The translations under genes and the position numbers were made by a program. Shown piece by piece: positions 1-64,000 of a stretch of 64,000 nt of DNA (position 1 is its first letter; each line of letters starts with the position of its first letter). The notes beneath the pieces were generated by a model that searched no databases, was not told the origin of the DNA, and worked only from the letters and a program-made list of their open reading frames with translations. This stretch comes from Acidimicrobiales bacterium (GTDB taxonomy: Bacteria > Actinomycetota > Acidimicrobiia > Acidimicrobiales > SZUA-35). The stretch covers positions 4,896,673 through 4,960,672 of the forward strand of contig OZ244195.1 in NCBI GenBank assembly GCA_965216685.1, given 5' to 3'.

Positions 1-157
1 GGGCCAGGGCGTCGCCCAGGAAGCTCATTCCCCGCAGGACCACCCAGGTCCCGACCACCGAGGTTGTCAGCACGACGAGGAGCCCGGCGATCAAGGCGTT
101 CTGCATCACGGTGCTGGTGGTGAACGGGTTGATCCACCACTCCACTGGACCGGTCAT
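1..157 (-). CDS. Metal (Zn/Mn-type) ABC transporter permease, N-terminal fragment. The gene runs off the left edge.
   Basis: Reverse translation from ATG at 157..155 gives MTGPVEWWINPFTTSTVMQNALIAGLLVVLTTSVVGTWVVLRGMSFLGDALA. This is a ZnuB/TroC-like first TM with VLRxxSFxGDA. ATGA overlap with the stop of the upstream binding-protein gene. Confidence 0.6.
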   Translation of the reverse strand, partial: MTGPVEWWINPFTTSTVMQNALIAGLLVVLTTSVVGTWVVLRGMSFLGDALA

Positions 158-1125
158 ACCGACCTGACGCGAGCCGCCACCGCGGCGTGCTCGTCGTCGA
201 CATCGGCCCCACTCAGGGCGGCCACAATGAGTGCGGTGTTGGTCCGCATCAGGTCGGCGTAGGTCTCGAATTCGCTGCCCTCTGAACCCAGGGAGTCGGT
301 TTGCAGGGCGACGGCGGAGACACCGGCCCGGTCGGCCAGGGCGTGAGCATCCTCGCCATGGTGGCCGCCTTCGGTGAAGATGGCCGCCACTTCCTCGTCG
401 GCGATCTTGTCCGCCAGTTCATCGAGGTTGGCCGGCGTGGCCTGAGCCAGCGACGAGGTCGATGGCAAGACGGTGCCGAGGACCTCGAACCCATAGCGAT
501 CGGCGAAGCGGCCCAGGGCGTCGTGGTTGGTGATCAGCTTTCGTTGTCCCTGATCCAGGGGCTCCACCAGCGAGGCCAGTTCCTGGTCGAGCGACTCGAG
601 TTCGGACACGTAGCTCCGGGCGCAGGGCTCCACCACCTCAGGTTCCAATCCGCTTTCCAGCAGAGCCTGTTCGATGGCGGCCACCGCGCTGATGACCACG
701 GTGGGGTCGAGCCAGAGATGAGGGTCGTCGGATCCGTCACCCACATGATCGGTAAGGTACAACACTGGCGTTCCTTCGGCTTCAGCCTGCGTCAGCAGCT
801 CTTCCAACGGTTCCTCCAGCCCACCGCCGTTGGCCACGATGAGCGAGGCTGAGCCCATGGCCTCCGCCCCGGCGATTGTCGGCCGGAAGCCGTGGGGATC
901 GGCCCCGGGCGGGATCAACGGGGTGAGCGGTCCAACGGCGGTGCAACCCACGTTCTCGACCACGTCGGCCCAGATGCTGGTGGTGACCAGGACCGACGGC
1001 GTTCCCGATTGGGCCGCCACAGGGCCATCAGCGGCCTCGCTGCTGGCCCGGTCGTTGTCGGGGGCACAGGAAGCCAGGCCCAGGATCACGAACAGGCCGG
1101 CGATGGAAAGGCGACAGGATCTCAT
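154..1125 (-). CDS. Metal ABC transporter substrate-binding lipoprotein, ZnuA/TroA family.
   Basis: ORF 154..1218 trimmed to ATG 1125, with GGAGG 7 nt upstream. Signal peptide with lipobox LGLASC. TroA-family features: DPHLWLDP and an acidic/His loop GDGSDDPH. Next to zur and a Fur-type box. Confidence 0.8.
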   Translation of the reverse strand: MRSCRLSIAGLFVILGLASCAPDNDRASSEAADGPVAAQSGTPSVLVTTSIWADVVENVGCTAVGPLTPLIPPGADPHGFRPTIAGAEAMGSASLIVANGGGLEEPLEELLTQAEAEGTPVLYLTDHVGDGSDDPHLWLDPTVVISAVAAIEQALLESGLEPEVVEPCARSYVSELESLDQELASLVEPLDQGQRKLITNHDALGRFADRYGFEVLGTVLPSTSSLAQATPANLDELADKIADEEVAAIFTEGGHHGEDAHALADRAGVSAVALQTDSLGSEGSEFETYADLMRTNTALIVAALSGADVDDEHAAVAARVRSV

Positions 1126-1145
1126 AGCAGATCCTCCACCATAGT

Positions 1146-1164
1146 GAGAATGAGTCTCATTCAC
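1146..1164. promoter_or_regulatory. Fur-family (Zur-type) operator palindrome in the divergent znuA-like / zur promoter.
   Basis: GAGAATGAG-T-CTCATTCAC is a 9-1-9 inverted repeat with one mismatch. The perfect 7-1-7 core GAATGAGTCTCATTC lies at 1148..1162. It is AT-richer than its surroundings, 21 nt upstream of the znuA-like ATG and 33 nt upstream of the zur ATG. Confidence 0.6.
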
Positions 1165-1196
1165 TCCCATCGGGCCGAACAAGATACGATGAATCC

Positions 1197-1673
1197 ATGG
1201 GATCTTCCGGCGGCGCACACAGCAGCATTCATGCCGCCGTGGCTTCGCGTCTTGAACAGAGCGACTACCGGTACACGCCAGGTCGGCGCCGTCTGGTGGA
1301 GGCGCTCACCCGGGCTGCCCGTCCGGTCACGCTTCCCCAGATCGCCGCCGACATGATCGATGTGCCCCAGAGTTCGGCCTATCGCAATCTCGAGGTTCTG
1401 GAGCGGTGTGGGGTGGTCAGCCGCCTGTCGGGGACGGCCGATCATGCCCACTTCGAACTGGCCGAACCGCTGGTCGACCATCATCACCATCTGGTCTGCG
1501 TCGATTGCGGTCGCCTTGAGGACGTCCACCTCGATCAGCAGCTGGAAGACCTGGTCGACGACGAGCTGGCCAAAGCAGCGAAGGCGGCCGGTTTCACCCC
1601 CCTGCACCACAGCCTCGATCTGCACGGTTACTGCCCTGACTGCAATCCGGACTCGACCTCAGAACTACACTGA
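1197..1673 (+). CDS. zur: Fur-family metalloregulator, probably Zur.
   Basis: Winged-helix segment (LPQIAADMIDVPQSSAYRNLEVLERCGVV). Metal sites HHHHLVCVDCG and HGYCPDC (CxxC...CxxC). Context is a zinc uptake SBP and a CDF exporter. Confidence 0.75.
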   Translation: MGSSGGAHSSIHAAVASRLEQSDYRYTPGRRRLVEALTRAARPVTLPQIAADMIDVPQSSAYRNLEVLERCGVVSRLSGTADHAHFELAEPLVDHHHHLVCVDCGRLEDVHLDQQLEDLVDDELAKAAKAAGFTPLHHSLDLHGYCPDCNPDSTSELH

Positions 1674-1677
1674 AACC

Positions 1678-2658
1678 ATCGCTTCTGAGGATCACGACGA
1701 GACCCACGGCCGTAAGGGAAAGGGCGATCACAGCCACAGCCACCATGGCCACAGTCACGGCCCGAGCCTGCGGGCCGGGGCCCGTCACCTGGGTCGGCTG
1801 AAGATCGCCTTCGCCGTCATCGCCCTGTTCTTTGCGGTGGAGGCGGTGGCCGGCTGGTTGACCAACTCGTTGGCCCTGCTGTCCGACGCCGGCCACATGC
1901 TGACCGACGTCGTTGGCCTGGGTATGGCCCTGGCCGCCATCACCCTGGCCAACCGATTCGAACAGAACACCGACCGTGGCACCAGCCACACCTTCGGGCT
2001 GTACCGACTCGAGATCCTGGCCGCCTTCGTCAACGCCCTCTTGCTGTTCGCAGTGGCCATTTGGGTCCTGGTGGAGGCGGCCGGCCGGCTGCGTTCCGGC
2101 CCCGAGGTTCTTGATGGCCCGATGCTGGTGGTGGCCGCCCTCGGCCTGGTGGCCAATCTGGTGGCCTTCGCCCTGCTGCGGGAAGGGGCCAAGGAGTCAA
2201 TCAACCTGGAGGGGGCCTACTTGGAGGTTCTGGCCGACACCGTCGGCTCGGTTGGCGTCATCGTCGCCGCCCTGTTGATTCGCTTCTTCGGTTGGGGCTG
2301 GGCCGACCCTCTTATCGCCGCTCTTATCGGGCTCTGGATCCTGCCCCGGACCTGGCGCCTGGGTCGCAACGCGGTGCGTATCCTGTTGCAGGCCGCTCCC
2401 GAACACATCAGCCTGGAACGTCTCCGCCACGATCTGGGGTCCATACAGGGCGTGCTCGACGTGCACGACTTGCACGTGTGGACCCTGACCTCGGAGATGG
2501 ATGCGGCATCGGCCCATCTGAAGACCACCGATGACAGCGATCTCCATGGTGTCCTCGATGAAGCCAGAGACCTCCTGGCCGACACCTACGGCATCGATCA
2601 CGCCACCCTGCAGGTGGAGCCGGAAAGCCACGTCGGCTGCGAACAGGTCAGCTGGTAG
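1678..2658 (+). CDS. Cation diffusion facilitator (CzcD/ZitB-type) Zn/Co/Cd efflux transporter. The 5' end is unresolved.
   Basis: His-rich N-terminus HDETHGRKGKGDHSHSHHGHSHG. TM1-TM2 motif SLALLSDAGHMLTDV. TM5 LEVLADTVGS. C-terminal domain VHDLHVWTL...ASAHL. There is no ATG/GTG/TTG in frame between the zur stop and TM1, so coordinate 1678 (ATC) is a placeholder. Confidence 0.8.
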   Translation: MASEDHDETHGRKGKGDHSHSHHGHSHGPSLRAGARHLGRLKIAFAVIALFFAVEAVAGWLTNSLALLSDAGHMLTDVVGLGMALAAITLANRFEQNTDRGTSHTFGLYRLEILAAFVNALLLFAVAIWVLVEAAGRLRSGPEVLDGPMLVVAALGLVANLVAFALLREGAKESINLEGAYLEVLADTVGSVGVIVAALLIRFFGWGWADPLIAALIGLWILPRTWRLGRNAVRILLQAAPEHISLERLRHDLGSIQGVLDVHDLHVWTLTSEMDAASAHLKTTDDSDLHGVLDEARDLLADTYGIDHATLQVEPESHVGCEQVSW

Positions 2659-2690
2659 CCGGCCGCCGGCTGGTCGCCGACCCCATTCTT

Positions 2691-2727
2691 GCAGTAGAAA
2701 ACGAGGCCCCGCCTCGTTTTCTACTGC
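2691..2727. terminator. Bidirectional hairpin between the convergent CDF and sigma genes.
   Basis: GCAGTAGAAAACGAGGC-ccc-GCCTCGTTTTCTACTGC forms a perfect 17-bp stem. It overlaps the TAG stop of the sigma gene. Confidence 0.6.
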
Positions 2728-3626
2728 GAGATCTGGTGGTTGAGCCATGACCGGTGGAAGAAGGCCAGCTTCTCGGGGTTCAGAATGGCGTAGGACGCCG
2801 TCACCTTGCCGTCGACCCAGTTGGTGGTCACCAGCATGAACGGCTGACCGTGGTTGGTGGTGTACATGGCCGACTGGCCGTTGGCCTGCACGGCGTGGAA
2901 CTCCATGGTCGGTTCCCAACGGGTGGCCAGTTTGATGAACAGCCGGGCCACCCGGTTGGCGCCGACGATCGGTACCCGGGCCGCCCGCCTATCAGCCCCA
3001 CCGTCCGACAGATGCACGATGTCGTCGGCCAGGAACGATTCCAGCGCTTCGACGTCGCCGCTCATGGTGGCGGCCAGCATCAGTTGGGTCAGCCGCTCGA
3101 TGTCGGCCGGATCGGCGGTGAACCGGGGCCGACCGTCGGCGATGTGGTCCCGGGCCCGTTTGGCCAGCTGGCGGACGGCGGCCGGGGTCCGATCGATGAT
3201 TTCGGCCACCTCGGCCAGCGGGTAGCCGAACACGTCGTGCAGGAGGAACACCGCTCGCTCCAGCGGTGACACCCGTTCCAGGACGGCCAGGAAGCCCAGT
3301 GACAGCGACTCGGCCAGGATGGCGGCATCGTCGGGCCCTTCGGCCAGTGACGGTTCGCCCTCGATGGGCCCGGGCAGCCACGGACCGACATAGGTCTCCC
3401 GCCGGCGGCGGGCCGACCGGAGCCGGTCGATCGACATCCTGGTGACCACCGTTGTCAGCCAGGCCGCCGGGTTCTCGATAACCGTCGGCTGAGCAGCCGA
3501 GAAACGGATCCAGGCCTCCTGCACGATGTCGTCGGCATCGTCCGGCGTCCCCAACATCCGGTAGGCGATGGCCCGCAGCCGGGGCCGCTCGGCCTCGAAC
3601 GTCACAGTGGCCGGGGTGGGATCCAT
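2721..3626 (-). CDS. ECF sigma factor of the SigJ/ECF41 type, with a C-terminal SnoaL/NTF2-like extension.
   Basis: Region 2 is DDIVQEAWIRF and region 4 is ERAVFLLHDVFGYPLAEVAEIIDRTPAAVRQLAKRAR, followed by a roughly 110-aa NTF2-like tail. ATG 3626 lies 1 nt after the stop of the upstream oxidoreductase. Confidence 0.85.
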   Translation of the reverse strand: MDPTPATVTFEAERPRLRAIAYRMLGTPDDADDIVQEAWIRFSAAQPTVIENPAAWLTTVVTRMSIDRLRSARRRRETYVGPWLPGPIEGEPSLAEGPDDAAILAESLSLGFLAVLERVSPLERAVFLLHDVFGYPLAEVAEIIDRTPAAVRQLAKRARDHIADGRPRFTADPADIERLTQLMLAATMSGDVEALESFLADDIVHLSDGGADRRAARVPIVGANRVARLFIKLATRWEPTMEFHAVQANGQSAMYTTNHGQPFMLVTTNWVDGKVTASYAILNPEKLAFFHRSWLNHQISQ

Positions 3627-3627
3627 G

Positions 3628-4842
3628 TCACACCCCGACCCGACCAGCGAGGTGGGCCAAGGCGGCCTGGGCCGCCATCGAGGCGCTGGCCACGGCGGCG
3701 TCGGCCAGATGACCGATCGGTCCCACCCAATCCCCGGCCAGGAAGACGTTGTCATGCCCGCTGTCGGTCACCAGCGGTCGACCGGCCATTCCCCCGCCGG
3801 CCGCGGTGGGTTGGGCCGATACCGGTGTCATCCGGTGCAGCGAGCGTGACATGATCACATCGTCGTCACCAACACCGGCATGACGGGCGAAGGCGGCCAG
3901 GGCGCCGGTATCGGGCTCGTCTCCCTCGCCCAGATACTGCAGCACTGCGCCGTGATGGCGATCCGGTGGGGCCAGCTCGGCTGCAGCCGAATGATTCGAG
4001 AAGTAGAACGGCACGTCACCTCCGAGGACAAAATCATGGCCCGGACGGCGCCGCAATCCCAGATCGAGGCAACTGGCTTGTGCCGGTGGACCGACGTCGA
4101 AGCGGCGGCCCAACAGCGCCTCGGCCGTCCGGGGACCACCAGCGGCGATGACCACGGCCCGGGCATCGGGCAAGGCCGCCACCGGTGTGCCGGCCCGAAC
4201 CTGGACCCCAGCCATGGCGGCCAGCTGGTCGATCAAGGTCTGCCAGCCGCGGTGCAGGTAGATGACTCCTTGGCCCAGCGCCCTCTGCATCTGCGATACG
4301 GCCACGTCGGCACTCATTTGATCAGGATGGCTGGAGTAGGTGGTCAGTCGGACAAGGGCCATGATCATGGTCGCCGCCCGTTCGTCGGTCACCGAGTCGG
4401 CCACCCAGTCGCTCACCGTGAGGTCGGCATACTCCCAGGCTTTGAGCTTGGGTAGCCGAGCCAGGTTGCGGGCTATCTCGATCTTGGCCCGGCCACCCAG
4501 CGCCCTGGTTTGCAGCAGACTGCTCGGTCCGGCCGGGGCGACATGGGTCTGACCGTCGAAGACAATGCGTCCCTTGATCGGCGGCCGTCCTCCATCGATC
4601 TTCACCCCCAGCTCCCGGAGGATATTGTCGGCCGGTCCACCCCGGTAGAGGGCGTGAGGCCCCTGGTTGAGGGTGAAGCCGTCCTTCTCGGTGCTCCGGG
4701 CGTCACCTCCCGGTACACCCAGTTTCTCGTGGACCACCACCGATCGGCCGGCCAGGGCCACGGTGGCCGCCGCGGTCAGACCGGCCAGCCCGCCGCCGAC
4801 GATCACCACATCAGGATCCGACATGTTCGTGTTCTCGCTCAT
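3628..4842 (-). CDS. NAD(P)/FAD-dependent oxidoreductase (phytoene-desaturase/amine-oxidase superfamily).
   Basis: Dinucleotide fold DVVIVGGGLAGLTAAATVALAGRSVVVHEKLGVPGG. C-terminal FLAGDW motif. Start is ambiguous (4887, 4842 or 4824); third-position GC is low upstream of 4842. Confidence 0.75.
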   Translation of the reverse strand: MSENTNMSDPDVVIVGGGLAGLTAAATVALAGRSVVVHEKLGVPGGDARSTEKDGFTLNQGPHALYRGGPADNILRELGVKIDGGRPPIKGRIVFDGQTHVAPAGPSSLLQTRALGGRAKIEIARNLARLPKLKAWEYADLTVSDWVADSVTDERAATMIMALVRLTTYSSHPDQMSADVAVSQMQRALGQGVIYLHRGWQTLIDQLAAMAGVQVRAGTPVAALPDARAVVIAAGGPRTAEALLGRRFDVGPPAQASCLDLGLRRRPGHDFVLGGDVPFYFSNHSAAAELAPPDRHHGAVLQYLGEGDEPDTGALAAFARHAGVGDDDVIMSRSLHRMTPVSAQPTAAGGGMAGRPLVTDSGHDNVFLAGDWVGPIGHLADAAVASASMAAQAALAHLAGRVGV

Positions 4843-4896
4843 GGTTGATCGACGAGACAGCCCGGCCCGATGTGACATCGATTTCATGGGCCGCAG

Positions 4897-6042
4897 TCAG
4901 GCTTCCAGCTGAGCCTTGAGGGACTCGACGGCCTCGATGAACTCGGTCACCATGTCGAACACCACCTGAGCCGACGTCTTGCGTTGGTTCATAGTGCCGA
5001 CGATCTGGCCCACGAAGTAGTTGGCCAGCTTCTCCGCCCCCGAACCTTCGGAGTGGGCGGCCCGGGCTATTCGTCGCTGGGCCCGGGCGGTCAGGACGGG
5101 CTGCATCGGCATGCCCAGCGGGTCGGGGGTGTCGTTCCGTTCCCACTCATCGGTCCAAGCTGAGCGCAACATTCGGGCGTGTTTGCCGGTCAACGACCGG
5201 GAGCGGATGGTGTCGGCCGATGTGGCGGCCAGGAACTTGTCCTTGACCACCGGGTGGGTTTCGGCCTCGTCGGTGGTCAGCCACACCGACCCGCACCACA
5301 CGCCTTCAGCCCCCAACGCCATGGCCGCCGCCATCTGACGGCCCCGGCCGATGCCCCCGGCCCCCAGAACCGGGATGTCGACGGCATCCACGATCTCCGG
5401 GATCAACACCATCGAGCCGATCTCGCCCGTGTGGCCGCCGGCCTCATAGCCCTGGGCGATGATCAGGTCGACGCCGGCGTTCTGGTGGCGCTCGGCGTGC
5501 GACGGTCGACCGGCCAGAGCGCCCACCAACCGGCCTTCGGCCTGGCAGCGGTCGATCAGGAACTGGGGCGGCGGACCCAGGGCGTTGGCCACGAACACCG
5601 TGTTGTGGGCCAGGGCGATGTCGAGCTGGGGGCCGGCGGCATTGGCCGAGAACGGGGCGTCGGCCCCCGATCCGGAAATCTCGGTGTTGGCTCGAACCGT
5701 TTCGTCGTCGGGTAAATCGGGGACGTCGTAGCGGGCCAGGATGTCGTCAACGAATTCGGCGTGCTCGGCCGGGATCAACCTCCGGATGTCGTCCATGGTG
5801 AACCCGCCGTCGCCGTCGCCAGCGTACTTGGCCGGGACGATGAGGTCGACCCCGTAGGGCCGATCGCCGATCTGGTCCTCAATCCAGGCCAGGTCGGTTT
5901 CCAGATCCTCCGGTGTGTGGGCTACCGCCCCCAGGACGCCCATCCCTCCGGCCTTGGTCACGGCGGCCACCACGTCCCGGCAGTGGCTGAAGGCCAGGAT
6001 GGGAAACTCGATGTCGAACAGCTCGGTGACGGCTGTTTTCAT
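4897..6042 (-). CDS. Nitronate monooxygenase / NPD-family FMN oxidoreductase.
   Basis: FPILAFSHCRD, GGMGVLGA, IIAQGYEAGGHTG, PVLGAGGIGRGRQMAAAMALGAEGVWCGS. GAGGAG RBS 6 nt upstream of the ATG. Confidence 0.85.
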   Translation of the reverse strand: MKTAVTELFDIEFPILAFSHCRDVVAAVTKAGGMGVLGAVAHTPEDLETDLAWIEDQIGDRPYGVDLIVPAKYAGDGDGGFTMDDIRRLIPAEHAEFVDDILARYDVPDLPDDETVRANTEISGSGADAPFSANAAGPQLDIALAHNTVFVANALGPPPQFLIDRCQAEGRLVGALAGRPSHAERHQNAGVDLIIAQGYEAGGHTGEIGSMVLIPEIVDAVDIPVLGAGGIGRGRQMAAAMALGAEGVWCGSVWLTTDEAETHPVVKDKFLAATSADTIRSRSLTGKHARMLRSAWTDEWERNDTPDPLGMPMQPVLTARAQRRIARAAHSEGSGAEKLANYFVGQIVGTMNQRKTSAQVVFDMVTEFIEAVESLKAQLEA

Positions 6043-6044
6043 GA

Positions 6045-7316
6045 CTACTCCTCGTTGTTGCGACCGTGTCGGTAGGCGGTCTGGGTTTCGACCCAGCTCA
6101 GGCCCCGCTGAACGTCGGGCTCCCGAGGAAGCCCGAGAACCTGTTCGGCCACGATGTTGCGCTGAATGGCCCAGGTCCCGCCCCCCAGGGTGAGGGCCGG
6201 CGACACCAGGTAGCCATAGTGCCAGATGGGATCGACGTCCGGGAACTGGCTGTCGGCGCCCCGACCGAAGTTGATCTCGGTGATGCCGTTGCGCTCAGCG
6301 GCCGGCACCGCGCCGGCCGGGCCCGAACCCTCCAGCATCCCGTCGGCTCCCTGCAGATCTTTGGCCAGCTCCATCACCTCCTGGCCGTGTTCGTCGGCCA
6401 TCAGCTTCTGGATCGAGGCCTCGGCTCCCGGGGTCCGACCCTGGAGTTTGGCGCTCAGGGTGCGCAGCCGGTTGAGCCGCAGGACCTCGGCGTTGCAGTG
6501 CAGTCGGGCCAGTCGCTGCCTCACCATCGGATCGCTGATCGGGTCACCGTCGCGCACCAGGTCGAGCAGAGTGTGGGCCGATGGTCCCTCGCCCCACAGC
6601 GAACCGGCGGCCGACAACGACACCCGCTCGTTGGACAACGTCACCTTGGCCAACCGCCAACCCTCACCCTCGGCCCCTATCCGGTGGGACTCGTGGAGGC
6701 GAACGTCGTCGAAGAACACCTGGTTGAAGGAGTGAGCGGTGGCCATGTCGGTAATGGGCGACAGCGTGATGCCCGGGGTGTCCATGGGGCATACGAAGTA
6801 GGAGATCCCCCGGTGTTTGGGCGCTTGGGGGTCGGTGCGGGCGATCAGGATTCCCATCTGGGACCGGTGGGCTCCGCTCGACCAGATCTTGGAACCGTTG
6901 ATCACGTACTCATCGCCGTCTCGCTCGGCTCGAGTTGCGAGGTTGGCCAGGTCGGAACCGGCGTCGGGTTCGGAGAACAGCTGGCACCAGATCTCCTCGT
7001 GATTGAAGATCTTGGGAAGATAGCGCTGCTTCTGTTCCTCGGTTCCGGCCGCCAGGATGGTGGGGGCGGCCCAGCCGATGCCGATGGCGTTGCTGGCCGA
7101 GGCGTGATCGGGTCGTTCGATTGTCAGGTCGGCCAGCTCCTGGGCGATGATCACCTGGTGCACCGGGTCGGCGTTGAGGCCCCACGGTTCGGGCCAGTGG
7201 GGCACCACATAGCCGGCGTCGGCCAGGTCCTGTTGCGTTGGTTCGGGGTGGGCGGCCCGCCAGCGTCGCACCGCCAGCCGGCGAGGGTCGTCGTCGGGCG
7301 GGAAGTCGAAGTCCAT
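6045..7316 (-). CDS. Acyl-CoA dehydrogenase (AtuD/LiuA-like position).
   Basis: ORF 6045..7523 trimmed to MDFDFPPDDD. Motifs: IWCQLFSEPDAGSDLANLATRAERDGDEYVINGSKIWSSGA and C-terminal GGGTWAIQRNIVAE. Confidence 0.85.
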   Translation of the reverse strand: MDFDFPPDDDPRRLAVRRWRAAHPEPTQQDLADAGYVVPHWPEPWGLNADPVHQVIIAQELADLTIERPDHASASNAIGIGWAAPTILAAGTEEQKQRYLPKIFNHEEIWCQLFSEPDAGSDLANLATRAERDGDEYVINGSKIWSSGAHRSQMGILIARTDPQAPKHRGISYFVCPMDTPGITLSPITDMATAHSFNQVFFDDVRLHESHRIGAEGEGWRLAKVTLSNERVSLSAAGSLWGEGPSAHTLLDLVRDGDPISDPMVRQRLARLHCNAEVLRLNRLRTLSAKLQGRTPGAEASIQKLMADEHGQEVMELAKDLQGADGMLEGSGPAGAVPAAERNGITEINFGRGADSQFPDVDPIWHYGYLVSPALTLGGGTWAIQRNIVAEQVLGLPREPDVQRGLSWVETQTAYRHGRNNEE

Positions 7317-7326
7317 GATCGTCGGG

Positions 7327-8115
7327 TTATCCTTTCTGCCCGCCACGGTCGACCGTCCACGACGGCGGTCGTTTCTCCAGATAGGCCGCCATTCCCTCGG
7401 CTGCTTCGGTCCTGGCGAACAGTTGGCCCGACAGTTCGCTCGTCCACCGGAAGGCCTCGTCGACCGCCATGGTGGGTACCCGGGCCAGAAGCTGCTTGGC
7501 TGCCGCCAGCGCATTGGGCCCACCGGCCAGGAGATCGCCGACCACCTCGTCGACGGCCGGGTCGAGTTCGGCGGCCGGGACGGCCCGGTTGATCAGGCCG
7601 ATCCTGGCTGCTTCCGACGCCGGGAAACGGCGACCCCGCAGGATGGCGTCGGCTGCGTCGGCCGCCTGCATCTTGGGCAGGCAGAGCACCGAGATCATGG
7701 CCGGTGCCACCCCGACGCGGACTTCGGTGAAGCCCATCTTCACGTCGTCGACCGCCACCGAGATGTCCATGGCGGCGGCCAGCCCCATCCCGCCGGCCAC
7801 GCAGTGACCGGCGATGCGACCGACGAACGGCTTGGCCGACTGGGCGAAGCGGCTGAAGAGGCGGACGGCTGCTGTGTTGTCGATCGACGATGCCCCGGAT
7901 CTGCTGCTGGAGCGATGGCTCAGGTCGGCCCCGGCGCAGAACACCCGACCCCGGTTGGTCAACACCACCACCCGTACCGTGTCGTCGGCCTCGGCGCCGT
8001 CGATGGCGGCGTTCAGCTGTTCGACCAGCTCGGCGCTCAGGGCGTTGCGCCGCTCCTGATCGACGAGGGTGATGGTGCAGACACCGCCTTCGACCGCCGA
8101 CTCGACGCAGTTCAT
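7327..8115 (-). CDS. Enoyl-CoA hydratase/isomerase (crotonase; AtuE/LiuC-like position).
   Basis: ITLVDQERRNAL, VVVLTNRGRVFCAGADL, GHCVAGGMGLAAAMD. Confidence 0.85.
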   Translation of the reverse strand: MNCVESAVEGGVCTITLVDQERRNALSAELVEQLNAAIDGAEADDTVRVVVLTNRGRVFCAGADLSHRSSSRSGASSIDNTAAVRLFSRFAQSAKPFVGRIAGHCVAGGMGLAAAMDISVAVDDVKMGFTEVRVGVAPAMISVLCLPKMQAADAADAILRGRRFPASEAARIGLINRAVPAAELDPAVDEVVGDLLAGGPNALAAAKQLLARVPTMAVDEAFRWTSELSGQLFARTEAAEGMAAYLEKRPPSWTVDRGGQKG

Positions 8116-8768
8116 GGTGCTCTCCTCAGTCCGTCCAGTACGAGGTCGACCATGGCGTTGGCGCTGCGGGCCGGTGAGTGGTCCAGGCGACCAAGCACCT
8201 CAGGCCGGGCGAAATCCCGCCCCAGTCCACCCAGCATCCGGGCCAGAGCCGCGGTGTCGACCGGTCGACCGATCTCGCCCAGCTCGACGGCCCGATCGAG
8301 CAGGGCTCTGGTCACGTCGATCAGATAGTTGCTGTGGGCCTCGTTGAGGGCCACACCTTCGTCGATGGCCGCCATGTCGGCGGCGAACTCCGGAGTCACC
8401 CGGCTGACTGCGTTGTTGGCGGCATGCAGGTAGGCCCCGATGGCTTGAAGCGCCGTCATCTCGTCGGTCACCGCGCTGTGGGCCGCCCGGCCGTGGTCGC
8501 GTAGTACCCGGTCGATGACCATGACCACCATCTGGTTGCGGCCGGCGGCCAGGGTGTAGAGGGTGCGGAGCGAGCAGTTGAGACGAGCGGCCAGGTCGGC
8601 CATCGTCATGTCGATGAACCCGGCGACGGCCAACAGGCGGGCCAGCTCATCGAGAAGTTCCCGCTGGCGGGCGGTCAACTCGGCCTCCCGCTGTCGGGAC
8701 AACACCGGGCGGGGCGGCGCCACGGCCTTCATCACGTCGATGACCGAGCTGGCGGTCGAGGCCTTCAC
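8112..8768 (-). CDS. TetR-family transcriptional regulator embedded in the operon (AtuR-like position).
   Basis: HTH MADLAARLNCSLRTLYTLAAGRNQ. GTGA overlap with the upstream gene and ATGA overlap with the downstream gene. Confidence 0.8.
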   Translation of the reverse strand: MKASTASSVIDVMKAVAPPRPVLSRQREAELTARQRELLDELARLLAVAGFIDMTMADLAARLNCSLRTLYTLAAGRNQMVVMVIDRVLRDHGRAAHSAVTDEMTALQAIGAYLHAANNAVSRVTPEFAADMAAIDEGVALNEAHSNYLIDVTRALLDRAVELGEIGRPVDTAALARMLGGLGRDFARPEVLGRLDHSPARSANAMVDLVLDGLRRAP

Positions 8769-10561
8769 GGCGAGGTCCTGTCGGCCAGCAGCTCGACCGG
8801 GATGTCGACCAGGCGGGCCCTAACCCACTCCCCCAGGCTCTTGGCTTGGCCGTCGAGACGGGTTGATGCCGCCACTCCCTCCTCGAGGATCCCGTGGATC
8901 ACGAAGTTCAGCGACCAGATGTTGGGGAGAGGGTGGCGGTCGATGGCCAGTTCGGCTGTCTCCGGTAGCAGGTGGCGGAGACGATCCGTCGTCATCTCTC
9001 CGGCCAGCCAGCGGTAGCTCTCAGCCGAGCGGGCGAACAGCCCCAGGTTGGCGTTGCCTCCCTTGTCTCCCGACCGGGCTCCGATGATCGTGCCCAGCGG
9101 CACCCGATCGGTCGCACCGGTGAAGGGGGCCGGGGCGGCGTCATCGTGGTCACGCTGGTCGTCGACCGTGGCGGCAAGGGGCGACTCGGGCCCGACGGCC
9201 GACTCCACCACGGTGGTTGCCCCTCCGAGCACGGTGACCTGTTGGGGAACCAGGTCGGCCGGGATCAGGCCCGAGGTGTGGATCCCGAAGGGCTGGGCGA
9301 TCTGGGTGCCGGGCAGGCCGAAGAACCCGGGGATGGAAGCCAAGGCCATATTGTTGAGGGCGGACGCCACCGAACGCACCTTGTTTTCGTCGCCATCCTT
9401 GACGGTGGCCCGCCAGGCGGCGATGGCCTCGTTGTTGGACGCCGGGTCGGGCTTGTCGGTCCGATCAACGGAAATGGACACGGCGGCGAAGTCGTCGGGG
9501 CCGTAAGGCGTGGACCGCCACAGCACCGACTCGGCCAACTCGGCCTTGGCCTCGATGTCGAGCCCGACCAGCGCGACCCGAATATCGCTGCGGTACCCAC
9601 CCCAGCAATTCATCGAGACCTTGAGGGTGGTTGGCGGCGGATTGCCTCGGACACCGCTGATGGCCACCCGGTCGGGCCCGTCCGGGCGAAGCGAGATGGT
9701 GTCGAACCGGGCGGTGACGTCGGGCCCCAGGTAGTCCGGCCCTCCAATCTCGTACAGGAGCTGAGCGGTCACCGTTCCCACCGTCACTCCTCCCCCGGTC
9801 CCCGGATGTTTGCCGATGACGCTTGATCCATCTTCGGCGATGTCGGCGATGGGGAATCCCGGGTTGTCCATACCGTCAAGCTCGGTGAAGAACGAGTAGT
9901 TGCCCCCGGTGGCCTGGGTGCCGCACTCGATCACATGTCCGGCCACCACCGCTCCGGCCAGGCGATCCCAGTCGGTGGGTTGCCAGCGGTGATGCCAGGC
10001 CGCCGGGCCGCAGACGATGGCGGCGTCGGTGGTGCGGCCGGTGACCACGATGTCGGCTCCCTGGTTCAAGGCTTCGACGATGCCCCAACATCCGAGGTAG
10101 GCGTTGGCCGAGATGAAGTCGCCGGGCTCCCCGTCCGCCACCAGAGGTTCAGCGGTCTCGAAATCGACGACCGGTACACCGGCGGCTGCCAGGTCATCGA
10201 GGCGGTCGAGTAGATTGTCGCCGCTCACGTAGGCGACGGTGGGGTTCAGGCCCAGCTTCTCGCCAACCTCGGCCACCGCCTCGGCGCAACGGTCGGGGTC
10301 GAGGCCGCCGGCGTTCGACACCACCTTGATGCCTCGATCGAGACAGGTGCCCATGACCTGTTCCATCTGGGTAACGAAGGTCCGGGCAAACCCGGCCCCC
10401 GGTCGTTTGGCCCTCGTTCGGGCCAGGATCAACATCGTCAGCTCGGCCAGCCAGTCGCCGGTCAGAACGTCGATCGGCCCCCCGTTCACCATGCGAGCGG
10501 CGGCGTCGATCTGGTCGCCGTAGAAGCCCGAGCAGTTGGCGATGCGGATCGCATCATTCAC
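8765..10561 (-). CDS. atuA: Acyclic terpene utilisation AtuA-family protein (DUF1446), long form.
   Basis: IRIANCSGFYGDQIDAAARMVNGGPIDVLTGDWLAELTM, KVVSNAGGLDP, C-terminal GARSGDKGGNANLG. The GTG start at 10561 overlaps the stop of the carboxylase alpha gene (GTGAATGA). Confidence 0.8.
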   Translation of the reverse strand: MNDAIRIANCSGFYGDQIDAAARMVNGGPIDVLTGDWLAELTMLILARTRAKRPGAGFARTFVTQMEQVMGTCLDRGIKVVSNAGGLDPDRCAEAVAEVGEKLGLNPTVAYVSGDNLLDRLDDLAAAGVPVVDFETAEPLVADGEPGDFISANAYLGCWGIVEALNQGADIVVTGRTTDAAIVCGPAAWHHRWQPTDWDRLAGAVVAGHVIECGTQATGGNYSFFTELDGMDNPGFPIADIAEDGSSVIGKHPGTGGGVTVGTVTAQLLYEIGGPDYLGPDVTARFDTISLRPDGPDRVAISGVRGNPPPTTLKVSMNCWGGYRSDIRVALVGLDIEAKAELAESVLWRSTPYGPDDFAAVSISVDRTDKPDPASNNEAIAAWRATVKDGDENKVRSVASALNNMALASIPGFFGLPGTQIAQPFGIHTSGLIPADLVPQQVTVLGGATTVVESAVGPESPLAATVDDQRDHDDAAPAPFTGATDRVPLGTIIGARSGDKGGNANLGLFARSAESYRWLAGEMTTDRLRHLLPETAELAIDRHPLPNIWSLNFVIHGILEEGVAASTRLDGQAKSLGEWVRARLVDIPVELLADRTSP

Positions 10562-12545
10562 GAGACGTCTCACTGCTCTCGTCGCTACCGCCACTGTCGA
10601 CGACCGTGACCAGGGCCGCACCCCGCCCGACCTGCTGCCCTTCGGTCACCGTCACCGCGGTGACGGTGCCGGCAAACGGAGCGCCGACGTGGTGTTCCAT
10701 CTTCATGGCCTCCAGCACGACCAGTACCTGCCCGGCGACCACACTGTCGCCCACGGTGCAGCGAACCTCGACCACCGATCCCGGCATCGGGGCCGTCAGC
10801 CCGCCGGTCGGGGCCTCCGAGCCCGGAATGGTGAACCGGGGCACGAGATCGAGGCTGACGGTCGTTGTCGATGTCTGCACGTGCAGCCGGTCGGATCCGG
10901 CCGTGATCAGATGACGGCGTCTGACGCCGTCGACCAGCAGCTCGACGTGGTCGGCGTCGCAGGACACCACCCTGACGGTCTCTCCCGACTCCAGGGTGAA
11001 CACGCCCTGGCGGTCGGCCCGATAGGCCACAGTGATGGTGCCGGGCCCGGCATCGTCACCATCGACGCTCGGGTCCACGAACTCGATCCGTTCCGGCGGT
11101 AGTCCGGCGTTGCGCCAGTTCGACGGAGCGAAGCCCCACAAGTCGTCGGCTCGTCGGTTGTGGTGCTGTAGCCACAGGGCGGCGGCGACGGCGGCCGCGT
11201 GTATCTCCGTCGGGTCGATGGCGGCTGGGAGCTCAACCCGGTCGATGAAATCGGTTGTGGTGTCGCCCGCTCCGAACTCCGGGCTCGACAACAGCGAAAC
11301 CAGGTGGTCGCGGTTGGTGATGAGCCCACCGAGGTGCAGCCGTTGCAGGGCCAGCCGCAACCGGGCGGTCGACTCGGCCCGGTTGGGGCCGTGGGCGATG
11401 ACCTTGGCCAGCATGGGGTCGTAGTCGACGCCGACGATGAATCCGGCTTCGATGCCCGAGTCCCAGCGCACCGCCGGCTCATCGGGGGGCCGCCAGGCCT
11501 CCACTGTTCCGGTGGCAGGAAGAAAGCCGTTGGCCGCATCCTCGGCGTACAGGCGGACCTCGACAGCATGTCCGGTTGTCGACACGTCACCTTGGCCCAG
11601 ATCGAGCGGCGACCCGGCGGCGATACGCAACTGCTGGGCGACGAGATCGAGCCCGGTGACGGCTTCGGTCACCGGGTGTTCGACCTGAAGCCGAGTATTC
11701 ACCTCCAAGAAGAAGAACCGGCCGCTGTCATCGTCGAGCAGGAATTCGACCGTGCCGGCCGACTGGTAGCCGATCGAGCGGGCCAGAGCAACGGCGGCCG
11801 AGCCGATGGCCTCACGAAGACCAGGGTCGAGTCGGCTCGACGGCGCCTCCTCCACGATCTTCTGGTGCCGCCGCTGGATGGAACACTCCCGTTCCCCCAG
11901 ATGGATGAGGTTGCCGTGACTGTCGCCCAGAATCTGGATCTCGATGTGACGAGACCGACGCACGTAGCGTTCGAGGAAGACCCGGTCGTCGCCGAACGCT
12001 CCTGCCGCCTCTCGACGGGCGGCGGACACGGCATCATCCAGCTCGTCGGGCGATTCCACCAGTCGCATGCCCTTACCCCCGCCCCCGGCCGCTGCTTTGA
12101 CCAGGAGAGGGAAACCAACGGCGGCGGCGTGAGACACCTCCGTGCTGGAGGGCAAGGTCGGGACGCCGGCCGCCTCGGCCGCCTTCTTGGCCGCAATCTT
12201 GTCTCCCATGGCTTCGATAACAGCCGGGCTCGGACCGATCCAGGTCAGTCCAGCTTCGATGACGGCTTCGGCAAACGATGCGTTCTCGGCCAGAAACCCG
12301 TAGCCGGGATGAACGGCGTCGGCCCCGGTCCGACGGGCGGCCTCGATCACGGCGGCACCGTCGAGATAGCCGGTTTGGAGATGCACGGCCTGGTCGGCCT
12401 CGGCCACGAACGGCGCTCCGGCGTCGGGTTCTGTGAACACGGCCACGGTGGCCAGTCCCGTCTCGGTGGCGGTGGCGAAAATCCGGCGGGCGATCTCCCC
12501 CCGGTTGGCCACCAGCAGCGAACGTATTGGTCGGGTTGGGCTCAT
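10554..12545 (-). CDS. Biotin-dependent acyl-CoA carboxylase alpha subunit (biotin carboxylase + BCCP; AtuF/MccA-like).
   Basis: LLVANRGEIARRI, GGGGKGMR, EVNTRLQVEHPVTE, and the biotinyl-Lys motif LEAMKMEH near the C-terminus. Confidence 0.9.
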   Translation of the reverse strand: MSPTRPIRSLLVANRGEIARRIFATATETGLATVAVFTEPDAGAPFVAEADQAVHLQTGYLDGAAVIEAARRTGADAVHPGYGFLAENASFAEAVIEAGLTWIGPSPAVIEAMGDKIAAKKAAEAAGVPTLPSSTEVSHAAAVGFPLLVKAAAGGGGKGMRLVESPDELDDAVSAARREAAGAFGDDRVFLERYVRRSRHIEIQILGDSHGNLIHLGERECSIQRRHQKIVEEAPSSRLDPGLREAIGSAAVALARSIGYQSAGTVEFLLDDDSGRFFFLEVNTRLQVEHPVTEAVTGLDLVAQQLRIAAGSPLDLGQGDVSTTGHAVEVRLYAEDAANGFLPATGTVEAWRPPDEPAVRWDSGIEAGFIVGVDYDPMLAKVIAHGPNRAESTARLRLALQRLHLGGLITNRDHLVSLLSSPEFGAGDTTTDFIDRVELPAAIDPTEIHAAAVAAALWLQHHNRRADDLWGFAPSNWRNAGLPPERIEFVDPSVDGDDAGPGTITVAYRADRQGVFTLESGETVRVVSCDADHVELLVDGVRRRHLITAGSDRLHVQTSTTTVSLDLVPRFTIPGSEAPTGGLTAPMPGSVVEVRCTVGDSVVAGQVLVVLEAMKMEHHVGAPFAGTVTAVTVTEGQQVGRGAALVTVVDSGGSDESSETSRE

Positions 12546-14251
12546 AGCCGGTACACCCCGTAGGACTCGGCCCCTTCGACCGGTCGGTTGCCGACCACGC
12601 TGAGGCAGATTCCCAGCACGGTTCGGGTGTCACGAGGGTCGATGATCCCGTCGTCGCTGATGGCCCCGGTCGCTCGCAGAGCCAGCGAACCCCGCTCCTG
12701 CACCGCCTCGGCGTAGGCCACCAGTTCGGCGTCGGCCTCCTCGTCGAATTCGATCCCCTTGCGTCTGGCCTGGGCCCGCCGCACCTCCGACATGACCCCG
12801 GCGATCTGCTTGGGCCCCATGACGGCGATCTTGGCCGTGGGCCACAGGAAGGTGAAACGGTTGCCGAAGGCCCGACCGGACATCCCGTAGGTGCCGGCCC
12901 CGTAGGACGAGCCGAGGATGACGGTCAGGTGGGGCACGGTTGAGTTGGTGACGGCGTTGATCATCTGCGAGCCCTTCTTGATGATCCCGTCGGCTTCGTA
13001 GTCTTTGCCCACCATGTAGCCGGTGATGTTCTGGAGGAACACCAGGGGCAGGTCGATCTGGTTGCACAGCTGGATGAAGTGGGCCGCCTTCTGGGCGGAG
13101 TCGGGGTAGATCACCCCGTTGTTGCCGATGATGCCCACCGGGAAACCGTGGATCGAGGCCCAGCCGCAGACGATTGACGGTCCGAACCGGGGCTTGAAGT
13201 CGTCGAACCGTGACCCGTCGACCACTCGGGCGATCACGTCGCGCACATCAAGGGGGGCCCGCAGATCTCGGCTGACCAGCCCCAACAGCTCCTCCGGATC
13301 GTGAACCGGTGGTTCATCGGCCAGGCGGGGCCCCCGGTCGGGCTTGCGCCAGTTCAGATGCGACACCACCTGACGACACAGGCGGATGGCGTCCATCTCA
13401 TCTTCGGCCAGGTACTCGGCCAAGCCTGAGACCTCGGCGTGCTTTTCGGCGCCGCCGATTGTCTCGGCGTCGCTGATCTCACCGGTCGCCATCTTGACCA
13501 GAGGGGGCCCGGCCAGGAACACGTGTGACTGTTCCTTGATGAAGATGTTGTAGTCGGACAACCCGGGTTGGTAGGCCCCGCCGGCCGTGGAGTTGCCGAA
13601 GACCACGCACACGGTGGGTATGCGCAGCTTCGACAGCTCGATCATCTCGTAGAAGAAGCGACCGGTTTCGGCAAAGTGTTCGGGCACCACGGCACTGCCA
13701 ACGGCGGCCGAGGCGGCGTCGGTGCCGTCATCATTTGTGTTGCTGTCGCTTCCGCTGCCGTTACCTTCACCGTTCTTGCGGTCGATTCGAAGGTCACCGC
13801 CCGATGATTCGACCAAGCTGATGTAGGGGATGCGATTGTCCCGAGCGATTTCGAGGGCCCGCATCCACTTCTTGGATGCGTAGGGGGTGAGGGCGCCGGC
13901 CAGCACGGTTGGATCGTTGCCCATGATCACACACTCGGTGCCGGCCACAAGCCCGATGCCGGCCACCATGCCCCCGCCCAGGGCGTACTGGGAGCCGTAG
14001 CCGGCCAGGGGCGTGATCTCCAGGAAGGGTGAGTCGGCGTCGATCAGGTTGGCGATGCGTTCCCGGATGGGTAGGCGACCTCTGGATCGATGACGTTCGG
14101 TGGCCTTGTCTCCGCCGCCGCCGAGGGCCACGGCCAGCAGATCGTCGTGGGCCGCCAGCTGTTCCAGAACGTCGGCCCGGTTGCGGACGAAGGCGTCGGA
14201 GTCGGGATCGACGGTGGAGTTCAGCGGTGGAGCCAGAAGGGCACGATCCAT
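12542..14251 (-). CDS. Acyl-CoA carboxylase carboxyltransferase (beta) subunit (AtuC/MccB-like) with a low-complexity insertion.
   Basis: ORF trimmed to MDRALLAPP. Motifs: VAGTECVIMGNDPTV, AGALTPYASKKWMRALEIA, NSTAGGAY, GIIGNNGV, SYGAGTYGMSGRAF. Insertion is RIDRKNGEGNGSGSDSNTNDDGTDAASAAVGS. Confidence 0.9.
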   Translation of the reverse strand: MDRALLAPPLNSTVDPDSDAFVRNRADVLEQLAAHDDLLAVALGGGGDKATERHRSRGRLPIRERIANLIDADSPFLEITPLAGYGSQYALGGGMVAGIGLVAGTECVIMGNDPTVLAGALTPYASKKWMRALEIARDNRIPYISLVESSGGDLRIDRKNGEGNGSGSDSNTNDDGTDAASAAVGSAVVPEHFAETGRFFYEMIELSKLRIPTVCVVFGNSTAGGAYQPGLSDYNIFIKEQSHVFLAGPPLVKMATGEISDAETIGGAEKHAEVSGLAEYLAEDEMDAIRLCRQVVSHLNWRKPDRGPRLADEPPVHDPEELLGLVSRDLRAPLDVRDVIARVVDGSRFDDFKPRFGPSIVCGWASIHGFPVGIIGNNGVIYPDSAQKAAHFIQLCNQIDLPLVFLQNITGYMVGKDYEADGIIKKGSQMINAVTNSTVPHLTVILGSSYGAGTYGMSGRAFGNRFTFLWPTAKIAVMGPKQIAGVMSEVRRAQARRKGIEFDEEADAELVAYAEAVQERGSLALRATGAISDDGIIDPRDTRTVLGICLSVVGNRPVEGAESYGVYRL

Positions 14252-14310
14252 GAGCTGAACGGTAGAGCGGTAATATTCGTATGTCAAGATTACTCCAAAG
14301 ACTGCCCCCT

Positions 14311-14370
14311 CACTGAACTTTGGGACTGCTACGACCCCCAAACGGGTCGTACCAGTCCCAAAGTTCGGTG
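14311..14370. repeat. 60-nt nested inverted repeat in a divergent promoter / 5'UTR region.
   Basis: Outer arms are CACTGAACTTTGGGACTG and CAGTCCCAAAGTTCGGTG (18 bp with one T.G). They enclose the inner hairpin ACGACCC-ccaaac-GGGTCGT. Confidence 0.7.
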
Positions 14371-14391
14371 GATGGAGGCTAGTGTCGGCTC

Positions 14392-15195
14392 ATGAGCCAC
14401 GCTCCGGTCACAGCAGCCGACGTACGCCGCGACCTGCTGGCCGAGCAGGCCGACCTCGACGCCGTCGTGGCCGGGCTGGCTCCCGATCAGTGGACCCTGG
14501 CCACCCCCAGCCCCGGATGGTCGATCGCCGACCAGATCGGCCATCTGGCCTACTTCGATCGGGCCGCTGCTGCCGCCATCGTCGATGTCGAACGGTTCCG
14601 GGCCATGCGGGATGAGCTGATCGAATCCCTGACCGACCCCGACCAGGCCGACGAGGCAACACTGTCGGAGACCCGGGCCATGACACCGGCCGACCTGCTC
14701 CACCACTGGCGAATGGCCCGCCGAAAGCTGGCCGACGCCGCCGCCACCCTCAACGACGAGACCCGCATCGAGTGGTACGGACCGTCGATGGGTTCGAAAT
14801 CGTTTCTGACCGCCCGACTCATGGAGGCGTGGGCTCACGGTCATGACATCGCCGAGACCGTTGGAGCCGATGTCGAGCCGACCGACCGGCTCCATCACAT
14901 CGCTCAACTCGGCTACATCACCCGCAAGTGGACCTACCTCAATCGTGGCCTGGAGATGCCGCCCGGCGACGTCCGGGTTGAGCTGGTCAGCCCTTCGGGC
15001 GCCCAATGGGACTGGGGGCCGAAGGGGGCCGAAAGCACGGTCCGGGGAACGGCGCTCGACTTCTGCCTGGTCACCAGCCAGCGTCTCCACCTCGACGACA
15101 CCGATTTGGACGTGGTCGGTCACGCCGCCCGGGATTGGCTGGAGAAGGCCCAGCTGTTCGCCGGACCACCCAGCGATCCCCCACCGCCCCGCTGA
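14392..15195 (+). CDS. Maleylpyruvate-isomerase-family (DinB/MDMPI_N) mycothiol-dependent enzyme, TIGR03084-like.
   Basis: N-terminal DLLAEQADLDAVVAGLAPDQWTLATPSPGWSIADQIGHL. GGAGG lies 13 nt upstream of the ATG. Confidence 0.75.
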   Translation: MSHAPVTAADVRRDLLAEQADLDAVVAGLAPDQWTLATPSPGWSIADQIGHLAYFDRAAAAAIVDVERFRAMRDELIESLTDPDQADEATLSETRAMTPADLLHHWRMARRKLADAAATLNDETRIEWYGPSMGSKSFLTARLMEAWAHGHDIAETVGADVEPTDRLHHIAQLGYITRKWTYLNRGLEMPPGDVRVELVSPSGAQWDWGPKGAESTVRGTALDFCLVTSQRLHLDDTDLDVVGHAARDWLEKAQLFAGPPSDPPPPR

Positions 15196-15311
15196 CCGAA
15201 AGACCATGGTCTGGCTGTGGTATCGCCTGGGAATCCGATACCGGTCTCCTGGATCGGCATCGGAGTGAAATTGGGCTGCCCGGCGGCGTCAATCGGGCTA
15301 CGGTCGGGATC

Positions 15312-16274
15312 ATGTCCAACATCGATCTGCGGTCCATCACCGAGGCCGACCTCGACGACGTTCTGGCCTTGATCCACCGAGCCCAAGCCCATGACCGGAT
15401 CCCCGAGATTCTCAGCATGGAGGAACTGAAGGACGATCTGACAGGGGCCGAAGCCGAAATGGCCACCGACTCGCGGTTGGCTCTGATCGACGGTGATCTC
15501 GCCGGATACGTCCACACCATCTATCTTCCCAGCGACGTGAGGCTTGAACGCTGCTACGTCGTGGGCACGGTCGACCCCGACCACCGGGGCCGGCAGGTCG
15601 GGCGGACCCTGCTGGGCTGGGGTGTCGAACGAGCCCGCACCCAGCTGCTGTCCTCGGGGTCGGATCTGCCCAAATTCATCAGAGCCAGCGACTTCGACTT
15701 CGTCAAGGGATCTCACCGGTTGTTCGCCCGCCTCGGCTTCACCCCGGTGCGCTACTTCGACCAACTACTGCGCCCGTTGTCCGACCTACCGCCAATCGAG
15801 AAGGCCGAGATAGACGGCATCACCATCATCCCGTGGCCCCGGCAACGAGACGAGGAGCTCCGTGAGGTCAAGAACACGGCCTTCGCCGACCATTGGGGTT
15901 CGACCCCGAGCACATCCGAGCGCTGGAACCACATGATCGAAGCCTCCACCACCCGCCTCGATCTGTCGTGGGCGGCGGTCGACGAGTCCGATCGCATCGT
16001 CAGCTACTGCCTCAACGAGCGCTATCCGGCTGACGACGTCGTCACCGGTCGCCGCGACGGGTGGATCGGTAACATCGGCACGCTGAAGGAGTATCGCGGC
16101 CGGGGAATCGCCTCGGCCTTGATCGTGCGCTCCCTCCACGCCTTCGTGGCCGAAGGGCTGACCCACTCGATGCTCGGTGTCGACTCCGACAATCCGACCG
16201 GGGCGCCACAGATGTACCGGAACCTCGGCTATCAGCCCCACACCCGGACCGTCACCCACGAGATCCAGGCATAG
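15312..16274 (+). CDS. Tandem-GNAT acetyltransferase (mycothiol synthase MshD-like architecture).
   Basis: ORF 15006..16274 trimmed to MSNIDLRSI. Two GNAT cores are present (VDPDHRGRQVGRTLL and EYRGRGIASALI). About 320 aa. Confidence 0.7.
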   Translation: MSNIDLRSITEADLDDVLALIHRAQAHDRIPEILSMEELKDDLTGAEAEMATDSRLALIDGDLAGYVHTIYLPSDVRLERCYVVGTVDPDHRGRQVGRTLLGWGVERARTQLLSSGSDLPKFIRASDFDFVKGSHRLFARLGFTPVRYFDQLLRPLSDLPPIEKAEIDGITIIPWPRQRDEELREVKNTAFADHWGSTPSTSERWNHMIEASTTRLDLSWAAVDESDRIVSYCLNERYPADDVVTGRRDGWIGNIGTLKEYRGRGIASALIVRSLHAFVAEGLTHSMLGVDSDNPTGAPQMYRNLGYQPHTRTVTHEIQA

Positions 16275-16296
16275 CGTCAGGCCCTCGGTAGCCCCA

Positions 16297-16827
16297 TCAG
16301 CTTGATGCCATCGGATCGCGGTCGGTTGCCAGCATCTCCATCAACAGGCCATCAGCCCAGGACCCGTCGTCCCGGCGTTCGTAGGCTCGCATCACGCCGA
16401 CCGGGCGAAACCCCACCGCTGAGTAACACCCGATGGCTGCGCTGTTGTCGGCGGCGGGATCAATGGTCAACCGGTGGTGACCTCGCTGATCGAAGAGATG
16501 GTCGACCAGCGTACGGATGGCGTCGGAGCCGTAACCCCGGCGATGCATACCGGGAGCTATGTAGATGTCGATGGAAGCATGGCGGTAGTCGGGATCATCC
16601 TCCTCTCCGAACTGGATCAGCCCGACGATCCCCTCGTCGGCCTCGACCGTGAGCTGTTCGACTTCTTCATCGTGTAGGTCTTCGACGAACTCCGACTCGA
16701 GATCGTCACCCCTCCATCGGCTCCTCACCACGGCGGTCCGGCGGATGGCGATCAACGCCGGCCCGTCCTCGAGAATCGTGGATCGCAACCTCACCCGTTC
16801 GCCGACCAGACGGATCTCTTCAGCCAT
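16297..16827 (-). CDS. GNAT-family N-acetyltransferase.
   Basis: Trimmed to MAEEIRLVGE. Motifs: IYIAPGMHRRGYGSDAIRTLVDHLF and NSAAIGCYSAVGFRPVG. Confidence 0.8.
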   Translation of the reverse strand: MAEEIRLVGERVRLRSTILEDGPALIAIRRTAVVRSRWRGDDLESEFVEDLHDEEVEQLTVEADEGIVGLIQFGEEDDPDYRHASIDIYIAPGMHRRGYGSDAIRTLVDHLFDQRGHHRLTIDPAADNSAAIGCYSAVGFRPVGVMRAYERRDDGSWADGLLMEMLATDRDPMASS

Positions 16828-16917
16828 TCGTCCATTGTGGCTCACCGGTCCCGCGGTTGACCGCTGATTCCAACAGCACGGTTGGCCGATCCCGGTGGGC
16901 TAGGACACACTTGGGCG

Positions 16918-17568
16918 ATGCAATTCGACTTGAGTCAGACCGACGCCCTGCTGTCAACCACCCGAGCGGTCCGCAAGCGGCTGGATCTCGACCGTGATGT
17001 GCCCGACGACGTCCTGCTGGAATGCCTGGAGCTGGCGGTGCAGGCGCCCACCGGGTCCAACCGTCAGGGTTGGCGGTGGTTGATCATCCGTGACCCGGAA
17101 AAGAAGGAGGCGTTGGCCGATATCTACCGTCGTGGCGGTGCCGAATATCTGAACTCGGCCGCTCGGGAAGCTGATCCCGCCACCCAGACCGGCCGGGTCA
17201 TCGACTCGGCCAACTATCTGGCCGAGAACCTCGGGCGGGTCCCCGTTCTGGTCATCCCCCTTATCATCGGCCGACTCGAAGAACTGGGTGTCGAGGCCGC
17301 CGCCGGCTTCTACGGATCGATAATGCCCGCAGTGTGGAGCTTCCAGCTGGCGCTGCGCAGCCGTGGTCTGGGCAGTTGTCTTACCACCCTTCACCTCGGC
17401 TTGGAGCAGGAAGCGGCCGAACTGTTGGCCATCCCGGACCACATGACCCAGGCCGCCCTCCTCCCCGTGGCCTACACCAAAGGCACCGACTTCAAGCCGG
17501 CGGTGCGGCCACCGGTACAGGAGATCACCTATGTTGACAGCTACAAGAACCCGATCAACCCTCAGTAG
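16918..17568 (+). CDS. Nitroreductase-family protein.
   Basis: Trimmed to MQFDLSQT. Motifs: TTRAVRKRLDLDRDVPDDVLLECLELAVQAPTGSNRQGWRWL. Confidence 0.8.
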   Translation: MQFDLSQTDALLSTTRAVRKRLDLDRDVPDDVLLECLELAVQAPTGSNRQGWRWLIIRDPEKKEALADIYRRGGAEYLNSAAREADPATQTGRVIDSANYLAENLGRVPVLVIPLIIGRLEELGVEAAAGFYGSIMPAVWSFQLALRSRGLGSCLTTLHLGLEQEAAELLAIPDHMTQAALLPVAYTKGTDFKPAVRPPVQEITYVDSYKNPINPQ

Positions 17569-17577
17569 GAGACTGCG

Positions 17578-18546
17578 GTGACTCTCAACCTCAGAGCCCT
17601 TGGGCGAACCGGATTCGACGTCAGCAGTATCTCGTTCGGCACATCGGCTCTGGCCAGCCTGCCCGGCACCTACGGCTACCAGGTGTCATACGACCAGGCT
17701 CGGGAGACGCTGCTGGCCATCCTCGACAGCGAGGTCAACCTACTCGACACCTCCCGCAACTACGGTCAGGGTCGGGCCGAGGAGCGCATCGGGGCCGTGT
17801 TCGCCGAACTGGGGGGCAAGCCGGATGGCCTGATCCTGTCGACCAAGGTCGACCGCCACGATGAGACACTCCGGTTCGACGCCGAGCAGGTTCGACGCTC
17901 GTTCACCGCCAGTCTGAACGCCTTGGCGGTGGATCGGGTCGACATCCTCCACCTTCACGACCCGGAGCACGCCCGGGATCTGGGCGAGATCACCGGCACC
18001 GGAGGGGCCATCGACGAGCTGTTCAAGATCAAGGAGGAAGGCCTGACCTCGGCCTTGGGGCTGGCCATGGGCAACATTGATCTGCAGTTCGATCTGGTGC
18101 GACGCCACCCCTGGGACGTGGTCCTCAACCACAACCGCTACACCTTGTTGAACCGGCGGGCCGTCGACCTGTTCGACTACGCCCGGGAACAGGGCATGGG
18201 GGTGATGAACGCCGCTCCCTACGCCGGCGGCATGCTGGCCAAGGGCTCCTCGAACTTCGACAAGATCAACTATCAGGACGCCTCCGAGGAGGCGCTGGCC
18301 CCGGTTCGGGAGTTGGAGCGGATCTGTCAGGCCCACGACGCCCCCTTGGGGGCGGTGGCCCTCCAGTTCTCGATTCGGTCCGGTCGAGTCGACAACACCG
18401 TGCTCGGTGTGTCCAAGCCGGAGCGGGTGGCCCAGTCGTTGGCTTGGGCCACCATGGACCTGCCGCCCGAGCTGTGGACGGCCGTCGACGAGCTGCCCTA
18501 CTCGACCGACGACCCCGAAGCCAACCGGGTCTGGAGCGGCGGATGA
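17578..18546 (+). CDS. Aldo/keto reductase.
   Basis: GTG start with AGGAG 7 nt upstream. Motifs: LGRTGFDVSSISFGT, LLDTSRNYGQGRAEE, DILHLHDPE. Confidence 0.85.
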   Translation: MTLNLRALGRTGFDVSSISFGTSALASLPGTYGYQVSYDQARETLLAILDSEVNLLDTSRNYGQGRAEERIGAVFAELGGKPDGLILSTKVDRHDETLRFDAEQVRRSFTASLNALAVDRVDILHLHDPEHARDLGEITGTGGAIDELFKIKEEGLTSALGLAMGNIDLQFDLVRRHPWDVVLNHNRYTLLNRRAVDLFDYAREQGMGVMNAAPYAGGMLAKGSSNFDKINYQDASEEALAPVRELERICQAHDAPLGAVALQFSIRSGRVDNTVLGVSKPERVAQSLAWATMDLPPELWTAVDELPYSTDDPEANRVWSGG

Positions 18547-18556
18547 TCGCTGGTCG

Positions 18557-19363
18557 ATGGCCAGGCCCGGAACGATCGGGCGGTCGGCTGTGAGCCTGGT
18601 GCTCTACGAGGTGGACGGCCACGTGGCCACCATCACCCTGAACCGACCGGAGAAGCACAACGCCATCAACGGCCCGCTGCGGGAGGAACTCAACGCCGCC
18701 TGGGCCCGCTTCCGCGACGACACCGACGCCTGGGTCGCCATCCTGGCCGCCAACGGGCCGACGTTCTGTGCCGGAGCCGATCTGACTGACAGCCGAGGCG
18801 CGGTAGGCACCTTTGGCGGGACGTTCTGGGAGAAGCCGACGATCAACTCGTTCGAAAGCGGCATGGAGCTGTTCAAGCCAACGATTGCCGCTGTCGACGG
18901 ACCGTGTATCGGCTACGGGCTGACCGGACTGCTGTTCTGCGACTTCGTGATGGCCAGTGACCGGGCCCGCTTCTCCTATCCCGAGGTCACCATCGGCACC
19001 CCGACGATCGTCGGGGCTATCCGGCTTCCCCACCGGGTGGGCTGGGCCAACGCCATGGAGCTGCTGCTGAGCGGCCAGTCGATATCGGCCCAACGGGCTC
19101 ACGAGATGGGGCTGGTGTGGCGATTGACCGATCACGAACGGTTGCCGGCCCAGGCCCGAGCCTGGGCCGAAACCCTGGTGGAGGCCGCCCCGCTGGCCCA
19201 GCGGGCCACCAAGGAGGTGGCCTGGCGATCGGCCGACATGGGGTGGACCGAAGCGGTCCGATTCGGCGAGACGATGCGCAAGGTGGTGGCCGCCACCGAC
19301 GACGCCACCGAGGGTCGCCGCGCTTGGGCCGACAAGCGCCGTCCCAACTGGACGGGGCAATGA
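18557..19363 (+). CDS. Enoyl-CoA hydratase/isomerase family protein.
   Basis: ORF 18407..19363 trimmed to MARPG. Motifs: ATITLNRPEKHNAI, FCAGADL, DGPCIGYGL. Confidence 0.85.
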   Translation: MARPGTIGRSAVSLVLYEVDGHVATITLNRPEKHNAINGPLREELNAAWARFRDDTDAWVAILAANGPTFCAGADLTDSRGAVGTFGGTFWEKPTINSFESGMELFKPTIAAVDGPCIGYGLTGLLFCDFVMASDRARFSYPEVTIGTPTIVGAIRLPHRVGWANAMELLLSGQSISAQRAHEMGLVWRLTDHERLPAQARAWAETLVEAAPLAQRATKEVAWRSADMGWTEAVRFGETMRKVVAATDDATEGRRAWADKRRPNWTGQ

Positions 19364-19386
19364 TCCAACGGGTTTGACCTGAACTG

Positions 19387-19851
19387 CTAGGAGCGAGTGA
19401 GGACCGCCACGGGAATGGTCCGACCGGCAAGCTCCTGGTAGGTGGCGAAGTGGTCATATCCCTCGACGAGGAGATTCCAATAACGTTCGCGCTCGCTCTC
19501 GTCGTCGACTTGGCGGGCCTTGACCGCCCAGCGTTGCGACCCGACCTCGACGTGGGCTTCGCCGGCGGCGATGAGGTTGCGATACCAGTTGGGCGTATCG
19601 ATGTGGCCGGCGTTCGAACCGGCGACCACGAAATCGTCGCCGTCTCGGATCTCCATGAGGACCACGGGCCGCGACCGGCCGCTATGACGGCCGACGACAT
19701 CAAGGACGAACACCGGTGAGCCGGCGAGGGTATTGGCCTTCGTTCCGTGGCTCGACCGGAGGCGATCGACGTGTCGCCTGGTTGCCCACTTGGTGATGCC
19801 GGGCAGGTGCCGACTGAGAAAGTTGGTTGCGTATCCGCTGGTATCGGCCAT
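19387..19851 (-). CDS. Deazaflavin (F420)-dependent nitroreductase family protein (DDN-like).
   Basis: VLDVVGRHSGRSRPVVLMEIRDGDDFVVAGSNAGHIDTPNWYRNL...ERERYW. Confidence 0.8.
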   Translation of the reverse strand: MADTSGYATNFLSRHLPGITKWATRRHVDRLRSSHGTKANTLAGSPVFVLDVVGRHSGRSRPVVLMEIRDGDDFVVAGSNAGHIDTPNWYRNLIAAGEAHVEVGSQRWAVKARQVDDESERERYWNLLVEGYDHFATYQELAGRTIPVAVLTRS

Positions 19852-20101
19852 CGGGTGCTCCTTCAGGATGTGGTAGTGGATCGATGGAGATGAAGGTAGG
19901 GGCGCACCTCGGCGAGCGAAATCGGTGAGCGGCCGGATTCGATGCGCGATGGTCCATCACCGGAACGGTGAGCATCCCGGCCTCGACACCGTGGACGCAG
20001 ACGCACAGCAGTCGGACTGATGCCGATGGAGATCCGGGTCCGGCGCCTTCAGAGTGGAACACGTCGCCACACGGGTGACGATCCAACAACTGGAGGACAT
20101 C

Positions 20102-20383
20102 ATGCGCAATCCATCCGTGGCCGCCCTGGCCAACTTCTTCCTTCCCGGCGCCGGCTATCTGCTGGCCGGTACCAAGCGAGCCCTCGGGGTCCTATGGCTC
20201 GCTGGTGTCAGCGGACTGACCTGGGTCGAGTTTGGCATTCGAGAGTCCGAACCCACCCTGTGGGCGGTGATGTTCGTCAGCGTGCTGGTGATGAATACCG
20301 CGTTCGCCATCGACGTGTACCGGACGGCCCCCCGTCGCAACGTCGGCAGCGGCGATCAACGCCAGGCCATGGTTGGGGCCTGA
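20102..20383 (+). CDS. Small integral membrane protein, function unknown.
   Basis: Trimmed to MRNPSVAALANFFLPGAGYLL, with GGAGG 6 nt upstream. Two or three predicted TM helices. Confidence 0.55.
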   Translation: MRNPSVAALANFFLPGAGYLLAGTKRALGVLWLAGVSGLTWVEFGIRESEPTLWAVMFVSVLVMNTAFAIDVYRTAPRRNVGSGDQRQAMVGA

Positions 20384-20441
20384 ACCCGAAGCCAACAGAT
20401 CAAACAGACCCAACGTCCGAGAACAGAGAGAGAGCACTGTC

Positions 20442-20873
20442 ATGAACCACACGACGACCATCACACTCGAGGAGACCGCCCGGGCTGTTGTCTGCGACAT
20501 CGCCGACCAGCTTGAGCACTCCTGGAACACCGTTGACGGCGCGGCCTACGCCGAGCCGTTCGCCGACGACGCTGACTTCATCACGATCCGGGGCGATCAT
20601 CTGACCGGCCGGCGCACGATCGCCGCCGGCATGTCGGAAATCCTCACCACCATCTACCTCGACAGCACCGTGGCGGTGCGAGCGACAAGGGTCCGCTGCG
20701 TGTCCCCCACGACGATCGTGGCTCAGATCGAGCACGTCCTCGACGCCCCCACTGGCCCCCTGGCCGGGGTCAACACCACCCTGGCCACCGTGGTCATCGT
20801 CGAGACTGCACGAGGGTGGGAGATCACGACCCTCCACAACACCCTCGTCGTCGATCCCTCACCTGACCGCTGA
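20442..20873 (+). CDS. SgcJ/EcaC-family (NTF2-like, DUF4440-type) protein.
   Basis: Trimmed to MNHTTTITL. Motifs: DIADQLEHSWNTVDGAAYAEPFADDADFITIRGDHLTGRRTIAAGM and WEITTLHNT. Confidence 0.7.
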   Translation: MNHTTTITLEETARAVVCDIADQLEHSWNTVDGAAYAEPFADDADFITIRGDHLTGRRTIAAGMSEILTTIYLDSTVAVRATRVRCVSPTTIVAQIEHVLDAPTGPLAGVNTTLATVVIVETARGWEITTLHNTLVVDPSPDR

Positions 20874-20910
20874 CCCTGGGAGGTACCGGCGGCGAACCCG
20901 GGGCAAGTGA

Positions 20911-21843
20911 CTACCCGGCAGCTGAAACCTGTTTGGGCTCGATCTGTCGGGCGGCGCGGGCATAGGCCGCCGGTGTCGCCCCGGTGAACCGCTTGAAAGC
21001 CCGGGTGAAGGCTTGGGTGGAGTTGTAGCCGACGGCTTCAGCGACATCAGCCAACGGCTTGCCATCGAGGAGGAGCTGGGCGCCCCGGTGGACCCGCCAC
21101 CTCGTCAGGTATCGGGCGGGCGGTTCGCCGATCAGGCCACTGAAACGCTGGAACAGTGTGGCCCGGCTGAGCCCGACCTCGGCCGCCAGCGACTGGACGG
21201 TCCACCGGCGGCCGGGCCAGCGATGGATGAGGGCCAGGACGAGGCGGATCTCCGGGTCGCGCAGGCCGGCCAACCAGCCGACCTCACCCTCGGGCAACGT
21301 CAGCGAGTAGTTCCGGAGAGCACTAACCAGCACGATGTCGGACAAACGGTTGATGATGACCTCGGTCCCTGGGAGGTTGTTCCCGATCTCGGCGTGCGCC
21401 GCCTCGACCACGCCTTGGAGCCAGACCTGATCGCTCGGCACCACGATCAGATCGGGAAGGCTCTCCAGGAGAGGATGAACCAGGTCCTGCTCGAACTCGA
21501 AGGCGCCACATAGAAACGAAGACCGGGGACCGTCACCGTCGTTGGTGAGCAACTGCACGGTCCGGTCCGGATCGTCCGTCCGCTCCAGGGCGGGACCGGT
21601 GGCGTGTCGATCGTGGGAGACGGTGTGTCCCGACCCATGGGCCAGAACAGCGATGTGACCGGCCTCGACCTGGACCGGATCGGAGCCGTGAACGGTGACC
21701 CAGATCGAGCCCTGATGCACCGCGTGATACACCCCGCACGGCAGATCGTCGGCCGACACACGCCAGGGTGCATTCAACTCGGTTTGGCGGAACACCCCGC
21801 TGGTAAGCCGAATCGCATCGAAGACATCAGCCAGCGGATCCAC
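20911..21843 (-). CDS. AraC-family transcriptional regulator with N-terminal cupin-type sensor domain.
   Basis: N-terminal DVFDAIRLTSGVFRQTELNAPW...YHAV. C-terminal HTH WTVQSLAAEVGLSRATLFQRF and VGYNSTQAFTRAFKRFTGATPAAY. Confidence 0.85.
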   Translation of the reverse strand: MDPLADVFDAIRLTSGVFRQTELNAPWRVSADDLPCGVYHAVHQGSIWVTVHGSDPVQVEAGHIAVLAHGSGHTVSHDRHATGPALERTDDPDRTVQLLTNDGDGPRSSFLCGAFEFEQDLVHPLLESLPDLIVVPSDQVWLQGVVEAAHAEIGNNLPGTEVIINRLSDIVLVSALRNYSLTLPEGEVGWLAGLRDPEIRLVLALIHRWPGRRWTVQSLAAEVGLSRATLFQRFSGLIGEPPARYLTRWRVHRGAQLLLDGKPLADVAEAVGYNSTQAFTRAFKRFTGATPAAYARAARQIEPKQVSAAG

Positions 21844-21865
21844 GTATACTCCTTGCTATTCAGAC

Positions 21866-21887
21866 GATCGATCACAAATTATCGATC
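21866..21887. promoter_or_regulatory. Inverted repeat in the AT-richer AraC/AraC divergent intergenic region.
   Basis: GATCGAT-cacaaatt-ATCGATC lies within the 87-bp spacer 21844..21930. Confidence 0.4.
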
Positions 21888-21930
21888 TTTGTCCCTATGG
21901 GAGTCTAGTCTAATAGCGTACCGTAAGACT

Positions 21931-22884
21931 ATGAGTTCAACGCCGGCCACCGAGGATCCGCTCACTGCAGGGCTCCGGGCCTTGCGGATGCGGGGATCAC
22001 TCTTCAGCCGGGCCGAGATGGCCGCACCGTTTGGCGTCCGCTCCGGTCCGCTCCCCTTCGGTGTCTTCCACGCCGTGGTCACCGGCCGCTGCGTCCTACG
22101 CACCCCTGACCACGGCGGATCTGCACCCGTCGAGCTCGTTCAAGGCGACGTTGTGTACCTACCCAACGGCGCCGATCACATCCTGGCCGACACCGAGTGG
22201 CGTCCCGCTACCCCGCGCTCCAGCCTCGGAGCACGTCCCGGACCGGACGGTATGGAACTCCTCCGGGTGCCGGGCGACGGAGACGAAACCGTACTGTTGT
22301 GTGGTCGAGTCGAAATGAACGACAGCGACCGGCAACCGGTCCTTCAACTCCTGCCCGACGTCGTCCACGTATCCCAACACACCAGCGGAGTGGGAGCTCA
22401 GATACCGACGCTGATCGGCCTCATTGCAGCCGAGTTGGACAACGGGAGTCCAGGGAGCGGCGCGACCGTGGCCCGCCTGACCGACGTACTCGTACTCCAC
22501 ATGATTCGCTACCACGTCGAACACCTGACCGACGCTGACACCGGGTGGCTCCGAGCCATGAGCGACCCCCAGATCTCCCAAGCCATCGGTCTCATCCACA
22601 ACAGGCCGGCCCAACCCTGGACCGCAGCCGGCCTCGCCCGCGAGATCGGGCTGTCCCGCTCCGCCTTCTTCGGCCGATTCACCCGACTGGTGGGGGAAGG
22701 GCCAATCGAATACCTCACTCGCTGGCGCATGCACGTCGCCGGTAACCGACTTCGAGACGGCAACTCGGTGGCCAGCGCCGCCCGAGCCGTCGGCTACGCC
22801 TCCGAGGCAAGCTTTTCCGACGCTTTCCTTCGAATCACCGGAACCCGTCCCGGCTTGTTCCGAGATCAGGCCGTCACCATCTGA
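21931..22884 (+). CDS. AraC-family transcriptional regulator, paralogue of the divergent neighbour.
   Basis: ORF 21604..22884 trimmed to MSSTPATEDP. It has the same architecture (LRMRGSLFSRAEMAAPF...FHAV; WTAAGLAREIGLSRSAFFGRF; VGYASEASFSDAFLRITGTRP). Confidence 0.85.
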   Translation: MSSTPATEDPLTAGLRALRMRGSLFSRAEMAAPFGVRSGPLPFGVFHAVVTGRCVLRTPDHGGSAPVELVQGDVVYLPNGADHILADTEWRPATPRSSLGARPGPDGMELLRVPGDGDETVLLCGRVEMNDSDRQPVLQLLPDVVHVSQHTSGVGAQIPTLIGLIAAELDNGSPGSGATVARLTDVLVLHMIRYHVEHLTDADTGWLRAMSDPQISQAIGLIHNRPAQPWTAAGLAREIGLSRSAFFGRFTRLVGEGPIEYLTRWRMHVAGNRLRDGNSVASAARAVGYASEASFSDAFLRITGTRPGLFRDQAVTI

Positions 22885-22951
22885 ATCCACCGGAGCTCGA
22901 CCCGCCCCATGCCGTAGTCCGGCACGCCGACGGCTTGAGCCGGGGCTCTGG

Positions 22952-23734
22952 TCAGTCGGTTCGAGAACCGAACCTCATCTGTTGGACTTGGGCCGACAGG
23001 CCTCCGTCGAGCACCCAGAGTTGGCCGGTGGCATAGCGGGCCTCGTCGGAGGCCAGCCAGAACACCAGGTTGGCCATGTCGGTCGGCGTGCCGATTGTCC
23101 GCAACGGGTGCACGGCCCGGGCCTCGGCTCGGGCCGCCTCGCCGTCGACCCCAGGGGGAAAGAACTGGTCGAGCATCGGGGTGTCGATGTAGCCCGGGCA
23201 GATGGCGTTGACCCGGATTCCTTCCGGACCGTGGTCGACGGCCATGGCCTTGGTGATCATGTGCACCGCCCCTTTGGTGGCGCAGTAGGCCGCCAGCTTG
23301 GGGTCGGCCATGTAGCCGTCGTAGCTGCCGAAGTTGATGATGGAGGCGCAGGGGGATCGCCGCAGCATGGGCAGGCCGTGCTTCGAGGTGAGAAAGGTGC
23401 CGGTCACGTTGACGGCGAAGATGCGCTCCCAGTCGTCAAGCGAGGTCTCCTCCACCGTCTTTTCCATCTCGATGCCGGCGGCGTTGACCAAGATGTCGAG
23501 CCGACCGCTTTCGGCTTCGATCCGGTCGAACCCGGCGACGACCGCCGCTTCGTCGGTGACGTCGAACGGGAGGAAGGCACCCGGAGCGGGCGTCGCCCCC
23601 ATCGTTCCCCGATCGGTCAGATCGGCGGCGTACACCCTGGCTCCCTCCCGCTCCAGCCGGTCACAAACCGCCCGTCCCGCCCCGCCCCGGCCGCCGGTCA
23701 CCAGGGCCACTCGACCCTCCAGTGGCCGGGTCAC
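22952..23734 (-). CDS. Short-chain dehydrogenase/reductase (SDR).
   Basis: The GTG start at 23734 overlaps the Rieske gene stop (GTGA). Motifs: VALVTGGRGGAGRA, NAAG, YCATKGAV. Confidence 0.85.
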   Translation of the reverse strand: MTRPLEGRVALVTGGRGGAGRAVCDRLEREGARVYAADLTDRGTMGATPAPGAFLPFDVTDEAAVVAGFDRIEAESGRLDILVNAAGIEMEKTVEETSLDDWERIFAVNVTGTFLTSKHGLPMLRRSPCASIINFGSYDGYMADPKLAAYCATKGAVHMITKAMAVDHGPEGIRVNAICPGYIDTPMLDQFFPPGVDGEAARAEARAVHPLRTIGTPTDMANLVFWLASDEARYATGQLWVLDGGLSAQVQQMRFGSRTD

Positions 23735-24855
23735 GACATGGCCTCCCGGTAGCGGTCGAGCACAAGCCCGTGGAAATGGTGGAGGGCATGTTCGGACAGG
23801 CCCGAACCCGACGGGTCGTTGACGATGCGGCCCTGGGTGAAGGCCGGGGTCTGCATGCCTCGCTGCACACTTTCCACCAGGTTGATGTCTTCCACCTGAA
23901 GGACCTCGTCGAGATAGTGGATGGATTCGAGTTCGGCTTGGGTCGGTTCGGCCGTTTCCAGGAAGAAGTCGTAGGTTTCGTGGGTCAGCCCGGGAGCCAC
24001 CGGGATGATCTTGAGAACGATCATGTTGCCCCGACCCGGGTACCGCATCAGGCAGGTGTTGGGCCAGAGCCACCACACGGCGTGGTCGGTCACGGTGGCC
24101 TCGCTGACGTCGTAGGCGGTATTGGCGCTCTTCCCGGCCTCGGCCATGTGGCTGGAGTAGATGCCGTGGGTGGTGACGGTGTAGGTGTCCATGTCGACCA
24201 GCGATACGAAGTCGCGGTGGGCCACGTGGCAGTGGTAGCACTCCAGGAAGTTGTCGACCACATTCTTCCAGTTGCTATCGATCTGGTAGGTCAGACGATG
24301 GGCGAAGGTCAGCCGGTCGACGTCGGGTGCCCAGTGGGCGATCTCGTCGGCCAGCGCTCCCGACTGTTCGGCCAGCGACGGCGCGCCGGGATCGAGGTTG
24401 ACGTAGACGAAGCCGCCGAACTCCTCGATCTGCACTCGGTCCAGGCAGATCGCACCGAGATCGAAATCGCTGAGGTGGTTGGTGTGGCGGGCTGACCGGA
24501 GTTGACCGTCGAGGTCGTAGGACCAGCCGTGATAGGGGCAGACGAGGTTGGCCACCGTCCCCTCCCCTTCGACCAGGTGATGGGCCCGATGTTTGCAGAC
24601 GTTGTAGAAGGCTCGAAGTTCCCCTCCCCGGTCACGCACGGCAACCACCGGCCTGCCGGCGATCACGTCGGCCACGTAGCAACCGGGCTCCCGAAGCTTC
24701 TCGCCATGGCAAACCCACTGCCAGGTTCGGCCGATGATGGCCTCCTGGTCGACGTCGAACCAACGCTGACGGGTGTAGGCGTCGGCGTGCAGCGACAGCG
24801 AGGTGCCCGGGTCGGTGGTCCAACCGGCGGTGATCTCAACTTTGGGGGCGACCAT
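23731..24855 (-). CDS. Rieske [2Fe-2S] non-haem-iron oxygenase alpha subunit.
   Basis: Trimmed to MVAPKVEIT. Rieske motif is CKHRAHHL...CPYHGWSY. Catalytic domain contains NFLECYHCHVAH. Confidence 0.85.
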   Translation of the reverse strand: MVAPKVEITAGWTTDPGTSLSLHADAYTRQRWFDVDQEAIIGRTWQWVCHGEKLREPGCYVADVIAGRPVVAVRDRGGELRAFYNVCKHRAHHLVEGEGTVANLVCPYHGWSYDLDGQLRSARHTNHLSDFDLGAICLDRVQIEEFGGFVYVNLDPGAPSLAEQSGALADEIAHWAPDVDRLTFAHRLTYQIDSNWKNVVDNFLECYHCHVAHRDFVSLVDMDTYTVTTHGIYSSHMAEAGKSANTAYDVSEATVTDHAVWWLWPNTCLMRYPGRGNMIVLKIIPVAPGLTHETYDFFLETAEPTQAELESIHYLDEVLQVEDINLVESVQRGMQTPAFTQGRIVNDPSGSGLSEHALHHFHGLVLDRYREAMS

Positions 24856-24874
24856 GATCTGACCGTAGCAAAGG

Positions 24875-24892
24875 ATTGAACAGCTGTTCAAT
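24875..24892. promoter_or_regulatory. Perfect 18-bp palindrome, candidate TetR operator upstream of the Rieske-SDR genes.
   Basis: ATTGAACAGCTGTTCAAT lies 20 nt upstream of the Rieske ATG and 23 nt downstream of the TetR stop. Confidence 0.6.
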
Positions 24893-24914
24893 ATTGCTGG
24901 TGTGGTGCCCGCGG

Positions 24915-25529
24915 TCAGCCGAGGGCGATCTCCTCACAGCGGGCCAGGGCCCGCTCCACGGCGTTGGCGTCGGGGATCAGAACCGCGGTCAGCCAGATGC
25001 CGTTCTGCACGATGAGTATGTCGGTGGCCCGCCTCTCCACTTCGTCAATTTCCAGCTCCGGTCGGGCAGCGGCCAACAGGTCGGTCAGGCCGGCCAGATA
25101 GCGGCGTTGGGCTCGCTGATTGATGTCGGCAAACAGCGGATCGACCCCGGCCAGCGACCAGAGCTGGAGGCGGAGGCTCAAATAGTCGGGGGTGAGCAAT
25201 ACCGGATCAAGAGCCCTGGCCAGGCCCCTACGTAACGCCGCAGCGGGGTCGGTGTGCTTGTGACCCACGACCAGGTCACCGACCACCAGCTCCAGATCTC
25301 GTTGGCCGATTCGTTCCAGGGCGGCCGAGATCAGTTCGGTCTTGTTGTTGTAGTAGTAGTTGGCCAGGCCAACGGCCACGTCGGCCTCCCGAGCCACCGC
25401 CCGGATGCTGACACCGGCAACGCCCTCTCGGGCCAGCACGGCGATGACCCCATCGAGAATCCGCTCCTTCTTGGACGACCCGGCACCGGCATCGTCGTCG
25501 CTCACAGCTCCACTCACGGCATCCATCAT
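24915..25529 (-). CDS. TetR-family transcriptional regulator.
   Basis: HTH SIRAVAREADVAVGLANYYYNNKTEL. Confidence 0.85.
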   Translation of the reverse strand: MMDAVSGAVSDDDAGAGSSKKERILDGVIAVLAREGVAGVSIRAVAREADVAVGLANYYYNNKTELISAALERIGQRDLELVVGDLVVGHKHTDPAAALRRGLARALDPVLLTPDYLSLRLQLWSLAGVDPLFADINQRAQRRYLAGLTDLLAAARPELEIDEVERRATDILIVQNGIWLTAVLIPDANAVERALARCEEIALG

Positions 25530-25569
25530 GCCATTCGACGCTGCTGGCGGCGTCGGCCCCGTCGTGGCG

Positions 25570-26082
25570 TCAGCCTTCGTTCGACTGCCCGGCCGTCATG
25601 GTCAACAGCTCGTCAATCTGCCCGAGAGCCAGCGTCATGCCCTCCTCAGCGCCCATGGCCAGGATCTGCTCCATGGCTTCCAGCGATCCGAAACGGGAGA
25701 TCATCGTCATCCGGGACCGACCGTCGGCCACCGGCTCGATGCGAACCTCGGTCACGGTGGTCGGCAGGCTGTCCGATGGTTGGCCCTCCTCATCGGAGAA
25801 GCCGTCGGTGAACCTCAGCAGCCGTGGCGCCTCGACCACGTCGATACGCCACCAGCCGGGATACTTGTCGCCGTCGGGGCCGGTCATGAAATAGGAGACC
25901 CGTCCGCCGGGAACGAGGTCGTGATCGACCACGGTGGCAGGATGGGTCGGAGGCCCCCACCACCGTTCCAGCTGTCGGGGGTCGGCCCACACCTGCCAGA
26001 GGCGATCAACCGACGCATCGAACTCCGACACCATCGTCAGGGTGAGAGCGTCGAGGTCCTGCTGGACGTCAACCACGGTCAT
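25570..26082 (-). CDS. SRPBCC-family protein (AHSA1 / activator of Hsp90 ATPase-like domain).
   Basis: FDASVDRLWQVWADPRQLERWWGP. Typical pairing with an upstream ArsR gene (ATGA overlap). Confidence 0.75.
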   Translation of the reverse strand: MTVVDVQQDLDALTLTMVSEFDASVDRLWQVWADPRQLERWWGPPTHPATVVDHDLVPGGRVSYFMTGPDGDKYPGWWRIDVVEAPRLLRFTDGFSDEEGQPSDSLPTTVTEVRIEPVADGRSRMTMISRFGSLEAMEQILAMGAEEGMTLALGQIDELLTMTAGQSNEG

Positions 26083-26429
26083 GAGATCTCCTTGGGGTTC
26101 GTTTCGGCGATCACGTCGCCGATCTGGTCGATTCGGTGATGCCAGAGTTCTTCGAACTCGGCCAATAGTTGCTGGGTTCGGGAGATGGCCTCGAGCCGGG
26201 TTTGCACCAGCTGCTCCCGCCCCCGTCGGGTACGGGTCACCAGGCCCGCCTCCTCCAGTACACCCACGTGCTTCTGCACGGCGGTGGTACTCATCGGGTA
26301 TCGACGGGCCAGGGCCGACACCGACAGCGACCCGCCCATGGCCCGGCGCAGTATGTCGCGGCGGGTGCCATCGGCCAACGCTCGGAAGAGGCGATCAGTT
26401 GAGGCTTCGCTGGTCAAATCTACAACCAT
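26079..26429 (-). CDS. ArsR/SmtB-family transcriptional regulator.
   Basis: FRALADGTRRDILRRAMGGSLSVSALARRYPMSTTAVQKHVGVLEEAGLV. Confidence 0.85.
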   Translation of the reverse strand: MVVDLTSEASTDRLFRALADGTRRDILRRAMGGSLSVSALARRYPMSTTAVQKHVGVLEEAGLVTRTRRGREQLVQTRLEAISRTQQLLAEFEELWHHRIDQIGDVIAETNPKEIS

Positions 26430-26439
26430 TCGGTTGTAG
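26420..26439. promoter_or_regulatory. Inverted repeat spanning the ArsR start codon, candidate autoregulatory operator.
   Basis: CTACAACC-attc-GGTTGTAG. The palindrome TGGGGCGCCCCA follows about 7 nt further upstream on the gene's strand. Confidence 0.45.
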
Positions 26440-26486
26440 GTTATCTTGGGGCGCCCCAGAAGGCAAGGGCGGCATCCCGTTCGGAG

Positions 26487-27380
26487 CTACAGATAGTGGG
26501 CCACAGCCTCGGCGGTGGCGGCCACGTAGGGTCCCCCGAACTTGATGGCGTGAACGGTGAGTGGCGCGAGCTGATACAGGAGCACCCGATCGGCGTGGCC
26601 CGAGGCCAAGGGCCAAACATCGTCGTAGGCGGCAAAGGCGGCCTCGGCGAAGCCACCAAACAGCCTCATCATGGCCAGATCGAATTCACGGTGGCCGCCG
26701 AAGCAGGCCGGATCGATCAACCAGCTTTGGCCGCCGCTGTCGATCAGCCGGTTGCCGGCCCACAGATCGCCGTGGAGCCGGGCCGCCGGTTCGTCGGGCC
26801 CGACCAGCTCGGCCAGCCGCCCGGCGATCCGCTCCAGTCCGGTCACCGTGGCCGACGGCAGAGCGTAGGCCTCGGTGGCCAGGCGGGCCAGAGGCAGTAG
26901 ACGTCGGGTGGCGTAGAAGTCGGTCCAGGTCTCACAGGGGTCGTTGGGCAACCGCCGACTTCCCGTGGTTCGGCCGTCGGCCCGTCCGAAGCAGGGTGCA
27001 CCAAAGCGGTGCAGTCGGGCCAGGTCACGCCCGAACGCCACCTCCCCGTCGCTCGAGTGCCGGGTCGGGCCGCCCACCGGGATCCACTCCAGGACCAGTA
27101 CCGGGGGATCGTCGGCCACCGCCAACACCGACGGCACCTTGACCGCTCCCGGCTCGCCGAGCCAGCTCAGGCCGGTGGCCTCGGTGGTGAAGAACCCCGG
27201 TGGCGGTGCGGCGTGGGTCTTGGCGAAGACCCGCCGACCGTCGGTCAGATCGATGGCGTAGGAGTGGGCCACGTCGCCACCGCTCAGCCGTCGGGTGACC
27301 TCGACCGGACCGATCTGTTCGGAAACGAATTCACGGGTTCGCTGCTCCAACGACGCGGACACCCCTTGGAGGGTACGCAT
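26487..27380 (-). CDS. Fructosamine/ketosamine-3-kinase-family protein (phosphotransferase fold).
   Basis: SGGDVAHSY, FAKTH, FTTEATGLSWL, LHGDLWAGN, LIDPACFGGHREFDLAM. The start at 27380 has GGAGG directly abutting it, so the exact start is uncertain. Confidence 0.75.
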   Translation of the reverse strand: MRTLQGVSASLEQRTREFVSEQIGPVEVTRRLSGGDVAHSYAIDLTDGRRVFAKTHAAPPPGFFTTEATGLSWLGEPGAVKVPSVLAVADDPPVLVLEWIPVGGPTRHSSDGEVAFGRDLARLHRFGAPCFGRADGRTTGSRRLPNDPCETWTDFYATRRLLPLARLATEAYALPSATVTGLERIAGRLAELVGPDEPAARLHGDLWAGNRLIDSGGQSWLIDPACFGGHREFDLAMMRLFGGFAEAAFAAYDDVWPLASGHADRVLLYQLAPLTVHAIKFGGPYVAATAEAVAHYL

Positions 27381-27391
27381 CCTCCCCGAGT

Positions 27392-27449
27392 TTCGTCTTC
27401 TGGCCTTGATTTCCTCCGGTTTTCCGGAGGAAATCAAGGCCAGAACGAA
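27392..27449. repeat. Long perfect hairpin / inverted repeat between divergent genes.
   Basis: TTCTGGCCTTGATTTCCTCCGG-tttt-CCGGAGGAAATCAAGGCCAGAA is a perfect 22-bp stem at 27398..27445. An outer TTCG/CGAA pairing follows a 2-nt bulge. Confidence 0.8.
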
Positions 27450-27478
27450 TGCGGATCGGCCCGGGTAGCTTGCAGAGT

Positions 27479-28480
27479 ATGCGAGTCTTCGTCACCCACA
27501 ATCCCGAGGATCTGGAGGCCTATTTCGGTCGGGCCCTCCCCGAACTCAGGGCGATCTCCGGTGTTGAGGTGGTGCTGAACCCCGAAAATCGTGATCTGAC
27601 CCCACCGGAACTGATCGATGTCGCCGCCGACTGCCATGTGATCATCGCTCACCGGTCGACGCCGGGCGAACCCGAACTCTTCGCCGCCTCACAGGAACTG
27701 CTGGCCTTCCTGCGCTGCGCCGTTGACATCTCCACCATCGACGTCGACGCTGCCTCAACCCAAGGAGTGCTCGTCGGTCACGCCGACAAATCCTTCATCG
27801 CATCAACAGCCGAGTTGGCCCTGGGTCTACTTCTGGCGGTGTCGCGGTCGATTGCCGAGTCGACGGTCGACTACCGCCAAGGCCACGAGCCGCCACAGCG
27901 ACCTGGTCGACAGCTCAGAGGCCGTACTGCCGGCATCATCGGCTATGGCTCGATCGGCCGCTATCTGACCGAACTCCTGGTGGCGATCGGCCTCGATGTG
28001 GTGGTGCACGACCCCAACGTGGAAGTCGAACCCGATGGTTCAAGACAAACCGACCTGGCCGAGCTTCTCAGCAACAGTGACGTGGTGTTCCCATTGGCAC
28101 CGGCGGACCCCTCCACTCTGGATCTCATCGACGCCGCGGCTCTGGCCCTCATGCCTCCCGGAGCGATCCTGATCAATGTGTCGCGTGGCGAGCTGGTCAA
28201 CGAGGACGCAGTGGCCGCTGCCCTTGACTCCGGCCACCTTGGTGGCCTTGGCATCGATGTCGGACGGGCCAATGATCAGCGACCTTCGATGCAACTGGCT
28301 GGTCGGCCAGGGGTGGTCGCCACCCCTCACCTCGGGGGCCTCACCCCTGAGAACGCCGACGCTCAGGCGTCGAGTGCAGTCGAGCAGGTGGCAGCAATGA
28401 TGAAGCGGCAGATGCCGCCGCGCACGGTCAACGCCGGTTCGGCCCACCGGTTGGAGAGCTACTGGGAGGCCTCACCGTGA
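27479..28480 (+). CDS. D-isomer-specific 2-hydroxyacid dehydrogenase family protein.
   Basis: Trimmed to MRVFVTH. NAD fold is GRTAGIIGYGSIGRYLTELL. Other motifs: NVSRGELV and ATPHLGG. Confidence 0.8.
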   Translation: MRVFVTHNPEDLEAYFGRALPELRAISGVEVVLNPENRDLTPPELIDVAADCHVIIAHRSTPGEPELFAASQELLAFLRCAVDISTIDVDAASTQGVLVGHADKSFIASTAELALGLLLAVSRSIAESTVDYRQGHEPPQRPGRQLRGRTAGIIGYGSIGRYLTELLVAIGLDVVVHDPNVEVEPDGSRQTDLAELLSNSDVVFPLAPADPSTLDLIDAAALALMPPGAILINVSRGELVNEDAVAAALDSGHLGGLGIDVGRANDQRPSMQLAGRPGVVATPHLGGLTPENADAQASSAVEQVAAMMKRQMPPRTVNAGSAHRLESYWEASP

Positions 28481-29307
28481 CCGATGATTCGCTGCCTGAG
28501 AACGCCTGCGACACCCACGTTCATTTCTACAACCACCGCTACCCCACCAGCGCCGACTCGGTGCTCTTTCCCCCCGATGCCGCAGTGGCCGACTACCGCC
28601 GGCTGCAGCAGGAGCTTGGGCTGCATCGAGTGGTGGTTGTTCAACCGACAACGTACGGGGTCGACAACTCCTGTCAGCTGGACGCCATGGCTGAGCTTGG
28701 ATCCACGGCACGAGGAGTCATGGTGATCAAGGCCACCACCCCGGCCGGCGAGCTGAGGCGGTTGGAAGCCATCGGCACCCGGGGTGCCCGTTTCCACATG
28801 CTGCCCGGTGGGGCGGTGGCCTGGGCCGACCTCGAGCCGGTGGCGGCTGCCATCAGGCCATTGGGCTGGCACATCCAGCTTCAGTTCAACGGCAACGAGT
28901 TGGCCGACCGGTTCGATCGGCTCATGGCTCTACCGACCGACCTGGTGATCGACCACGTCGGCCGCTTCATGCCACCTCCGGCTGGTCCCAATCCGACCGG
29001 CGATCCAAACTTCGGGGCCTTGCTGCGCATGGTCGACAGCGGCAAGGTCTGGGTCAAGATCTCCGCCCCCTACGAGTCGTCGCGCTACGGCCCACCCGAG
29101 TACGGCGATGTCTCGCCGCTCGTCGCCCATCTGGTGAAGGAAGCCCCGGAGCGCCTGCTATGGGCCAGCAACTGGCCCCATCCCGGCCAACCCAACCCGC
29201 CTACCGCCTCCGACCTCGCAGAGCTGGCAAGACGTTGGATTCCGGTCGAACACCGACGGCGAATACTGGTCGACAACCCGGCCCGGCTCTATGGTTTCGA
29301 TTCATGA
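28477..29307 (+). CDS. Amidohydrolase-2 family protein (LigI / lactonase-like).
   Basis: GTGA overlap start. Motifs: ACDTHVHFY, VVVVQPT, DHVGRF, WASNWPHP. Confidence 0.75.
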   Translation: MTDDSLPENACDTHVHFYNHRYPTSADSVLFPPDAAVADYRRLQQELGLHRVVVVQPTTYGVDNSCQLDAMAELGSTARGVMVIKATTPAGELRRLEAIGTRGARFHMLPGGAVAWADLEPVAAAIRPLGWHIQLQFNGNELADRFDRLMALPTDLVIDHVGRFMPPPAGPNPTGDPNFGALLRMVDSGKVWVKISAPYESSRYGPPEYGDVSPLVAHLVKEAPERLLWASNWPHPGQPNPPTASDLAELARRWIPVEHRRRILVDNPARLYGFDS

Positions 29308-30098
29308 ATCCCGCCAGGCAGGATCCCGACCCGAGTTACGCCACCTACCCGTCCCTCAACGACCGCACCGTGTTCATCACCGGCGGGGCCGACGGCATCG
29401 GCGCCGCCCTGGTCGAACAGTTCGCCGCCCAGGGCAGCATCGTCGGATTTGCCGACGTCAACGATACGAAGGCGGCCGAGACTCTCGATCGCTGTGCCGC
29501 CATCGAGCCCCGACATCAGCCTCGCTTCTACCCCGTCGACCTGGTCGACGTGGCCGCCCTTCAATCGGTGATGCAGCAGGCCCTGAGCGACCTTGGTGGC
29601 ATCACGGTTCTTGTCAACAACGCGGCGTCGGACGACCGGCACACCTGGGAAGAGATGACCGTCGAGTACTGGAACAACCGCCTCAACACCAATCTCCGCC
29701 ACTACTTCTTCGCCATCCAGGCCGTTGCCCCAGCCATGCTGGCGGCCGAACACGGTTCCATCATCAACATCGGGTCCAGCAGCTACATGATGCAGGAGGA
29801 CTTCTTTCCCGGGTACGCCATCGCCAAATCAGGGGTGGAAGGTATCACCCGGACGCTGGCCCGAACATTCGGTCCCCACAACGTACGGGTCAACACCGTG
29901 CTCCCAGGGTGGGTGGCCACGGAACGGCAACTGGAGAAATGGTGGAGTCCCGAAGGCGAAGCCGGCACCATGCGGGATCAGGCCCTCAAGCGGCGGATCT
30001 ATCCGGCGGAGTTCGCCCAGATGGTCCTGTTCCTGGCCGCCGACGATGGCGCCGCCTGTACGGCCCAACAGTTCCTGGTCGACGGGGGGCGGCGGTGA
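29304..30098 (+). CDS. Short-chain dehydrogenase/reductase (SDR).
   Basis: ATGA overlap start. Motifs: TVFITGGADGIGAAL, NNAA, YAIAKSGV. Confidence 0.85.
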   Translation: MNPARQDPDPSYATYPSLNDRTVFITGGADGIGAALVEQFAAQGSIVGFADVNDTKAAETLDRCAAIEPRHQPRFYPVDLVDVAALQSVMQQALSDLGGITVLVNNAASDDRHTWEEMTVEYWNNRLNTNLRHYFFAIQAVAPAMLAAEHGSIINIGSSSYMMQEDFFPGYAIAKSGVEGITRTLARTFGPHNVRVNTVLPGWVATERQLEKWWSPEGEAGTMRDQALKRRIYPAEFAQMVLFLAADDGAACTAQQFLVDGGRR

Positions 30099-30119
30099 CC
30101 ACCCCAGCGCTGCGGGCTG

Positions 30120-31655
30120 TCAGCGCAGTTCGACACCGTGCTCGGCCAGTGATGGACCAAAGGTATCGTCGGCCAGCATGAGTTCGGCCGCCGCCAACTC
30201 CGGGGCCAGGTAGCGGTCGGGGCCGGGGCCCTCGACCTGGGTCCGCAACTCGGCGATTACGGCCGAGATGGCCGGCGACGATACCAGCGGGGCCCGGAGG
30301 TCGATGGCCCGGGCTCCGACCACCATCTCGACGGCCTGGATCCGTCGCAGGTTGTCGATCACCCGACGCAACTTGCGGACGGCACCCCAAGCCATGGAGA
30401 CGTGATCCTCCTGGAGAGCCGAGGTGGGGAGGGAATCAACCGAGGCTGGAGCGGCCAGCCGACGATTTTCGGCCACCATCGAGGCCGCGGTGTAGTGACC
30501 GATCATGAGACCGCTGTCGACCCCGACCTCGGAGGCCAGGAACGGCGCCAGCCCGTGGCTCCGGTTGTGGTCGAGGAGACGATCGAGACGGCGTTCGGCG
30601 ATGGCCCCGACCTCGGCCAGGGCGATGGCCAGGAAGTCGGCGGCGAAGCCCAGCGGGGCGCCGTGAAAGTTGCCGCACGATTCCACCCGACCATCAGGTA
30701 ACACCATCGGGTTGTCGATGGCGGCCGCCAATTCGTTCTCGGCCACCGTGCGGGCATGGGCCACCGTGTCGCGGGCGGCACCGTGCACTGCCGGGGTGCA
30801 GCGAATGCTGTAGGCGTCCTGCACTCGAGGATCGTCGACCTGGTGGCTGGCCAGGATCTGTGACCCGGACAGCAGCGCCCGCAGATTGGCTGCGCTGTAG
30901 ACCTGGCCCGGTTGGGGGCGCAGCGCCTGAAGATCGTGGGCGAAGGCCCGGTCGGTGGCCAGCAGGCCATCCACCGTCATGGCCGCCGCCAGGTCGGCGG
31001 TGGCGAGCAATCGCTGGGCGTCGTGAACGGCCAGGCAGAGCATGCCCAGGATGCCGTCGGTTCCGTTGATGAGGGCCAAGCCCTCCTTCTCCACCAGATC
31101 GACCGGCCGCAGTCCGGCGTCGGCCAGGGCATCGGCGGCCGGCCGCTGCCGTCCTTCGTGCTCGACTTCACCCTCTCCCAACAGCGCCAAGGCGGCATGG
31201 GCCAAGGGGGCCAGATCGCCGCTGGCCCCCAGACTACCGTACTCCGGCACCACGGGAACGATTCCGGCGTTGAGCAGATCGACGAAAGCCTGGGCCAGCC
31301 GGGGCCGGGTACCGCTGTGACCCATCGTCAGGGTGCGGGCCCTGAGCAGCATCATGGCCCGTACCGCCTCCTCCTCAATGGCCGGACCCATGCCGGCGGC
31401 GTGGGAGCGAATCAGCGCCAACTGCAGGGCTCGGCGACGGTCCGATGGAATGGCGACGGTGGCCAAGGCCCCGAACCCGGTCGAGATACCGTACTTCGGT
31501 TCACCGTCGGCCAGCCGTTCCACGATGGCCCGGGAGGCGGCCATCCGCTCCACGGCGGCCGGCGAGATGGTAACCGGGGCTTGACTGCGAGCCACGGCGA
31601 CAACATCGTCGATGGTGGTGTCGGGCCCGTCAAGTGTCACGGCAGTCGATGTCAC
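30120..31655 (-). CDS. hutH: Histidine ammonia-lyase.
   Basis: MIO-forming GSLGASGDLAPLAH. Other motifs: YGISTGFG and NFHGAPL. GTG start at 31655. Confidence 0.9.
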   Translation of the reverse strand: MTSTAVTLDGPDTTIDDVVAVARSQAPVTISPAAVERMAASRAIVERLADGEPKYGISTGFGALATVAIPSDRRRALQLALIRSHAAGMGPAIEEEAVRAMMLLRARTLTMGHSGTRPRLAQAFVDLLNAGIVPVVPEYGSLGASGDLAPLAHAALALLGEGEVEHEGRQRPAADALADAGLRPVDLVEKEGLALINGTDGILGMLCLAVHDAQRLLATADLAAAMTVDGLLATDRAFAHDLQALRPQPGQVYSAANLRALLSGSQILASHQVDDPRVQDAYSIRCTPAVHGAARDTVAHARTVAENELAAAIDNPMVLPDGRVESCGNFHGAPLGFAADFLAIALAEVGAIAERRLDRLLDHNRSHGLAPFLASEVGVDSGLMIGHYTAASMVAENRRLAAPASVDSLPTSALQEDHVSMAWGAVRKLRRVIDNLRRIQAVEMVVGARAIDLRAPLVSSPAISAVIAELRTQVEGPGPDRYLAPELAAAELMLADDTFGPSLAEHGVELR

Positions 31656-31690
31656 GTTGTGGCCTCACTCATGTCACTCATGTCGCTCAT
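31652..31690 (-). CDS. 12-codon bridging mini-ORF (MSDMSDMSEATT) built on a 3 x 9-bp tandem repeat.
   Basis: Its ATG overlaps the iclR stop (ATGA) and its TGA overlaps the hutH GTG (GTGA). GGAGG lies 7 nt upstream. Whether it is translated is unproven. Confidence 0.3.
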   Translation of the reverse strand: MSDMSDMSEATT

Positions 31691-32376
31691 GTCTCTGCCT
31701 CCTGGGCCCTACCCAGATCGACTGCCATCCGGGCGACTGTAGCGTCGAGGATGTTCTCGATGATCGTCGTTGTCGCCTCGTCCATACGGTGGGCGGGCCC
31801 GATCACCGAAAGTGCGACTTCGAACGGCAGATCTACCAGTGCTGCCCTCGAGACTGCGGTGATGTCGGGTTCAATGGCGCCGGTGCGGACGGCGCAACCG
31901 GTGGGGTCGGCCAGGGCAGCTCCCACCGCAGTGCCGTCGAGGGGCACCGTCTGACCAACCCAGCCGACATGGCGAATGGCCCGCCGACTCTCGGCCGTGG
32001 CCACGTAGGTCGCCACCCGGCCGTCCGACACCACAAGGTAGACAGACTCTCCAGTCGACTCGGCCAGCTCGGACAACAGGGGCTGGGCGATGGCCTTGAG
32101 CCGTTCCATCGGTGCCGCGCCACTGAAACCGGCCGCCAGTCGCCAGATGGTGGGCCCGGCCCGGTAGGCGCTGTCGGCCCCCCGGCTCAGGTAGCCGCGG
32201 GCCTCGAGGGCCCGCAGATGGCGCAGGGCGGTTGACGGATTCAATCCCGCTCGCTCCGCCGCCCCGGTCAGATTGCACCGGCCCTCGGCCAGCACGACTT
32301 CCAGGAGGTCAAGGACCCGGCCGACCGACCGGGGCACTGCAGCGGCCGGACCAGTGTTGGCATCGGCGTTGGTCAT
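31687..32376 (-). CDS. IclR-family transcriptional regulator.
   Basis: HTH RVLDLLEVVLAEGRCNLTGAAERAGLNPSTALRHLRALEARGYL. C-terminal effector domain present. Confidence 0.85.
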   Translation of the reverse strand: MTNADANTGPAAAVPRSVGRVLDLLEVVLAEGRCNLTGAAERAGLNPSTALRHLRALEARGYLSRGADSAYRAGPTIWRLAAGFSGAAPMERLKAIAQPLLSELAESTGESVYLVVSDGRVATYVATAESRRAIRHVGWVGQTVPLDGTAVGAALADPTGCAVRTGAIEPDITAVSRAALVDLPFEVALSVIGPAHRMDEATTTIIENILDATVARMAVDLGRAQEAET

Positions 32377-32390
32377 GAAACGCGCATCCC

Positions 32391-32486
32391 CATCCTTCGT
32401 CGGCTCATCCTTCGCTCAATTTCATCCCAGTTTCATCTCGGTTTCATCTGCTGAAAACATGTTCCGACTGTTGACAATCTAGTCGG
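32391..32486. promoter_or_regulatory. hut divergent control region with direct and inverted repeats.
   Basis: CATCCTTCG occurs twice (32391, 32406). TTTCATC occurs three times with 11-bp phasing (32420, 32431, 32442). CCGACT-N11-AGTCGG (32464..32486) encloses TTGACA. Confidence 0.5.
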
Positions 32487-32548
32487 GCAGCGAACACACT
32501 GCAAGAGACGCTCAATGCCCACTTCACCATCGAAAGGTGGCCTATTCC

Positions 32549-34225
32549 ATGGCTGATATCGGCACACCGGTGACCAACATCCGTGCCCCCCGGGGACCGT
32601 CCCTGACCTGCCGGTCGTGGTCAACCGAGGCCCCCTACCGGATGCTGCAGAACAACCTTGATCCCGAGGTGGCCGAGAATCCGGATCAGCTGGTGGTCTA
32701 CGGCGGCACCGGACGGGCCGCCCGCTCCTGGGACGCCTACCGGACCATGTTGACCACACTGGAGTCGCTGGCCGAGGACGAAACGATGTTGGTGCAGTCG
32801 GGCAAGCCGGTCGGGGTTCTCCGAACTCACGAATGGGCCCCCAGGGTGCTCATCGCCAACTCCAACCTGGTGCCGGACTGGGCCGACTGGGATGAATTCC
32901 GTCGCCTGGAACACCAGGGCCTGACCATGTACGGCCAAATGACGGCCGGATCCTGGATCTATATCGGAACCCAGGGCATCCTACAGGGAACCTACGAGTG
33001 CTTCGCCGAGATCGCCCGTACCCGGTTCGGTGGGAGCCTGGCCGGAACCCTGACCATTACCGCCGGTGCCGGCGGCATGGGCGGGGCCCAACCGCTGGCC
33101 GTGACCATGAACGACGGAGTGGTCCTCATCGTCGATGTCGACCCCCACATGTTGAACCGGCGCGTCGAGCACCGCTACCTCGACGAGGTCGCCCCCGACT
33201 ATGCCTCGGCGGTGGCCCGTGTGAGCGAGGCCAAGTCGGCCCGCCGGCCGCTTTCGGTCGGCCTGGTGGGCAACGCGGCGGAGATCCTGCCCCGTCTGCT
33301 GGCCGACGGCGTCGAGGCCGACATCGTCACCGACCAGACCAGCGCTCACGATCCCCTGTCGTACCTGCCCCAGGATCTGACCCTGGAGGCGGCCGAGACG
33401 CTCCGCCGGGACGACCCCGGCGAGTTCACCCGCCGAGCCCGGGCGGCCATGGCCACCCACTGCGCGGCCATGGTCGGGTTCATGGACGCCGGCGCCGAGG
33501 TGTTCGACTACGGAAACAGCCTGCGAGCCGAGGCCAAACTGGGTGGCTTCGACCGGGCCTTCGACTACCCCGGCTTCCTCCCCGCCTACATCCGTCCCCT
33601 GTTCTGCGAAGGCAAGGGCCCGTTCCGCTGGGTTGCCCTGTCCGGCGATCCGGCCGACATCGCCGCCACCGACCAGGCGGTGCTGGAGGAGTTCCCCGAA
33701 GACGACGCGCTGGCCCGCTGGATCACCATGGCCTCGGAGCGGGTGGCCTTCCAAGGGCTGCCGGCTCGGATCTGCTGGCTGGGCTACGGTGAACGGCATC
33801 GACTGGGACTGCGCTTCAACGAGATGGTGAAATCAGGTCAGCTGAAGGCCCCGGTGGTGATCGGCCGGGACCACCTCGACTCGGGATCGGTGGCCTCGCC
33901 CTACCGGGAAACCGAGGCCATGGCCGACGGCTCCGACGCCATCGCCGACTGGCCGTTGTTGAACGGGCTGGTCAACACCTGCTCCGGAGCCACCTGGGTC
34001 AGCCTCCATCATGGTGGCGGCGTCGGTATCGGCCGCTCGATTCACGCCGGTCAGGTGTCGCTGGCCGATGGAACCGATCTGGCCGCCCAAAAGCTGGAAC
34101 GGGTGTTGACCAACGATCCGGCCACTGGGGTGATCCGCCACGTCGACGCCGGCTATCCCCGGGCTAGCCAGGTGGCGAACGAGCGGGGTGTCGTGGTGCC
34201 CATGACCGACGGCCAAGGAGCCTGA
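32549..34225 (+). CDS. hutU: Urocanate hydratase.
   Basis: [60 protein letters not shown] precedes ATG 32549. Confidence 0.9.
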
Positions 34226-34227
34226 CG

Positions 34228-34800
34228 ATGGCGGTACAGGAGATCCTCCAGATCGGGCACCCGGTCCTCCGCCAACCGGCTTCGGCCGTCGACCGGGCTG
34301 ACATAGGCGGCCGCCGGATCCAAGGTTTGATCGACGACCTCATCGACACTATGCATCACGCTAACGGAGCCGGATTGGCCGCACCCCAGATCGGTGTCGG
34401 ATTGCGGGTGGCGGTTATGGAGGTGACCGACAACCCCCGCTACCCCTACAAGCCACCCATCCCGTTGACCGTGGCCATCAACCCGGTCATCACTCCGCTC
34501 GACGACGAAATGGTCGAGATCAACGAGGGATGCTTGTCGGTTCCATTGCGGGGCAACGTCATGCGCCACGTCAACATCGCCGTCAACTACCTGGATCGGG
34601 CCGGTACCGAACAGCAGGCCACGTTGCGGGGTCTGACCGCCGGAACCTGGCAGCACGAGTGCGATCATCTCGATGGTCTCCTGTTCGTCGACCGGGTGGC
34701 CGACACCACGACGTTGACCACCTGGGACGAATTCGAGGCCCATCACCGCGACGCATTTGTCGAACGCATCACCGCCTTCGTCGAGCGCGTCGGATCCTGA
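34228..34800 (+). CDS. def: Peptide deformylase homologue located inside the hut operon.
   Basis: All three PDF motifs are present: GAGLAAPQIG, EGCLSVP and QHECDHLDG. The ATG lies 2 nt after the hutU stop, and the hutF GTG lies 4 nt after its stop. Confidence 0.8.
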   Translation: MAVQEILQIGHPVLRQPASAVDRADIGGRRIQGLIDDLIDTMHHANGAGLAAPQIGVGLRVAVMEVTDNPRYPYKPPIPLTVAINPVITPLDDEMVEINEGCLSVPLRGNVMRHVNIAVNYLDRAGTEQQATLRGLTAGTWQHECDHLDGLLFVDRVADTTTLTTWDEFEAHHRDAFVERITAFVERVGS

Positions 34801-34804
34801 ACCG

Positions 34805-36157
34805 GTGAAGATCTGGTGCGAGCTGGCCCTGGTCGACGGCCGGGTTCAGCCCGGCGTTCAGCTCACGATTGACGGTGGCCGCTATGGGGCTGTCGATGTA
34901 GCGGCCGCCCCTCATGGGGCCGACGAGCGCCGCTCCGGGCTCAGTCTTCCCGGTTTGGCCAACGGTCACAGCCATGCCTTCCACCGGGCTCTTCGGGGAC
35001 ACACTCAGGCCGACCAGGGATCATTCTGGACCTGGCGAAACCTGATGTACCGGGTTGCCGAGCGGCTCGATCCCGACCGCTACCGGCGCCTGGCCCGGGC
35101 CGTCTACGGCGAAATGGCATGCGCCGGGATCAGTGCCGTCGGCGAGTTCCACTACCTGCACCACTCCCCCACCGGTGCTCCCTACAACGACCCCAATGCC
35201 ATGGGCGATGCCTTGATCGAAGCGGCAGCCGAGGCCGGCATCCGATTGACATTACTCGACACCCTCTACCAACACGGCGGCCTCGGCCCCGACGGCTACC
35301 AGCTTCCGGAGGGAGTGCAGCAGCGGTACCGCGACGCCTCGACCGACCATTGGCTGAGCCGGATCGATGGCCGGCAGCCGGCCGACCATGTCCGGTTCGG
35401 GGCCGCGGTGCATTCCGTCCGAGCCGTCGATCCCCACGGTTTGGCCGTGGCCGCCGATTGGGCTCGCCGCCGGGGCGCCCCGTTGCACGCCCATGTTTCC
35501 GAACAGCCGGCCGAGAACGACGCCTGCCAGGCTCACCATGACATGACCCCCAGTTCCCTTCTGGAATCGGCCGGCACACTCGACACGATGTTCACCGCCG
35601 TGCACGCCACCCATTTGACCGAAGACGATATCGAGCTGTTGGGGCGAAGCCGGTCGACGGTCTGCTTCTGCCCGACCACCGAACGCGATCTGGGCGACGG
35701 CATCGGACCCAGTTCCCGGCTGATCGAGGCCGGGGCGCCGTTGTCACTGGGGACCGACTCCCACGCCGTGATCGACATGCTGGAGGAGGCCCGCCTGGTC
35801 GAGCTGCACCAACGGCTGAGCCGCGGTCGGCGGGGGATCCACGGCACGGAGGAGCTGGTGGTAATGGCCACCGTCAACGGGCACCGGTCCCTCGGTTGGA
35901 CCGACGCCGGCGAACTGATCCCCGGAGCTCGGGCCGACCTGGTTACCATCGATCTCACCACTGTCCGGACGGCCGGAGCAGTGAGAGGCGACAACCACGA
36001 CGGCGCGCTGGCCTCCGCCGTCTTCGCCTCCGGAACGGCCGACATCACCGACGTCATGATCGATGGTGTGACCGTGGTATCCGATCGGCGCCATCGATCC
36101 ATCGACGTCGCCCACGAACTCCAGGCCGCCATGACCGAACTCCTCCACCATGACTGA
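34805..36157 (+). CDS. hutF: Formimidoylglutamate deiminase.
   Basis: [64 protein letters not shown]. This matches my memory of the Pseudomonas HutF pattern. Confidence 0.85.
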
Positions 36158-37337
36158 CACCAACAACCAAACAGGCGGCAACTCCGAGTCGATTGTCATC
36201 GACAGTATCGGGCTGTTGATCACCAATGATCCGGAGCTGGGCAACGGGCCGCTCGGGCGTTTGACCGATGCCGCCGTCGTCATCACCGGCGGGGTGGTTG
36301 AAGCGGTGACATCGGCGGGGGCGGCCGGCGATCGTCGTATCGACGCCCACGGTTCATGTGTCATTCCCGGTTTCGTCGACTCCCACAGCCATCTGGTCTT
36401 CGCCGGGGATCGGGCCGATGAATTCGCCGCCCGTATGGCCGGGCAGGATTATGACGGCGGCGGGATCAGGGTCACCACCGAGGCCACCCGGCAAGCCTCA
36501 ACCGACGAACTCGACCGGCTGGTACGGGAACGGCTGCGACGGGCCCGGCTGAGCGGCACCACCACCATGGAGATCAAATCGGGCTACGGACTCAACGTGG
36601 TCGACGAGAAACGTGCGTTGCAAGTGGCCGAAGCCCTCACCGGCGAAACCACGTTCCTCGGCGCCCACCTCGTTCCCCCCGAATACCTGGGACGCCCCGA
36701 CGACTACATCGACCTGGTCTGCGGCGAGATGCTGGCCGCCGCCGCCCCCCACGCCCGCTGGATCGACGCCTTCTGCGAGACCGGGGCCTTCGATGTCGAG
36801 CAGTGCCGTCGGGTTCTGGAAGCGGGCCGCCAGGCCGGCCTGGGGCTTCGGCTCCACGGCAACCAGCTGGGACACGGGCCGGGCGTGCAGCTGGCGGTGG
36901 AGATGGGTTGCGCGTCGGTCGATCACTGTACCTACCTGACCGACGACGACATCGACGCCCTGGCCGGCTCGAACACGGTGGCCACCCTGCTCCCGGCCAC
37001 CGACTTCTCCACCCGACAGCCCTATCCCGACGCCCGCCGACTGCTCGATGCCGGCGCAACGGTGGCCATTGCCGCCAACTGCAACCCCGGCTCCAGCTAC
37101 ACCACGTCCATCCCCTTCTGTCTGGCCCTGGCCGTGCGGGACATGAACATGACCTCCGACCAGGCGTTGCAGGCGGCAACCCTCGGCGGCGCCGCCGCCC
37201 TCGGCCGCACCGATATCGGTCGCCTCACCCCCGGTGCGAAGGGGCACGCCGTCATCCTCGACGCCCCATCCCACCACCACTTCGCCTACCAGCCGGGACA
37301 GAACCTCATCCGGCAGACCGTTGGACCATGGGATTGA
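36150..37337 (+). CDS. hutI: Imidazolonepropionase.
   Basis: [40 protein letters not shown]. 8-nt overlap with hutF. Confidence 0.9.
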
Positions 37338-37448
37338 GCGGCCCGACTGGGCCGTCAAGTCATGGCGGCGTGCATCCACCGGCCGATCGCTGACGTTAGG
37401 TTGTCTGTGGTGACTTCTACAGCAACGTCCAACGATCCAACCGAACCG

Positions 37449-38219
37449 ATGCTCGACGTCGACGACGGAGTCTTTCGCCGTCTGCGCAACCTGAACATCG
37501 GTGCGGCCGTACTTCACTTGGTGTCGGGGATCGCCATGGTGGTGCTGGGTAACGACTTCTCGCTACCCGTCTCATTGTTCAACCTGGGTGGTCCGCCCGG
37601 CACCCCGCTCAGCGAAGGTTTCCTCGAGGAGCTCTGGCAGTTTCCGCTGGCCATCGGCACGGCCGGCTTCATGTTCCTGTCGGCGCTGTTCCACCTGATC
37701 GTGGTGGCTCCCGGGGGCTACGACATCTACCAGCGCGAGATCCGTCGCGGTCGGAACCGGTTCCGTTGGGTGGAATACTCGCTGTCCTCCACCCTGATGA
37801 TCGTACTCATCGCCCTGATCGTCGGCATCACCGACATCGCCGCCCTGATCGGCATATCGGTGGCCAACGTGGCCATGATCCTGTTCGGTTGGGTCATGGA
37901 GATCGTCAACCGTCCCGGCGATCGGGTCTGGTGGTCCCCGTTCTGGTTCGGCTGTATCGCCGGCATCGCCCCCTGGCTCGCCCTGGTGGCCTATCTGACA
38001 CTGTCGAGTAGCGGCGAGGGCCCTCCGGGCTTCGTCTACGGCATCCTGGTGAGCATCTTCGTGCTGTTCAACTGCTTCGCCGTCAACCAGTGGCTGCAGT
38101 ACCGGGGAGTAGGCCGCTGGGCCGACTATGTCTTCGGGGAACGGGTCTACATCATCTTGAGCTTCGTGGCCAAGAGCGCCCTGGCCTGGCAGATCTTCGC
38201 CAACACTCTGATCGACTAA
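37449..38219 (+). CDS. Heliorhodopsin (7-TM retinal protein, inverted topology family).
   Basis: Full-length resemblance to heliorhodopsins as I recall them: NIGAAVLHL (His23), SALFHLIV (His82), FRWVEYSLSS (counterion Glu109, nt 37773-37775), ILFGW, PFWFGCIAGIAPW, PGFVYGI, and SFVAKSALAWQIF (Schiff-base Lys242, nt 38172-38174). Alternative GTG starts lie at 37407/37410. Confidence 0.9.
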   Translation: MLDVDDGVFRRLRNLNIGAAVLHLVSGIAMVVLGNDFSLPVSLFNLGGPPGTPLSEGFLEELWQFPLAIGTAGFMFLSALFHLIVVAPGGYDIYQREIRRGRNRFRWVEYSLSSTLMIVLIALIVGITDIAALIGISVANVAMILFGWVMEIVNRPGDRVWWSPFWFGCIAGIAPWLALVAYLTLSSSGEGPPGFVYGILVSIFVLFNCFAVNQWLQYRGVGRWADYVFGERVYIILSFVAKSALAWQIFANTLID

Positions 38220-38230
38220 TAGCCAACCTT

Positions 38231-38280
38231 GTTCTGTCTGCTCCCACGCGTCGATCTCGACGCGTGGGAGCAGACAGAAC
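38231..38280 (+). terminator. Very strong hairpin immediately after the heliorhodopsin stop.
   Basis: GTTCTGTCTGCTCCCACGCGTCGA / TCGACGCGTGGGAGCAGACAGAAC forms perfect 24-nt arms. No U-tract follows. Confidence 0.65.
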
Positions 38281-38451
38281 GGCGTCTTATGGGCGGGGAC
38301 AAGGCTCGGCTACAGTGATCGGTGGCCCCGTCGGTAGGGCCACCGGTCCGCGGAGAGGGCGAAGCCCAGCCGACTCTCGCTTGAGAAGCAACCGAACATC
38401 CTCTTTCCGCCCGTCGATGCGGACCTCGGGCCAACCACGAAAGGGGCTGTC

Positions 38452-39591
38452 ATGCCTTCTGTTCCTCTTCCCGAGAACCCATCGATCGAGCACCTCAAGA
38501 AGCAGGCCAAGCTCGTGCAGGAACTGGTGCGGGCCGCCGACGACGGGGCCTTGAACATGGTCCGGGAGTTCCACCCCACCCTGTCCGACGCCGATCCTGC
38601 CTCGCCCGAGATCAGCGGCTTCAGCCGGACCAACGCCCAACTGGTGGTGGCCCGGCTGTACGGGTTCGCCAGCTGGGTCAAGCTTCGAGCCCACGTCCAG
38701 CTCATCCAGGACCACAGCCTGCCCGACCCGGCCGACGAGGGCCCCGATGACGGAGTCACTCAGCCGCCGGTCGACCGGTTCGTGTCACTGGCCTGTGTCA
38801 GCTACAACCCGGTTGACGTTCACCGCCGGCTGAGTGACGCCACGGCCATGCTGGCCGCCGATCCGGCGTTGTCAGGAGCATCGGCCGCGGCCATGGCCAC
38901 CACCGGCGACCATCGACGACTCAACGAGCTCCTGGCCACCGACCCCGAGCTGGCCCGGCGGCCGACCGGTCCCAACCGGTGGCCCCTCATCCTGTACTGC
39001 TGCTATTCCCGGGTGGGGGCCCACGGCCAGGAGCACTCGGCAGTGGCCACCGCCCGGCTCCTGCTCGACCGGGGAGCCGACCCCAACACCGGTTTCCTGT
39101 GGCACGGCCTGGTGCCGCCGTTCACCGCGTTGACCGGTGCCTTCGGTCGGGGTGAGGGCGACCAGCCCCGGCATCCCCAGTGGCAGGAGCTGGCCCGCCT
39201 GCTACTGGAGGCCGGGGCGGATCCCAACGACGGCCAAGCGCTGTACAACAACGGCCTGGCGGGAACAGCCCACGACGATCCAAGCCACCTTCAACTGCTG
39301 CACGAGTTCGGACTCGGCCAGGATCAGGACGGGCCGTGGTATCGACAGTTCGGCCAACGGCTGACCCCGGCGCAGGAGTTGCTGTATGACGAACTCGAGG
39401 TTGCCGCCTGGCGGAATCTACCCAACCGCATGCGATTCCTGGTCGGATTGGGGTTGGACCTCAACCGAGGAGTTGGGCGCTCAGGGCAGGCACCCCTCGA
39501 TATCGCCCTGGGGGCCGGCCACGAGGAGGTGGTGGACATCCTTCGCTCAGCCGGTGCCGCCGGAGAAACAGGCGCTACAGCTGGCGGCTGA
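38452..39591 (+). CDS. Ankyrin-repeat protein with a conserved N-terminal helical domain.
   Basis: N-terminus PSIEHLKKQAKLVQELVRA. C-terminal repeats are LLLDRGADPNTG, LLLEAGADPNDG and LDIALGAGHEEVVDILRSAGA. GAAAGGGG RBS. Confidence 0.7.
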   Translation: MPSVPLPENPSIEHLKKQAKLVQELVRAADDGALNMVREFHPTLSDADPASPEISGFSRTNAQLVVARLYGFASWVKLRAHVQLIQDHSLPDPADEGPDDGVTQPPVDRFVSLACVSYNPVDVHRRLSDATAMLAADPALSGASAAAMATTGDHRRLNELLATDPELARRPTGPNRWPLILYCCYSRVGAHGQEHSAVATARLLLDRGADPNTGFLWHGLVPPFTALTGAFGRGEGDQPRHPQWQELARLLLEAGADPNDGQALYNNGLAGTAHDDPSHLQLLHEFGLGQDQDGPWYRQFGQRLTPAQELLYDELEVAAWRNLPNRMRFLVGLGLDLNRGVGRSGQAPLDIALGAGHEEVVDILRSAGAAGETGATAGG

Positions 39592-40294
39592 GGACCAACC
39601 AGCCGAAACCCAGCACCGACCGGTAGTGGTTGAGATACTGTTGTTCCCGCCCGGCGGCGAAGGCCTCGGCGTGGGCCGTTCCCACCGCCCGGACGCCGGC
39701 CGTCCAGCCCTGCTCGAACCGGTCCCACTCGGACTGGGACGAGAGGTCCGAGTCGACGATTCGCCAACCGGCGGCCAGGGCGTTGGCCTCCAGCCCGGCC
39801 AATCCGACGGGCTGGGGCCCGAAGTTGTCGAGACACCACTGGTCGGGCGCCGTCTGCCAGACGCCGTCACCTACGACGGCCGTTCCGGTTGACACCAGCC
39901 GAGCCAGGTGCTCGAACATGGCCGACGAGCCGCCGAAGGCGTGGGAGGCGCCGATGCAGACGGCGGCATCGACCGAGCCCGACCAGGCGGCGGCGTCGCC
40001 GACGGCGAACGACACCCGGGAGGCCAGCCGGCGATCGACGGCTCGCCGCTGGGCCTCCTTGATGGCTTCGGCGTCGGTGTCGACACCAACCACCGCGACC
40101 GACGGAAGGGCATCGGCCAACAGCAACGCCAGCTCGCCCCGGCCGCACCCAAGATCGACCACCGAACGGCAGCCGGCCTCCCCCACCAGGGCGACAAGTG
40201 CTCCCGCTCGTTCGGCGCTCAACGGGGCATTGAAGGTCACTGCCTCGGCACCGGCAGTCATCAGCTCGGCCCTGATTTCCGCGGCCAACTCCAT
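39575..40294 (-). CDS. Class I SAM-dependent methyltransferase.
   Basis: Motif I is VVDLGCGRGELALLLA. Its 3' end overlaps the convergent ankyrin gene by 17 nt. Confidence 0.8.
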   Translation of the reverse strand: MELAAEIRAELMTAGAEAVTFNAPLSAERAGALVALVGEAGCRSVVDLGCGRGELALLLADALPSVAVVGVDTDAEAIKEAQRRAVDRRLASRVSFAVGDAAAWSGSVDAAVCIGASHAFGGSSAMFEHLARLVSTGTAVVGDGVWQTAPDQWCLDNFGPQPVGLAGLEANALAAGWRIVDSDLSSQSEWDRFEQGWTAGVRAVGTAHAEAFAAGREQQYLNHYRSVLGFGWLVLSRQL

Positions 40295-40370
40295 GGGCCG
40301 AAGGCTACCGTTCGATTCCGACGAACCCAGGCATCACTATGATGGGCAGCGGTCCGATCCAGGAAGGAGC

Positions 40371-41231
40371 GTGAGCAGGTTGAACGATCCCAGCAACCAA
40401 TGGATCCTGGTCGTGGGAGGAGGCACCATGGGAGCCGGTATCGCCCAGAGCCTGATCCAGCTGGGCTTCCCCGTCACCATCGGCGAGGCCTCGGTCGAAG
40501 CCGGTGAAGCCGCCTGGAAACGGGTGGCGGCCGGACTGGGTCGAGCCCACCGTAAGGCCGAGGACCCGGAAGCGGCCGTTGCCGCCGACCTGGCCCGGTT
40601 GGAGGTCATCGACGGTCTGCCCGGCAACGAACCCGATCTGGTGATCGAGGCCGTTCCCGAACTGGTGGACCTCAAGGGCACGGTGCTGTCGGAATTGGCC
40701 GAGCGTTACCCCACAACCCTGCTGGCCACCAACACCAGCTCCTTGTCGATCACGGAGTTGGCGGCCAACGTGACGCGACCCGAGCGTTTCATCGGGATGC
40801 ATTTCTTCAACCCGGTTCCCCTTTCCTCACTGGTCGAACTGGTGACGGGTGAGGCCACCGACGACGCCACCGTGGCCACGGCCCGGGAATGGGTCGAGCG
40901 GCTGGACAAGACGTCCATCGTGGTTCGCGACTCCCCCGGCTTCGCCACCAGCCGTCTCGGTCTGGCCCTCGGACTGGAGGCCATCCGCATGGTCGAGCAA
41001 GGCGTGGCCGCCCCGGAGGACATCGACCGGGGCATGGAGCTTGGCTACAAGCACCCCATGGGCCCACTTCGGTTGACCGACCTTGTCGGGCTCGACGTTC
41101 GCCTTGGCATCGCCCACCATCTGGCGTCAACACTGGGTCCTCGGTTCGAGCCGCCCGAACTGCTGCGTCAGATGGTGGCCGACAACAAGCTGGGCAAGAA
41201 GACCGGTCAGGGGTTCTACTCGTGGAGTTGA
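40371..41231 (+). CDS. 3-hydroxyacyl-CoA (3-hydroxybutyryl-CoA) dehydrogenase.
   Basis: GTG start with an AGGAAGGAG RBS. Motifs: VVGGGTMGAGIAQ, TNTSSLSI, GMHFFNPV, DSPGF, GYKHPMGP. Confidence 0.9.
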   Translation: MSRLNDPSNQWILVVGGGTMGAGIAQSLIQLGFPVTIGEASVEAGEAAWKRVAAGLGRAHRKAEDPEAAVAADLARLEVIDGLPGNEPDLVIEAVPELVDLKGTVLSELAERYPTTLLATNTSSLSITELAANVTRPERFIGMHFFNPVPLSSLVELVTGEATDDATVATAREWVERLDKTSIVVRDSPGFATSRLGLALGLEAIRMVEQGVAAPEDIDRGMELGYKHPMGPLRLTDLVGLDVRLGIAHHLASTLGPRFEPPELLRQMVADNKLGKKTGQGFYSWS

Positions 41232-41968
41232 TCACCGTCGAACGTCGGCCCGGTCTGCTGCTCGTCGGTCTCGACCGCCCGGAGAAGCGCAACGCCCTGG
41301 ACGAAGCCATGGTCGACGAGATCGACTCGGTGCTGGGGCAGGCCCAGCGGGGCGAACCGGCCGTACTCGTTCTCCACTCCACCAGCTCCGGCATGTTCGT
41401 GTCGGGCGCCGACATCGGCGAGCTGATCGATCGTGACGCCGATGCAGCCCTGCGAGCCATCAACGCCGGGCTGTTCGAGCGACTGGAGGCCTTCCGCTGG
41501 CCCACCATTGCCGTGGTCGACGGTGCGGCCTACGGCGGCGGCTGCGAGCTGGCGCTGGCCTGTGACCATCGGTTGTGCTCCCCCGACGCTCGATTCGCCC
41601 AACCCGAGCTGAACCTCGGGATACTGGCCGGAGCCGGAGGAAACTGGCGGCTCCCCGCTCTGGTCGGTGTTGGTCTAGCCCGCCGCATGCTGTACTGCAG
41701 TGAGGTGGTCGACGCCGACGCCGCGCTGGCCGTCGGGCTGGTCGATGGCGTGCATCCGGCCGATGAGTTGCTCGACGCCGCCGTGGCCATGGCCGAAACG
41801 ATCGGGAAGCGGTCGTGGCGGGCCTTGGAACTGACCAAGCTGGCCCTCCGCCAACACCGATCGGCCACCACCGGCTTCGATATCGCGGCCCAGGCCCTGC
41901 TGTTCGAAGACGATGACAAACGTCGACGGATGCAGGCCTTTCTCGACCGCAAACGCAGACCGACCTAA
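41222..41968 (+). CDS. Enoyl-CoA hydratase/isomerase.
   Basis: GTG start overlaps the upstream stop. Motifs: LDRPEKRNAL, FVSGADI, DGAAYGGGCELALACD. Confidence 0.85.
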   Translation: MELITVERRPGLLLVGLDRPEKRNALDEAMVDEIDSVLGQAQRGEPAVLVLHSTSSGMFVSGADIGELIDRDADAALRAINAGLFERLEAFRWPTIAVVDGAAYGGGCELALACDHRLCSPDARFAQPELNLGILAGAGGNWRLPALVGVGLARRMLYCSEVVDADAALAVGLVDGVHPADELLDAAVAMAETIGKRSWRALELTKLALRQHRSATTGFDIAAQALLFEDDDKRRRMQAFLDRKRRPT

Positions 41969-41989
41969 TCAAAGGGAGAAGAAGTCCAG

Positions 41990-43216
41990 ATGACCACGTT
42001 CGGACGGGATGCCGTTATCTGTCAACCGGTACGAACACCGGTGGGCCGAGCCGGTGGGGTCTTCCGTGACGTACCGGCGGCCGAGCTGGCCGCCACCGCC
42101 CTGCAAGCCCTGGTCGACCGTTCGGGGCTTGACCCCGGCCAGGTCGATGACGTGATCTTCGGCCAGTGCTATCCGTCGGGCGAAGCGCCGGCCATCGGGC
42201 GGGTGGCGGCCCTCGACGCCGGGTTTCCGGTGACTGTTGCCGGCATCCAGCTCGATCGGCGCTGCGGCTCGGGGCTCCAGGCCGTCGTCTACGGGGCCAT
42301 GGCGGTTCAGACCGGCGTCAGCGATCTGGTGGTGGCCGGAGGGGCCGAATCGATGAGCCAGGCCGAGTTCTACTCCACCGAGATGCGCTACGGGGCCGGC
42401 GGCTCGGGCGTCCACCTCCACGATCGGTTGACCAGGGCTCGGGTCACCGCCGGGGGTCGCCACCATCCGGTTCCCGGCGGCATGATCGAGACGGCCGAGA
42501 ACCTTCGTCGGGAGTACGGGATCAGCCGCCAAGACCAGGATCGGCTGGCCCTGAGTTCTCAGCAGCGGGCGGCGACGGCCCAGGCCTCCGGTCGGTTCAG
42601 CGACGAGATTGCGCCGGTCACGGTCAGTGGTCGCAAAGGTTCCGTTGTGGTCGACTGTGATGAGCACCCTCGACCCGACACCTCATTGGACAAGTTGGCC
42701 CAGCTTCGGCCCATCATGGGCCGCCAGGACCCCGACGCTACGGTGACCGCCGGGAACGCCTCCGGCCAGAACGACGGCGGCGCCGCCTGCATCGTGACCA
42801 CGAGGGAGAAGGCGGCCGAGCTGGGGATCAGACCTCTGGCCCGCCTACTGTCATGGGCCACCGCCGGGGTGGCTCCGGCCACCATGGGTATCGGCCCGGT
42901 CCCGTCGACGGCCAAGGCGCTGGCCGCCGCCGGGCTGACCATGGTCGATCTCGATCTGATCGAACTGAACGAGGCCTTTGCCGCCCAGGTGCTGGCCTGC
43001 ACCGCCGCCTGGGGCCTGGGCAATGGCGACTTCGAACGCATCAATGTGAACGGCTCGGGCATCTCGCTCGGCCATCCGGTCGGAGCGACCGGAGCCCGAA
43101 TTCTCGCCACCCTTCTGTGGGAAATGGACCGACGAGAGGCCCGCTACGGCCTCGAGACCATGTGCATAGGCGGCGGCCAGGGCCTGGCCGCCGTGTTCGA
43201 GCGGCTGACCGGCTGA
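41990..43216 (+). CDS. Acetyl-CoA C-acyltransferase (thiolase).
   Basis: QLDRRCGSGLQAV (active Cys), NASGQNDGGAA, NVNGSGISLGHPVGATG, CIGGGQG. AAGGGAGAAG RBS. Confidence 0.9.
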   Translation: MTTFGRDAVICQPVRTPVGRAGGVFRDVPAAELAATALQALVDRSGLDPGQVDDVIFGQCYPSGEAPAIGRVAALDAGFPVTVAGIQLDRRCGSGLQAVVYGAMAVQTGVSDLVVAGGAESMSQAEFYSTEMRYGAGGSGVHLHDRLTRARVTAGGRHHPVPGGMIETAENLRREYGISRQDQDRLALSSQQRAATAQASGRFSDEIAPVTVSGRKGSVVVDCDEHPRPDTSLDKLAQLRPIMGRQDPDATVTAGNASGQNDGGAACIVTTREKAAELGIRPLARLLSWATAGVAPATMGIGPVPSTAKALAAAGLTMVDLDLIELNEAFAAQVLACTAAWGLGNGDFERINVNGSGISLGHPVGATGARILATLLWEMDRREARYGLETMCIGGGQGLAAVFERLTG

Positions 43217-43230
43217 TCCCCCAACACTGC

Positions 43231-43268
43231 GTGCGCCCCACCGTTCACCGGTGAACGGTGGAGCGCAC
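43231..43268. terminator. Hairpin between the convergent thiolase and yjbR-like genes.
   Basis: GTGCGCCCCACCGTTCACC / GGTGAACGGTGGAGCGCAC forms 19-nt arms with one mismatch. Confidence 0.55.
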
Positions 43269-43276
43269 AGGAAGCG

Positions 43277-43684
43277 TTATTGGTCGGGCGTCGAGAACTC
43301 TTCGGCCAGTTGGGCCGGGGCTGAGCACAACCAGGCGTCGACGATCGCTTCCCGAACGTCGGACGCCGCGGCCTGGTCGAGCGCGATCAGCACGGCGGCG
43401 TGGCCGTCGAAGTGGGCGATGGTGAAGAAGCCGGGCCGACCCTGATCGAGAATGGCTTCCTTCTCAACCAGGTCATCGACCGAGACCCCGATGATGTCAC
43501 CGGCCGGCGGTTCGATTCCGTCGGCCTCCAGCCGGCGGCGATCGGTCTGGCGAAAGGGCCGCTCCCACACGAACGTCTTCTTCTCGACCTTCCAGGCCCG
43601 GGAGCCGTAGCTCGTGCCTTCGGTGGTTGCCGGCAGGGCCAAGGCCGCAGTCGCCACATCATCGAGCGTCACCGGATCGGCCAC
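43277..43684 (-). CDS. MmcQ/YjbR-family protein.
   Basis: EGTSYGSRAWKVEKKTFVWERP...FFTIAHFDGHAAVLIAL. Confidence 0.7.
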   Translation of the reverse strand: MADPVTLDDVATAALALPATTEGTSYGSRAWKVEKKTFVWERPFRQTDRRRLEADGIEPPAGDIIGVSVDDLVEKEAILDQGRPGFFTIAHFDGHAAVLIALDQAAASDVREAIVDAWLCSAPAQLAEEFSTPDQ

Positions 43685-43693
43685 GCCGTGAAC

Positions 43694-44371
43694 CTAGCAC
43701 ACCGAGGCCGCTGAGCTCATCGTCGGTCTGGTGTGCAGATCGCCCAGCCAGGCGACCCAACTGATGGTCGGTTGTGTGTCAGTGGTTGTGGCGTGCTCCA
43801 CGTTGGCCGGGTGGACGAACACCTCCCCGGGATTGCGGGGTCGGTAGCCTGCATCGCCCCGCAGCCACCATCCGGTGCCGGCCACGATGCCGTAGACCTC
43901 CGTGGCCGGATGATGGTGCCGGTCGTAGGCCACCCCGGCGCCCTGCACCACGAGGAACAGGGCCAAATGGTCGGATCGACACGGGCTCAACTGGTGGCTG
44001 CCGTCTTCGGGGGCGACCACTGCCGCATAGCTGTAGTTCGACCAGAACCGCTCCAAGACCGGCGTCGGAGTCAGATCGGCGTAGGCGGTGTTCCATCGCA
44101 GGGTGGACGCGCACTCGGCAAACGTCCGGGCAAAGTCGCCGGCTTCCGGCGGAGCAACGGCCAGCGCTTCGTCCAACCACCGCTCGACCGCCGGATGGGA
44201 CAGCGCCCGCACCGGTTGGGTGTAGGCCACACCGGGCAGCGACACCGCCAACTGCTCAAGGACCGGTCCATCCCCAGCTTCGGCCATTCCAAGGGCCCGT
44301 TCCACTGAGGCGCCGACGTGGGTGAGCAGGCGGCCGATGCTCGTCTCCTGATCGGACCTGCGTCCATCCAT
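43694..44371 (-). CDS. Cupin-domain protein. Membership of the DddL-like DMSP-lyase family is possible but unverified.
   Basis: Cupin metal motifs are YDRHHHPATEVYGIVAG and VFVHPANVEH, with an N-terminal roughly 130-aa helical region. The family call comes from memory of the DddL cupin pattern only. Confidence 0.45.
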   Translation of the reverse strand: MDGRRSDQETSIGRLLTHVGASVERALGMAEAGDGPVLEQLAVSLPGVAYTQPVRALSHPAVERWLDEALAVAPPEAGDFARTFAECASTLRWNTAYADLTPTPVLERFWSNYSYAAVVAPEDGSHQLSPCRSDHLALFLVVQGAGVAYDRHHHPATEVYGIVAGTGWWLRGDAGYRPRNPGEVFVHPANVEHATTTDTQPTISWVAWLGDLHTRPTMSSAASVC

Positions 44372-44419
44372 CGTCCATTGGTATCACGGCCGTCCCCTAC
44401 TACCCCTAACCTGGCCACC

Positions 44420-44779
44420 ATGGCCGACGAGACCCGCAATCCCGATGTCGACGCCTGGTTCGCCGACAAGCAACATCCCCTGGAAGAGGCCATGCAGCTG
44501 GCCCGCACGATCATCCTCGGAGTCGACAACCGCATCACCGAATCGATCAAGTGGCAGACGCCGACCTATGCCTACAAGGGCAACATCATCAGCTTCAACC
44601 CGGCCAAGAAGCACGTCAGTCTCATGTTCCACCGGGGAGCCGAAATTCCGGGCGATCATCCCCTTCTGGAGGGCGACGGCAAGCTCGTCCGCACCATGAA
44701 GTTGGCCGATGTCAACGAGGTCGAGAACGCTAGGCCCGACCTCGAGGCCGCCGTCCGGGCCTGGTGCGAAGGTCGATGA
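44420..44779 (+). CDS. DUF1801 (YdhG-like) domain protein.
   Basis: ORF 44318..44779 trimmed to MADETRNPDVDAWF. Motif: ESIKWQTPTYAYKGNIISFNPAKKHVSLMF. Confidence 0.7.
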   Translation: MADETRNPDVDAWFADKQHPLEEAMQLARTIILGVDNRITESIKWQTPTYAYKGNIISFNPAKKHVSLMFHRGAEIPGDHPLLEGDGKLVRTMKLADVNEVENARPDLEAAVRAWCEGR

Positions 44780-45741
44780 CAGCGGGCCGGACCACAGCCA
44801 TCGAATCGGGACGGATTCGACGGCTCCGGGAGGAGCTCGACGAGCTCGACCCGTCGATCCTGGTCGGTCTCGACGATCCCCGGCCGATGCTCGAGGAGTT
44901 GGAGTACGCCATCCGGCCCCGAATCCACGAGCGGCGGATACCCAGCTACGGAGCTATCGTCCGACCGGCGGTCAAATCCAGCCGATGGAGCGACGGCACC
45001 CGAATCAGCGTGGCCCACCGATCGGTGGAGGACCTGGCCGACTCAGCCGTCCGCCGGTTCGCCGACGGCATCACCAGTTTCGTGGTCCGGGGTCGAGCCG
45101 GGGTGAACGACCTCGTGGTCTTCGACCGCAGCGTCGGCTCGGAACGAGATCTGACGATCGTGGCCGAGGCCTCGGGAGCCACCGTGGTCCAGCGCCATCC
45201 CAACGGTGTGGTCCGGGCCGCCGGCTCATTCGGCGTGCTGCGGCTTCTCGGCTTCGACTGGCAACTGGAGCCCCCGGTCAAGCGCTGGCTCGACATCGGC
45301 TCCTGCGTGATCGATCCGCTGTCGTATGAGACGTTGAAACGCATGCTGGGCTTCGCCATTCACGACGTGGCCGCCCGCAACGTGGGAGCGACATTCGTCA
45401 TCACCCCCGAAGGCCGACTGAGCGGCATGGTGGAACGACGTTACGGTCGCCCACCCGACTTCCGCATCGACCGACCGGCCGACCTGGCCCCGCTGTATCA
45501 CGTGCTGGGCCAAGTCGACGGAGCCGCCGTCTTCGATCACACGGGGATGCTCACCGAACTCGGGGTGCGATTGATTCCCTCGGCCGCGGCTGAGGATCAG
45601 GTCGAGCCCTTCGGCGGTACCCGCCACACCTCGGCCCTCCGCTACAGCCATGACGACCCCCAGGCCACCCTGATCGTCATTTCCGAGGACGGGCCGGTGT
45701 CGGTCATGCGGGCCGGCAAGCGGCTGGGTCAATCGGGCTAG
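44776..45741 (+). CDS. Diadenylate-cyclase (DAC/DisA_N) domain protein with an uncharacterised N-terminal half.
   Basis: ATGA overlap with the DUF1801 gene. The C-terminal ~130 aa carry the DAC pattern with DisA-like spacing: NVGATFVIT, QVDGAAVFDHTG (DGA), GGTRHTSALRYS (RHR position reads RHT), and ATLIVISEDGPVSVM. Confidence 0.7.
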   Translation: MTAGRTTAIESGRIRRLREELDELDPSILVGLDDPRPMLEELEYAIRPRIHERRIPSYGAIVRPAVKSSRWSDGTRISVAHRSVEDLADSAVRRFADGITSFVVRGRAGVNDLVVFDRSVGSERDLTIVAEASGATVVQRHPNGVVRAAGSFGVLRLLGFDWQLEPPVKRWLDIGSCVIDPLSYETLKRMLGFAIHDVAARNVGATFVITPEGRLSGMVERRYGRPPDFRIDRPADLAPLYHVLGQVDGAAVFDHTGMLTELGVRLIPSAAAEDQVEPFGGTRHTSALRYSHDDPQATLIVISEDGPVSVMRAGKRLGQSG

Positions 45742-45747
45742 CAGTTT

Positions 45748-46314
45748 CTAAGCGGCTTGGGACACCCGGATCAGGGTGGGGTTGGCCAGCATATCGAACA
45801 CGGCGCTCCGCTTGCACGAGGCCTGGACCAGCGCTTCCAGTTCCTCGGCCGTTCCGTCACCGTCGATGTCGACCGAGACGTCGATCGATTGATAGCCGTT
45901 ACGGACGTCTCCGTCGATACCGAGTACGCCCCGCACGTCGATGGTGCCCCGGACGACGGTGTCGATCGACCTGAGCTCGACGCCACGGTTGGCCGCCGTG
46001 GTGGCGACCCCGGCGACAATACAGCCGGCCAGAGCGTGCAGGACATACTCCTGGGGGGTGGGCCCGTGGCCGTGGCCCAGGGTCGGATGGTCGGCGCCGA
46101 AGCTGAACTCCTGGACGTGGAGATGGCCGCCACCGGCGCCGTACCACTCGTGGATGGTGGAACGGGAACCGGTTCCCTCGATCCAGGTGTTGCGGGCCGT
46201 GAATCGGAACTCGGCCAGCTCGGGGTTCTCGGTGACCTTGGCGATGGTGCCCCGGAGCTTGTCGACGGGGACGCCGTTGAACTCGTTGACGGCAGTGGTC
46301 GTGGCGGTTGTCAT
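45748..46314 (-). CDS. OsmC/Ohr-family peroxiredoxin-like protein.
   Basis: Trimmed to MTTATTTAVNEF. Motifs: GPTPQEYVLHALAGCIVAG and LVQASCKRSAVFDML (paired Cys). Confidence 0.8.
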   Translation of the reverse strand: MTTATTTAVNEFNGVPVDKLRGTIAKVTENPELAEFRFTARNTWIEGTGSRSTIHEWYGAGGGHLHVQEFSFGADHPTLGHGHGPTPQEYVLHALAGCIVAGVATTAANRGVELRSIDTVVRGTIDVRGVLGIDGDVRNGYQSIDVSVDIDGDGTAEELEALVQASCKRSAVFDMLANPTLIRVSQAA

Positions 46315-46422
46315 GTCGGAATCCTTCTTCGTGAGTTTCTGTCGGTTTGTCTGTATGACAGTCATCGTCGACGAAGTCGGGCTTCAGAACTTGGAGAGGA
46401 TGTGGAGAGTGTCTGAAGATCG

Positions 46423-46782
46423 TCACTCCACCGGTTCGAGCCGGACGTGAAGTTCGGCGATGCGACCGTTGACGAAGCGGTACTCGTCCCGGCCTCGCAT
46501 GGGGCCGGGGAAGGCGGCCGAGCGGCACTCCCAGGTGGCCTCCGCCCGGTCGTCGTTGACCGACACCGACAGAACATCCAACTCCAGATCCGGCGGATTG
46601 AACGCCCATCCGGCCTGCAGGCGCTCCCGGATGGCATCCACCCCCACCGACGGTTCAGCCGACTCACCGAACGGGTCGCTGTACACGGCGTCGGCGGCGA
46701 ACAGCGCCATGATCTGTTCCTCGGCCTCGGCCCCGACCCGCATGGCGGCGTAGTAGTCAGCGATCAATTGGTCATGTTCCAT
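46423..46782 (-). CDS. NTF2/SnoaL-like small protein.
   Basis: 119 aa; LIADYYAAMR...FAADAVYSDPFG... Confidence 0.6.
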   Translation of the reverse strand: MEHDQLIADYYAAMRVGAEAEEQIMALFAADAVYSDPFGESAEPSVGVDAIRERLQAGWAFNPPDLELDVLSVSVNDDRAEATWECRSAAFPGPMRGRDEYRFVNGRIAELHVRLEPVE

Positions 46783-46808
46783 CAGGTTGTCTCCGGTACG
46801 GTGTTCCC

Positions 46809-47231
46809 ATGGTGGCAGAGAACGACGGGGCGGGCTCGGCGGCGGTGGAACGCCTGATCGACGTTCTGGTCGACGGCGATCGTCTCCCGACGGCGGAGAT
46901 CACCGCCCTCCAGCGGAGCGGGCACGACATCCGGGTGGAACGGGCCGATGATCGGGTGGTGGCGGTTGTGGGGCGACGGCCCGACGACCGACTACGCCGC
47001 CTGACCCGGCGGGAACGAGACGTGGCCGCCCGCCTCGCGGTGGGCGACAGCAACCGCCAGGCGGCCCGGGCGTTGGGCATCACCCTGGCCACGGTCAAGG
47101 ACCACGTCCACGCCATCTTGTCCAAGACCGGTTTTCAATCCCGATCCGAGCTGATTGCCGCCTGGTACGGCGGCCTCCCGTCGACTAATGAAGCGGTTAC
47201 AGGCCGGTGCTCCAACGGGGAACGGCCATAG
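46809..47231 (+). CDS. LuxR-family HTH transcriptional regulator (no receiver domain).
   Basis: C-terminal LTRRERDVAARLAVGDSNRQAARALGITLATVKDHVHAILSKTG. Confidence 0.75.
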   Translation: MVAENDGAGSAAVERLIDVLVDGDRLPTAEITALQRSGHDIRVERADDRVVAVVGRRPDDRLRRLTRRERDVAARLAVGDSNRQAARALGITLATVKDHVHAILSKTGFQSRSELIAAWYGGLPSTNEAVTGRCSNGERP

Positions 47232-47505
47232 TCACCTCGGGTTCACCGGCCAGCAGGGGCATGGCCTCGGCCATGTAGGCGCCAAACCAGTCGGCACCGG
47301 CGTTGGCCCCCAGGGCGTCGCCGTGGCGGTAGATCTCGAACAGCACGACGACATCGGGATTCTGCTGATCGGCGCACCAGACGACGACCTCCTGATCTTC
47401 GTTGGCCTCGGCCCGCGGAGCCAGGTGTTCCTGGTAGAGCCGATACAGGTCGTCGCGCTTGCCCGGCGCGGCCGTTGACTTGATGATCACTGCAACCTTG
47501 TCCAT
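47197..47505 (-). CDS. Antibiotic-biosynthesis-monooxygenase (ABM) domain protein.
   Basis: Only the last 102 codons of ORF 47197..48468 are credible (MDKVAVIIKSTAAPGKRDDLYRLY...VVLFEIYRHGDAL). The remainder is antisense to acdS. Confidence 0.65.
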   Translation of the reverse strand: MDKVAVIIKSTAAPGKRDDLYRLYQEHLAPRAEANEDQEVVVWCADQQNPDVVVLFEIYRHGDALGANAGADWFGAYMAEAMPLLAGEPEVTMAVPRWSTGL

Positions 47506-47625
47506 AGCCTGCGACGGTAGCCACCATCGGCACTGGGGAAAATCCATCCTTCGATGGATGCCGACCGGCCTGACCGGCAACTTGCCCGGGAGGTAAGGTC
47601 GGGGCATGATCACTGGAGTGAACCG

Positions 47626-48669
47626 ATGAGCCTCGACGATTTCCGGCGCGAACCGCTGCTGTTCGGACCGTCGCCCGTCCATCCCCTGCCCCGCCTCTCG
47701 GAGGCATTGGGAGGCTCGGTTGAGATCTGGGCCAAGCGGGAGGACTGCAACTCCGGTATCGCCTTCGGGGGCAACAAGGTCCGCAAGCTGGAGTATCTGG
47801 CGGCCGAAGCGATCGACACCGGCTGCAACACGCTGGTGTCGATTGGCGGAATCCAATCGAACCACACCCGCCAGGTGACCGGGGTGGCCTGCAAGCTCGG
47901 GCTGAGGGCCGTCACCGTGCAGGAGGGTTGGGTCGACTACAACGACATGTGTTACGACAAGGTGGGCAACATCCAACTGACTCGGATCATGGGCGGCGAC
48001 CCCCGCATCGATCCGGCCGGATTCGACATCGGAATCCGTGACTCCTGGAAACGGGCCCTCGACTCGGTCACCGAAGCCGGAGGCAAGCCCTACGCCATTC
48101 CGGCCGGGGCGTCCGATCACCCGCTGGGCGGCCTGGGGTTCGCCAACTGGGCCCGCGAACTGGCCGGGCAGGAGGAAGAGCTGGGAACGTTCTTCGACAC
48201 GATCATCGTGTGCACCGTCACCGGTTCGACCCACGCCGGCATGATCGCCGGTTTCGCTCTGGAAGACGGCCACAATCGCCGGGTCATCGGTATCGACGCC
48301 TCGGCCACCCGGGACCAGACCGTCGAGCAGGTGACCCGCATCGCCACTCAGACGGCGGAGAAGATCGGCGTCGGGCGACCGCTCAGAGACGACGAGATCA
48401 CGGTGGTGGCCGGATACGAGGGCCCGGCCTACGGTGTGCCCGACGCCGCCACCGTCGAGGCCATCCATCTGGCCGCCCGGACCGAAGGGATGCTGACCGA
48501 TCCGGTCTATGAGGGAAAGTCGATGGCCGGGCTGATCGGCATGATCCGCTCAGGCGAGATTCCCCCCGGGTCCCGGGTGCTCTACGCCCACCTCGGAGGT
48601 CAGCCGGCACTGCCGGCCTACGCCGGCTTTCCCGGCCTCGGCACACCGCAACGGGAGTTGAGCCACTAG
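47626..48669 (+). CDS. acdS: 1-aminocyclopropane-1-carboxylate deaminase (PLP, tryptophan-synthase-beta fold).
   Basis: Trimmed to MSLDDF. PLP Lys motif is [11 protein letters not shown]. Other motif: [11 protein letters not shown]. The discriminating residues Tyr-Glu in DPVYEGKS and Leu in YAHLGG favour ACC deaminase over D-cysteine desulfhydrase (signature recalled from the literature). Confidence 0.75.
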
Positions 48670-48723
48670 GTCGAGGTGCTCCGCCCCGCCTCCGGGCCGG
48701 ACTCCCACCGACAGTCTCGCCAT

Positions 48724-48764
48724 CTGGGGTTCCAGGGGGTCGGAAGCGACCCCTGGAACCCCCA
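48724..48764. terminator. Hairpin between the convergent acdS and VIT1 genes.
   Basis: CTGGGGTTCCAGGGGGTCG-gaag-CGACCCCTGGAACCCCCAG forms a stem of about 18 bp with slippage in the G/C runs. Confidence 0.55.
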
Positions 48765-48797
48765 GTACGGACGGGAGGGGAAGGGCCGGGCTCGGCG

Positions 48798-49604
48798 TCA
48801 GGCGACCACGGTTCCGAACAGGTTGCCGATGCCGTAGGTGACGATGGAGGCGGCCAGCACAATGGCCAGCTGACGAAGGGCACCGGGAACGGCTGATCGT
48901 CCGGCTGATCGGCTGACCCAGCCGCCCACAATCAAACTGGCCAAGGCAGTGGCGGACACCGAGATGGCGATGGCGGCGGCCCCGCTCGTGATGAACCACG
49001 GAGCCAGTGGCACGATGGCGCCCACGGTGAACAGACCGAACGACGACACGGCGGCCACCGTTGGAGACCCGACCTCGTCGGGATCGAACCCGAAGACGGT
49101 GCGGGCCGTGAAGTCGATGAACCGCTGACTCTCCAGCGGCAGCTCGGTGGAGACTCGCTGGGCGGTGTCGGTGGCCAGTCCGCTGTCCTCCAGCTTGGAG
49201 GTCAGCTCATCGAGCAGTAGACCCGGGTTCCGGCGGGCCAGTCGGTGCATCTCCTCGACGATGCCTTCGAACAACTCGACCTGGCTGCGAACCGAGATCC
49301 ACTCGCCGGCGGCCATGGAGAAGGCCCCGGCAATGAGACTGGCCAGGCCGGCCAGCCGTACCTCGGCCACTCCCGAGGATGCGCCGGCCACGGCCAGGAT
49401 CAAGCAGACATTGGTGACGAGGCCGTCGTTCACTCCCAGCACCGCGGCCCGGGCTGCTCCTCGGGTGACCGAGGTGACCCGTTCTTGCAGGTGCCGGGCG
49501 TCTGACGCCCCATCGTCGACGTGGGGTCGGGCGGTGGTGGTGTAGGGCTGATTGGTGCCAGCCGGTTCCGCCACGGTTGGCTCAGTCACCGTCGGTTCAG
49601 ACAT
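48798..49604 (-). CDS. VIT1/CCC1-family Fe/Mn transporter.
   Basis: AAVLGVNDGLVTNVCLILAVAG, SMAAGEWISV, and C-terminal TM cluster. ATG 49604 overlaps the peroxiredoxin stop by 8 nt (ATGTCTGA). The N-terminus has a TVTEP/TVAEP duplication. Confidence 0.8.
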   Translation of the reverse strand: MSEPTVTEPTVAEPAGTNQPYTTTARPHVDDGASDARHLQERVTSVTRGAARAAVLGVNDGLVTNVCLILAVAGASSGVAEVRLAGLASLIAGAFSMAAGEWISVRSQVELFEGIVEEMHRLARRNPGLLLDELTSKLEDSGLATDTAQRVSTELPLESQRFIDFTARTVFGFDPDEVGSPTVAAVSSFGLFTVGAIVPLAPWFITSGAAAIAISVSATALASLIVGGWVSRSAGRSAVPGALRQLAIVLAASIVTYGIGNLFGTVVA

Positions 49605-50079
49605 TGTCGGTTGGCCGCCCGCCCATTGCCTGCTCGACATCGGCTACCACTGCGTCGGCATGGCGGGCCACGTCGGTCACGTCGTAGGCCCGGCGAATAA
49701 TCCCCTCGGGATCGATCAGATAGCTGTGGCGACGGGCGAAGGCGGCAAACTTGTCGGTTGGAAGTCGGGCCACGTCATAGGCCAGACCGGCCGAATGGTC
49801 GACATCGCTGAGCAGACGAAACGGGAAGCTCTGGGCCAGGGCGAACGCCCGGTTCTCTTCGGGTGGGTCGAACGAGGCGCCGAGGACGACCACGCCCAAC
49901 TCGTCCAGACGATCGGACCTGTCACGCAGGGCCTGCCCTTCGATCGTTCAACCCGGTGTGGCCGCCTTCGGGTACCACCACAACAGCACCCACTGGCCGC
50001 GCAGATCGGCCAGGCGAACGGTGTCACCGTTCTGGTCGGGGAGCTCAAACTGGGGCGCTGGTTGTCCTGGTGTCAGCAT
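49597..50079 (-). CDS. PrxQ/BCP-type peroxiredoxin with in-frame TGA at the peroxidatic Cys position (candidate selenoprotein, otherwise a pseudogene).
   Basis: ORFs 49948..50139 and 49597..49899 are in the same frame, separated only by TGA 49948-49950. The joined product reads MLTPGQPAPQFELPDQNGDTVRLADLRGQWVLLWWYPKAATPG-U-TIEGQALRDRSDRLDELGVVVLGASFDPPEENRAF...RHSYLIDPEG. An alternative GTG start lies at 50139. Confidence 0.65.
49909..49947 (-). promoter_or_regulatory. Candidate bacterial SECIS-like stem-loop directly 3' of the in-frame UGA.
   Basis: In the mRNA, ACGAUCG (+4..+10) pairs with CGAUCGU (+36..+42). The upper stem is GCCCUG/CAGGUC with one mismatch, and the apical loop is CGUGA. 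Folded by hand only. Confidence 0.4.
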
Positions 50080-50135
50080 GTGCCATCGGGGTCGGAAGCA
50101 GGGGCCTCGGATTCTACCGCCGGGCCTCCACTGGT

Positions 50136-50993
50136 TCACCCTCGACGTCGGGCCAGCCGGGCGGCCTCGGCCACGGCTTCCAGGGCCTCGCCGTCGTGGG
50201 GGTCGTGGAGTGCTATCAGCAGCTGATCAACCCCGCAGTCGGCCAGCTCGGCCATCTTCTGGGCCGCATCGTCGGGTGTTCCGATCAGGGCCCGCTCGAA
50301 GACCCGATCCAGGTCCTCTCCTGCTCGTTCCTCTCGTACCCGACTGAGCAGCTTGTCGACATTGCCGCCGTCGAGGGCGACAAAGCCGTCGATCTCCAGT
50401 GATGTCGGCAGGCGACGTTGGTGACCGGTCAGCCGGCGCATTCGCTCGAACTGCTCGGTGAACTCGGCAGGGGTGCAGAACGACGTCTCCCACCGATCGG
50501 CCCACCTCGCGGCCAGCGCCACGGCCCGTGCTCCCCGGGCGGCGACGGTGACCGGTAACGGTGCACCATCGCCGCCCAGTGAGGTCCACAACCGCGGGAG
50601 CTCGCTCAGCGCCGTTTCCAGATCGTCGAGACGCCGGCCGTAGTCGGGATACTCGACTCCGTAGGGCTCCCACCACCGCCGGGCGGCCGGGGCGGCGGCA
50701 CCGGCTCCGGTGCGCAGATCGACCCTGGTACCGGCGATGGCGGCCACCGTGGCCGCCTGCTTGGCCAACAGCAACAGGCTGCGATACGAAGGCAGGATGT
50801 TGGTTATGACCGGACCGAGTCGAATGTGTTCGGTCGAGGCGGCCAGCCCGGCCAGGGTGGTCCAGCAGTCGAGGTTGAGTCCGTGGGGTGACTCGCCGTA
50901 GTAGAGGGCGTCAATGCCGAGCGACTCGGCCCGCCGGCAGGTGGCCAGCACCTGATCGAACCGGGCCGACCACACCTCCAGCGCGATTCTCAT
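50136..50993 (-). CDS. LLM-class (luciferase-like) flavin/F420-dependent oxidoreductase.
   Basis: GIDALYYGESPHG, LGPVITNILPSYRS, TIM-barrel LLM pattern. ATGA overlap with the upstream GNAT gene. Confidence 0.75.
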   Translation of the reverse strand: MRIALEVWSARFDQVLATCRRAESLGIDALYYGESPHGLNLDCWTTLAGLAASTEHIRLGPVITNILPSYRSLLLLAKQAATVAAIAGTRVDLRTGAGAAAPAARRWWEPYGVEYPDYGRRLDDLETALSELPRLWTSLGGDGAPLPVTVAARGARAVALAARWADRWETSFCTPAEFTEQFERMRRLTGHQRRLPTSLEIDGFVALDGGNVDKLLSRVREERAGEDLDRVFERALIGTPDDAAQKMAELADCGVDQLLIALHDPHDGEALEAVAEAARLARRRG

Positions 50994-51535
50994 TGCCGGG
51001 CGACAATCGGGAGTAGTTCGATCGCAGGTTCCGGCTCGGGGTCGTCGGCCAGTCGAGCATGGCTCTCGGTGTCGTAGCGGACTCCGTCGTACTCGAGTTT
51101 GGCCCGTTGCCGGCCCTCGACGGCGAAACCGGCCCGGCGGGCCACGGCGCAGGAGGCTGGGTTGTTCGTCCGGTGACCCAGCTCGAGGCGGTAGAGGCCG
51201 CGCTCGAAGGCACTACTGGCGGCCGTGGCCAAGGACCGGGTGGCCAGTCCCCGGCCCCGAGCCTCGGCGATCAACCAGTACCAGCACCATCCGGTTCGGT
51301 GGGTCAGGTTCACCCAGGTCACGCCAACGCATCCAACAGCATGGCCGTCGACCTCGATCGCCCAGACCCACCCGCCGCCTCGTTCCTCCTGAGTAACCCA
51401 CTGGTCGAGCAGCCGCTCGGCGTCGGCCGGGGTGGCCAACGGACCCACCTGTTCGATCAGATCGGGGTTGTCGGCCGACGCCGACATGAGAAACGGGGCG
51501 TCGGCGGCGGTCCACGGCCGCATGATCTCAGACAT
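50990..51535 (-). CDS. GNAT-family N-acetyltransferase (RimJ/RimL-like).
   Basis: WAIEVDGHAVGCVGV, WYWLIAEARGRGLATRSL, NNPASCAVARRAGFAVEG. Confidence 0.8.
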   Translation of the reverse strand: MSEIMRPWTAADAPFLMSASADNPDLIEQVGPLATPADAERLLDQWVTQEERGGGWVWAIEVDGHAVGCVGVTWVNLTHRTGWCWYWLIAEARGRGLATRSLATAASSAFERGLYRLELGHRTNNPASCAVARRAGFAVEGRQRAKLEYDGVRYDTESHARLADDPEPEPAIELLPIVARQ

Positions 51536-51568
51536 CGACCACCAGTTTGGCCCAGGTTCGGCCCGCCG

Positions 51569-51724
51569 TCAGCCCTCGCCGCTGTCGAGTGGTGCGTTAC
51601 GCAACACGGCTCTCATGGCGTCGAGCAGGTGCAGGGCTTCCTCCCGGGTCAGGACGCCGTTGCCGGTGTTGGCCGGCAACATGGCAACTGAACGGCGCAG
51701 GCCCTCCAGTTGATGGGGGTTCAT
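51569..51724 (-). CDS. Unlisted 51-aa ORF, hypothetical protein.
   Basis: Below the 60-aa ORF-track cut-off. Sequence is MNPHQLEGLRRSVAMLPANTGNGVLTREEALHLLDAMRAVLRNAPLDSGEG. AGGAG lies about 11 nt upstream. It sits 33 nt upstream of the GNAT gene on the same strand. Confidence 0.35.
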   Translation of the reverse strand: MNPHQLEGLRRSVAMLPANTGNGVLTREEALHLLDAMRAVLRNAPLDSGEG

Positions 51725-51821
51725 CAGATCAGTGTCTCCTAGCATCTGGCCAAGCTACATCGAACAAATGTTTGGAGACAAGGGGTAAAACGTCACAGCT
51801 GGGCGGAGCCCGACCGCACGA

Positions 51822-52217
51822 TCACTCTTCGGCCGTCGCCTCGATCTCGAACATCAACGAAGGCAGGGCAAGTCGAGACACACCGAGTAACGTCATCGGC
51901 GGCGCCGCCCCAAGCGGACCGAATCGGCTGCCGATGACGTCGAAGTTTTCCAATGCCTCGTCGACGTCGGTGACGAAGACGGCCAGCCGGGTTACGTTGG
52001 CCAGACCCATGTCGGCGGCTCTGAGCACGGTCTCGAGGTTGTCGAGAGCAAGGGTGATCTGGGCTCGCATGTCACCATCGTGTTGCGGATTGCCGTCGGC
52101 GTCGACCGAGGTCTGGCCGGCACACGTCACTCGACGGGTGGTCCCCTCGACAATCTCTGCTTGGTTGTATCCGAACCGCAGCGACCACGGCCACGGATTG
52201 ACGAGCGTTCGATTCAT
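51822..52217 (-). CDS. RidA/YjgF-family protein.
   Basis: CAGQTSVDADGN, QITLALDNLETVL, VTRLAVFVTD, MFEIEATA. Confidence 0.8.
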   Translation of the reverse strand: MNRTLVNPWPWSLRFGYNQAEIVEGTTRRVTCAGQTSVDADGNPQHDGDMRAQITLALDNLETVLRAADMGLANVTRLAVFVTDVDEALENFDVIGSRFGPLGAAPPMTLLGVSRLALPSLMFEIEATAEE

Positions 52218-52264
52218 CGTCGTCCCCTTCGTATTGTTGGACGGTTCACGGTAGACGATATTGA

Positions 52265-52279
52265 TGACAGAATCTGTCA
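52265..52279. promoter_or_regulatory. Palindrome in the RidA / WYL-regulator divergent region.
   Basis: TGACAG-aat-CTGTCA, with imperfect outer extension (ACGATA...TAATCGT). Confidence 0.45.
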
Positions 52280-52298
52280 GTAATCGTCATATGCTGGA

Positions 52299-53027
52299 GT
52301 GGTGAGGCCGGCAGAACGCCATCATGAACTGATTCGGCTGCTGCGGCTGCGGGCCGACTGGCGTACAGAGGATCTGGCCCGGGAACTGCATGTGTCCACT
52401 CGCACCATCTTGCGAGACCTCGATCGACTTCGTGGTCGAGGATTCGAGATCTCGTCGATGTCGGGGCCGGGCGGAGGAGTCCACCTCGAGCCAACATCGG
52501 TTCTCGTGACCCCACAACTCGACGGAGACGACGTCGTCGCCCTGATCCTGTCGGCTGCCATCGCCCAAGCTTTCCCGTGGATCCCGTTCGCATCAGGAGC
52601 GCAGTCGGCCCTGGCGAAGATAGAGGCCTCGTTGCCGTATGAACGAGCACGCCAGGTCCAGGCTCTCATGATGCGCATCCTTGTCGGCGAACCAGCACCG
52701 GCATCGGTGCGACAGCAGCGCACTGTCAACCCCTTTCTGGCCCGACTCTTCGAGCTGGCCTTCAGTGAGGATCGCCTGCTGACATTCGAGTATCAGGACC
52801 GCAGCGGTAGAAAATCGCGCCGTGTCGTCGAACCCCACGGCCTGCTGGTCCGGGCACCAATATGGTATGTGATCGCATGGGACACCACGGTCGACGAATC
52901 TCGGCTCTTCCGGGCCGACCGTATTCGGTCACCCCATGTGATGACGCAGCAGTTCCGGCCCAGACCACACGAAGTCATACGAGGGATCTGCCCTGATGCT
53001 CGCCCGGTGAGGACCGACAGCGGCTGA
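52299..53027 (+). CDS. YafY-type transcriptional regulator (HTH + WYL domain).
   Basis: HTH LARELHVSTRTILRDLDRLRGRGFEI. WYL region is FEYQDRSGRKSRRVVEPHGLLVRAPIWYVIAWD...RLFRADRI. Confidence 0.8.
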   Translation: MVRPAERHHELIRLLRLRADWRTEDLARELHVSTRTILRDLDRLRGRGFEISSMSGPGGGVHLEPTSVLVTPQLDGDDVVALILSAAIAQAFPWIPFASGAQSALAKIEASLPYERARQVQALMMRILVGEPAPASVRQQRTVNPFLARLFELAFSEDRLLTFEYQDRSGRKSRRVVEPHGLLVRAPIWYVIAWDTTVDESRLFRADRIRSPHVMTQQFRPRPHEVIRGICPDARPVRTDSG

Positions 53028-53048
53028 ACAGACCATTTGCGGATGTCG

Positions 53049-54026
53049 TTATCCGGTGTCGCCGCTGACGGTGGAGCGGAACTTGGCCATGAGGTGGGCC
53101 CCGGCCAGAACCGGCTGATAGCGAGGTTGCCGGCCGGAGGCCACGATGCACTCAACCCGGGCGTCCCAGTTGGCGTTGTGGAAGAACGGCATCGTCAGCC
53201 GCCGATGCCCGTGACGGCCGGGCGGCACCACGACCCGATGCATCGTGGAGCGCCAGCGATCATTGGTCCAGCGTTCCATCAGGTCCCCGAGGTTGACCAC
53301 GAACGCACCAGTGGGAGCGTCGACGTCGAGCCAGGTACCGTCATCGGTCTGGACCTGCAGTCCTGGTTCGGCGTCGAGACGAAGTATGGTCAGCGTGCCG
53401 TAGTCGGTGTGGGCGCCGGCCCGGAGCCGATCGGCGGGCGGTGGACCCGACAGGGCCGGATAGTGGGCCAGCCGCAGCGCCGAGGTGTGATGGTCGATGA
53501 ACGGATCGAACCAGCGGGCTCCCAGCCCGAGGGCCGTTCCAAATGCCGCCATCAGCCGGGCCGCCAGGCCGGAAAGTGCCCGGTAGTAGGCCTCCAGCGG
53601 CGGTCTCAGGTCGGGCATGGCCGAGGGCCAGATCGTGGGAGCCCAAACGGCGCGCTCGTCGTCATCGACCATCTCGGCCGGCGGCCGGGGTGGGCTGTCG
53701 ACCGGGCCGACGTTGTAGGTTTCCTTGAGGTCGGGCGCTCCGACCCCGCCGATCGAGCGGTTGAGTGCTTCGACCGAGAACGGCACATAGCCGTAGGGGT
53801 AGTGGGGGTACGGTTTGGCCGCCGTCAGTCGGTCCGACTCCGGCAGGTCGAAGAACGCAAGGGCGGCGCTGTGGGCCTGGGCGACCGTGGATTCGGGCAC
53901 ACCGTGGCCGGTGACGGCGAAGAAGCCGATCCGGCGGCAGGCCTGGTCGAGCTCGGCCCCGGCGGCGGCCCGAACCTGGTCATCGGCGCTCTCGAACCTG
54001 GTGAGGTCGACCAGGGGAACGCTCAC
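53049..54026 (-). CDS. 2-oxoglutarate/Fe(II)-dependent oxygenase (isopenicillin-N-synthase-like).
   Basis: GFFAVTGHGV, GAHTDYGTLTIL (HxD), WRSTMHRVV (distal His/Arg). Confidence 0.8.
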   Translation of the reverse strand: MSVPLVDLTRFESADDQVRAAAGAELDQACRRIGFFAVTGHGVPESTVAQAHSAALAFFDLPESDRLTAAKPYPHYPYGYVPFSVEALNRSIGGVGAPDLKETYNVGPVDSPPRPPAEMVDDDERAVWAPTIWPSAMPDLRPPLEAYYRALSGLAARLMAAFGTALGLGARWFDPFIDHHTSALRLAHYPALSGPPPADRLRAGAHTDYGTLTILRLDAEPGLQVQTDDGTWLDVDAPTGAFVVNLGDLMERWTNDRWRSTMHRVVVPPGRHGHRRLTMPFFHNANWDARVECIVASGRQPRYQPVLAGAHLMAKFRSTVSGDTG

Positions 54027-54062
54027 CGCTCGACCCCCTTCATGGTCGCTGAGCCCAGCGTC

Positions 54063-54560
54063 CTAGGCCCGTTCAATCCTGCGCAACCCGTTGTCCGCAG
54101 TCCACCATTCGACGGCCAGCATCGTGGCCTCGTCGTTGAGCCCGGTGATCACGACCTCGTCGATGTCGGCCAGGAACCACTCGCCCTGGGGTTCGGCGGC
54201 GTCATCGGCGTTGGCATCGAGGTCGCCCAGGTCGTGGGCGAAGATCGGTCCGCCGGGAATGGCCCGACCGCCGATCTTGGCTTCGCCCGACCACTCCGAC
54301 TCCTTGCCCTGCTCAGGGTGGAACGTGGGGCCGTGGAGAGCAAACCGAGCATCACGGTGCAGGTCGGCACCCTTGCGGGAATCCGGCATCGAACCGAATC
54401 GAAGGTCACCGTCGACGAACTCACACTCGATCCCCGAGATTCGGGGCGATCCGTCGGCCCGCAGGGTGGCGATCGTCTTGTGTCGACCGGCATCGAACAG
54501 TTGGCGCACCCGACCGGCGAACTCCGGCTCGGCCTCCTCAATCTCGTTCCATCGGGCCAT
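54063..54560 (-). CDS. Pyridoxamine-5'-phosphate-oxidase-family (FMN/F420-binding split barrel) protein.
   Basis: GRHKTIATLRADGSPRISGIE...ARFALHG. Confidence 0.7.
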   Translation of the reverse strand: MARWNEIEEAEPEFAGRVRQLFDAGRHKTIATLRADGSPRISGIECEFVDGDLRFGSMPDSRKGADLHRDARFALHGPTFHPEQGKESEWSGEAKIGGRAIPGGPIFAHDLGDLDANADDAAEPQGEWFLADIDEVVITGLNDEATMLAVEWWTADNGLRRIERA

Positions 54561-54587
54561 GGACGACCAGCGTAGTACGGCGACCCT

Positions 54588-55052
54588 TCAGCCCTGGCCC
54601 TCGGCGCCCTCAACCGACAACTCGTCGAACGCCACCTCCAACCCACGTCGACCAGCAGCCGACAGCGGAGCGGCGAACAACCGTTGAATGTCTCGAGTAT
54701 GCACAGTCGCCATTCGCCGATGCAGGCGACGACCGTCGGCGGTGGCACCGACCAGCACTTCGCGGCGATCCACTTCGCCCCGGAAACGCTCCAGGATGCC
54801 GGCCTCGACCAGTCGACCGACGATCCGGTTGCACGAGCTGTTGGCCAACAGCAGGCGTCCAGCCAGCTCACCCATGCGTAGCGGGTCCCCGCTGACCACC
54901 ACCTGATGCAGCACGTCGTAGTCGTCAAGCGAGCGGTTGAACCTGTGGCGCAGACTCCGGTCCATTTCCTGCACCACGGTGCGGTGAAAGCGCGCCATCC
55001 GCTCCCAATTGGCCAGGTCACGGGCCAACGCCTGCTGCTGCCGGATAGCCAT
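54588..55052 (-). CDS. MarR-family transcriptional regulator.
   Basis: DYDVLHQVVVSGDPLRMGELAGRLLLANSSCNRIVGRLVEAGILER. Confidence 0.85.
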   Translation of the reverse strand: MAIRQQQALARDLANWERMARFHRTVVQEMDRSLRHRFNRSLDDYDVLHQVVVSGDPLRMGELAGRLLLANSSCNRIVGRLVEAGILERFRGEVDRREVLVGATADGRRLHRRMATVHTRDIQRLFAAPLSAAGRRGLEVAFDELSVEGAEGQG

Positions 55053-55081
55053 GAAGCCACCCTACACCAGTCTCGCTATAC

Positions 55082-55099
55082 TATTTCCGTTCGGAAATA
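55082..55099. promoter_or_regulatory. Palindromic candidate MarR operator in the MarR / pirin divergent region.
   Basis: TATTTCCG-tt-CGGAAATA, perfect 8-2-8, in an AT-rich spacer. Confidence 0.55.
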
Positions 55100-55128
55100 T
55101 ATTGAATGGGGTACGGGTTGTACCAATC

Positions 55129-55848
55129 ATGACAACGCCAACAATCGACATTCACCGGGCCGATGATCGCTTCCACACCCGAATCGGCTGGCTCGACTCA
55201 CGGCATTCGTTCAGCTTCGGTCGCCACCACTCCCCCGACAACACCCATCACGGCCAGCTGCTGGTCCTCAACGACGACCGGGTGGCCGGCGGCACCGGGT
55301 TCGAAACCCACCCCCATCGGGACATGGAAATCGTCACCTGGGTGCTCGACGGTGAACTCGAGCACAAGGACTCCGAGGGCAATCGAGGCCTCATCTACCC
55401 CGGATTGGCCCAGCGCATGAGCGCCGGTACCGGAATCTGGCACTCGGAGAAGAACTGGAGTACCACCGACGAGGTCCACTTCATCCAGATGTGGGTTGTC
55501 CCCGACACCGCTTCGGTGAACCCCGGCTATCAGCAAGTCGACGTCAACCAACAACTCGACAGCGGCGAACTGGTGCCCGTGGCTTCCGGCCAGGGCCACG
55601 AGGCCGCCATCTCCATCCAGCAGCGCGACGCCGCGCTGTGGGCCGCCCGGTTGAAACCCGGTACGGCCGTCGTCGTGCCCGAGTCCGAGTTCGGTCACGT
55701 GTTCGTGGCCCGGGGCCAAGCGACGCTCGAGGAAGCCGGATCACTGGCCGCCGGCGATGCCGTCAGGCTGACCGGTATCGGGGGCATGGCGCTCGAATCA
55801 GAGGGCGGAGCCGAGGTTCTGATCTGGACCACCGGTTCGCTAACCTAG
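55129..55848 (+). CDS. Pirin-family protein.
   Basis: ORF 55009..55848 trimmed to MTTPTIDIH. Motifs: HSFSFG, GFETHPHRDMEIVTWVLDGELEHKDS, MSAGTGIWHSE. Confidence 0.85.
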   Translation: MTTPTIDIHRADDRFHTRIGWLDSRHSFSFGRHHSPDNTHHGQLLVLNDDRVAGGTGFETHPHRDMEIVTWVLDGELEHKDSEGNRGLIYPGLAQRMSAGTGIWHSEKNWSTTDEVHFIQMWVVPDTASVNPGYQQVDVNQQLDSGELVPVASGQGHEAAISIQQRDAALWAARLKPGTAVVVPESEFGHVFVARGQATLEEAGSLAAGDAVRLTGIGGMALESEGGAEVLIWTTGSLT

Positions 55849-55917
55849 TGGCCCACTGACCCCGGCACGAGCCGTGGGTCGGGCGCCACCTCCCAGGCTC
55901 GCTTTGCCGAGTGCGGC

Positions 55918-56154
55918 GTGATCACGAAGCGGCCCGATCTCGCCGCAATGCAGATCGTCGGCGGCAACGGGGCGGCGGCGCTCGTCAACAAAGACACGGT
56001 GGTCGATCTGGCGGCAGGCACGATCCACACTCTCGGGACCTACGGCCTCCCAAGACTTCGAGCCGTCGACTCCGACGGTGATGGTTTCCATGAGAGCATC
56101 ATCGATCGGAACGACTCTCAGCCGCAGAGCCTTCGGTCCCCCGTCGGAGCATAG
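55918..56154 (+). CDS. Hypothetical 78-aa ORF. It is ambiguous with the antisense 83-aa ORF 55840..56091.
   Basis: Third-position GC is somewhat higher in the + frame than in the antisense frame (hand count). No family recognised and no clear RBS. Confidence 0.25.
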   Translation: MITKRPDLAAMQIVGGNGAAALVNKDTVVDLAAGTIHTLGTYGLPRLRAVDSDGDGFHESIIDRNDSQPQSLRSPVGA

Positions 56155-56200
56155 AGGCGGCTCCGACCCGGCTTGGCGGATCGTGACCGGCCCGGCGCCG

Positions 56201-57217
56201 TCAGCGGTCCAGCGGCCAGTCGTTCGGGTTCATCGACGCCCGCTCGTCCTCGATCTCCCCGACGAGTTCGGCCACGATGTCTTCGATCGTGATCAGGCCA
56301 TGGGTTCGACCGTCCGGGTCGGTGACGACGGCCATCCAGCGTCCATTGCGCTGCATCCGGGCGAGCACGGCCCAGATGGGATCGTCCGGCCGGCAGCTGA
56401 GAACGTCGCGTGACAGTGCCGACACGACCGGGTCCAACCCGGCGGTCACCGTGGCCGCCAGATCCCGTAGGCGTACTACACCGACGATGTGGTTGACGTC
56501 GCTGTCGTGGACCGGCAGACGACGATGACCGGCAGCGACCGCCAGGGCCAGCGCATCCCGGGCCGTGACCTGACGATCAACGGACGTCATGTCCTCCCGG
56601 GCGACCATGATCTCGCTCACCTGACGATCGTTGAATTCGAAAGATCGGGCAACAAGGTCGGCGTCTCGTTCACCGATCGCACCGGCTTCAGCGGATTCCT
56701 GGGCCAGGACACGAATCTCCTCCTCACTCAACGCTCCTGTTGCCGTTACCGTCCCAGTGGCCTGAAATCCGGCCATCCACACCAATCCGGCAACAACCGG
56801 GCGGAGAACGACGACCATCACCCTTAGCAGTGGCGTCACCCGCAATGCCGTGCCGAGCGGTGCTTGCATCGCCCTGGTCTTGGGGACCGCCTCGGCGTAG
56901 ACGAACAACGCCACCGTCAAGATCACCGTCGCAACCGTGACTCCGATGCCTCCGAACCAACGACCGGCGAGAACACCGGAAATGGTGGCAGCTGCCACCT
57001 GGAGCCCGAGTGTCAGCAGAAGCACGGCGTTGAGCACAACAGGAAGATCGTCCAGCATCTGCAGGAGAGACTCAGCCCGCCGTGGGTTTGAACGAGCGTC
57101 CAATAGCACGGAGCTGCGACGAATGCGGACGATCGACACCTCGGCCGCGCCCAGAACGGCCGCTCCGCCGAAGCACAAGGCAAAGGCGCCGACCAGCGCC
57201 AGATCAACGAGGCTCAC
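56201..57217 (-). CDS. CNNM/CorB-type DUF21 + CBS-pair membrane protein (putative Mg2+/Co2+ efflux), lacking a CorC_HlyC tail.
   Basis: DUF21 TM region with AEVSIVRIRRS and AEAVPKT. CBS pair has SEIMVAREDM and HRRLPVHDSDVNHIVGVV. GTG start. Confidence 0.8.
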   Translation of the reverse strand: MSLVDLALVGAFALCFGGAAVLGAAEVSIVRIRRSSVLLDARSNPRRAESLLQMLDDLPVVLNAVLLLTLGLQVAAATISGVLAGRWFGGIGVTVATVILTVALFVYAEAVPKTRAMQAPLGTALRVTPLLRVMVVVLRPVVAGLVWMAGFQATGTVTATGALSEEEIRVLAQESAEAGAIGERDADLVARSFEFNDRQVSEIMVAREDMTSVDRQVTARDALALAVAAGHRRLPVHDSDVNHIVGVVRLRDLAATVTAGLDPVVSALSRDVLSCRPDDPIWAVLARMQRNGRWMAVVTDPDGRTHGLITIEDIVAELVGEIEDERASMNPNDWPLDR

Positions 57218-57503
57218 TGCTGTCCAATCGTCCCATGCCGGCTCATTGGCATCTCGACCTTCTCAGCTCCAGCATGCAGTCGACTGACGGAAGAAAACCA
57301 GAGCCGAAGGTCCGATCGGGCGATTCTAACTCCCTGGTCCAGGAGCGGTCGAAGCCGCGAATCGGAAGGGACGAGTGACCATGAGCCGCGCCGACCAGCG
57401 TGCATCGGGACCTCTTGCCCTGTCACCGGGTCGTTGGTGCCATCAGGCTGGAACGTAGGCCGCCGTCACGGCCGAGCCGCCTTGACCATGGAAGGACGAG
57501 ACC

Positions 57504-57764
57504 GTGATCAGCCACCATCCCCAGGATCCGAGCGACACCCCGATCACCGAGGTGGTTGTGTGGCGGGACGGAACGGTTGTCCATCGGGAGCTCTGCGAGT
57601 CCGAGCAGGAGGCCGCCGACATCATTGCCCACTGGGAAGAGCTCGCCGGGGTCGTCTGCGAAGTCGTCGATCTCGTAACCGGACGGGACGAGGGGGCGGT
57701 CGACATCGATTGGTCCGACCCTGTCGCCGACTATTCAGGGCTCGATTCGGATCAGGCGGGATGA
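57504..57764 (+). CDS. Hypothetical acidic 86-aa protein.
   Basis: GTG start with GGAAGGA 8 nt upstream. Third-position GC is consistent with coding. No family recognised. Confidence 0.4.
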   Translation: MISHHPQDPSDTPITEVVVWRDGTVVHRELCESEQEAADIIAHWEELAGVVCEVVDLVTGRDEGAVDIDWSDPVADYSGLDSDQAG

Positions 57765-57823
57765 GCCGCCGGCGATCCCCACGGAGTCAGCCATGTCAAC
57801 AACAGCCCACTCTGATTCCAGGG

Positions 57824-58426
57824 TCATCTCCGCAGAAGCCACGTCGCCGTCCGTTGAAACCACCCACGGATCCCCCCTCGCCACCGGCATAGTCCGAACG
57901 CAACTGGTGCCGATCTGGTCCAACCACTGGTACGGGCTGGCCGCTCGGAGCGGGTAACGGCGAAGCCACGGGCCTCGCTCGTCAAACGGCGAGCCCAGCT
58001 GTCGGAGCCGACCCTGATGGCCCTGGCGGTTCCGCTGCCGGCCACGACGTGGCTGCCGCTGCGCACCTCGTCGCCGACGGGCGGCAGACGGACCAGGTAC
58101 CCGTCCCGGTACACGTCGATGTCATCGTCAACCAGGACCTTGAGCGCGTCGAGACTGCGTTTGGCCCGCAGCTCCTGTATGATGCCGATTGCGCTGTTGA
58201 GGACGGCGACGACGGCGAAGAGCGCGTCGATCCAGTCGCCGAACACCAATACCACGGCGGCCAGCGAACCGACAATGGCATTGAATCGGGTGACAACATT
58301 GGTTCTGATGATGTGGGAAACGGACCTCGAGGTCCGATTCTCCATTGTGTTGCCGAGCCCTGAACGGTGACGGTCGGCGGCCTCGGGCGACGTGAGACCG
58401 GCCGAGCGGTCTACCAGCGCCTCCAT
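57824..58426 (-). pseudogene. N-terminal remnant of a cation-translocating P-type ATPase (CtpE-like).
   Basis: GLTSPEAADRHRSGLGNTM, SRSVSHIIRTNVVTRFNAIVG, and IGIIQELRAKRSLDALKVL match the ATPase N-terminus and TM1-2. An internal gap follows (RDG...directly to GDEVRSGSHVVAGSGTARAIRVGSDSWARRLTSEARGFAVTRSE), then loss of frame. No phosphorylation (DKTGT) or nucleotide domain follows. Confidence 0.6.
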
Positions 58427-58650
58427 AGCAGAATGGCGGCGCACACGGCGATGATTCCGGCCGGTGCCCGCCCTCGTTCGACGATACGATCGACATCCAC
58501 CACCGGCCGCCAATCAATGGCGCCGTGTCGGACTTCGTAGATTCCAGCCGCTTGAACACCAGTTCCGGAATCACTCCCGAATGCCCGTCCCTCACCGGAC
58601 TCTTCGGTGTCCGGACCCTGGCCGGCATCGGTCGGCTCGGTGCTGGTCAT
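58411..58650 (-). CDS. Hypothetical 79-aa protein with a C-terminal TM segment.
   Basis: AGGAGGAA lies 10 nt upstream of the ATG. C-terminus is GIIAVCAAILLW. Third-position GC is modest. It overlaps the start of the ATPase remnant. Confidence 0.35.
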   Translation of the reverse strand: MTSTEPTDAGQGPDTEESGEGRAFGSDSGTGVQAAGIYEVRHGAIDWRPVVDVDRIVERGRAPAGIIAVCAAILLWRRW

Positions 58651-58829
58651 GGCTCCCGTTCCTCCTGCTGTTCGATGTAGTGATCATCGTCTCTTCTGAC
58701 CGGACGGCGCAGAGGCGAAAGGCCGGTTTGGTTCCAAGTCGTCGATCTTGCCAATCTCATGTCCAACTTGCACAATGGGAACTGCGGCCAGGCGGGCGGA
58801 CAGCAGGCGCGGTCGCGAAGGTGGTCATA

Positions 58830-61133
58830 TTGGCTGAGGGGAACCAAGAGGGGGCGAGGGTCGATGCCTCGCTTCAGGGTGACATTGACGCGTTCGATGC
58901 CTGGTCGATGATCGAGTCATCCCCCGACGGGATGCTCCTCGTCGACGAGCAGGGCCGAATTCTGGTGGCCAATACCCGCATTGAAGCGTTGTTTGGCTAC
59001 AACCGTGCCGACCTCGTGGGCCGGGTGATCGAAGACCTGCTGCCGGAACGGCACAGGGGAGCGCATCGGGCTCACCGGACCCGCTACCGAGTGGCCCCTA
59101 CCGTTCGGGCCATGGGGGAAGGCTCCACGCTGTCCGGCCTGCGTCGAGACGGCACAGAGTTCCCGGTCGAAGTCTCACTTAGCCCGATTGACCGCGACGG
59201 CCGAATGCGAGTTGTCGCCACCGTTCGCGACATCAGCAGTCGGCTGTCCGGCGACGCCCACACCCACGCCGTGCTCACCACCGTCGACGCCGCCACTGAC
59301 GGGATGTTCATGTTCAGCCCCGACACGCTCCGCTTCGAGTATGTCAACCAGGGGGCGATCAACCAGGTCGGCTACAGCGAGGCGGAGTTGCTGTCGATGA
59401 CACCACTCCACATCAAACCGGACTTTGACCACGCATCGTTTTCCCGCCTGTTGGAGCCCCTGATCGCCGGCTCTGTGGCGTCGCGCACCTTCACCACCGT
59501 GCACCGTCGCAAAGACGGCACCGACATCCCTGTGGAGATCATCCTCGAGTATCCACCGGCCCGACGCCCCGGTGATCAACGCCTGGTGGTCGGCCTGGTC
59601 CGCGACATCTCCCAGCGGCTGGCCGCCGAGCTGGACTACCGCAAAACCGTCGAGGCCTTTCGGGCCGCCTTCCATCGGGCACCGGTCGCAATCAGTCTGG
59701 CTGTCATTGACGAGGAGGAGGTGCGGCTATCAAGTGTCAACAACGCCTACTGCAACCTTCTCGGCTATGAGGCCGACGAGCTCATCGGTCGCACTGTCAC
59801 CGACCTCGTTGTCGGCTCCCATCGCCATCGGGTGGCGGCGGCTGTCGAGAGGGCGGTCCGGCGAGAGGTGACGATCGGCTCCATCGAAGTGGACTTGGTC
59901 CGATCCGACGGCGCAATCAAACCGGTATGGGCTCACAGTTCCGTCCTGGAGACAGAGGGTGACAAAGCAACGACCATTCTGACCCATGTGATCGATTTGA
60001 GCGAACGCCTACGGACCGAGTCGGAACGTCAGTTGGCCGCCCGAGGGTTCGAAGCTCTCGCCGACATCAGGGCCGCGGTCCTGAATGACCTGCCGCAGGA
60101 AGAGATGATGGTCCTGATCTGCCGGTGGGCCATTGAGCTGACTGGAGCGGACAATGCTTTTGTCACCCGTCCCGACCGAGACTCGAATCGTCATGATGTT
60201 GTCGCCGTTGACCGGGCTGCGACTAGAAGCCTTCTGCCTGAAAGCTTCGAAATCGACGAGCCTGCCCGCCGGGCATTGGCCGGCGAACTCCACCGTATTC
60301 CCGATCTTGATGTGGCCACTGACGTCGATCCCACCAACCGGAGCGCCGTGAGAGATCGGTCCTCCGAAACGCAGAGCGGAATAATCGTCCGGATTGCCAC
60401 CGCCCCGGATCCATGTCTTCTGTTCGTCATCAGCAACGAACGGGACGACTTCGGCCCAACGTCCATCCACATGGTTGAGGCGTTCGCGGCCCAGGCGGCC
60501 ACTGCCCTCGACCTTGCCCAACATCGGCGCGATCAGACCAGACTGACACTGCTCGAGGACCGGGAACGGATCGCCCACGACTTCCACGATCTAGTCATCC
60601 AGCGGTTGTTCGCGGCCGGACTGAACCTTTCGGCGGCCCGGGCGCTGGTCGACGATCAGGACGTTGTGAGCCGGATGGTCCACGTTGTCGACGAGATCGA
60701 CGAGGCCATCGCCGAGCTACGATCGACCATCTTCCACCTCACCGCCGATGCTCCGGTAAGCCCCGCTCAACGGTTGACGTTGGTCGTGGCCAAGACCAAA
60801 CACTGGTTCGGCTCGGAGCCCTCGTTCCAGCTCGAGGGCGACCCTGATGCCATGCCCGTGGCGGTGTTGGAGCAGCTGGTGCCGGTACTGACCGAGATCC
60901 TTTCCAACGCCGCCCGGCATGGCGCAGCCAACGAGGTGGATGTTGTCGTTACCACCGATTGCTCCGGGACCACTCTTCGGGTGGCTGACAACGGCGTCGG
61001 GTTCGATGCCGATGCAGTCGATCGGCGTGGCCTGGCCAACCTGGTGGCGAGGGCCGAACAGCTCGGCGGCGACTGCACGATCGAGACCGAACCAGGTTGC
61101 GGGGCAACGGTAACCTGGACCGTCCCGCACTGA
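58830..61133 (+). CDS. Cytoplasmic sensor histidine kinase: three PAS domains + GAF + HisKA_3 + HATPase_c (NarL-partner class).
   Basis: PAS1: SSPDGMLLVDEQGRILVANTRIEALFGY...GLRRDGTEFPVEVSLSPI. PAS2: TDGMFMFSPDTLRFEYVNQGAINQVGYSEAEL...HRRKDGTDIPVEI. PAS3: APVAISLAVID...VNNAYCNLLGYEADELIG...RSDGAIKPV. Then a GAF region. H-box: RERIAHDFHDLVIQRLFAAGL. N/G boxes: LSNAARHG and DNGVGF. The start (TTG 58830, with an AAGGTGG RBS) is uncertain; alternatives are GTG 58821 and ATG 58908. Confidence 0.85.
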   Translation: MAEGNQEGARVDASLQGDIDAFDAWSMIESSPDGMLLVDEQGRILVANTRIEALFGYNRADLVGRVIEDLLPERHRGAHRAHRTRYRVAPTVRAMGEGSTLSGLRRDGTEFPVEVSLSPIDRDGRMRVVATVRDISSRLSGDAHTHAVLTTVDAATDGMFMFSPDTLRFEYVNQGAINQVGYSEAELLSMTPLHIKPDFDHASFSRLLEPLIAGSVASRTFTTVHRRKDGTDIPVEIILEYPPARRPGDQRLVVGLVRDISQRLAAELDYRKTVEAFRAAFHRAPVAISLAVIDEEEVRLSSVNNAYCNLLGYEADELIGRTVTDLVVGSHRHRVAAAVERAVRREVTIGSIEVDLVRSDGAIKPVWAHSSVLETEGDKATTILTHVIDLSERLRTESERQLAARGFEALADIRAAVLNDLPQEEMMVLICRWAIELTGADNAFVTRPDRDSNRHDVVAVDRAATRSLLPESFEIDEPARRALAGELHRIPDLDVATDVDPTNRSAVRDRSSETQSGIIVRIATAPDPCLLFVISNERDDFGPTSIHMVEAFAAQAATALDLAQHRRDQTRLTLLEDRERIAHDFHDLVIQRLFAAGLNLSAARALVDDQDVVSRMVHVVDEIDEAIAELRSTIFHLTADAPVSPAQRLTLVVAKTKHWFGSEPSFQLEGDPDAMPVAVLEQLVPVLTEILSNAARHGAANEVDVVVTTDCSGTTLRVADNGVGFDADAVDRRGLANLVARAEQLGGDCTIETEPGCGATVTWTVPH

Positions 61134-61182
61134 AGAGTCACGGGCCCGTAAAGGGCCGAGCCGACGTCGAAGACCATCGCTG

Positions 61183-61536
61183 TCAGGAGGTTGAGGCGCG
61201 GACGATGGCGGCGATCAGGCCGTCAAGACTTCCGGCCTCCTTGAGCACGACGTCAGATACCCCGGCATTGTGGAGTTCCACCACACTACGGTTGGGTATC
61301 GTCGTGGCGTATATCACCAGAGTACGCCCGCCGGCGGACAGCTCAGCGCGCGGAAATGCATCGACCACCACCACGTCGGGATCCAGCCTTTGGATCTCCT
61401 GCATCGCTCCCGATTGATCGTTGGCACTGCCCAACATCCGGATCCGGCCGGAACTGCTGAGGAACCCGGACAGCAAGGCACCAACTTCTTCTGACGCTTC
61501 AATGAGAAAGACCGTCACTGGCTCAGAGATTGCCAT
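61183..61536 (-). CDS. Stand-alone receiver (CheY-like) domain protein.
   Basis: Trimmed to MAISEP. Strand 1: VFLIEASEE (only one acidic residue at the DD position). Phospho-acceptor: PDVVVVDAF. Then LVIYATT (Thr) and VVLKEAG (Lys). Confidence 0.65.
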   Translation of the reverse strand: MAISEPVTVFLIEASEEVGALLSGFLSSSGRIRMLGSANDQSGAMQEIQRLDPDVVVVDAFPRAELSAGGRTLVIYATTIPNRSVVELHNAGVSDVVLKEAGSLDGLIAAIVRASTS

Positions 61537-61626
61537 ACCACTCAAAAAGCACACATACTTACCCCTTGGTCCATCGTCGACCGGACGGGCGGGCGCTGCC
61601 AGGGCCCTTCTACTCTGCTTGACCCA

Positions 61627-61658
61627 CCGAAGGTCCTGGTTCCGTAGAGGACTTTCGG
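61627..61658. promoter_or_regulatory. Inverted repeat between the divergent receiver and NarL-type regulator genes.
   Basis: CCGAAGGTCCT-N10-AGGACTTTCGG has 11-nt arms with one G.T. It lies just downstream of TTGACC. Confidence 0.45.
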
Positions 61659-61753
61659 CTCTGGGCGCAACGTGGCGTTCGCACGGACGATGGATTCATG
61701 GTCATGACCAACTTCCGGTCGCTACGACCCGGATCCCTGTGAGTACGGTGGAT

Positions 61754-62419
61754 ATGACCGACGCTGCGCCTTCGCCGATCCGCGTGTTCCTATTGGATGA
61801 TCATGAGGTGGTTCGGCGAGGCCTGGCCAATCTGCTTAACGACCAGTCCGACATGGAGATTGTTGGCGAAGCCTCGTCGGCCGCGGATGCTCTGGCCGCA
61901 GTGAGGGCCAGCCGCCCCGATGTGGCCGTGCTCGACGTTCGCCTCGGCGATGGAACCGGGGTTGAGGTGTGTCGAGATATTCGGTCGAGGAACCCCGAGG
62001 TGACGTGCCTGATGTTGACGTCCTTCGCCGATGATCGCGCCGCGATCGACGCGGCAATGGCCGGGGCCGCCGGTTTCGTGCTGAAGAAGGTGGGCGGCGA
62101 CGACCTGGTCGAATCGATCAGGAAGGTTGCGTCGGGCCTCGTCCTGCTCGATCAAGCCGAGGTTCGGATCCGGCTGCAACGACTGAAGGACAACAACGAG
62201 GGTTTGTTGTTGACCCTGACACCGCAGGAGAACCGGGCTTTCGAGCTGATCGGCGAGGGACTGTCCAACCGACAGATTGCCGACCGGATGTGCCTGGCTG
62301 AGAAGACGGTCAAGAACTATGTTTCGAGTCTCTTGACCAAACTGGGGGTCTCGCGCCGCACCGAGGCGGCCGCACTGGCCGCCAGGATCGACGAACGCCG
62401 ACGGCACGGGTACTACTGA
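61754..62419 (+). CDS. NarL/LuxR-family two-component response regulator.
   Basis: ORF 61421..62419 trimmed to MTDAAPSPIRVFLLDDHEVV. Motifs: PDVAVLDVRLGDG, LMLTSF, GFVLKKV. HTH is LTPQENRAFELIGEGLSNRQIADRMCLAEKTVKNYVSSLLTKLG. Confidence 0.9.
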   Translation: MTDAAPSPIRVFLLDDHEVVRRGLANLLNDQSDMEIVGEASSAADALAAVRASRPDVAVLDVRLGDGTGVEVCRDIRSRNPEVTCLMLTSFADDRAAIDAAMAGAAGFVLKKVGGDDLVESIRKVASGLVLLDQAEVRIRLQRLKDNNEGLLLTLTPQENRAFELIGEGLSNRQIADRMCLAEKTVKNYVSSLLTKLGVSRRTEAAALAARIDERRRHGYY

Positions 62420-62513
62420 CCGACGACATCTCACCAATCGTTTGCACCAGCAAGTACCGACCGCTGTCGGGTCGTGGACCGGAGGGTCCTCACCGGTCCC
62501 ACCACTCCACCGA

Positions 62514-63620
62514 TCAGGCGTGGGTCCTGCTCTTGGTCGGATCGAAGAACGGGATGGGTTCGACCACCGCGGAGTGGGTCACGCCATCGCCGACCACGTC
62601 GAGCTCGGTACCGGCCGTTGCCGCCGCCGGGGCCAGATGGACCAAGGCCAGACTCTTCTGCAGACGATGGGAGTAGGCCGGGCTGTTGACCACCCCCACC
62701 GGGTCGCCGTCCAGCAGCAACGCCTCCCCGCCGGCCACCATGTCGTCGTGGGCTATCGAGATCCCGGCGCCGACAAATCGTTCGTTGCCCACCGCGGCCA
62801 GCGCCGGCCCTTTGCCGCGGTAGTTGTCGCCACCCCGGGACAAGGCCCAGCCCAGACCGACCTCGCTGGGATGGTGATCGTCGGTCATGTCGTAGCCGTA
62901 GAACAACAGGGCGGCCTCGACCCTGACCTTGTCGAGGGCGGCAAACGACGCCGCCATGACTCCCGCGTCGTTTCCGGCCTCGAGGATGGCATCCCACAGC
63001 GACACCGCATCGGCCGCCGAGGCGAAGATCTCATAGCCCCGCTCCCCCGAGTAACCGGTCCGACTTATCACCGACGGTCGACCGAAGAGGGAGGCGGTCT
63101 CATGGTGGAAATACCGGAGCGGCGCCAGGTCGATGTCGCAGTTGTTGTCGAGCAAGGGTAGAGCCGCCGGACCCTGCAGCGAGATGATGTGCAGGTCGTC
63201 GTCGAGCTCAACGGTTGCCTGCCGCCCTGCGGCCGACGCCTGCAGAAGCGCCATCGAGTCACCGGATCCGTGCACGAACAGCCAGTCATCGTCGGCGTTC
63301 TTGAAGACGATGGCGTCGTCGGCCATGGTGCCCCGGTCGGTCAGAACGGCGCCATAGGCCGACTGGCCGGCCGTCAGCCGGCTGAGGTCGCGACTGTGGG
63401 TGTGATCGACCACGGCCCCGGCGTCGGGGCCGGTGACCCGCACCTTCTTGAGCGGAGACATGTCGAACAGTCCGGCCGCTTCACGAATGGCATCGTGCTC
63501 GTCGTTGGCGTCGGTCGAGTACTCCCAAGCGGTGCCCATACCGTTCCAATCCTCCAGCCCTGAGCCGAGCGAGCGGTGGCGTTCGGCCAGGGCCGACGTA
63601 CGGGACAGTTCTTCGGTCAT
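62514..63620 (-). CDS. Glycine-cleavage-T-family aminomethyltransferase (GcvT/DmdA-like, folate-dependent).
   Basis: EHDAIREAAGLFDMSPLKKVRVTGPDA, YGAVLTDRGTMADDAIV, SRTGYSGERGYEIF. Confidence 0.8.
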   Translation of the reverse strand: MTEELSRTSALAERHRSLGSGLEDWNGMGTAWEYSTDANDEHDAIREAAGLFDMSPLKKVRVTGPDAGAVVDHTHSRDLSRLTAGQSAYGAVLTDRGTMADDAIVFKNADDDWLFVHGSGDSMALLQASAAGRQATVELDDDLHIISLQGPAALPLLDNNCDIDLAPLRYFHHETASLFGRPSVISRTGYSGERGYEIFASAADAVSLWDAILEAGNDAGVMAASFAALDKVRVEAALLFYGYDMTDDHHPSEVGLGWALSRGGDNYRGKGPALAAVGNERFVGAGISIAHDDMVAGGEALLLDGDPVGVVNSPAYSHRLQKSLALVHLAPAAATAGTELDVVGDGVTHSAVVEPIPFFDPTKSRTHA

Positions 63621-63646
63621 GATCAGGGGTCCTTTCGTTGAATTGG

Positions 63647-64000
63647 TCAGTACCAGGCGTCGGGAGCGGCGTTCCTGCGGTCGTCGATGAAAGCCAAGAG
63701 CTCCCGGTCGACGGCCTCGTCGATCGCCGGAGGTTCATAGTCGGCCAGCATCTGCTTCCACTGTTTGTTGGCTCGCCGTTGGCTGTCGAGTGAGCCCTCG
63801 TCGCTCCATTGCTCGTACGAGTTGGTGTCGCTCAACGCCATCTCGTGATTGGCGGTGGCATAGTTGCGCATGGTGTGGGCGCAGCTCAGATAGTTCCCTC
63901 CCGGTCCGGCCTCCCGGTAGGCGTCCATGGCCAGCTGCTCATCATCGACGGTCAGGCCGGACAGTTGCTTGTGCAACGCCCCGCAGCGGTCGAGGTCGAG
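63647..64000 (-). CDS. MttB-superfamily methyltransferase, C-terminal part. The frame is open to the right edge.
   Basis: GPGGNYLSCAHTMRNY...YEQWSDEGSLDSQRRANKQWKQMLADYEPP is typical of the trimethylamine / glycine-betaine methyltransferase family C-terminus. The reading frame continues past 63976 to 64000. Confidence 0.7.
   Translation of the reverse strand, partial: LDLDRCGALHKQLSGLTVDDEQLAMDAYREAGPGGNYLSCAHTMRNYATANHEMALSDTNSYEQWSDEGSLDSQRRANKQWKQMLADYEPPAIDEAVDRELLAFIDDRRNAAPDAWY

Follow-up and report, generated by a model that had tools for sequence, protein, structure and literature searches.

Enzymes that complete histidine catabolism

Histidine catabolism can be completed from formiminoglutamate in a single step, either by formiminoglutamase (the arginase-family HutG, EC 3.5.3.8) or by glutamate formiminotransferase. 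These routes bypass N-formylglutamate, unlike the route that runs through formimidoylglutamate deiminase (HutF), in which N-formylglutamate must still be hydrolyzed. The enzyme described for that last step is the Pseudomonas-type HutG (EC 3.5.1.68, PF05013), which follows HutF in the pathway and is encoded in the hut cluster. The protein discussed here shares with it the predicted reaction, the position after HutF and the location of the gene. The two are unrelated, however, in fold and in family, and no PF05013 gene is found among 40 ORFs of the window (the whole 64-kb stretch of DNA analyzed) or in the related loci.

Another family has been placed in the same slot beside hutF, namely an M20 deacylase (COG0624) that is annotated in SEED as "N-formylglutamate deformylase, alternative form" and is likewise found fused to HutF; it differs from the present protein in both fold and family. 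The sole published test of the M20 prediction is that of Gerdes et al., in which no deformylase activity was detected for the protein of Streptomyces avermitilis (PMC3223725, Table 3, case 20). The M20 analogy is therefore itself unproven, and predictions based on a genomic slot can fail. The negative test also leaves the last step of the HutF route without an assigned gene in actinobacteria.

The peptide deformylase (PDF) fold has been studied almost only as an antibiotic target that acts on nascent peptides. The closest described relatives of the present protein within that fold are the Leptospira PDF and the PDF1A-like subgroup (1SV2, 1Y6H, 1ZXZ), with which it has the fold and the three catalytic motifs in common. 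Both it and the Leptospira enzyme (EC 3.5.1.88) have an enlarged CD loop, an Arg-Tyr-Pro motif and the sequence QHECDHLDG, and the chemistry, a metal-dependent hydrolysis of an N-formyl amide, is predicted to be the same. It differs from known PDFs in that its gene is part of a hut operon and not a neighbour of fmt, in that some of its relatives are fused to HutF, and in its predicted substrate, which is a free N-formyl amino acid and not a peptide.

The hut cluster and its def gene

The window contains a single cluster in which hutH, hutU, hutI and hutF all score above the NCBIfam equivalog cutoffs, and an IclR-type regulator is present (Table 1). The preliminary description had recognized these four enzymes from the letters alone, and the equivalog models confirm all of them. 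The strength of the HutF match places the cluster on the two-step deiminase route, not on the one-step formiminoglutamate routes. The gene hutH is divergent from the hutU operon and adjoins the cluster in most relatives, and in the 80 genome loci described below, the IclR-type gene mostly keeps its place between hutH and hutU.

Table 1. Features of the hut cluster (positions are those of the window)
Feature	Position	Strand	Evidence
hutH, histidine ammonia-lyase (step 1)	30120..31655	-	TIGR01225, 638.7 bits (cutoff 539); PF00221, E 9.5e-183
IclR-family regulator, presumed hut regulator	31687..32376	-	PF09339 HTH_IclR and PF01614 IclR_C
Divergent iclR-hutU intergenic region, putative control region	32377..32536		Sequence read directly; function predicted
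hutU, urocanate hydratase (step 2)	32537..34225	+	TIGR01228, 889 bits (cutoff 375)
def, PDF-family gene, proposed N-formylglutamate deformylase (step 5)	34228..34800	+	PF01327, E 2.9e-46
hutF, formimidoylglutamate deiminase (step 4)	~34805..36157	+	NF006681, 587.8 bits (cutoff 362); TIGR02022, 451.9 bits (cutoff 413)
hutI, imidazolonepropionase (step 3)	36150..37337	+	TIGR01224, 366.6 bits (cutoff 298)

The def gene is wedged between hutU and hutF with the very short gaps first reported for it: 2 nt separate the hutU TGA from the def ATG, and 4 nt separate the def stop codon from a GTG at 34805 that is taken as the hutF start (the NF006681 model aligns from about 34808). The hutF and hutI genes overlap by 8 nt across the hutF stop.

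The def ORF begins with ATG and encodes 190 amino acids followed by a stop codon. Its match to PF01327 (Pep_deformylase) covers profile positions 2-153 of 156, and it passes both NCBIfam peptide deformylase models, NF001159 with 159 bits (cutoff 125) and TIGR00079 with 115.9 bits (cutoff 103.95). The three catalytic motifs quoted in the preliminary description of a 190-residue PDF homologue are exact in the translation: GAGLAAPQIG at residues 47-56, EGCLSVP at 100-106 and QHECDHLDG at 142-150. The family motifs G-x-G-[LI]-A-A-x-Q, E-G-C-L-S and H-E-x-x-H are thus present as GAGLAAPQ, EGCLS and HECDH. The metal-binding and catalytic residues are invariant in all 74 hut-linked orthologues compared and in 15-16 of the 16 PDF domains of the fusion proteins described below (in one fusion sequence, the alignment has a gap at motif 1).

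PF01327 is the sole family match of the protein, which has no match to PF05013; the protein is therefore no homologue of HutG and at most its functional analogue. The cluster had been said to hold no gene of the HutG/FGase type, and indeed neither FGase (PF05013) nor M20 (PF01546) has a match among the 40 window ORFs scanned. A search by tblastn with E. coli Def and Fmt and M. tuberculosis Def (approximate queries) found neither fmt nor a second def in the 64-kb window or in the 80 related genome loci. The window def is accordingly not beside fmt, as had been noted, nor is it paired with another translation-related gene; the one ambiguous exception among the loci, L160, is considered below.

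Linkage of def and hutF

The proteins closest to the window PDF carry the names Acidimicrobiia, Ilumatobacter or Ilumatobacteraceae. When one genome per species was scanned by exact peptide patterns, 222 loci with relatives were obtained. The best 80 of these 222 were examined; they are 68-85% identical, and their labels are nearly all Acidimicrobiia or families of that class. Their hut neighbours were detected by tblastn with the Hut proteins of the window. The def gene lies directly upstream of hutF in 72 of the 76 informative Acidimicrobiia species genomes, those with enough downstream sequence among the best 80 of 222. The two genes are adjacent in 66 of the 68 loci in the same set that have at least 1.5 kb on both sides. 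In the usual layout, hutH and iclR are divergent from hutU-def-hutF-hutI. The outer flanks differ between genomes: of 100 neighbouring proteins taken at about 30 loci, no family was met in more than 7. The conserved unit therefore consists of the hut genes and def. FGase and M20 are absent from the families that recur among these 100 neighbours, a comparison that covers recurrent families as distinct from singletons.

Departures from the usual layout were seen among the genome loci. In L035, the def-hutF pair stands alone, flanked by unrelated polysaccharide genes, with hutU, hutI and hutH not visible; three or four close orthologues (L046, L064, L068) have no hut linkage at all. In addition, about 25 of the 80 loci carry an extra gene of 0.8-1.6 kb between hutU and def. 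A hidden HutG was considered for this position and rejected, because the gene encodes a PhyH, HalD-like 2OG or Rieske oxygenase and not an FGase. An oxygenase insertion of the same types is found again between hutU and def in a distant locus, L105.

Linkage within one class could reflect inherited synteny, and the search was therefore widened beyond Acidimicrobiia. The subfamily was defined from a HMMER search of 1.84 billion representatives and from a metagenome scan with the subfamily alignment; it is recognized by NPRYPYKP in the CD loop and by A-G-T-x-QHE ahead of motif 3. Of 80 subfamily loci from metagenomes, 34 are linked to hut genes, and at least five arrangements occur: hutH-hutU-def-hutF-hutI, hutD-hutU-hutF-def-hutI-x-hutH, hutF-hutH-def-hutU (from a distant lineage; its HutF has only 35% identity to that of the window), hutF-def and hutI-def. 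The existence of several gene orders rules out simple inherited synteny. A lone def-hutF pair, with hutU, hutI and hutH not visible, was met again in one of these loci (L106). No FGase or M20 gene was found in the metagenome hut-def clusters examined, and the oomycete M20 domain described below, used as a tblastn query, had no match in 165 loci.

In a neighbour-joining tree, the window PDF belongs to a large clade; all of its members for which the gene neighbourhood can be seen are hut-linked. The PDF domains of the fusion proteins form the sister clade of the bacterial subfamily. The signature residues (Tyr-Lys of the CD loop and Ala-Gly-Thr before motif 3; YK/AGT) are also carried outside hut clusters, by one high-GC and one low-GC clade. 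The high-GC clade belongs by its source names to Myxococcota (families Polyangiaceae and Kofleriaceae) and consists of solo def genes whose surroundings vary (examples are greA and genes for methyltransferases and kinases). The idea that the non-hut clade is the housekeeping def of Acidimicrobiia was rejected on the basis of these names. The low-GC clade has a solo def near genes for an ammonium transporter, a GATase and a PLP-decarboxylase.

Fusions of PDF and HutF, and a parallel with M20 deacylases

Most of the long "fusion" representatives recovered by the HMMER search proved to be frameshift read-throughs of adjacent def and hutF genes on high-GC contigs and were discarded. True fusions were counted only if they were compositionally normal and repeatedly observed. 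One such protein, P0165 (659 aa), is of normal composition and begins with a PDF domain, which is followed by a HutF domain at the C-terminal end; one member of its 90% cluster is present on 13 contigs from three sources. With P0165 as the query, at least 15 further clusters of the same architecture were found, 640-736 aa in length. They include proteins of the choanoflagellates Stephanoeca diplocostata and Acanthoeca spectabilis (EukProt entries) and of the chrysophyte Paraphysomonas (an MMETSP transcript). Others lie on eukaryote-like marine metagenomic scaffolds as a single ORF of about 2 kb; one of the fusions is an uninterrupted 2007-bp ORF found in three independent assemblies. The neighbours on the fusion scaffolds are widely spaced and encode EF-hand, ankyrin/LRR, Oscp1, Na/Ca-exchanger and ABC-transporter proteins, a eukaryotic setting. 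The fusions consist of PDF and HutF domains only; the HutF parts score 377 and 369.5 bits against NF006681 (cutoff 362), and the PDF parts pass NF001159.

A parallel case is provided by oomycetes (Phytophthora, Pythium, Lagenidium, Globisporangium), in which HutF is fused at its C-terminal end to an ArgE/DapE-like M20 deacylase. Two bacterial loci, L171 and L172, carry an M20 gene just upstream of hutF; the two genes overlap by 4 nt and stand apart from other hut genes. The slot beside HutF is thus filled by an N-acyl-amino-acid hydrolase of either the PDF type or the M20 type, depending on the lineage, and each type also occurs fused to HutF. Alternative filling of one slot, together with fusion, is the pattern expected if two analogous enzymes were to act on the product of HutF.

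Structure and active site

An AlphaFold2 model of the window PDF (pLDDT 94.9, pTM 0.91) has the PDF alpha+beta fold. The best Foldseek matches are structures of the Leptospira PDF, 1SV2 and 1Y6H, with TM scores of 0.86-0.95 and rmsd values of 1.1-2.1 A; the model superimposes on the Leptospira PDF with an rmsd of 1.1 A at 42% identity. The Leptospira protein is a characterized peptide deformylase according to literature that is cited in PMC3101196. The next matches are the second PDFs of Burkholderia and Pseudomonas, followed by Arabidopsis PDF1A. No solved structure was found within the NPRYPYKP/AGT subfamily itself.

Residues were compared with E. coli PDF, the Leptospira PDF and the eleven nearest representatives outside the subfamily. 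In E. coli PDF, Ile44 and Ile128 form the hydrophobic Met pocket of canonical PDFs (PMC3101196). The window PDF differs from known PDFs at these S1' pocket positions, where Ile44, Ile128 and Cys129 of the E. coli enzyme are replaced by Ala48, Gly139 and Thr140. It also differs in having Tyr74-Lys75 in the mobile CD loop, a pair that all hut-linked and fused members share and that the nearest other PDFs lack, as well as Asn99 just ahead of EGCLS and a further long helix at the C-terminus, which spans residues 166-188 of the model. The pocket would be larger and more polar, and in combination with the loop lysine it may suit a dicarboxylate substrate.

Tyr74, Lys75, Gly139 and Thr140 were at one point taken as a specificity signature, and this was dropped because the same residues occur in the non-hut metagenome clades; sequence alone is therefore no proof of a changed specificity. 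Only residue 99 cleanly separates hut-linked from non-linked bacterial members of the subfamily. Of 108 hut-linked members, 105 have Asn at this position; the non-linked ones have Tyr or Phe, and the fusions have Ile or Val. The comparison within the subfamily revealed no residue change, and no gain of positive charge, that is exclusive to the HutF-associated members.

Proposed function and its alternatives

A functional coupling between this PDF subfamily and HutF is very well supported. The product of HutF is an N-formyl amino acid and the chemistry of PDFs is N-formyl hydrolysis, so that a role as N-formylglutamate deformylase is the most economical one. The window gene thus probably encodes an N-formylglutamate deformylase of the PDF fold, with which the HutF route would be complete. 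According to this model, a PDF-fold metallohydrolase would have been recruited into histidine catabolism, where it would replace the unrelated FGase-type HutG. The def gene would be transcribed and translated together with hutU, hutF and hutI from a regulated promoter upstream of hutU. HutF would convert N-formimidoyl-L-glutamate into N-formyl-L-glutamate and ammonia, and the PDF-family protein would then cleave N-formyl-L-glutamate into formate and L-glutamate (EC 3.5.1.68). Catalysis would rely on the standard PDF machinery, with the metal held by Cys102, His143 and His147 and with the participation of Glu144 and Gln54. The preliminary description had proposed just such a non-orthologous replacement at the N-formylglutamate step, and the genomic evidence of linkage, multiple gene orders, lone pairs, fusions and the M20 parallel speaks in its favor. 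The close orthologues that are not linked to hut genes (L046, L064, L068) count against it. We infer that the substrate is N-formylglutamate and that a separate housekeeping PDF serves translation.

An ordinary housekeeping PDF, acting on nascent fMet-peptides, might instead have come to lie in the hut operon by chance and then been passed on at that site within Acidimicrobiia. The intact PDF motifs and the passing of the NCBIfam PDF cutoffs are consistent with this, as are a fold nearly identical to that of the Leptospira PDF, the solo genes that make up a sister clade with the same signature residues, and the outcome of the tblastn searches, which with approximate queries gave no second def in the window or the 80 loci. 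A housekeeping role leaves unexplained, however, the eukaryotic Def-HutF fusions, the persistence of linkage through at least five gene orders, and the lone def-hutF pairs. An essential translation factor would also be odd within a substrate-induced catabolic operon. Furthermore, a def of the hut type was found in only 222 species genomes (by a scan bound to exact peptide patterns), and most of the class therefore probably uses another PDF. One contig bears on this question in either direction. On L160, hutU is followed by a def of the hut type whose C-terminal tail differs, and this in turn by a true fmt, an order that favors a housekeeping role if it is real. Compared with the hut-def loci, L160 is 84% identical in DNA up to motif 3 and then switches abruptly to the other tail. 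Either the contig is a chimera with its breakpoint exactly at motif 3 or the hutU-def-fmt arrangement is real; a chimera of two def paralogues would mean that both paralogues exist. On the evidence as a whole, a purely housekeeping function seems quite unlikely.

The enzyme might also be bifunctional, keeping its peptide deformylase activity (perhaps as a back-up PDF) while hydrolyzing N-formylglutamate. Its divergence from characterized PDFs is modest (42% identity), the signature is common to the non-hut clades, and the enlargement of the pocket (Ile44 to Ala, Ile128 to Gly) need not exclude Met. The C-terminal helix of E. coli PDF is basic and binds the ribosome; helix 166-188 of the window PDF is, in contrast, acidic to neutral, a difference that is not decisive, and the fused eukaryotic versions are unlikely to work co-translationally at organellar ribosomes. 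Dual function is judged unlikely. A partnership with HutF on some other small molecule, be it a different amino acid with an N-formyl or N-acyl group or an intermediate of the formamide type from oxygenase-modified histidines, would make sense of the oxygenase genes (PhyH, HalD-like 2OG or Rieske) that separate hutU from def in about 25 of the 80 loci and in L105, and would agree with the failure of the S. avermitilis M20 homologue to show N-formylglutamate deformylase activity (PMC3223725). The window cluster has no such oxygenase, however, the fusions contain only PDF and HutF domains, and the partner that never varies is HutF, which is known to form N-formylglutamate. Another substrate is very improbable.

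It may well be that the whole subfamily of proteins with NPRYPYKP and A-G-T-x-QHE consists of deformylases of small N-formyl amino acids rather than protein-processing enzymes, and that the hut-linked branch, from Acidimicrobiia to the choanoflagellate and chrysophyte fusions, represents a third, previously unrecognized and non-homologous N-formylglutamate deformylase. To our knowledge, no enzyme of the PDF fold had been assigned to primary catabolism before, and this would be the first; no literature was found that links peptide deformylase to formylglutamate or to hut genes.

Control region and co-transcription

The divergent iclR-hutU intergenic region contains three direct repeats GTTTCATC, an imperfect palindrome GTTTCA-N5-TGAAAAC, and a TTGACA ... 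ACACTGCAAG block that is conserved upstream of hutU. The TTGACA...ACTGCAAG block recurs in the hutU-upstream intergenic regions of the 14 relatives inspected; in the same 14, a palindrome TGTCA-N5-TGACA or TTTCA-N5-TGAAA recurs upstream of the TTGACA block. From its sequence, the conserved block upstream of hutU appears promoter- or operator-like. A low-power scan between hutU and hutI found no promoter-like or terminator-like site above shuffled controls. On this basis, def is probably co-transcribed with hutU, hutF and hutI.

Implications

Should the proposed function be correct, it would fill a pathway hole, namely the last step of the HutF route, for which these bacteria have no assigned gene. 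Since the protein passes the NCBIfam cutoffs, automatic pipelines label its gene "peptide deformylase", and metabolic reconstructions of Acidimicrobiia would then overlook a complete histidine pathway and count too many translation genes. Recruitment of the PDF fold to metabolite chemistry would bear on inhibitor specificity and on the reading of PDF paralogues, and the parallel Def-HutF and HutF-M20 fusions of eukaryotes would offer a clean example of analogous gene displacement. The recovered loci place the Acidimicrobiia carriers in marine, soil and sponge-associated samples.

Possible alternative deformylases associated with HutF

The idea that an M20 deacylase can serve as an alternative N-formylglutamate deformylase was reported to be invalidated for a Streptomyces avermitilis protein (PMC3223725). 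It is revived by two gene associations found here. HutF of oomycetes carries a C-terminal fusion to an ArgE/DapE-like M20 deacylase, giving proteins of 830-861 aa (cluster representatives P0335, P0347, P0371, P0384, P0390, P0425, P0429 and P0431), and in two bacterial loci (L171 and L172) an M20 gene and hutF overlap by 4 nt in an isolated two-gene module. One of these two loci comes from a MAG labelled Acidobacteria.

Gene content around the PDF-family gene

Oxygenase genes lie within or beside the def-containing hut cluster in about 25 of the 80 Acidimicrobiia loci (the best 80 of 222 relatives), mostly between hutU and def, and they recur in a distant lineage (locus L105). The inserted genes are of the PhyH, HalD-like 2OG-Fe(II) or Rieske/VanA-like types, and may widen the pathway so that it takes in modified histidines. 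In three loci (L033, L051 and L055), the insertion site is occupied not by an oxygenase gene but by one for a second HutH-like lyase, 32% identical.

The same PDF subfamily also includes a low-GC (38-41%) clade. There the gene is part of a conserved block that also encodes a class-I glutamine amidotransferase and an ammonium transporter, joined in L151 by a PLP-dependent decarboxylase. This company suggests that this type of PDF has a further role in nitrogen metabolism.

In metagenome contig L160, the 3' end of hutU is followed by a hut-type def with 84% DNA identity to the other hut-def loci. The identity ends exactly after motif 3, and what follows is a different C-terminal tail and then a genuine fmt start (TRPDKPQGRGRK). 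Either assembly has joined two def paralogues into a chimera, or the order hutU-def-fmt is real.

Upstream region of hutU

Between the IclR-type regulator gene and hutU, the window contains three GTTTCATC direct repeats spaced by about 11 bp. The same region has a TTGACA...ACACTGCAAG block and the sequence GTTTCA-N5-TGAAAAC, which is an imperfect palindrome. Two elements are conserved ahead of hutU in those relatives that were inspected: the palindrome, taking the form TGTCA-N5-TGACA in other clades, and a TTGACA...ACTGCAAG block. The hutU ATG of several relatives comes almost immediately after ACTGCAAG, suggesting that their hutU transcript is leaderless or has a very short leader.

Features of the window and of related loci
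Feature	Locus	Position	Strand	Match
Repeat, palindrome and promoter-like elements	window	32415-32505
Heliorhodopsin gene	window	37362-38219	+	PF18761, E 2.7e-97; NF038020, 303 bits
379-aa ORF	window	38452-39591	+	PF00023, E 1.4e-7
Cupin ORF	window	43694-44371	-	PF16867, E 3.1e-18
Inserted oxygenase gene	L011	7195-8004
Inserted oxygenase genes	L048	6440-7192, 7189-8004
Inserted oxygenase gene	L023	6948-7991
Inserted oxygenase genes	L105	609-1436, 7083-7877
Low-GC clade PDF block	L151	2791-7965
Low-GC clade PDF block	L155	276-2422
Low-GC clade PDF block	L156	4664-8213
hutU 3' end to fmt start	L160	1-1004
M20-hutF module	L171	5856-8308
M20-hutF module	L172	5835-8314

Other genes of the window

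A heliorhodopsin gene has the same orientation as hutI and begins 24 nt past the stop of hutI. Among the 80 genome loci compared, this adjacency is found also in L004 (82% identity) and is absent from the remaining 79. The 379-aa ORF, flanked on one side by the heliorhodopsin gene and on the other by a 3-hydroxyacyl-CoA dehydrogenase/thiolase pair, has only weak ankyrin-repeat matches, at its C-terminus, and matches no NCBIfam family. Finally, the match of the cupin ORF is to the DMSP lyase family, which fits a source organism that lives in a marine or aquatic habitat.

Follow-up and report, generated by a model that had tools for sequence, protein, structure and literature searches.

Functions of heliorhodopsins (HeRs) have mostly been inferred from their neighbor genes, so each apparent new partner draws attention. 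The known HeR partners (glutamine synthetase, photolyase and an ABC transporter) all came from operon neighbors (PMC11109279; PMC9529153). In the Acidimicrobiales genome studied here, an HeR gene stands directly behind the genes of histidine utilization (hut), and the question raised by this locus is whether HeR works together with Hut or only happens to lie next to it. We addressed this question in a stretch of 64,000 nucleotides (hereafter the window) and in related genomes and metagenomic contigs. Our preferred reading, with a probability of about 0.7, is that HeR is a normal, selectively maintained, autonomous gene in a variable slot, and that its adjacency to hut is no mark of a Hut-specific function.

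A full-length heliorhodopsin under purifying selection

37410..38219, forward strand: HeR gene, 269 amino acids from GTG 37410 (homology, key residues, and start by comparison with relatives)

The gene in the window is a genuine, ordinary, full-length heliorhodopsin, in line with the family call of the earlier note. It matches Pfam PF18761 over the whole profile (positions 1-242 of 242, E = 2.7e-97, 325 bits against a cut-off of 26.7) and the NCBIfam HeR equivalog NF038020 at 303 bits (cut-off 100). In a phmmer search against the PDB, residues 10-255 align with residues 10-254 of 48C12 (6SU3, E = 4e-72) with 52% identity over 243 positions, and sequence similarity extends end to end with 6SU3, 6UH3 and 9LJJ (E about 4e-72) and with 6IS6 (E = 5e-52). 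A seven-helix fold like that of the solved HeR structures is predicted from these matches. The alignment with 48C12 also agrees with the hallmark residues that had been picked out at their codons: H23 (37515-37517) is conserved with H23 of 48C12, H82 (37692-37694) is the counterpart of H80, E109 (37773-37775) that of the helix 3 counterion E107, and K242 (AAG, 38172-38174) that of the helix 7 Schiff-base lysine K241.

The gene start, previously placed at 37449 to give a product of 256 amino acids, has to be revised. Relatives show ACA or GCG at the position of ATG 37449, which is thus not conserved as a start, and their HeR N-terminus MTT(N/S)T corresponds to GTG 37410 in the window, the conserved start of a 269-amino-acid protein. 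The database call of 285 amino acids begins at ATG 37362, which falls inside a window-specific insert of 15 nt. Lysine and arginine residues number 3 at the N-terminus, 6 in the B-C loop, 2 in the D-E loop, 2-3 in the F-G loop and 0 in the predicted extracellular loops; this crude positive-inside count, made on a rough hydropathy segmentation, fits the inverted topology with a cytoplasmic N-terminus. HeR is under purifying selection, with dN/dS ratios of 0.06-0.14 within the clade of hut-linked HeRs and dS values of 0.8-0.9 between the window and its relatives.

The hut genes upstream of HeR

30120..31655, reverse strand: hutH, histidine ammonia-lyase (TIGR01225, 639 bits, cut-off 539; Pfam Lyase_aromatic, E = 9.5e-183)
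31687..32376, reverse strand: gene of an IclR-type regulator (Pfam HTH_IclR and IclR_C), upstream of hutH and divergent from hutU
32377..32536, no strand: divergent control region between the IclR gene and hutU, with repeated GTTTCAT(C) units and a TTGACA-containing block
32537..34225, forward strand: hutU, urocanate hydratase (TIGR01228, 889 bits, cut-off 375)
34228..34800, forward strand: peptide-deformylase paralogue, def (Pfam Pep_deformylase, E = 2.9e-46)
34805..36157, forward strand: hutF, formimidoylglutamate deiminase (NF006681, 588 bits, cut-off 362; TIGR02022, 452 bits, cut-off 413)
36150..37337, forward strand: hutI, imidazolonepropionase (TIGR01224, 367 bits, cut-off 298), last gene of the conserved hut unit

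The order hutU-def-hutF-hutI on the same strand upstream of the opsin, as read earlier, is confirmed by hut calls above the NCBIfam equivalog cut-offs. The IclR-type gene at 31687..32376 is probably the hut regulator, and its position is kept in three relatives (L003, L063 and L064) and in many metagenomic hut loci. In the control region, exact copies of GTTTCAT(C) were found at 32430 and 32441, and the TTGACA-containing block is kept in L003. hutF probably starts at GTG 34805; its ORF is also open from TTG 34757, and hutF of the relatives is called at 449 amino acids. Depending on this start, the spacings within hut are 2, 4 (or -44) and -8 nt, compared with 72 nt ahead of HeR.

The def paralogue deserves a separate remark. 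In 35 of 41 metagenomic hut loci it lies between these two genes, hutU and hutF; its motifs GAGLAAPQ, EGCLS and HECDH are intact, and it occupies the operon position where an N-formylglutamate hydrolase would be expected. The gene at 34228..34800 is a candidate N-formylglutamate deformylase.

Transcription across the gap between hutI and HeR

37338..37409, forward strand: hutI-HeR gap, 72 nt (folds and alignment of relatives)

Two gap sizes had been given previously. The smaller one, about 70 nt with a GTG start, agrees with the 72 nt counted from the conserved GTG 37410, and the larger one, 111 nt, falls together with the ATG start. The gap was also described as holding a 5-bp hairpin; the stem at 37338-37355 has 7 bp (-13.7 kcal/mol), is not followed by a U-tract and is missing from relatives. 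The general layout stands as described, with HeR on the same strand as hutI behind a short gap that has no strong terminator. In relatives, 64 to about 157 nt separate the two genes.

No conserved hairpin and no convincing promoter consensus were found in 37338..37409, and a scan of 31500-39700 for sigma-70 promoter and terminator consensus sequences gave none in the gap or after HeR; the host promoters and terminators do not fit the scanned consensus. Two short motifs are conserved in the gap, GCATCCA (37372-37378) and GACG (37392-37395). By eye, GCATCCA is followed 17-18 nt on by a TANNNT-like hexamer in the window, in L062 and partly in L061, but not in L001-L003. GCATCCA is absent from the stretch behind hutI in L063, and GCATCCA-like strings occur upstream of HeR in L005 and L060, both of which are unlinked to hut. 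Because HeR lies on the same strand only 72 nt behind hutI, with neither a conserved hairpin nor a convincing promoter in the gap, read-through from hut into HeR is plausible. Read-through transcription of HeR is therefore possible, and the odds between it and an own promoter in the 72-nt gap are about even.

Two further candidates were rejected. The GTTTCAT repeats are confined to the hutU control region, so that an IclR operator near HeR was discarded. A fusion of HutI and HeR by stop-codon read-through was considered since the two frames coincide, with TGA between them, in the window, L002 and L003; they do not coincide in L001 and L062, and the coincidence was taken as chance in a GC-rich genome.

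Adjacency of hut and HeR is confined to one clade

The adjacency of hutI and HeR was found on eight contigs of about five lineages, which form one terminal clade (84-87% identity) in crude, single-gene neighbor-joining (NJ) trees of HeR. This hut-linked clade comprises the window, L001/L058/L059, L002/L003, L061 and L062. Its sister HeR in L060 (82% identity) has a divergent and unrelated upstream gene, its own downstream hairpin and no hut linkage. The HeR genes of L004 and L005 (74-76% identity) are located among metal-transport and DUF2254 genes and among nitroreductase, RsbW-like and sigma-factor genes, respectively. The commonest neighbors at HeR loci are short-chain dehydrogenases (SDR, 12 of 58 loci), ABC ATPases (8) and alpha/beta hydrolases (6), and no hut gene lies within 10 kb of HeR at any of the other 54 loci from genomes. 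In the reverse survey, which took in metagenomic loci that extend more than 900 nt beyond hutI, HeR was found at one of 61 loci, and that contig is L003, already a member of the clade. The earlier note had offered hut linkage in relatives as a check on its proposal, and the proposal fails this check: the linkage is confined to one terminal clade and is absent from the sister HeR, from 54 other HeR loci and from 60 of 61 hut loci. Co-localization of hut and HeR is not conserved across lineages.

In the closest relatives, other genes occupy this position. L063 and L064 are syntenic with the window and as close to it as the HeR-bearing relatives are (92-93% identity in HutU, 84-85% in HutI and 83% in the thiolase), and they nest among the HeR-bearing genomes in flanking-gene trees, which are again crude single-gene NJ trees. 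Both keep the upstream unit hutH-IclR-hutU-def-hutF-hutI and the downstream unit Ank-3HCDH-ECH-thiolase-DUF1801-DAC-OsmC (Ank, ankyrin-repeat gene). Between hutI and Ank, in place of HeR, they hold either DUF1330 and an AAA kinase or DJ-1 and an F420 oxidoreductase, and a search for HeR remnants in these slots gave no credible match. Since hut and Ank are kept in L063 and L064 with other genes between them, the place of HeR is a variable slot flanked by two conserved units. With the adjacency restricted to a small group of related bacteria, and with other genes in the slot in the closest relatives, a working link of HeR to histidine metabolism is unlikely.

HeR as a possible working member of the hut operon

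The strongest competitor of our preferred reading is that HeR works as part of the hut operon, made within of a histidine- or urocanate-induced transcript and modulating a Hut enzyme or glutamine synthetase in response to light. Several observations speak for it. HeR follows hutI on the same strand after a short gap with no conserved terminator, and the adjacency has been retained in five lineages across a synonymous divergence of about 0.8-0.9, with HeR under purifying selection. There is a precedent for an HeR that regulates an operon neighbor in nitrogen assimilation (PMC9529153; PMC11109279); the report of glutamine synthetase regulation mentioned in the earlier note is real (PMC9529153). 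The Hut products are substrates of glutamine synthetase. Against these points, the linkage arose once and is shallow, and neither the sister HeR nor any of the 54 other HeR loci shows it; nearly all surveyed hut loci (60 of 61) have no HeR; and in two equally related genomes unrelated genes have taken the place of HeR next to an intact hut operon. Furthermore, the spacing within hut suits translational coupling, unlike that ahead of HeR, no GTTTCAT site resembling an IclR operator lies near HeR, and no glutamine synthetase gene was found among the window ORFs scanned. A literature search found no link of heliorhodopsin with hut, histidine utilization or urocanate. We consider a working membership of HeR in the hut operon unlikely.

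The same results bear on the earlier proposal of a light sensor genetically tied to histidine and nitrogen catabolism, which does not survive an adjacency limited to one shallow clade and a slot that holds unrelated genes in L063 and L064. A functional tie of HeR to Hut or glutamine synthetase is unsupported and improbable. Slightly less probable still is the more specific version in which HeR, read through from a histidine- or urocanate-inducible hut promoter, has been co-opted for adjusting nitrogen flow in times of light. If this were true, HeR might bind a Hut enzyme or glutamine synthetase, or might sense the UV conversion of trans-urocanate to its non-metabolized cis form, and it would represent an eleventh, lineage-specific HeR partner context.

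The hairpin and the ankyrin-repeat gene downstream of HeR

38231..38280, forward strand: perfect 24-bp palindromic hairpin, single copy and window-specific
38311..38451, forward strand: promoter-like -10 element and structured leader of the ankyrin gene (from alignments)
38452..39591, forward strand: ankyrin-repeat protein gene, 379 amino acids (Pfam Ank repeats at the C-terminus), downstream boundary of the slot

The perfect 24-bp stem noticed previously right after the opsin is supported by both folding and shuffling (-54.8 kcal/mol, z-score -7.9; none of 200 shuffled sequences folds as well). At the corresponding site, a long hairpin is missing from L001 and L058, six tandem repeats of 19 nt stand in L002, and L003 has only an 86-nt gap. 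The hairpin is likely a terminator of the HeR transcript that has no U-tract. The idea that the palindrome is a mobile or repeated element was rejected, as its sequence is unique among all sequences compared; three further long palindromes in the window are likewise of unique sequence. No Rfam match was obtained for the whole window at gathering thresholds, and at E up to 10 the region 37300-38500 gave only chance matches of miRNA hairpins to the palindrome.

A promoter-like element and a leader of its own seem to precede the ankyrin gene. The -10-like element is TACAGT (38311-38316), and the leader contains two blocks, at 38345-38367 and 38403-38424. Leader sequence CCUCUUUC (38400-38407) is able to pair with the Shine-Dalgarno sequence GAAAGGGG (38439-38446). 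The leader is also present in L063 and L064, neither of which has HeR in the slot, and it has no Rfam match. Homologs of the ankyrin gene number 4348, mostly in Acidimicrobiia and Actinomycetota. That a widespread ankyrin-repeat gene has a nearly invariant, unannotated RNA leader is an observation in its own right.

Ankyrin repeats mediate protein-protein contacts. On these grounds the partner of HeR could be the downstream ankyrin protein, the real unit being HeR and Ank instead of HeR and hut: wherever a contig of the hut-linked clade reaches far enough downstream, Ank is found 3′ of HeR and on its strand, and in L003 the 86-nt gap between the two genes has no long hairpin. However, the -10-like element and the nearly invariant leader of Ank are also found in L063 and L064, which have no HeR ahead of it; the Ank family is widespread, with 4348 matches, yet missing at the other 54 HeR loci; and the 24-bp hairpin parts the two genes in the window. 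Partnership with the ankyrin protein is thus very unlikely.

Retinal supply

In line with the earlier note, the scan of about 50 ORFs of the 64-kb window against Pfam gave no retinal-synthesis gene, be it blh, crtB or crtY, and the sole loosely related match, at 3628-4896, is to a flavin amine-oxidase domain and is weak. That the opsin is an inactive relic or has no chromophore, as this absence might suggest, is extremely improbable, given that the Schiff-base lysine, the counterion glutamate and both histidines are kept in a protein with full-length similarity to solved HeRs, that dN/dS is 0.06-0.14, and that the 64 kb scanned belong to a contig of about 5.4 Mb, which leaves room for retinal genes elsewhere or for uptake of retinal from outside.

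A probable autonomous gene in a variable slot

We return to HeR as an autonomous gene in a variable slot, for which the following course can be proposed. By homology, HeR would be a retinal protein of seven helices whose N-terminus is cytoplasmic. As in published HeRs, it would hold all-trans retinal at the lysine encoded by 38172-38174, with the glutamate encoded by 37773-37775 as counterion, and would pump no ions; after light absorption, it would probably influence a partner protein via the positively charged loops on its cytoplasmic side. In the window, transcription of HeR probably stops at the 24-bp hairpin. The adjacency to hutI would have been inherited within one genus-level clade, with other genes replacing HeR in sister genomes, and functional coupling between HeR and Hut would be absent.

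On this reading, the locus is an example of how a variable slot can by accident produce a layout as neat as that of an operon. It also offers a natural experiment: in sister genomes the same hut operon is found either followed by HeR or not, and read-through expression and any effect of light on histidine use can be compared directly between them. The def paralogue within hut and the leader of the ankyrin gene may outweigh the main finding in worth.

Comparison with known systems

Known actinobacterial hut clusters include the HutR type of Corynebacterium and the Streptomyces type with hutU, an M20 hydrolase, hutF and hutI. Those that have an IclR-type regulator and use the HutF route share their layout with the window, hutH and the IclR gene being divergent from hutU-X-hutF-hutI. 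They differ at position X, which is taken by a peptide-deformylase paralogue in the window and by an M20 hydrolase or HutG in the known clusters. HeR is not a member of the conserved actinobacterial hut cluster.

The HeR itself is close to 48C12 (PDB 6SU3/6SU4, 6UH3), whose H23, H80, E107 and K241 are all retained and with which it shares the motifs FRWVEYSLSS, PFWFGCIAGI, PGFVYGI and VAKSALAWQIF. The two differ in the N-terminal tail and in a 2-residue insertion in the A-B loop, neither of which suggests a difference in function. 48C12 comes from a freshwater actinobacterial fosmid, whereas the window HeR comes from an Acidimicrobiales genome.

Ten groups of HeR neighbors have been described, namely glutamine synthetase (GS), NAD synthetase, photolyase, MerR, TerC, ABC transporter, SDR, alpha/beta hydrolase, DUF2177 and DUF2238 (PMC11109279). 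That study relied on guilt by operon association, as we did here. The hut genes lie outside its ten groups, and hut terms do not occur in the part of its supplementary tables that was available. The immediate neighbors of the window HeR are hutI and the ankyrin gene; none of the ten published partner genes is adjacent, and in particular no GS, photolyase, MerR, TerC or ABC transporter gene adjoins it. The recurrent neighbors in our wider sample of Acidimicrobiia (SDR, ABC ATPase and alpha/beta hydrolase) are classes found among the ten groups.

A further parallel is AbHeR of Actinobacteria bacterium IMCC26103, for which binding to GS and its light-dependent activation have been measured (PMC9529153). 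Both AbHeR, paired with GS, and the window HeR are actinobacterial, have positively charged cytoplasmic loops (predicted ones in the window HeR) and lie on the same strand as neighbors of nitrogen metabolism. AbHeR has GS and NAD synthetase as neighbors, which belong to the same published group, and this neighborhood recurs among the surveyed HeR genomes, whereas the window HeR has hutI as its neighbor in one shallow clade.

Heliorhodopsin downstream of hutI

The interval 37338-38280 on the forward strand contains a single long ORF, which ends at 38219 and encodes a full-length heliorhodopsin (HeR). The protein covers the entire profile of Pfam PF18761 (E = 2.7e-97) and scores 303 bits against the NCBIfam HeR equivalog, the cut-off of which is 100. 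In a phmmer search of PDB sequences, residues 10-255 align to residues 10-254 of the solved heliorhodopsin 48C12 (6SU3; E = 4e-72), with 52% identity over 243 positions. Both family models and the full-length alignment thus bear out the identity proposed in the earlier note, and the four key residues named there are correct.

Codons of key HeR residues, from alignment to 48C12 (48C12 numbering in brackets)
37515-37517, +, H23
37692-37694, +, H82 (H80)
37773-37775, +, counterion E109 (E107)
38172-38174, +, Schiff-base K242 (K241)

Lysine and arginine are confined to the N-terminus and the loops expected to be cytoplasmic, which is consistent with the inverted topology of the family. Among the ~6,650 homologues scored, the closest named ones are Acidimicrobiales or Ilumatobacter proteins. 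The window has a G+C content of 66% and is part of a 5.39-Mb contig. As already noted, no retinal-synthesis genes are evident in the window: none was found among the ~50 ORFs scanned.

The hut operon

All hut gene assignments were made with NCBIfam equivalog models and are above cut-off. The gene identities and the layout, with HeR on the hutU-def-hutF-hutI strand, hold as first described. Beyond the ankyrin-repeat gene (Ank) lie a FadB-like gene and a thiolase gene.

Genes around HeR
30120-31655, divergent from hutU, hutH
31687-32376, divergent from hutU, IclR-type regulator
32537-34225, +, hutU
34228-34800, +, peptide-deformylase paralogue (def)
34805-36157 (probable), +, hutF
36150-37337, +, hutI
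38452-39591, downstream of HeR, Ank (379 aa)

Repeated GTTTCAT(C) units are found in the control region between the IclR gene and hutU (window 32420-32490; 4985-5045 in the relative's contig L003), together with an inverted GTTTCAT-N3-CTGAAAAC and a TTGACAATCTAGTCG block that is conserved. These elements are likely the hut operator and promoter. No operator-like GTTTCAT copies were found near HeR.

Within the operon, the def paralogue is conserved at its place in hutU-def-hutF-hutI, and its three catalytic motifs (GxGxAAxQ, EGCLS and HExDH) are all intact. In 35 of 41 metagenomic hut loci it separates hutU from hutF, and it is found in relatives at L058 2030-2599, L063 5842-6411 and L064 5253-5822; in the more distant loci L132, L133 and L138, an M20 AllC-like hydrolase occupies that position. 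No match to HutG-type PF05013 was found among the ORFs scanned, all those around the hut cluster included. The def paralogue is a good candidate for a non-orthologous replacement of the missing N-formylglutamate deformylase, a role in hut operons of which our literature search found no mention.

HeR as one occupant of a variable slot

We surveyed the linkage from both sides. Among 57 HeR loci (one genome per species, up to 10 kb either side), HeR has hut genes at its flanks only in L001-L003, the closest three (HeR identity 84-85%), and none of the remaining 54 has any. The nearest database homologues added four contigs (L058, L059, L061 and L062), each with hutI directly upstream of HeR. Neighbor-joining groups the hut-linked HeRs in a single terminal clade. 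Its sister is L060 (HeR identity 82%), where the upstream gene is divergent and unrelated and HeR has its own hairpin downstream, followed by L004 and L005 (74-76%), which have no hut genes and place HeR among metal-transport/DUF2254 genes and nitroreductase/RsbW-like/sigma-factor genes, respectively. From the other side, a HutI query of metagenomes gave 80 loci at 60-84% identity, 61 of which extend >900 nt downstream of hutI; HeR is present there in one, and that contig is L003's. The two surveys therefore speak against recurrent hut linkage.

The contigs L063 and L064, reached via the Ank protein, resemble the window as closely as the relatives that carry HeR do (HutU 92-93%, HutI 84-85%, thiolase 83%), and HutI, HutF and Ank trees nest them among the HeR-bearing genomes. 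Both keep hutH-IclR-hutU-def-hutF-hutI on one flank and Ank-3HCDH-ECH-thiolase-DUF1801-DAC-OsmC on the other.

Contents of the interval between hutI and Ank
window 37338-38300, +, HeR
L063 9007-9836, +, DUF1330 and AAA-type kinase
L064 8365-9722, -, DJ-1/PfpI and F420 oxidoreductase

Since other genes stand at this interval in syntenic contigs, it is a variable slot with HeR as one of at least three occupants, and the hut operon forms a full unit of its own, widely conserved in the absence of HeR. We consider HeR to be an autonomous gene in this slot (probability about 0.7). Functional coupling of HeR to Hut or glutamine synthetase, as the adjacency had suggested, is unlikely: the adjacency arose once, as a shallow event in a slot filled differently in L063 and L064, and so is not the new functional context proposed in the earlier note.

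Two further HeR neighborhoods were observed. In L021 (HeR identity 64%), orthologues of a Rieske oxygenase (71%) and a TetR regulator (54%) lie just upstream of HeR (1116-3634); their window counterparts are at 23731-25595, ~12 kb upstream, and the L021 placement may be a remnant of an earlier gene order. In L005 (6862-8938; HeR 76% identical), HeR is directly followed by an RsbW-like anti-sigma kinase ORF, scoring slightly under the HATPase_c_2 gathering threshold, and a SigB/F-type sigma factor; ahead of HeR is a sequence similar to SigF/SigB promoters, GTTT-N16-GGGTAA. At this one locus, light could be linked to a partner-switching module.

Start codon and upstream region

The first-proposed start, ATG 37449, is not conserved in an alignment with close relatives. 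The public gene call P0001 (285 aa) starts at ATG 37362, which sits in a 15-nt insert specific to the window, and it probably over-extends the N-terminus. HeRs of the relatives begin with MTT(N/S)T, the equivalent of which in the window is GTG 37410 (MTSTATS...); with this start the protein has 269 aa and the gap to hutI is 72 nt. The 111-nt gap first proposed is thus given up, whereas the GTG alternative of ~70 nt stands. Within the hut operon, adjacent genes are spaced by 2, 4 (or -44) and -8 nt. Immediately after the hutI stop the gap contains a hairpin of 7 bp (-13.7 kcal/mol), not 5 bp as previously stated, which the relatives do not have.

A short motif, GCATCCA then GACG, is common to the gaps of all hut-linked relatives. 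GCATCCA is absent after hutI in L063, where the slot holds no HeR, and similar strings occur upstream of HeR in L005 and L060, neither of which is hut-linked. Together with GCATCCA accompanying HeR, these two observations weakly favor an own upstream region; no consistent -10/-35 pair was definable in the gap by consensus scan and alignment of relatives. The HeR transcript would start at a promoter in the gap or, about equally likely, arise by read-through from hut. Lineage-specific co-option of HeR to the histidine-induced transcript is unlikely.

At 37335-37409, the hutI and HeR frames are parted only by the hutI stop TGA, the ORF being open from 37338. L002 and L003 share this frame coincidence whereas L001 and L062 do not, so it is probably due to chance.

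Downstream palindromes and the Ank leader

The perfect 24-bp-stem hairpin reported right after the opsin is present at 38231-38280 (-54.8 kcal/mol, z-score -7.9), and in the window the HeR transcript probably ends there. It is one of four long perfect or near-perfect palindromes in the window, with stems of 19-24 bp, each of unique sequence.

Long palindromes
2687-2731
27398-27445, just before a 2-hydroxyacid dehydrogenase start, bordering a block of three genes missing from L003
38231-38280, after HeR
43231-43268

Convergent genes enclose two of the four, several coincide with synteny breakpoints, and they may be terminators without U-tracts. From HeR to the Ank promoter the sequence is hypervariable. 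At the site of the window's palindrome, behind the HeR stop, L002 carries six tandem 19-nt units (CTAGCTCGATCGCCATCGA; ~1309-1430), L001 has no counterpart and L003 has hardly any sequence at all.

Ank is preceded by a nearly invariant leader (38311-38451, +) beginning with a -10-like TACAGT. The leader is also found in L001, L002, L058, L062, L063 and L064, and is truncated in L003. Its blocks 1 (38345-38367) and 2 (38403-38424) are complementary, and their predicted pairing is the alternative to a helix in which CCUCUUUC (38400-38407) would sequester the Shine-Dalgarno sequence GAAAGGGG (38439-38446). In architecture the leader is similar to a riboswitch or thermosensor; it has no match in Rfam, and no covariation is seen because the sequences barely vary. 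That the Ank protein is the partner of HeR is very improbable; Ank follows HeR in the window, and it is likewise kept in L063 and L064, which have no HeR in the slot.

Comparison with known heliorhodopsins

Within the hut-linked clade, the dN/dS of HeR is 0.06-0.14, indicating purifying selection and therefore a functional protein, so that a dead opsin is very improbable. By homology with characterized heliorhodopsins (PMC9529153, PMC11109279), the window HeR would bind retinal, transport no ions and act via cytoplasmic loops that contact a partner in a light-dependent manner. The commonest HeR neighbors across our loci are SDR (12 of 58), ABC ATPase (8) and alpha/beta hydrolase (6) genes; these classes are included in the ten published neighbor groups, and hut is not (PMC11109279). 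Our literature search found no report of HeR-hut adjacency. As a protein, the window HeR is typical of its family, for which thousands of sequences and several structures are available.

Follow-up and report, generated by a model that had tools for sequence, protein, structure and literature searches.

The window (the 64-kb stretch of DNA analysed here) carries on its minus strand what is very probably a functional selenoprotein gene, encoding a BCP/PrxQ-type peroxiredoxin (Prx) with selenocysteine (Sec, U44) predicted as the peroxidatic residue. The TGA that interrupts the gene is almost certainly read as Sec, judging from comparison with orthologous sequences. A Sec-containing PrxQ/BCP protein with a SECIS element 3′ of the UGA had been put forward in the original prediction, and is supported by the conservation of the TGA, the alternation of Cys and Sec at this codon, and the constraint upon the hairpin that follows it. 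Alignment of orthologues, the check named beforehand, showed both the conserved TGA and the Cys/Sec alternation, and argues clearly for Sec. The features of the locus are collected in Table 1.

Table 1. Predicted features of the peroxiredoxin–VIT1 locus, in window coordinates.
Feature	Position	Strand	Basis and remarks
Predicted Sec-peroxiredoxin gene, BCP/PrxQ type	49597..50079	-	160 codons plus stop, U at codon 44; translation, PF00578
In-frame UGA, predicted Sec, at the peroxidatic Cys of P37-x-x-x-T41-x-x-U44	49948..49950	-	Orthologue comparison
Tentative -10 element, TAGAAT	50111..50116	-	31 nt upstream of the Prx ATG; by eye
Bacterial SECIS-like hairpin	49909..49947	-	Constrained fold of -11.1 kcal/mol; bSECIS criteria; clade conservation
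Hairpin lower stem, ACGAUC x GAUCGU	49947-49942 x 49914-49909	-	
Hairpin upper stem, GG.CCUG x CAGG.CC	49933-49927 x 49921-49915	-	C.U mismatch between
Hairpin apical loop, CGUGA	49926-49922	-	+22..+26 after the UGA
VIT1-family (iron/manganese transporter) gene	48798..49604	-	PF01988, E=5e-49

Gene structure and active site

Read through its sole in-frame TGA (...WWYPKAATPG-TGA-TIEGQALRD...), the Prx gene extends from an ATG at 50079-50077 to a terminal TGA at 49599-49597. The mechanical list of open reading frames had placed the start at a GTG at 50139, however the start codons of 56 orthologues (53 ATG and three GTG), always 43 codons before the TGA, identify the ATG at 50079 as the true start. 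Upstream of this ATG, TAGACT or TAGAGT is found at the same distance from the start as the tentative -10 element in the closest relatives (L004-L009); a simple sigma-70 scan did not call the TAGAAT of the window.

The read-through protein matches PF00578 (AhpC-TSA) over profile positions 1-123 of 124 (E=7.6e-33), with residues 4-130 scoring 113.5 bits (cut-off 26), which places it within the family. The closest solved structures are those of Xanthomonas campestris BCP/PrxQ (5iph, 5iiz, 3gkk) and a Burkholderia AhpC/TSA protein (5enu), all with E about 2e-20, and alignment to 5iph and 5enu recovers an active site of P37-K-A-A-T41-P-G-U44 and R117, with the TGA at the position of the peroxidatic Cys and R117 (within ARRHSYLI) at that of the catalytic Arg. 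Translation, alignment and the full-length Pfam match therefore bear out the earlier claims of a single TGA at the Cys of the PxxxTxxC motif, and of an otherwise intact fold that retains its conserved Arg. The window Prx contains no Cys, and most of the Sec-form orthologues are likewise free of Cys and would be 1-Sec enzymes.

The equivalog cut-offs for E. coli-type Bcp (NF006960; 111.8 vs 140 bits), Deinococcus PrxQ (NF053650; 96.7 vs 260 bits), and PrxU (NF040737; 54.3 vs 270 bits) are not reached by the window Prx, yet its best matches are still BCP/PrxQ models and structures. By these matches it is classed as a divergent BCP/PrxQ-type protein, and as an equivalog of neither Bcp nor Deinococcus PrxQ. 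In the public annotation the window Prx is represented by a 98-aa fragment only (P0006), with the public records of the orthologous group consisting of fragments of 91-112 aa, as gene callers treat any Sec gene in this way.

Conservation of the in-frame TGA

At codon 44 a TGA is present in each of the 57 Acidimicrobiia-type genome loci with sequence at this position, at 50-77% amino acid identity, although the search patterns of the genome scan were derived from Sec-clade sequences and the count does not reflect the proportion of Sec to Cys forms in Acidimicrobiia. Two metagenome contigs (L001 and L004) also have TGA at this codon, and an unbiased protein search found the Sec and Cys forms both to be common. 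The default reading of any in-frame stop, in this case a TGC or TGT recently mutated to TGA or an erroneous base call in the assembly, is refuted by this comparison and retains practically no weight, with the same TGA shared by ~60 independent assemblies from different studies across that range of protein identity.

Purifying selection acts on both halves of the Prx gene, which share one reading frame. In the 43 codons that precede the TGA, the first, second, and third codon positions have a nucleotide diversity of 0.27, 0.21, and 0.49, compared with 0.26, 0.29, and 0.47 in the codons after it, with a mean N-terminal amino acid identity of orthologues to the window Prx of 72%. TGC or TGT occupies the codon 44 position in 19 homologous loci, including the VIT1-linked orthologues L084 and L086, as well as in distant homologues. 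As Cys-form positional orthologues linked to VIT1 exist, the residues encoded at this position would alternate between Sec and Cys among the Prx orthologues. A neighbour-joining tree of the Sec and Cys forms, built upon ~150 residues, is indicative only.

The terminal stop is also TGA in 52 of the 61 Sec-form genes, that of the window included, and UGA therefore remains a stop codon in these organisms. This bears upon a further explanation, readthrough of UGA44 without selenium, in which the codon is reassigned or decoded by a near-cognate Cys or Trp tRNA and the hairpin is merely stimulatory. Whilst such readthrough would formally agree with the conservation of both the in-frame UGA and the hairpin after it, nothing specific points to it, and we consider it very improbable: a codon that terminates most of the same genes is not reassigned, the UGA coincides exactly with the redox Cys and gives way to a Cys codon in some orthologues, as is characteristic of Sec, the G-U feature of the loop and its spacing are as in SelB-dependent bacterial SECIS (bSECIS) elements, and SelA and SelB are present in the lineage. 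Decoding as Sec is the reading followed below.

A GC3-based scan of the window for in-frame TGAs found no second site besides Prx. A 41-aa Thioredoxin_3 gene on L001, considered as a truncated selenoprotein, was rejected, being a normal CxxC gene.

The SECIS-like hairpin

Elements of the bSECIS type are described as having a loop of 3-9 nt, an upper stem of 4-16 bp, and a G among the first two nucleotides of the loop, and as lying 16-37 nt from the UGA with an energy of <= -7.5 kcal/mol (PMC13188914). The hairpin of the window falls within all of these limits, with a 5-nt loop that has G in second place, an upper stem of four contiguous base pairs extended by two beyond a mismatch, a distance of 21 nt from the UGA, and an energy of -10.8 to -11.1 kcal/mol. 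The stem-loop proposed originally thus exists, with its CGUGA loop, however it is not the minimum-free-energy (MFE) fold of the window sequence, with the local MFE fold lying at -12.0 to -12.1 kcal/mol and, when more 3′ context is included, a fold at -17.5 kcal/mol outcompeting the hairpin. In stability it ranks 50th of 62, within the weakest quarter of the clade, and its C.U mismatch stems from an Ala-to-Ser change (GCC to TCC).

The clade as a whole conserves the hairpin, through compensatory changes and under constraint at synonymous sites. When each sequence is folded separately, the homologous hairpin with a loop from +22 is the MFE fold in 57 of 63 Sec forms, compared with 0 of 18 Cys forms. 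It is present in 90% of the real Sec sequences and in 5% of 2,360 synonymous-codon resamples, with local fold energies of -11.2 and -7.9 +/- 3.0 kcal/mol respectively. The Arg codon of the loop is CGT in every Sec form (59/59), against a background CGT usage of 13%, and CGC in 15 of 19 Cys forms, with the compensatory stem variants including GGCACUG/CAGUGCC, GGCGUUG/CAACGCC, and GGCCUUG/CAAGGCC.

The stems of the clade fall into two registers, an uninterrupted one of 7 bp and a bulged one of 3+4 bp, and their coexistence explains the weak covariation statistics obtained under a single consensus: RNAalifold returned a trivial 3-pair structure from the 61-sequence alignment, and pair counts for either register were weakly better than those of shuffles. 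The single-consensus tests were replaced by the per-sequence folding and synonymous resampling described above. A scan of the window against Rfam at gathering thresholds gave no match, as Rfam has no model of such a SECIS.

The weakness of the window hairpin is one reason to consider that this particular copy is decaying or non-functional, with an ancestral TGA, Sec insertion made inefficient by a weakened SECIS or lost machinery, and a product that is mostly a 43-residue fragment. The mismatch, the low rank, and the competing fold are in keeping with such decay, as are the failure to find Sec machinery in the 64-kb window and the public annotation of a fragment only. However, the hairpins of L019, L040, L041, and L042 are equally weak (-10.6 to -11.3 kcal/mol), and those of L004, L007, and L043 also contain mismatches, with the genes intact in all seven. 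Furthermore, the window hairpin still lies within every bSECIS limit, the open reading frame has no other lesion, with the conserved residues and the VIT1 overlap all intact, and annotation as a fragment is usual for any Sec gene. Decay is thus improbable in our view, and a functional selenoprotein gene remains the favoured reading.

The VIT1 partner gene

The VIT1 gene begins with its ATG (49604-49602) within the final codons of Prx, and the 8-nt overlap of the two genes noted previously is real (ATGTCTGA, 49604-49597). The Prx-VIT1 pair is kept with an ATGA-type overlap in the Sec loci and in the Cys orthologues L084 and L085, and without an overlap in the Cys-form L086. From this arrangement, the VIT1 gene is predicted to be translationally coupled to Prx, and the pair is probably a stress module directed at peroxide and iron (Fenton) chemistry.

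Selenocysteine machinery

Neither the 64-kb window nor 570 kb of related loci yielded selA, selB, selD, or tRNA-Sec, with tblastn searches of both using E. coli SelA, SelB, and SelD giving no matches. An ARAGORN scan of the window, backed by a positive control, found no tRNA; the lack of a tRNA-Sec there is expected, as the sel genes are unlinked to Prx. High-GC selA loci from metagenomes were used to select Acidimicrobiales seeds by tetranucleotide similarity, followed by a protein database search, in which >8,000 SelA clusters resemble seeds named Acidimicrobiales by NCBI; the contig of the window is not among the best 120 of these >8,000 matches. An Acidimicrobiales locus with a selA-selB operon was recovered on L209.

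SelD, SelA, and SelB have been recorded together in Ilumatobacter coccineus, I. nonamiensis, and Ca. Microthrix parvicella, with 15, 10, and 7 selenoproteins respectively (PMC5029168 Tables S1/S2), and selA/B/C/D are reported in all 84 Actinomarina genomes (bioRxiv 10.64898/2026.04.03.716425). The initial view of Sec as sparsely used in Actinomycetota fails for the lineage of the window, with 10-15 selenoproteins in Ilumatobacter spp. (PMC5029168 supplement). The Sec machinery behind the window Prx is supported at the level of the lineage only.

Proposed mechanism

During translation of the mRNA, the hairpin 3′ of UGA44 would bind SelB carrying Sec-tRNA(Sec), and SelB would compete with release factor 2 in bringing Sec to the ribosome. 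Translation would then go on to the real stop, which is also UGA and has no hairpin, yielding a 160-residue peroxidase of the thioredoxin fold. The selenolate of this protein, activated by T41 and R117, is predicted to reduce peroxide and to be converted to selenenic acid. As the protein has no Cys, recycling would require an external reductant, corresponding to a 1-Sec mechanism.

With VIT1 coupled to the end of Prx, a ribosome would reach the VIT1 start only after inserting Sec at UGA44. The Sec-Prx/VIT1 pair could on this basis act as a selenium-gated stress module, with the peroxidase and the iron exporter both expressed according to selenium supply and SelB efficiency, and with switching between Sec and Cys an adaptation to local selenium, although we regard this proposal as speculative and rather unlikely. 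If it were true, the repeated Sec/Cys switching would reflect the selenium locally available to those aerobic Acidimicrobiia that abound in soil, freshwater, and sea.

For annotation, the consequence is that a known kind of gene, the Sec-peroxiredoxin, is still cut into fragments by standard pipelines, with fragments of 91-112 residues to be corrected in dozens of Acidimicrobiia genomes and in metagenomes. As Prx is present as fragments in the public protein sets, metabolic reconstructions of this lineage, which is very abundant in the environment, lack what would be a front-line enzyme of peroxide defence.

Comparison with known systems

Like the bacterial SECIS consensus (bSECISearch model), for which the E. 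coli fdhF element serves as the paradigm, the window hairpin is a coding-region stem-loop that follows immediately upon the UGA. Its loop of 5 nt with G and U at positions 2 and 3, its spacing of 21 nt, and its energy of about -11 kcal/mol all fall within the published ranges. The window hairpin is unrelated in sequence to the E. coli elements, two stem registers occur within its clade, and it has no Rfam model; a covariance model for this class of SECIS, which Rfam lacks, could be seeded from the 61 aligned hairpins.

The YPKxxTPGCT motif and the catalytic Arg of X. campestris BCP/PrxQ and of the Burkholderia protein 5enu align residue for residue with the window Prx, however those proteins are Cys enzymes, whilst the window Prx is a predicted Sec enzyme. 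X. campestris BCP/PrxQ uses a resolving Cys, which is absent from the window Prx. PrxU of Eubacterium acidaminophilum (NF040737), named in the original prediction as a precedent, shares with the window Prx the use, predicted in the latter, of Sec as the peroxidatic residue of a peroxiredoxin. Sec-peroxiredoxins are an established family, but the window Prx belongs to a different subfamily and is no relative of PrxU (54 bits against a cut-off of 270). The host of PrxU is an anaerobic Firmicute.

The Prx selenoprotein family, defined by PF00578 with (P-x-x-x-)T-x-x-U, has been catalogued in surveys of bacterial selenoproteomes (PMC1794560; PMC5029168; PMC13188914), with 91 proteins in 78 organisms (PMC5029168). 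The window group is similar to this family in its Pfam domain, in a PxxxTxxU motif with Sec predicted in place of the peroxidatic Cys, in a bSECIS 3′ of the UGA, and in the alternation of Cys and Sec. It differs from the catalogued members in being of BCP/PrxQ type, in belonging to the aerobic-lineage Acidimicrobiia, in its fixed operon with VIT1, and in being mostly free of Cys. A literature search found no paper specific to the Acidimicrobiia Sec-Prx orthologous group. Current understanding is not overturned by these proteins; rather, the Prx selenoprotein family would gain a well-supported, Cys-free (1-Sec) form of BCP/PrxQ type in an operon with VIT1, and the close Cys-form orthologues provide a natural set of Sec and Cys enzymes with which to ask what selenium buys a peroxiredoxin in aerobes.

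Peroxiredoxin gene and product

Reading through the single in-frame TGA of the peroxiredoxin (Prx) gene gives a product covered end to end by PF00578 (AhpC/TSA; 113.5 bits, E=7.6e-33 in a profile search), with BCP/PrxQ-type enzymes as its top NCBIfam and PDB matches and the TGA standing in for the Cys of the P37-K-A-A-T41-P-G-C motif, the peroxidatic position named in the original prediction. The fold described there is indeed intact, with R117 aligned to the catalytic Arg in Xanthomonas BCP, and the protein contains no Cys residues. Only the predicted start (GTG 50139, from a mechanical ORF list) needs correction, the real start being ATG 50079, whilst the proposed 8-nt overlap with the VIT1-family gene is present (ATGTCTGA), the VIT1 start sitting within the final Prx codons.

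Positions of features in the window and in loci retrieved for comparison (L-numbers)
Feature	Locus	Position	Strand	Remarks
Sec-Prx gene	window	ATG 50079-50077 to stop TGA 49599-49597	minus	160 residues read through
Single in-frame TGA	window	49950-49948	minus	codon 44
VIT1-family gene	window	start ATG 49604	minus	PF01988, E=5e-49
Fragment-type public gene call region	window	49597-49899		starts just after UGA
Tentative -10 hexamer, TAGAAT	window	50111-50116
-10-like hexamer	L001, L010, L012-L014, L016-L019, L021, L022, L028, L029, L033, L035, L036, L038, L054, L059
OsmC-like gene (peroxiredoxin-type family)	window	45748-46365	minus	~3 kb from Sec-Prx/VIT1
OsmC-like gene	L004	14878-15441		~4.6 kb from Sec-Prx/VIT1
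RidA-family gene	window	51822-52217		near Sec-Prx/VIT1
WYL/HTH regulator gene	window	52299-53027		near Sec-Prx/VIT1
Candidate ORF	window	53037-54575	plus	512 residues
Hairpin with 1-nt insertion	L061	3131-3190		long-read MAG, CAWAEN010000004.1
selA (419 aa) and selB (573 aa)	L209; also L170, L183	9237-12205 (L209)		overlapping operon, Acidimicrobiales
Non-Actinomycetota Sec forms	L060; L067, L075; L079			Planctomycetaceae MAG; uncultured bacteria; Neomarinimicrobiota MAG

Conservation of the TGA codon

Full-length Cys forms at ~60-64% identity to the window Prx came up in a protein search, together with dozens of closer, 91-112-residue fragments (61-74% identity) covering the C-terminal 56-69% of the query, many of which start two codons past the Cys position. 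The 98-residue NCBI call P0006 matches the window's own sequence (the others are entries P0058-P0119), and public gene calls split the Prx selenoprotein into fragments. The DNA behind two of these (L001 and L004, ~68% identity) carries TGA at the same codon, with the N-terminal part upstream intact, in frame and conserved. Scanning for homologues, one genome per species, yielded 79 loci, with TGA at the codon in 57/57 Acidimicrobiia-type loci covering it (50-77% identity), a figure that is not a Sec:Cys ratio because the scan patterns were built from Sec-clade sequences. Further-removed homologues, in Binatia, delta-proteobacteria, Thermoanaerobaculaceae and Solimonas, have TGC or TGT instead. 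The orthologue comparison proposed in the original prediction finds the TGA kept and Cys forms also in existence.

The alternative entertained there, a nonsense mutation of TGC or TGT to TGA or a sequencing error, is ruled out, as is a split gene, by this conservation, by coding-type evolution upstream and by a fixed start position. The stretch of 43 codons ahead of the TGA shows a coding pattern of evolution, with a mean amino acid identity to the window of 72% and nucleotide diversities at codon positions 1/2/3 of 0.27/0.21/0.49, against 0.26/0.29/0.47 downstream, and the start codon lies exactly 43 codons before the TGA in all 56 orthologues analysed (53 ATG, 3 GTG). UGA is not reassigned: TGA is the terminal stop of 52/61 Sec-form genes, the window's included, and the same codon therefore specifies Sec at position 44 and a stop at the gene end.

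A constrained hairpin 3' of the UGA

The transcript can indeed form the stem-loop predicted directly 3' of the UGA, with a 5-nt loop, CGUGA, beginning at nucleotide +22. When the 48 nt that follow the codon were folded without constraints, 57/63 distinct Sec-form sequences had a loop starting at +22, compared with 0/18 Cys-form sequences, the Sec-form loops being CGUGA or the close variants CGUGC, CGUGAC, CGUGAUC and CGGGAU. Compensatory stem variants are seen in the alignment (GGCACUG/CAGUGCC, GGCGCUG/CAGCGCC, GGCGUUG/CAACGCC, GGCCUUG/CAAGGCC), whilst tests for one consensus structure gave a weak signal because two stem registers coexist, a contiguous 7-bp stem and a 3+4 bp stem with a bulged base. 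In the decisive control, synonymous codons were redrawn at the frequencies used by these genes, leaving the peptide unchanged; the +22 loop appeared in 5% of 2,360 resamples versus 90% of real sequences, with local energies of -7.9 +/- 3.0 and -11.2 kcal/mol respectively. The Arg codon supplying the loop G-U is CGT in 59/59 Sec forms, CGT making up 13% of Arg codons elsewhere in the genes, and is CGC in 15/19 Cys forms.

Bacterial SECIS elements are modelled with a 3-9 nt loop, a 4-16 bp upper stem, 16-37 nt from UGA to loop, a G at loop position 1 or 2 that G or U usually follows, and an energy <=-7.5 kcal/mol (PMC13188914). The window hairpin agrees on every count (5-nt loop, 4 contiguous pairs plus 2 across a mismatch, 21-nt spacing, G-U at loop positions 2-3, ~-11 kcal/mol). 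An Ala-to-Ser change (GCC to TCC) puts a C.U mismatch in its upper stem; at -11.1 kcal/mol under constraint it ranks 50/62, and with longer 3' context other predicted folds (-17.5 kcal/mol) beat it. Elements in L019, L040, L041 and L042 are equally weak, and mismatches also occur in L004, L007 and L043; we read the window hairpin as the weak end of the working range rather than decay, and mainly because of this weakness our confidence in the Sec reading is not higher. In L061, a 1-nt insertion within the hairpin (GGCGTCTGCGTGA) shifts the frame and is most likely an assembly indel, not biology.

Decoding machinery in the lineage

No SelA, SelB or SelD homologues, and no tRNA genes or Rfam matches, were found in the 64-kb window or 570 kb of related loci, as expected for unlinked genes; as a control, ARAGORN detected tRNA-SeC beside selA in four actinomycete-type loci (L196, L167, L169, L131). 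Peng et al. (PMC5029168, Tables S1, S2) list SelD, SelA and SelB for Ilumatobacter coccineus, I. nonamiensis and Ca. Microthrix parvicella, along with 15, 10 and 7 selenoproteins respectively, and a 2026 preprint (bioRxiv 10.64898/2026.04.03.716425) reports selA/B/C/D in 84/84 complete Actinomarina genomes. From 120 high-GC selA loci taken from metagenomes by PLP-site motif, two seeds were picked by tetranucleotide similarity to the window. At E<1e-20 they match >8,000 clusters, and their relatives carry the name 'L-seryl-tRNA(Sec) selenium transferase [Acidimicrobiales bacterium]'. A contig of this kind, L209, bears a selA-selB operon whose SelB has the specific winged-helix domain and is shorter than that of E. 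coli (614 aa); no tRNA-Sec adjoins this operon in L209, L170 or L183. L209 also codes for a 106-aa HesB-like protein (PF01521), a family that includes known selenoproteins. Evidence for Sec machinery is thus good at the lineage level.

Mechanism, operon and neighbourhood

The recoding signal, catalytic residues and operon are observed directly. Following the established E. coli model (PMC1794560), SelB and Sec-tRNA(Sec) would bind the hairpin and insert Sec at UGA44. Peroxide reduction would then leave a selenenic acid on Sec44, to be resolved by an external reductant because 47/56 Sec forms lack Cys, which would make this a 1-Sec enzyme. The Prx stop/VIT1 start overlap is conserved (ATGA in most loci), and implies translational coupling and, with it, routine read-through of UGA44 by ribosomes. 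From the known roles of both families, Prx and VIT1 may act jointly in peroxide/iron stress. KatG and Fur genes lie near one Cys-form orthologue, and the OsmC-like gene may belong to a broader oxidative-stress neighbourhood; the candidate ORF has no Pfam match at E<=0.001.

In many orthologues a -10-like hexamer, (C/T/G)AGA(C/A)T, often after TGG, stops just 6-8 nt short of the start codon, suggesting leaderless mRNAs. In the window and the L004-L009 subgroup, TAGAAT/TAGACT lies ~31-36 nt upstream instead, so that the mRNA would have a short leader lacking an obvious Shine-Dalgarno sequence.

Sec/Cys alternation and relation to known families

The nearest Cys forms, P0001 and P0018, are positional orthologues, since VIT1 lies directly downstream of them too, and Cys and Sec lineages interleave in a rough neighbour-joining tree, suggesting several Sec/Cys switches. 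The closest, P0001 (L084, L085), has a second Cys nine residues past the peroxidatic Cys (GCTIEGQGLRDCS), a possible resolving Cys absent from Sec forms, and changes in chemistry and recycling mechanism may go together. Sec forms of the same subfamily also occur outside Actinomycetota, low-GC genomes included, with hairpin loops again starting at +22 (CGUGAUC, CGGGAU, CGUGAU), which suggests that the Sec form is old or was horizontally transferred.

The conserved TGA, Cys/Sec alternation and constrained hairpin support the Sec-containing PrxQ/BCP originally proposed, that is, a real selenoprotein gene, at present mis-annotated, within the known Sec-Prx family. We found no paper describing the VIT1-linked Acidimicrobiia group, whose value lies in better annotation and in offering a natural set for comparing Sec with Cys; the finding would not surprise a specialist, since the richness of Ilumatobacteraceae in selenoproteins is already known. 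TxxU Sec-peroxiredoxins numbered 12 in 2006 and had reached 91, from 78 organisms, by 2016 (PMC1794560, PMC5029168), and are also catalogued in a 2026 review (PMC13188914). The window Prx is not PrxU, scoring 54 against the NCBIfam cut-off of 270 bits, and reaches neither the E. coli Bcp nor the Deinococcus PrxQ equivalog cut-off; it is a divergent BCP/PrxQ-type member.
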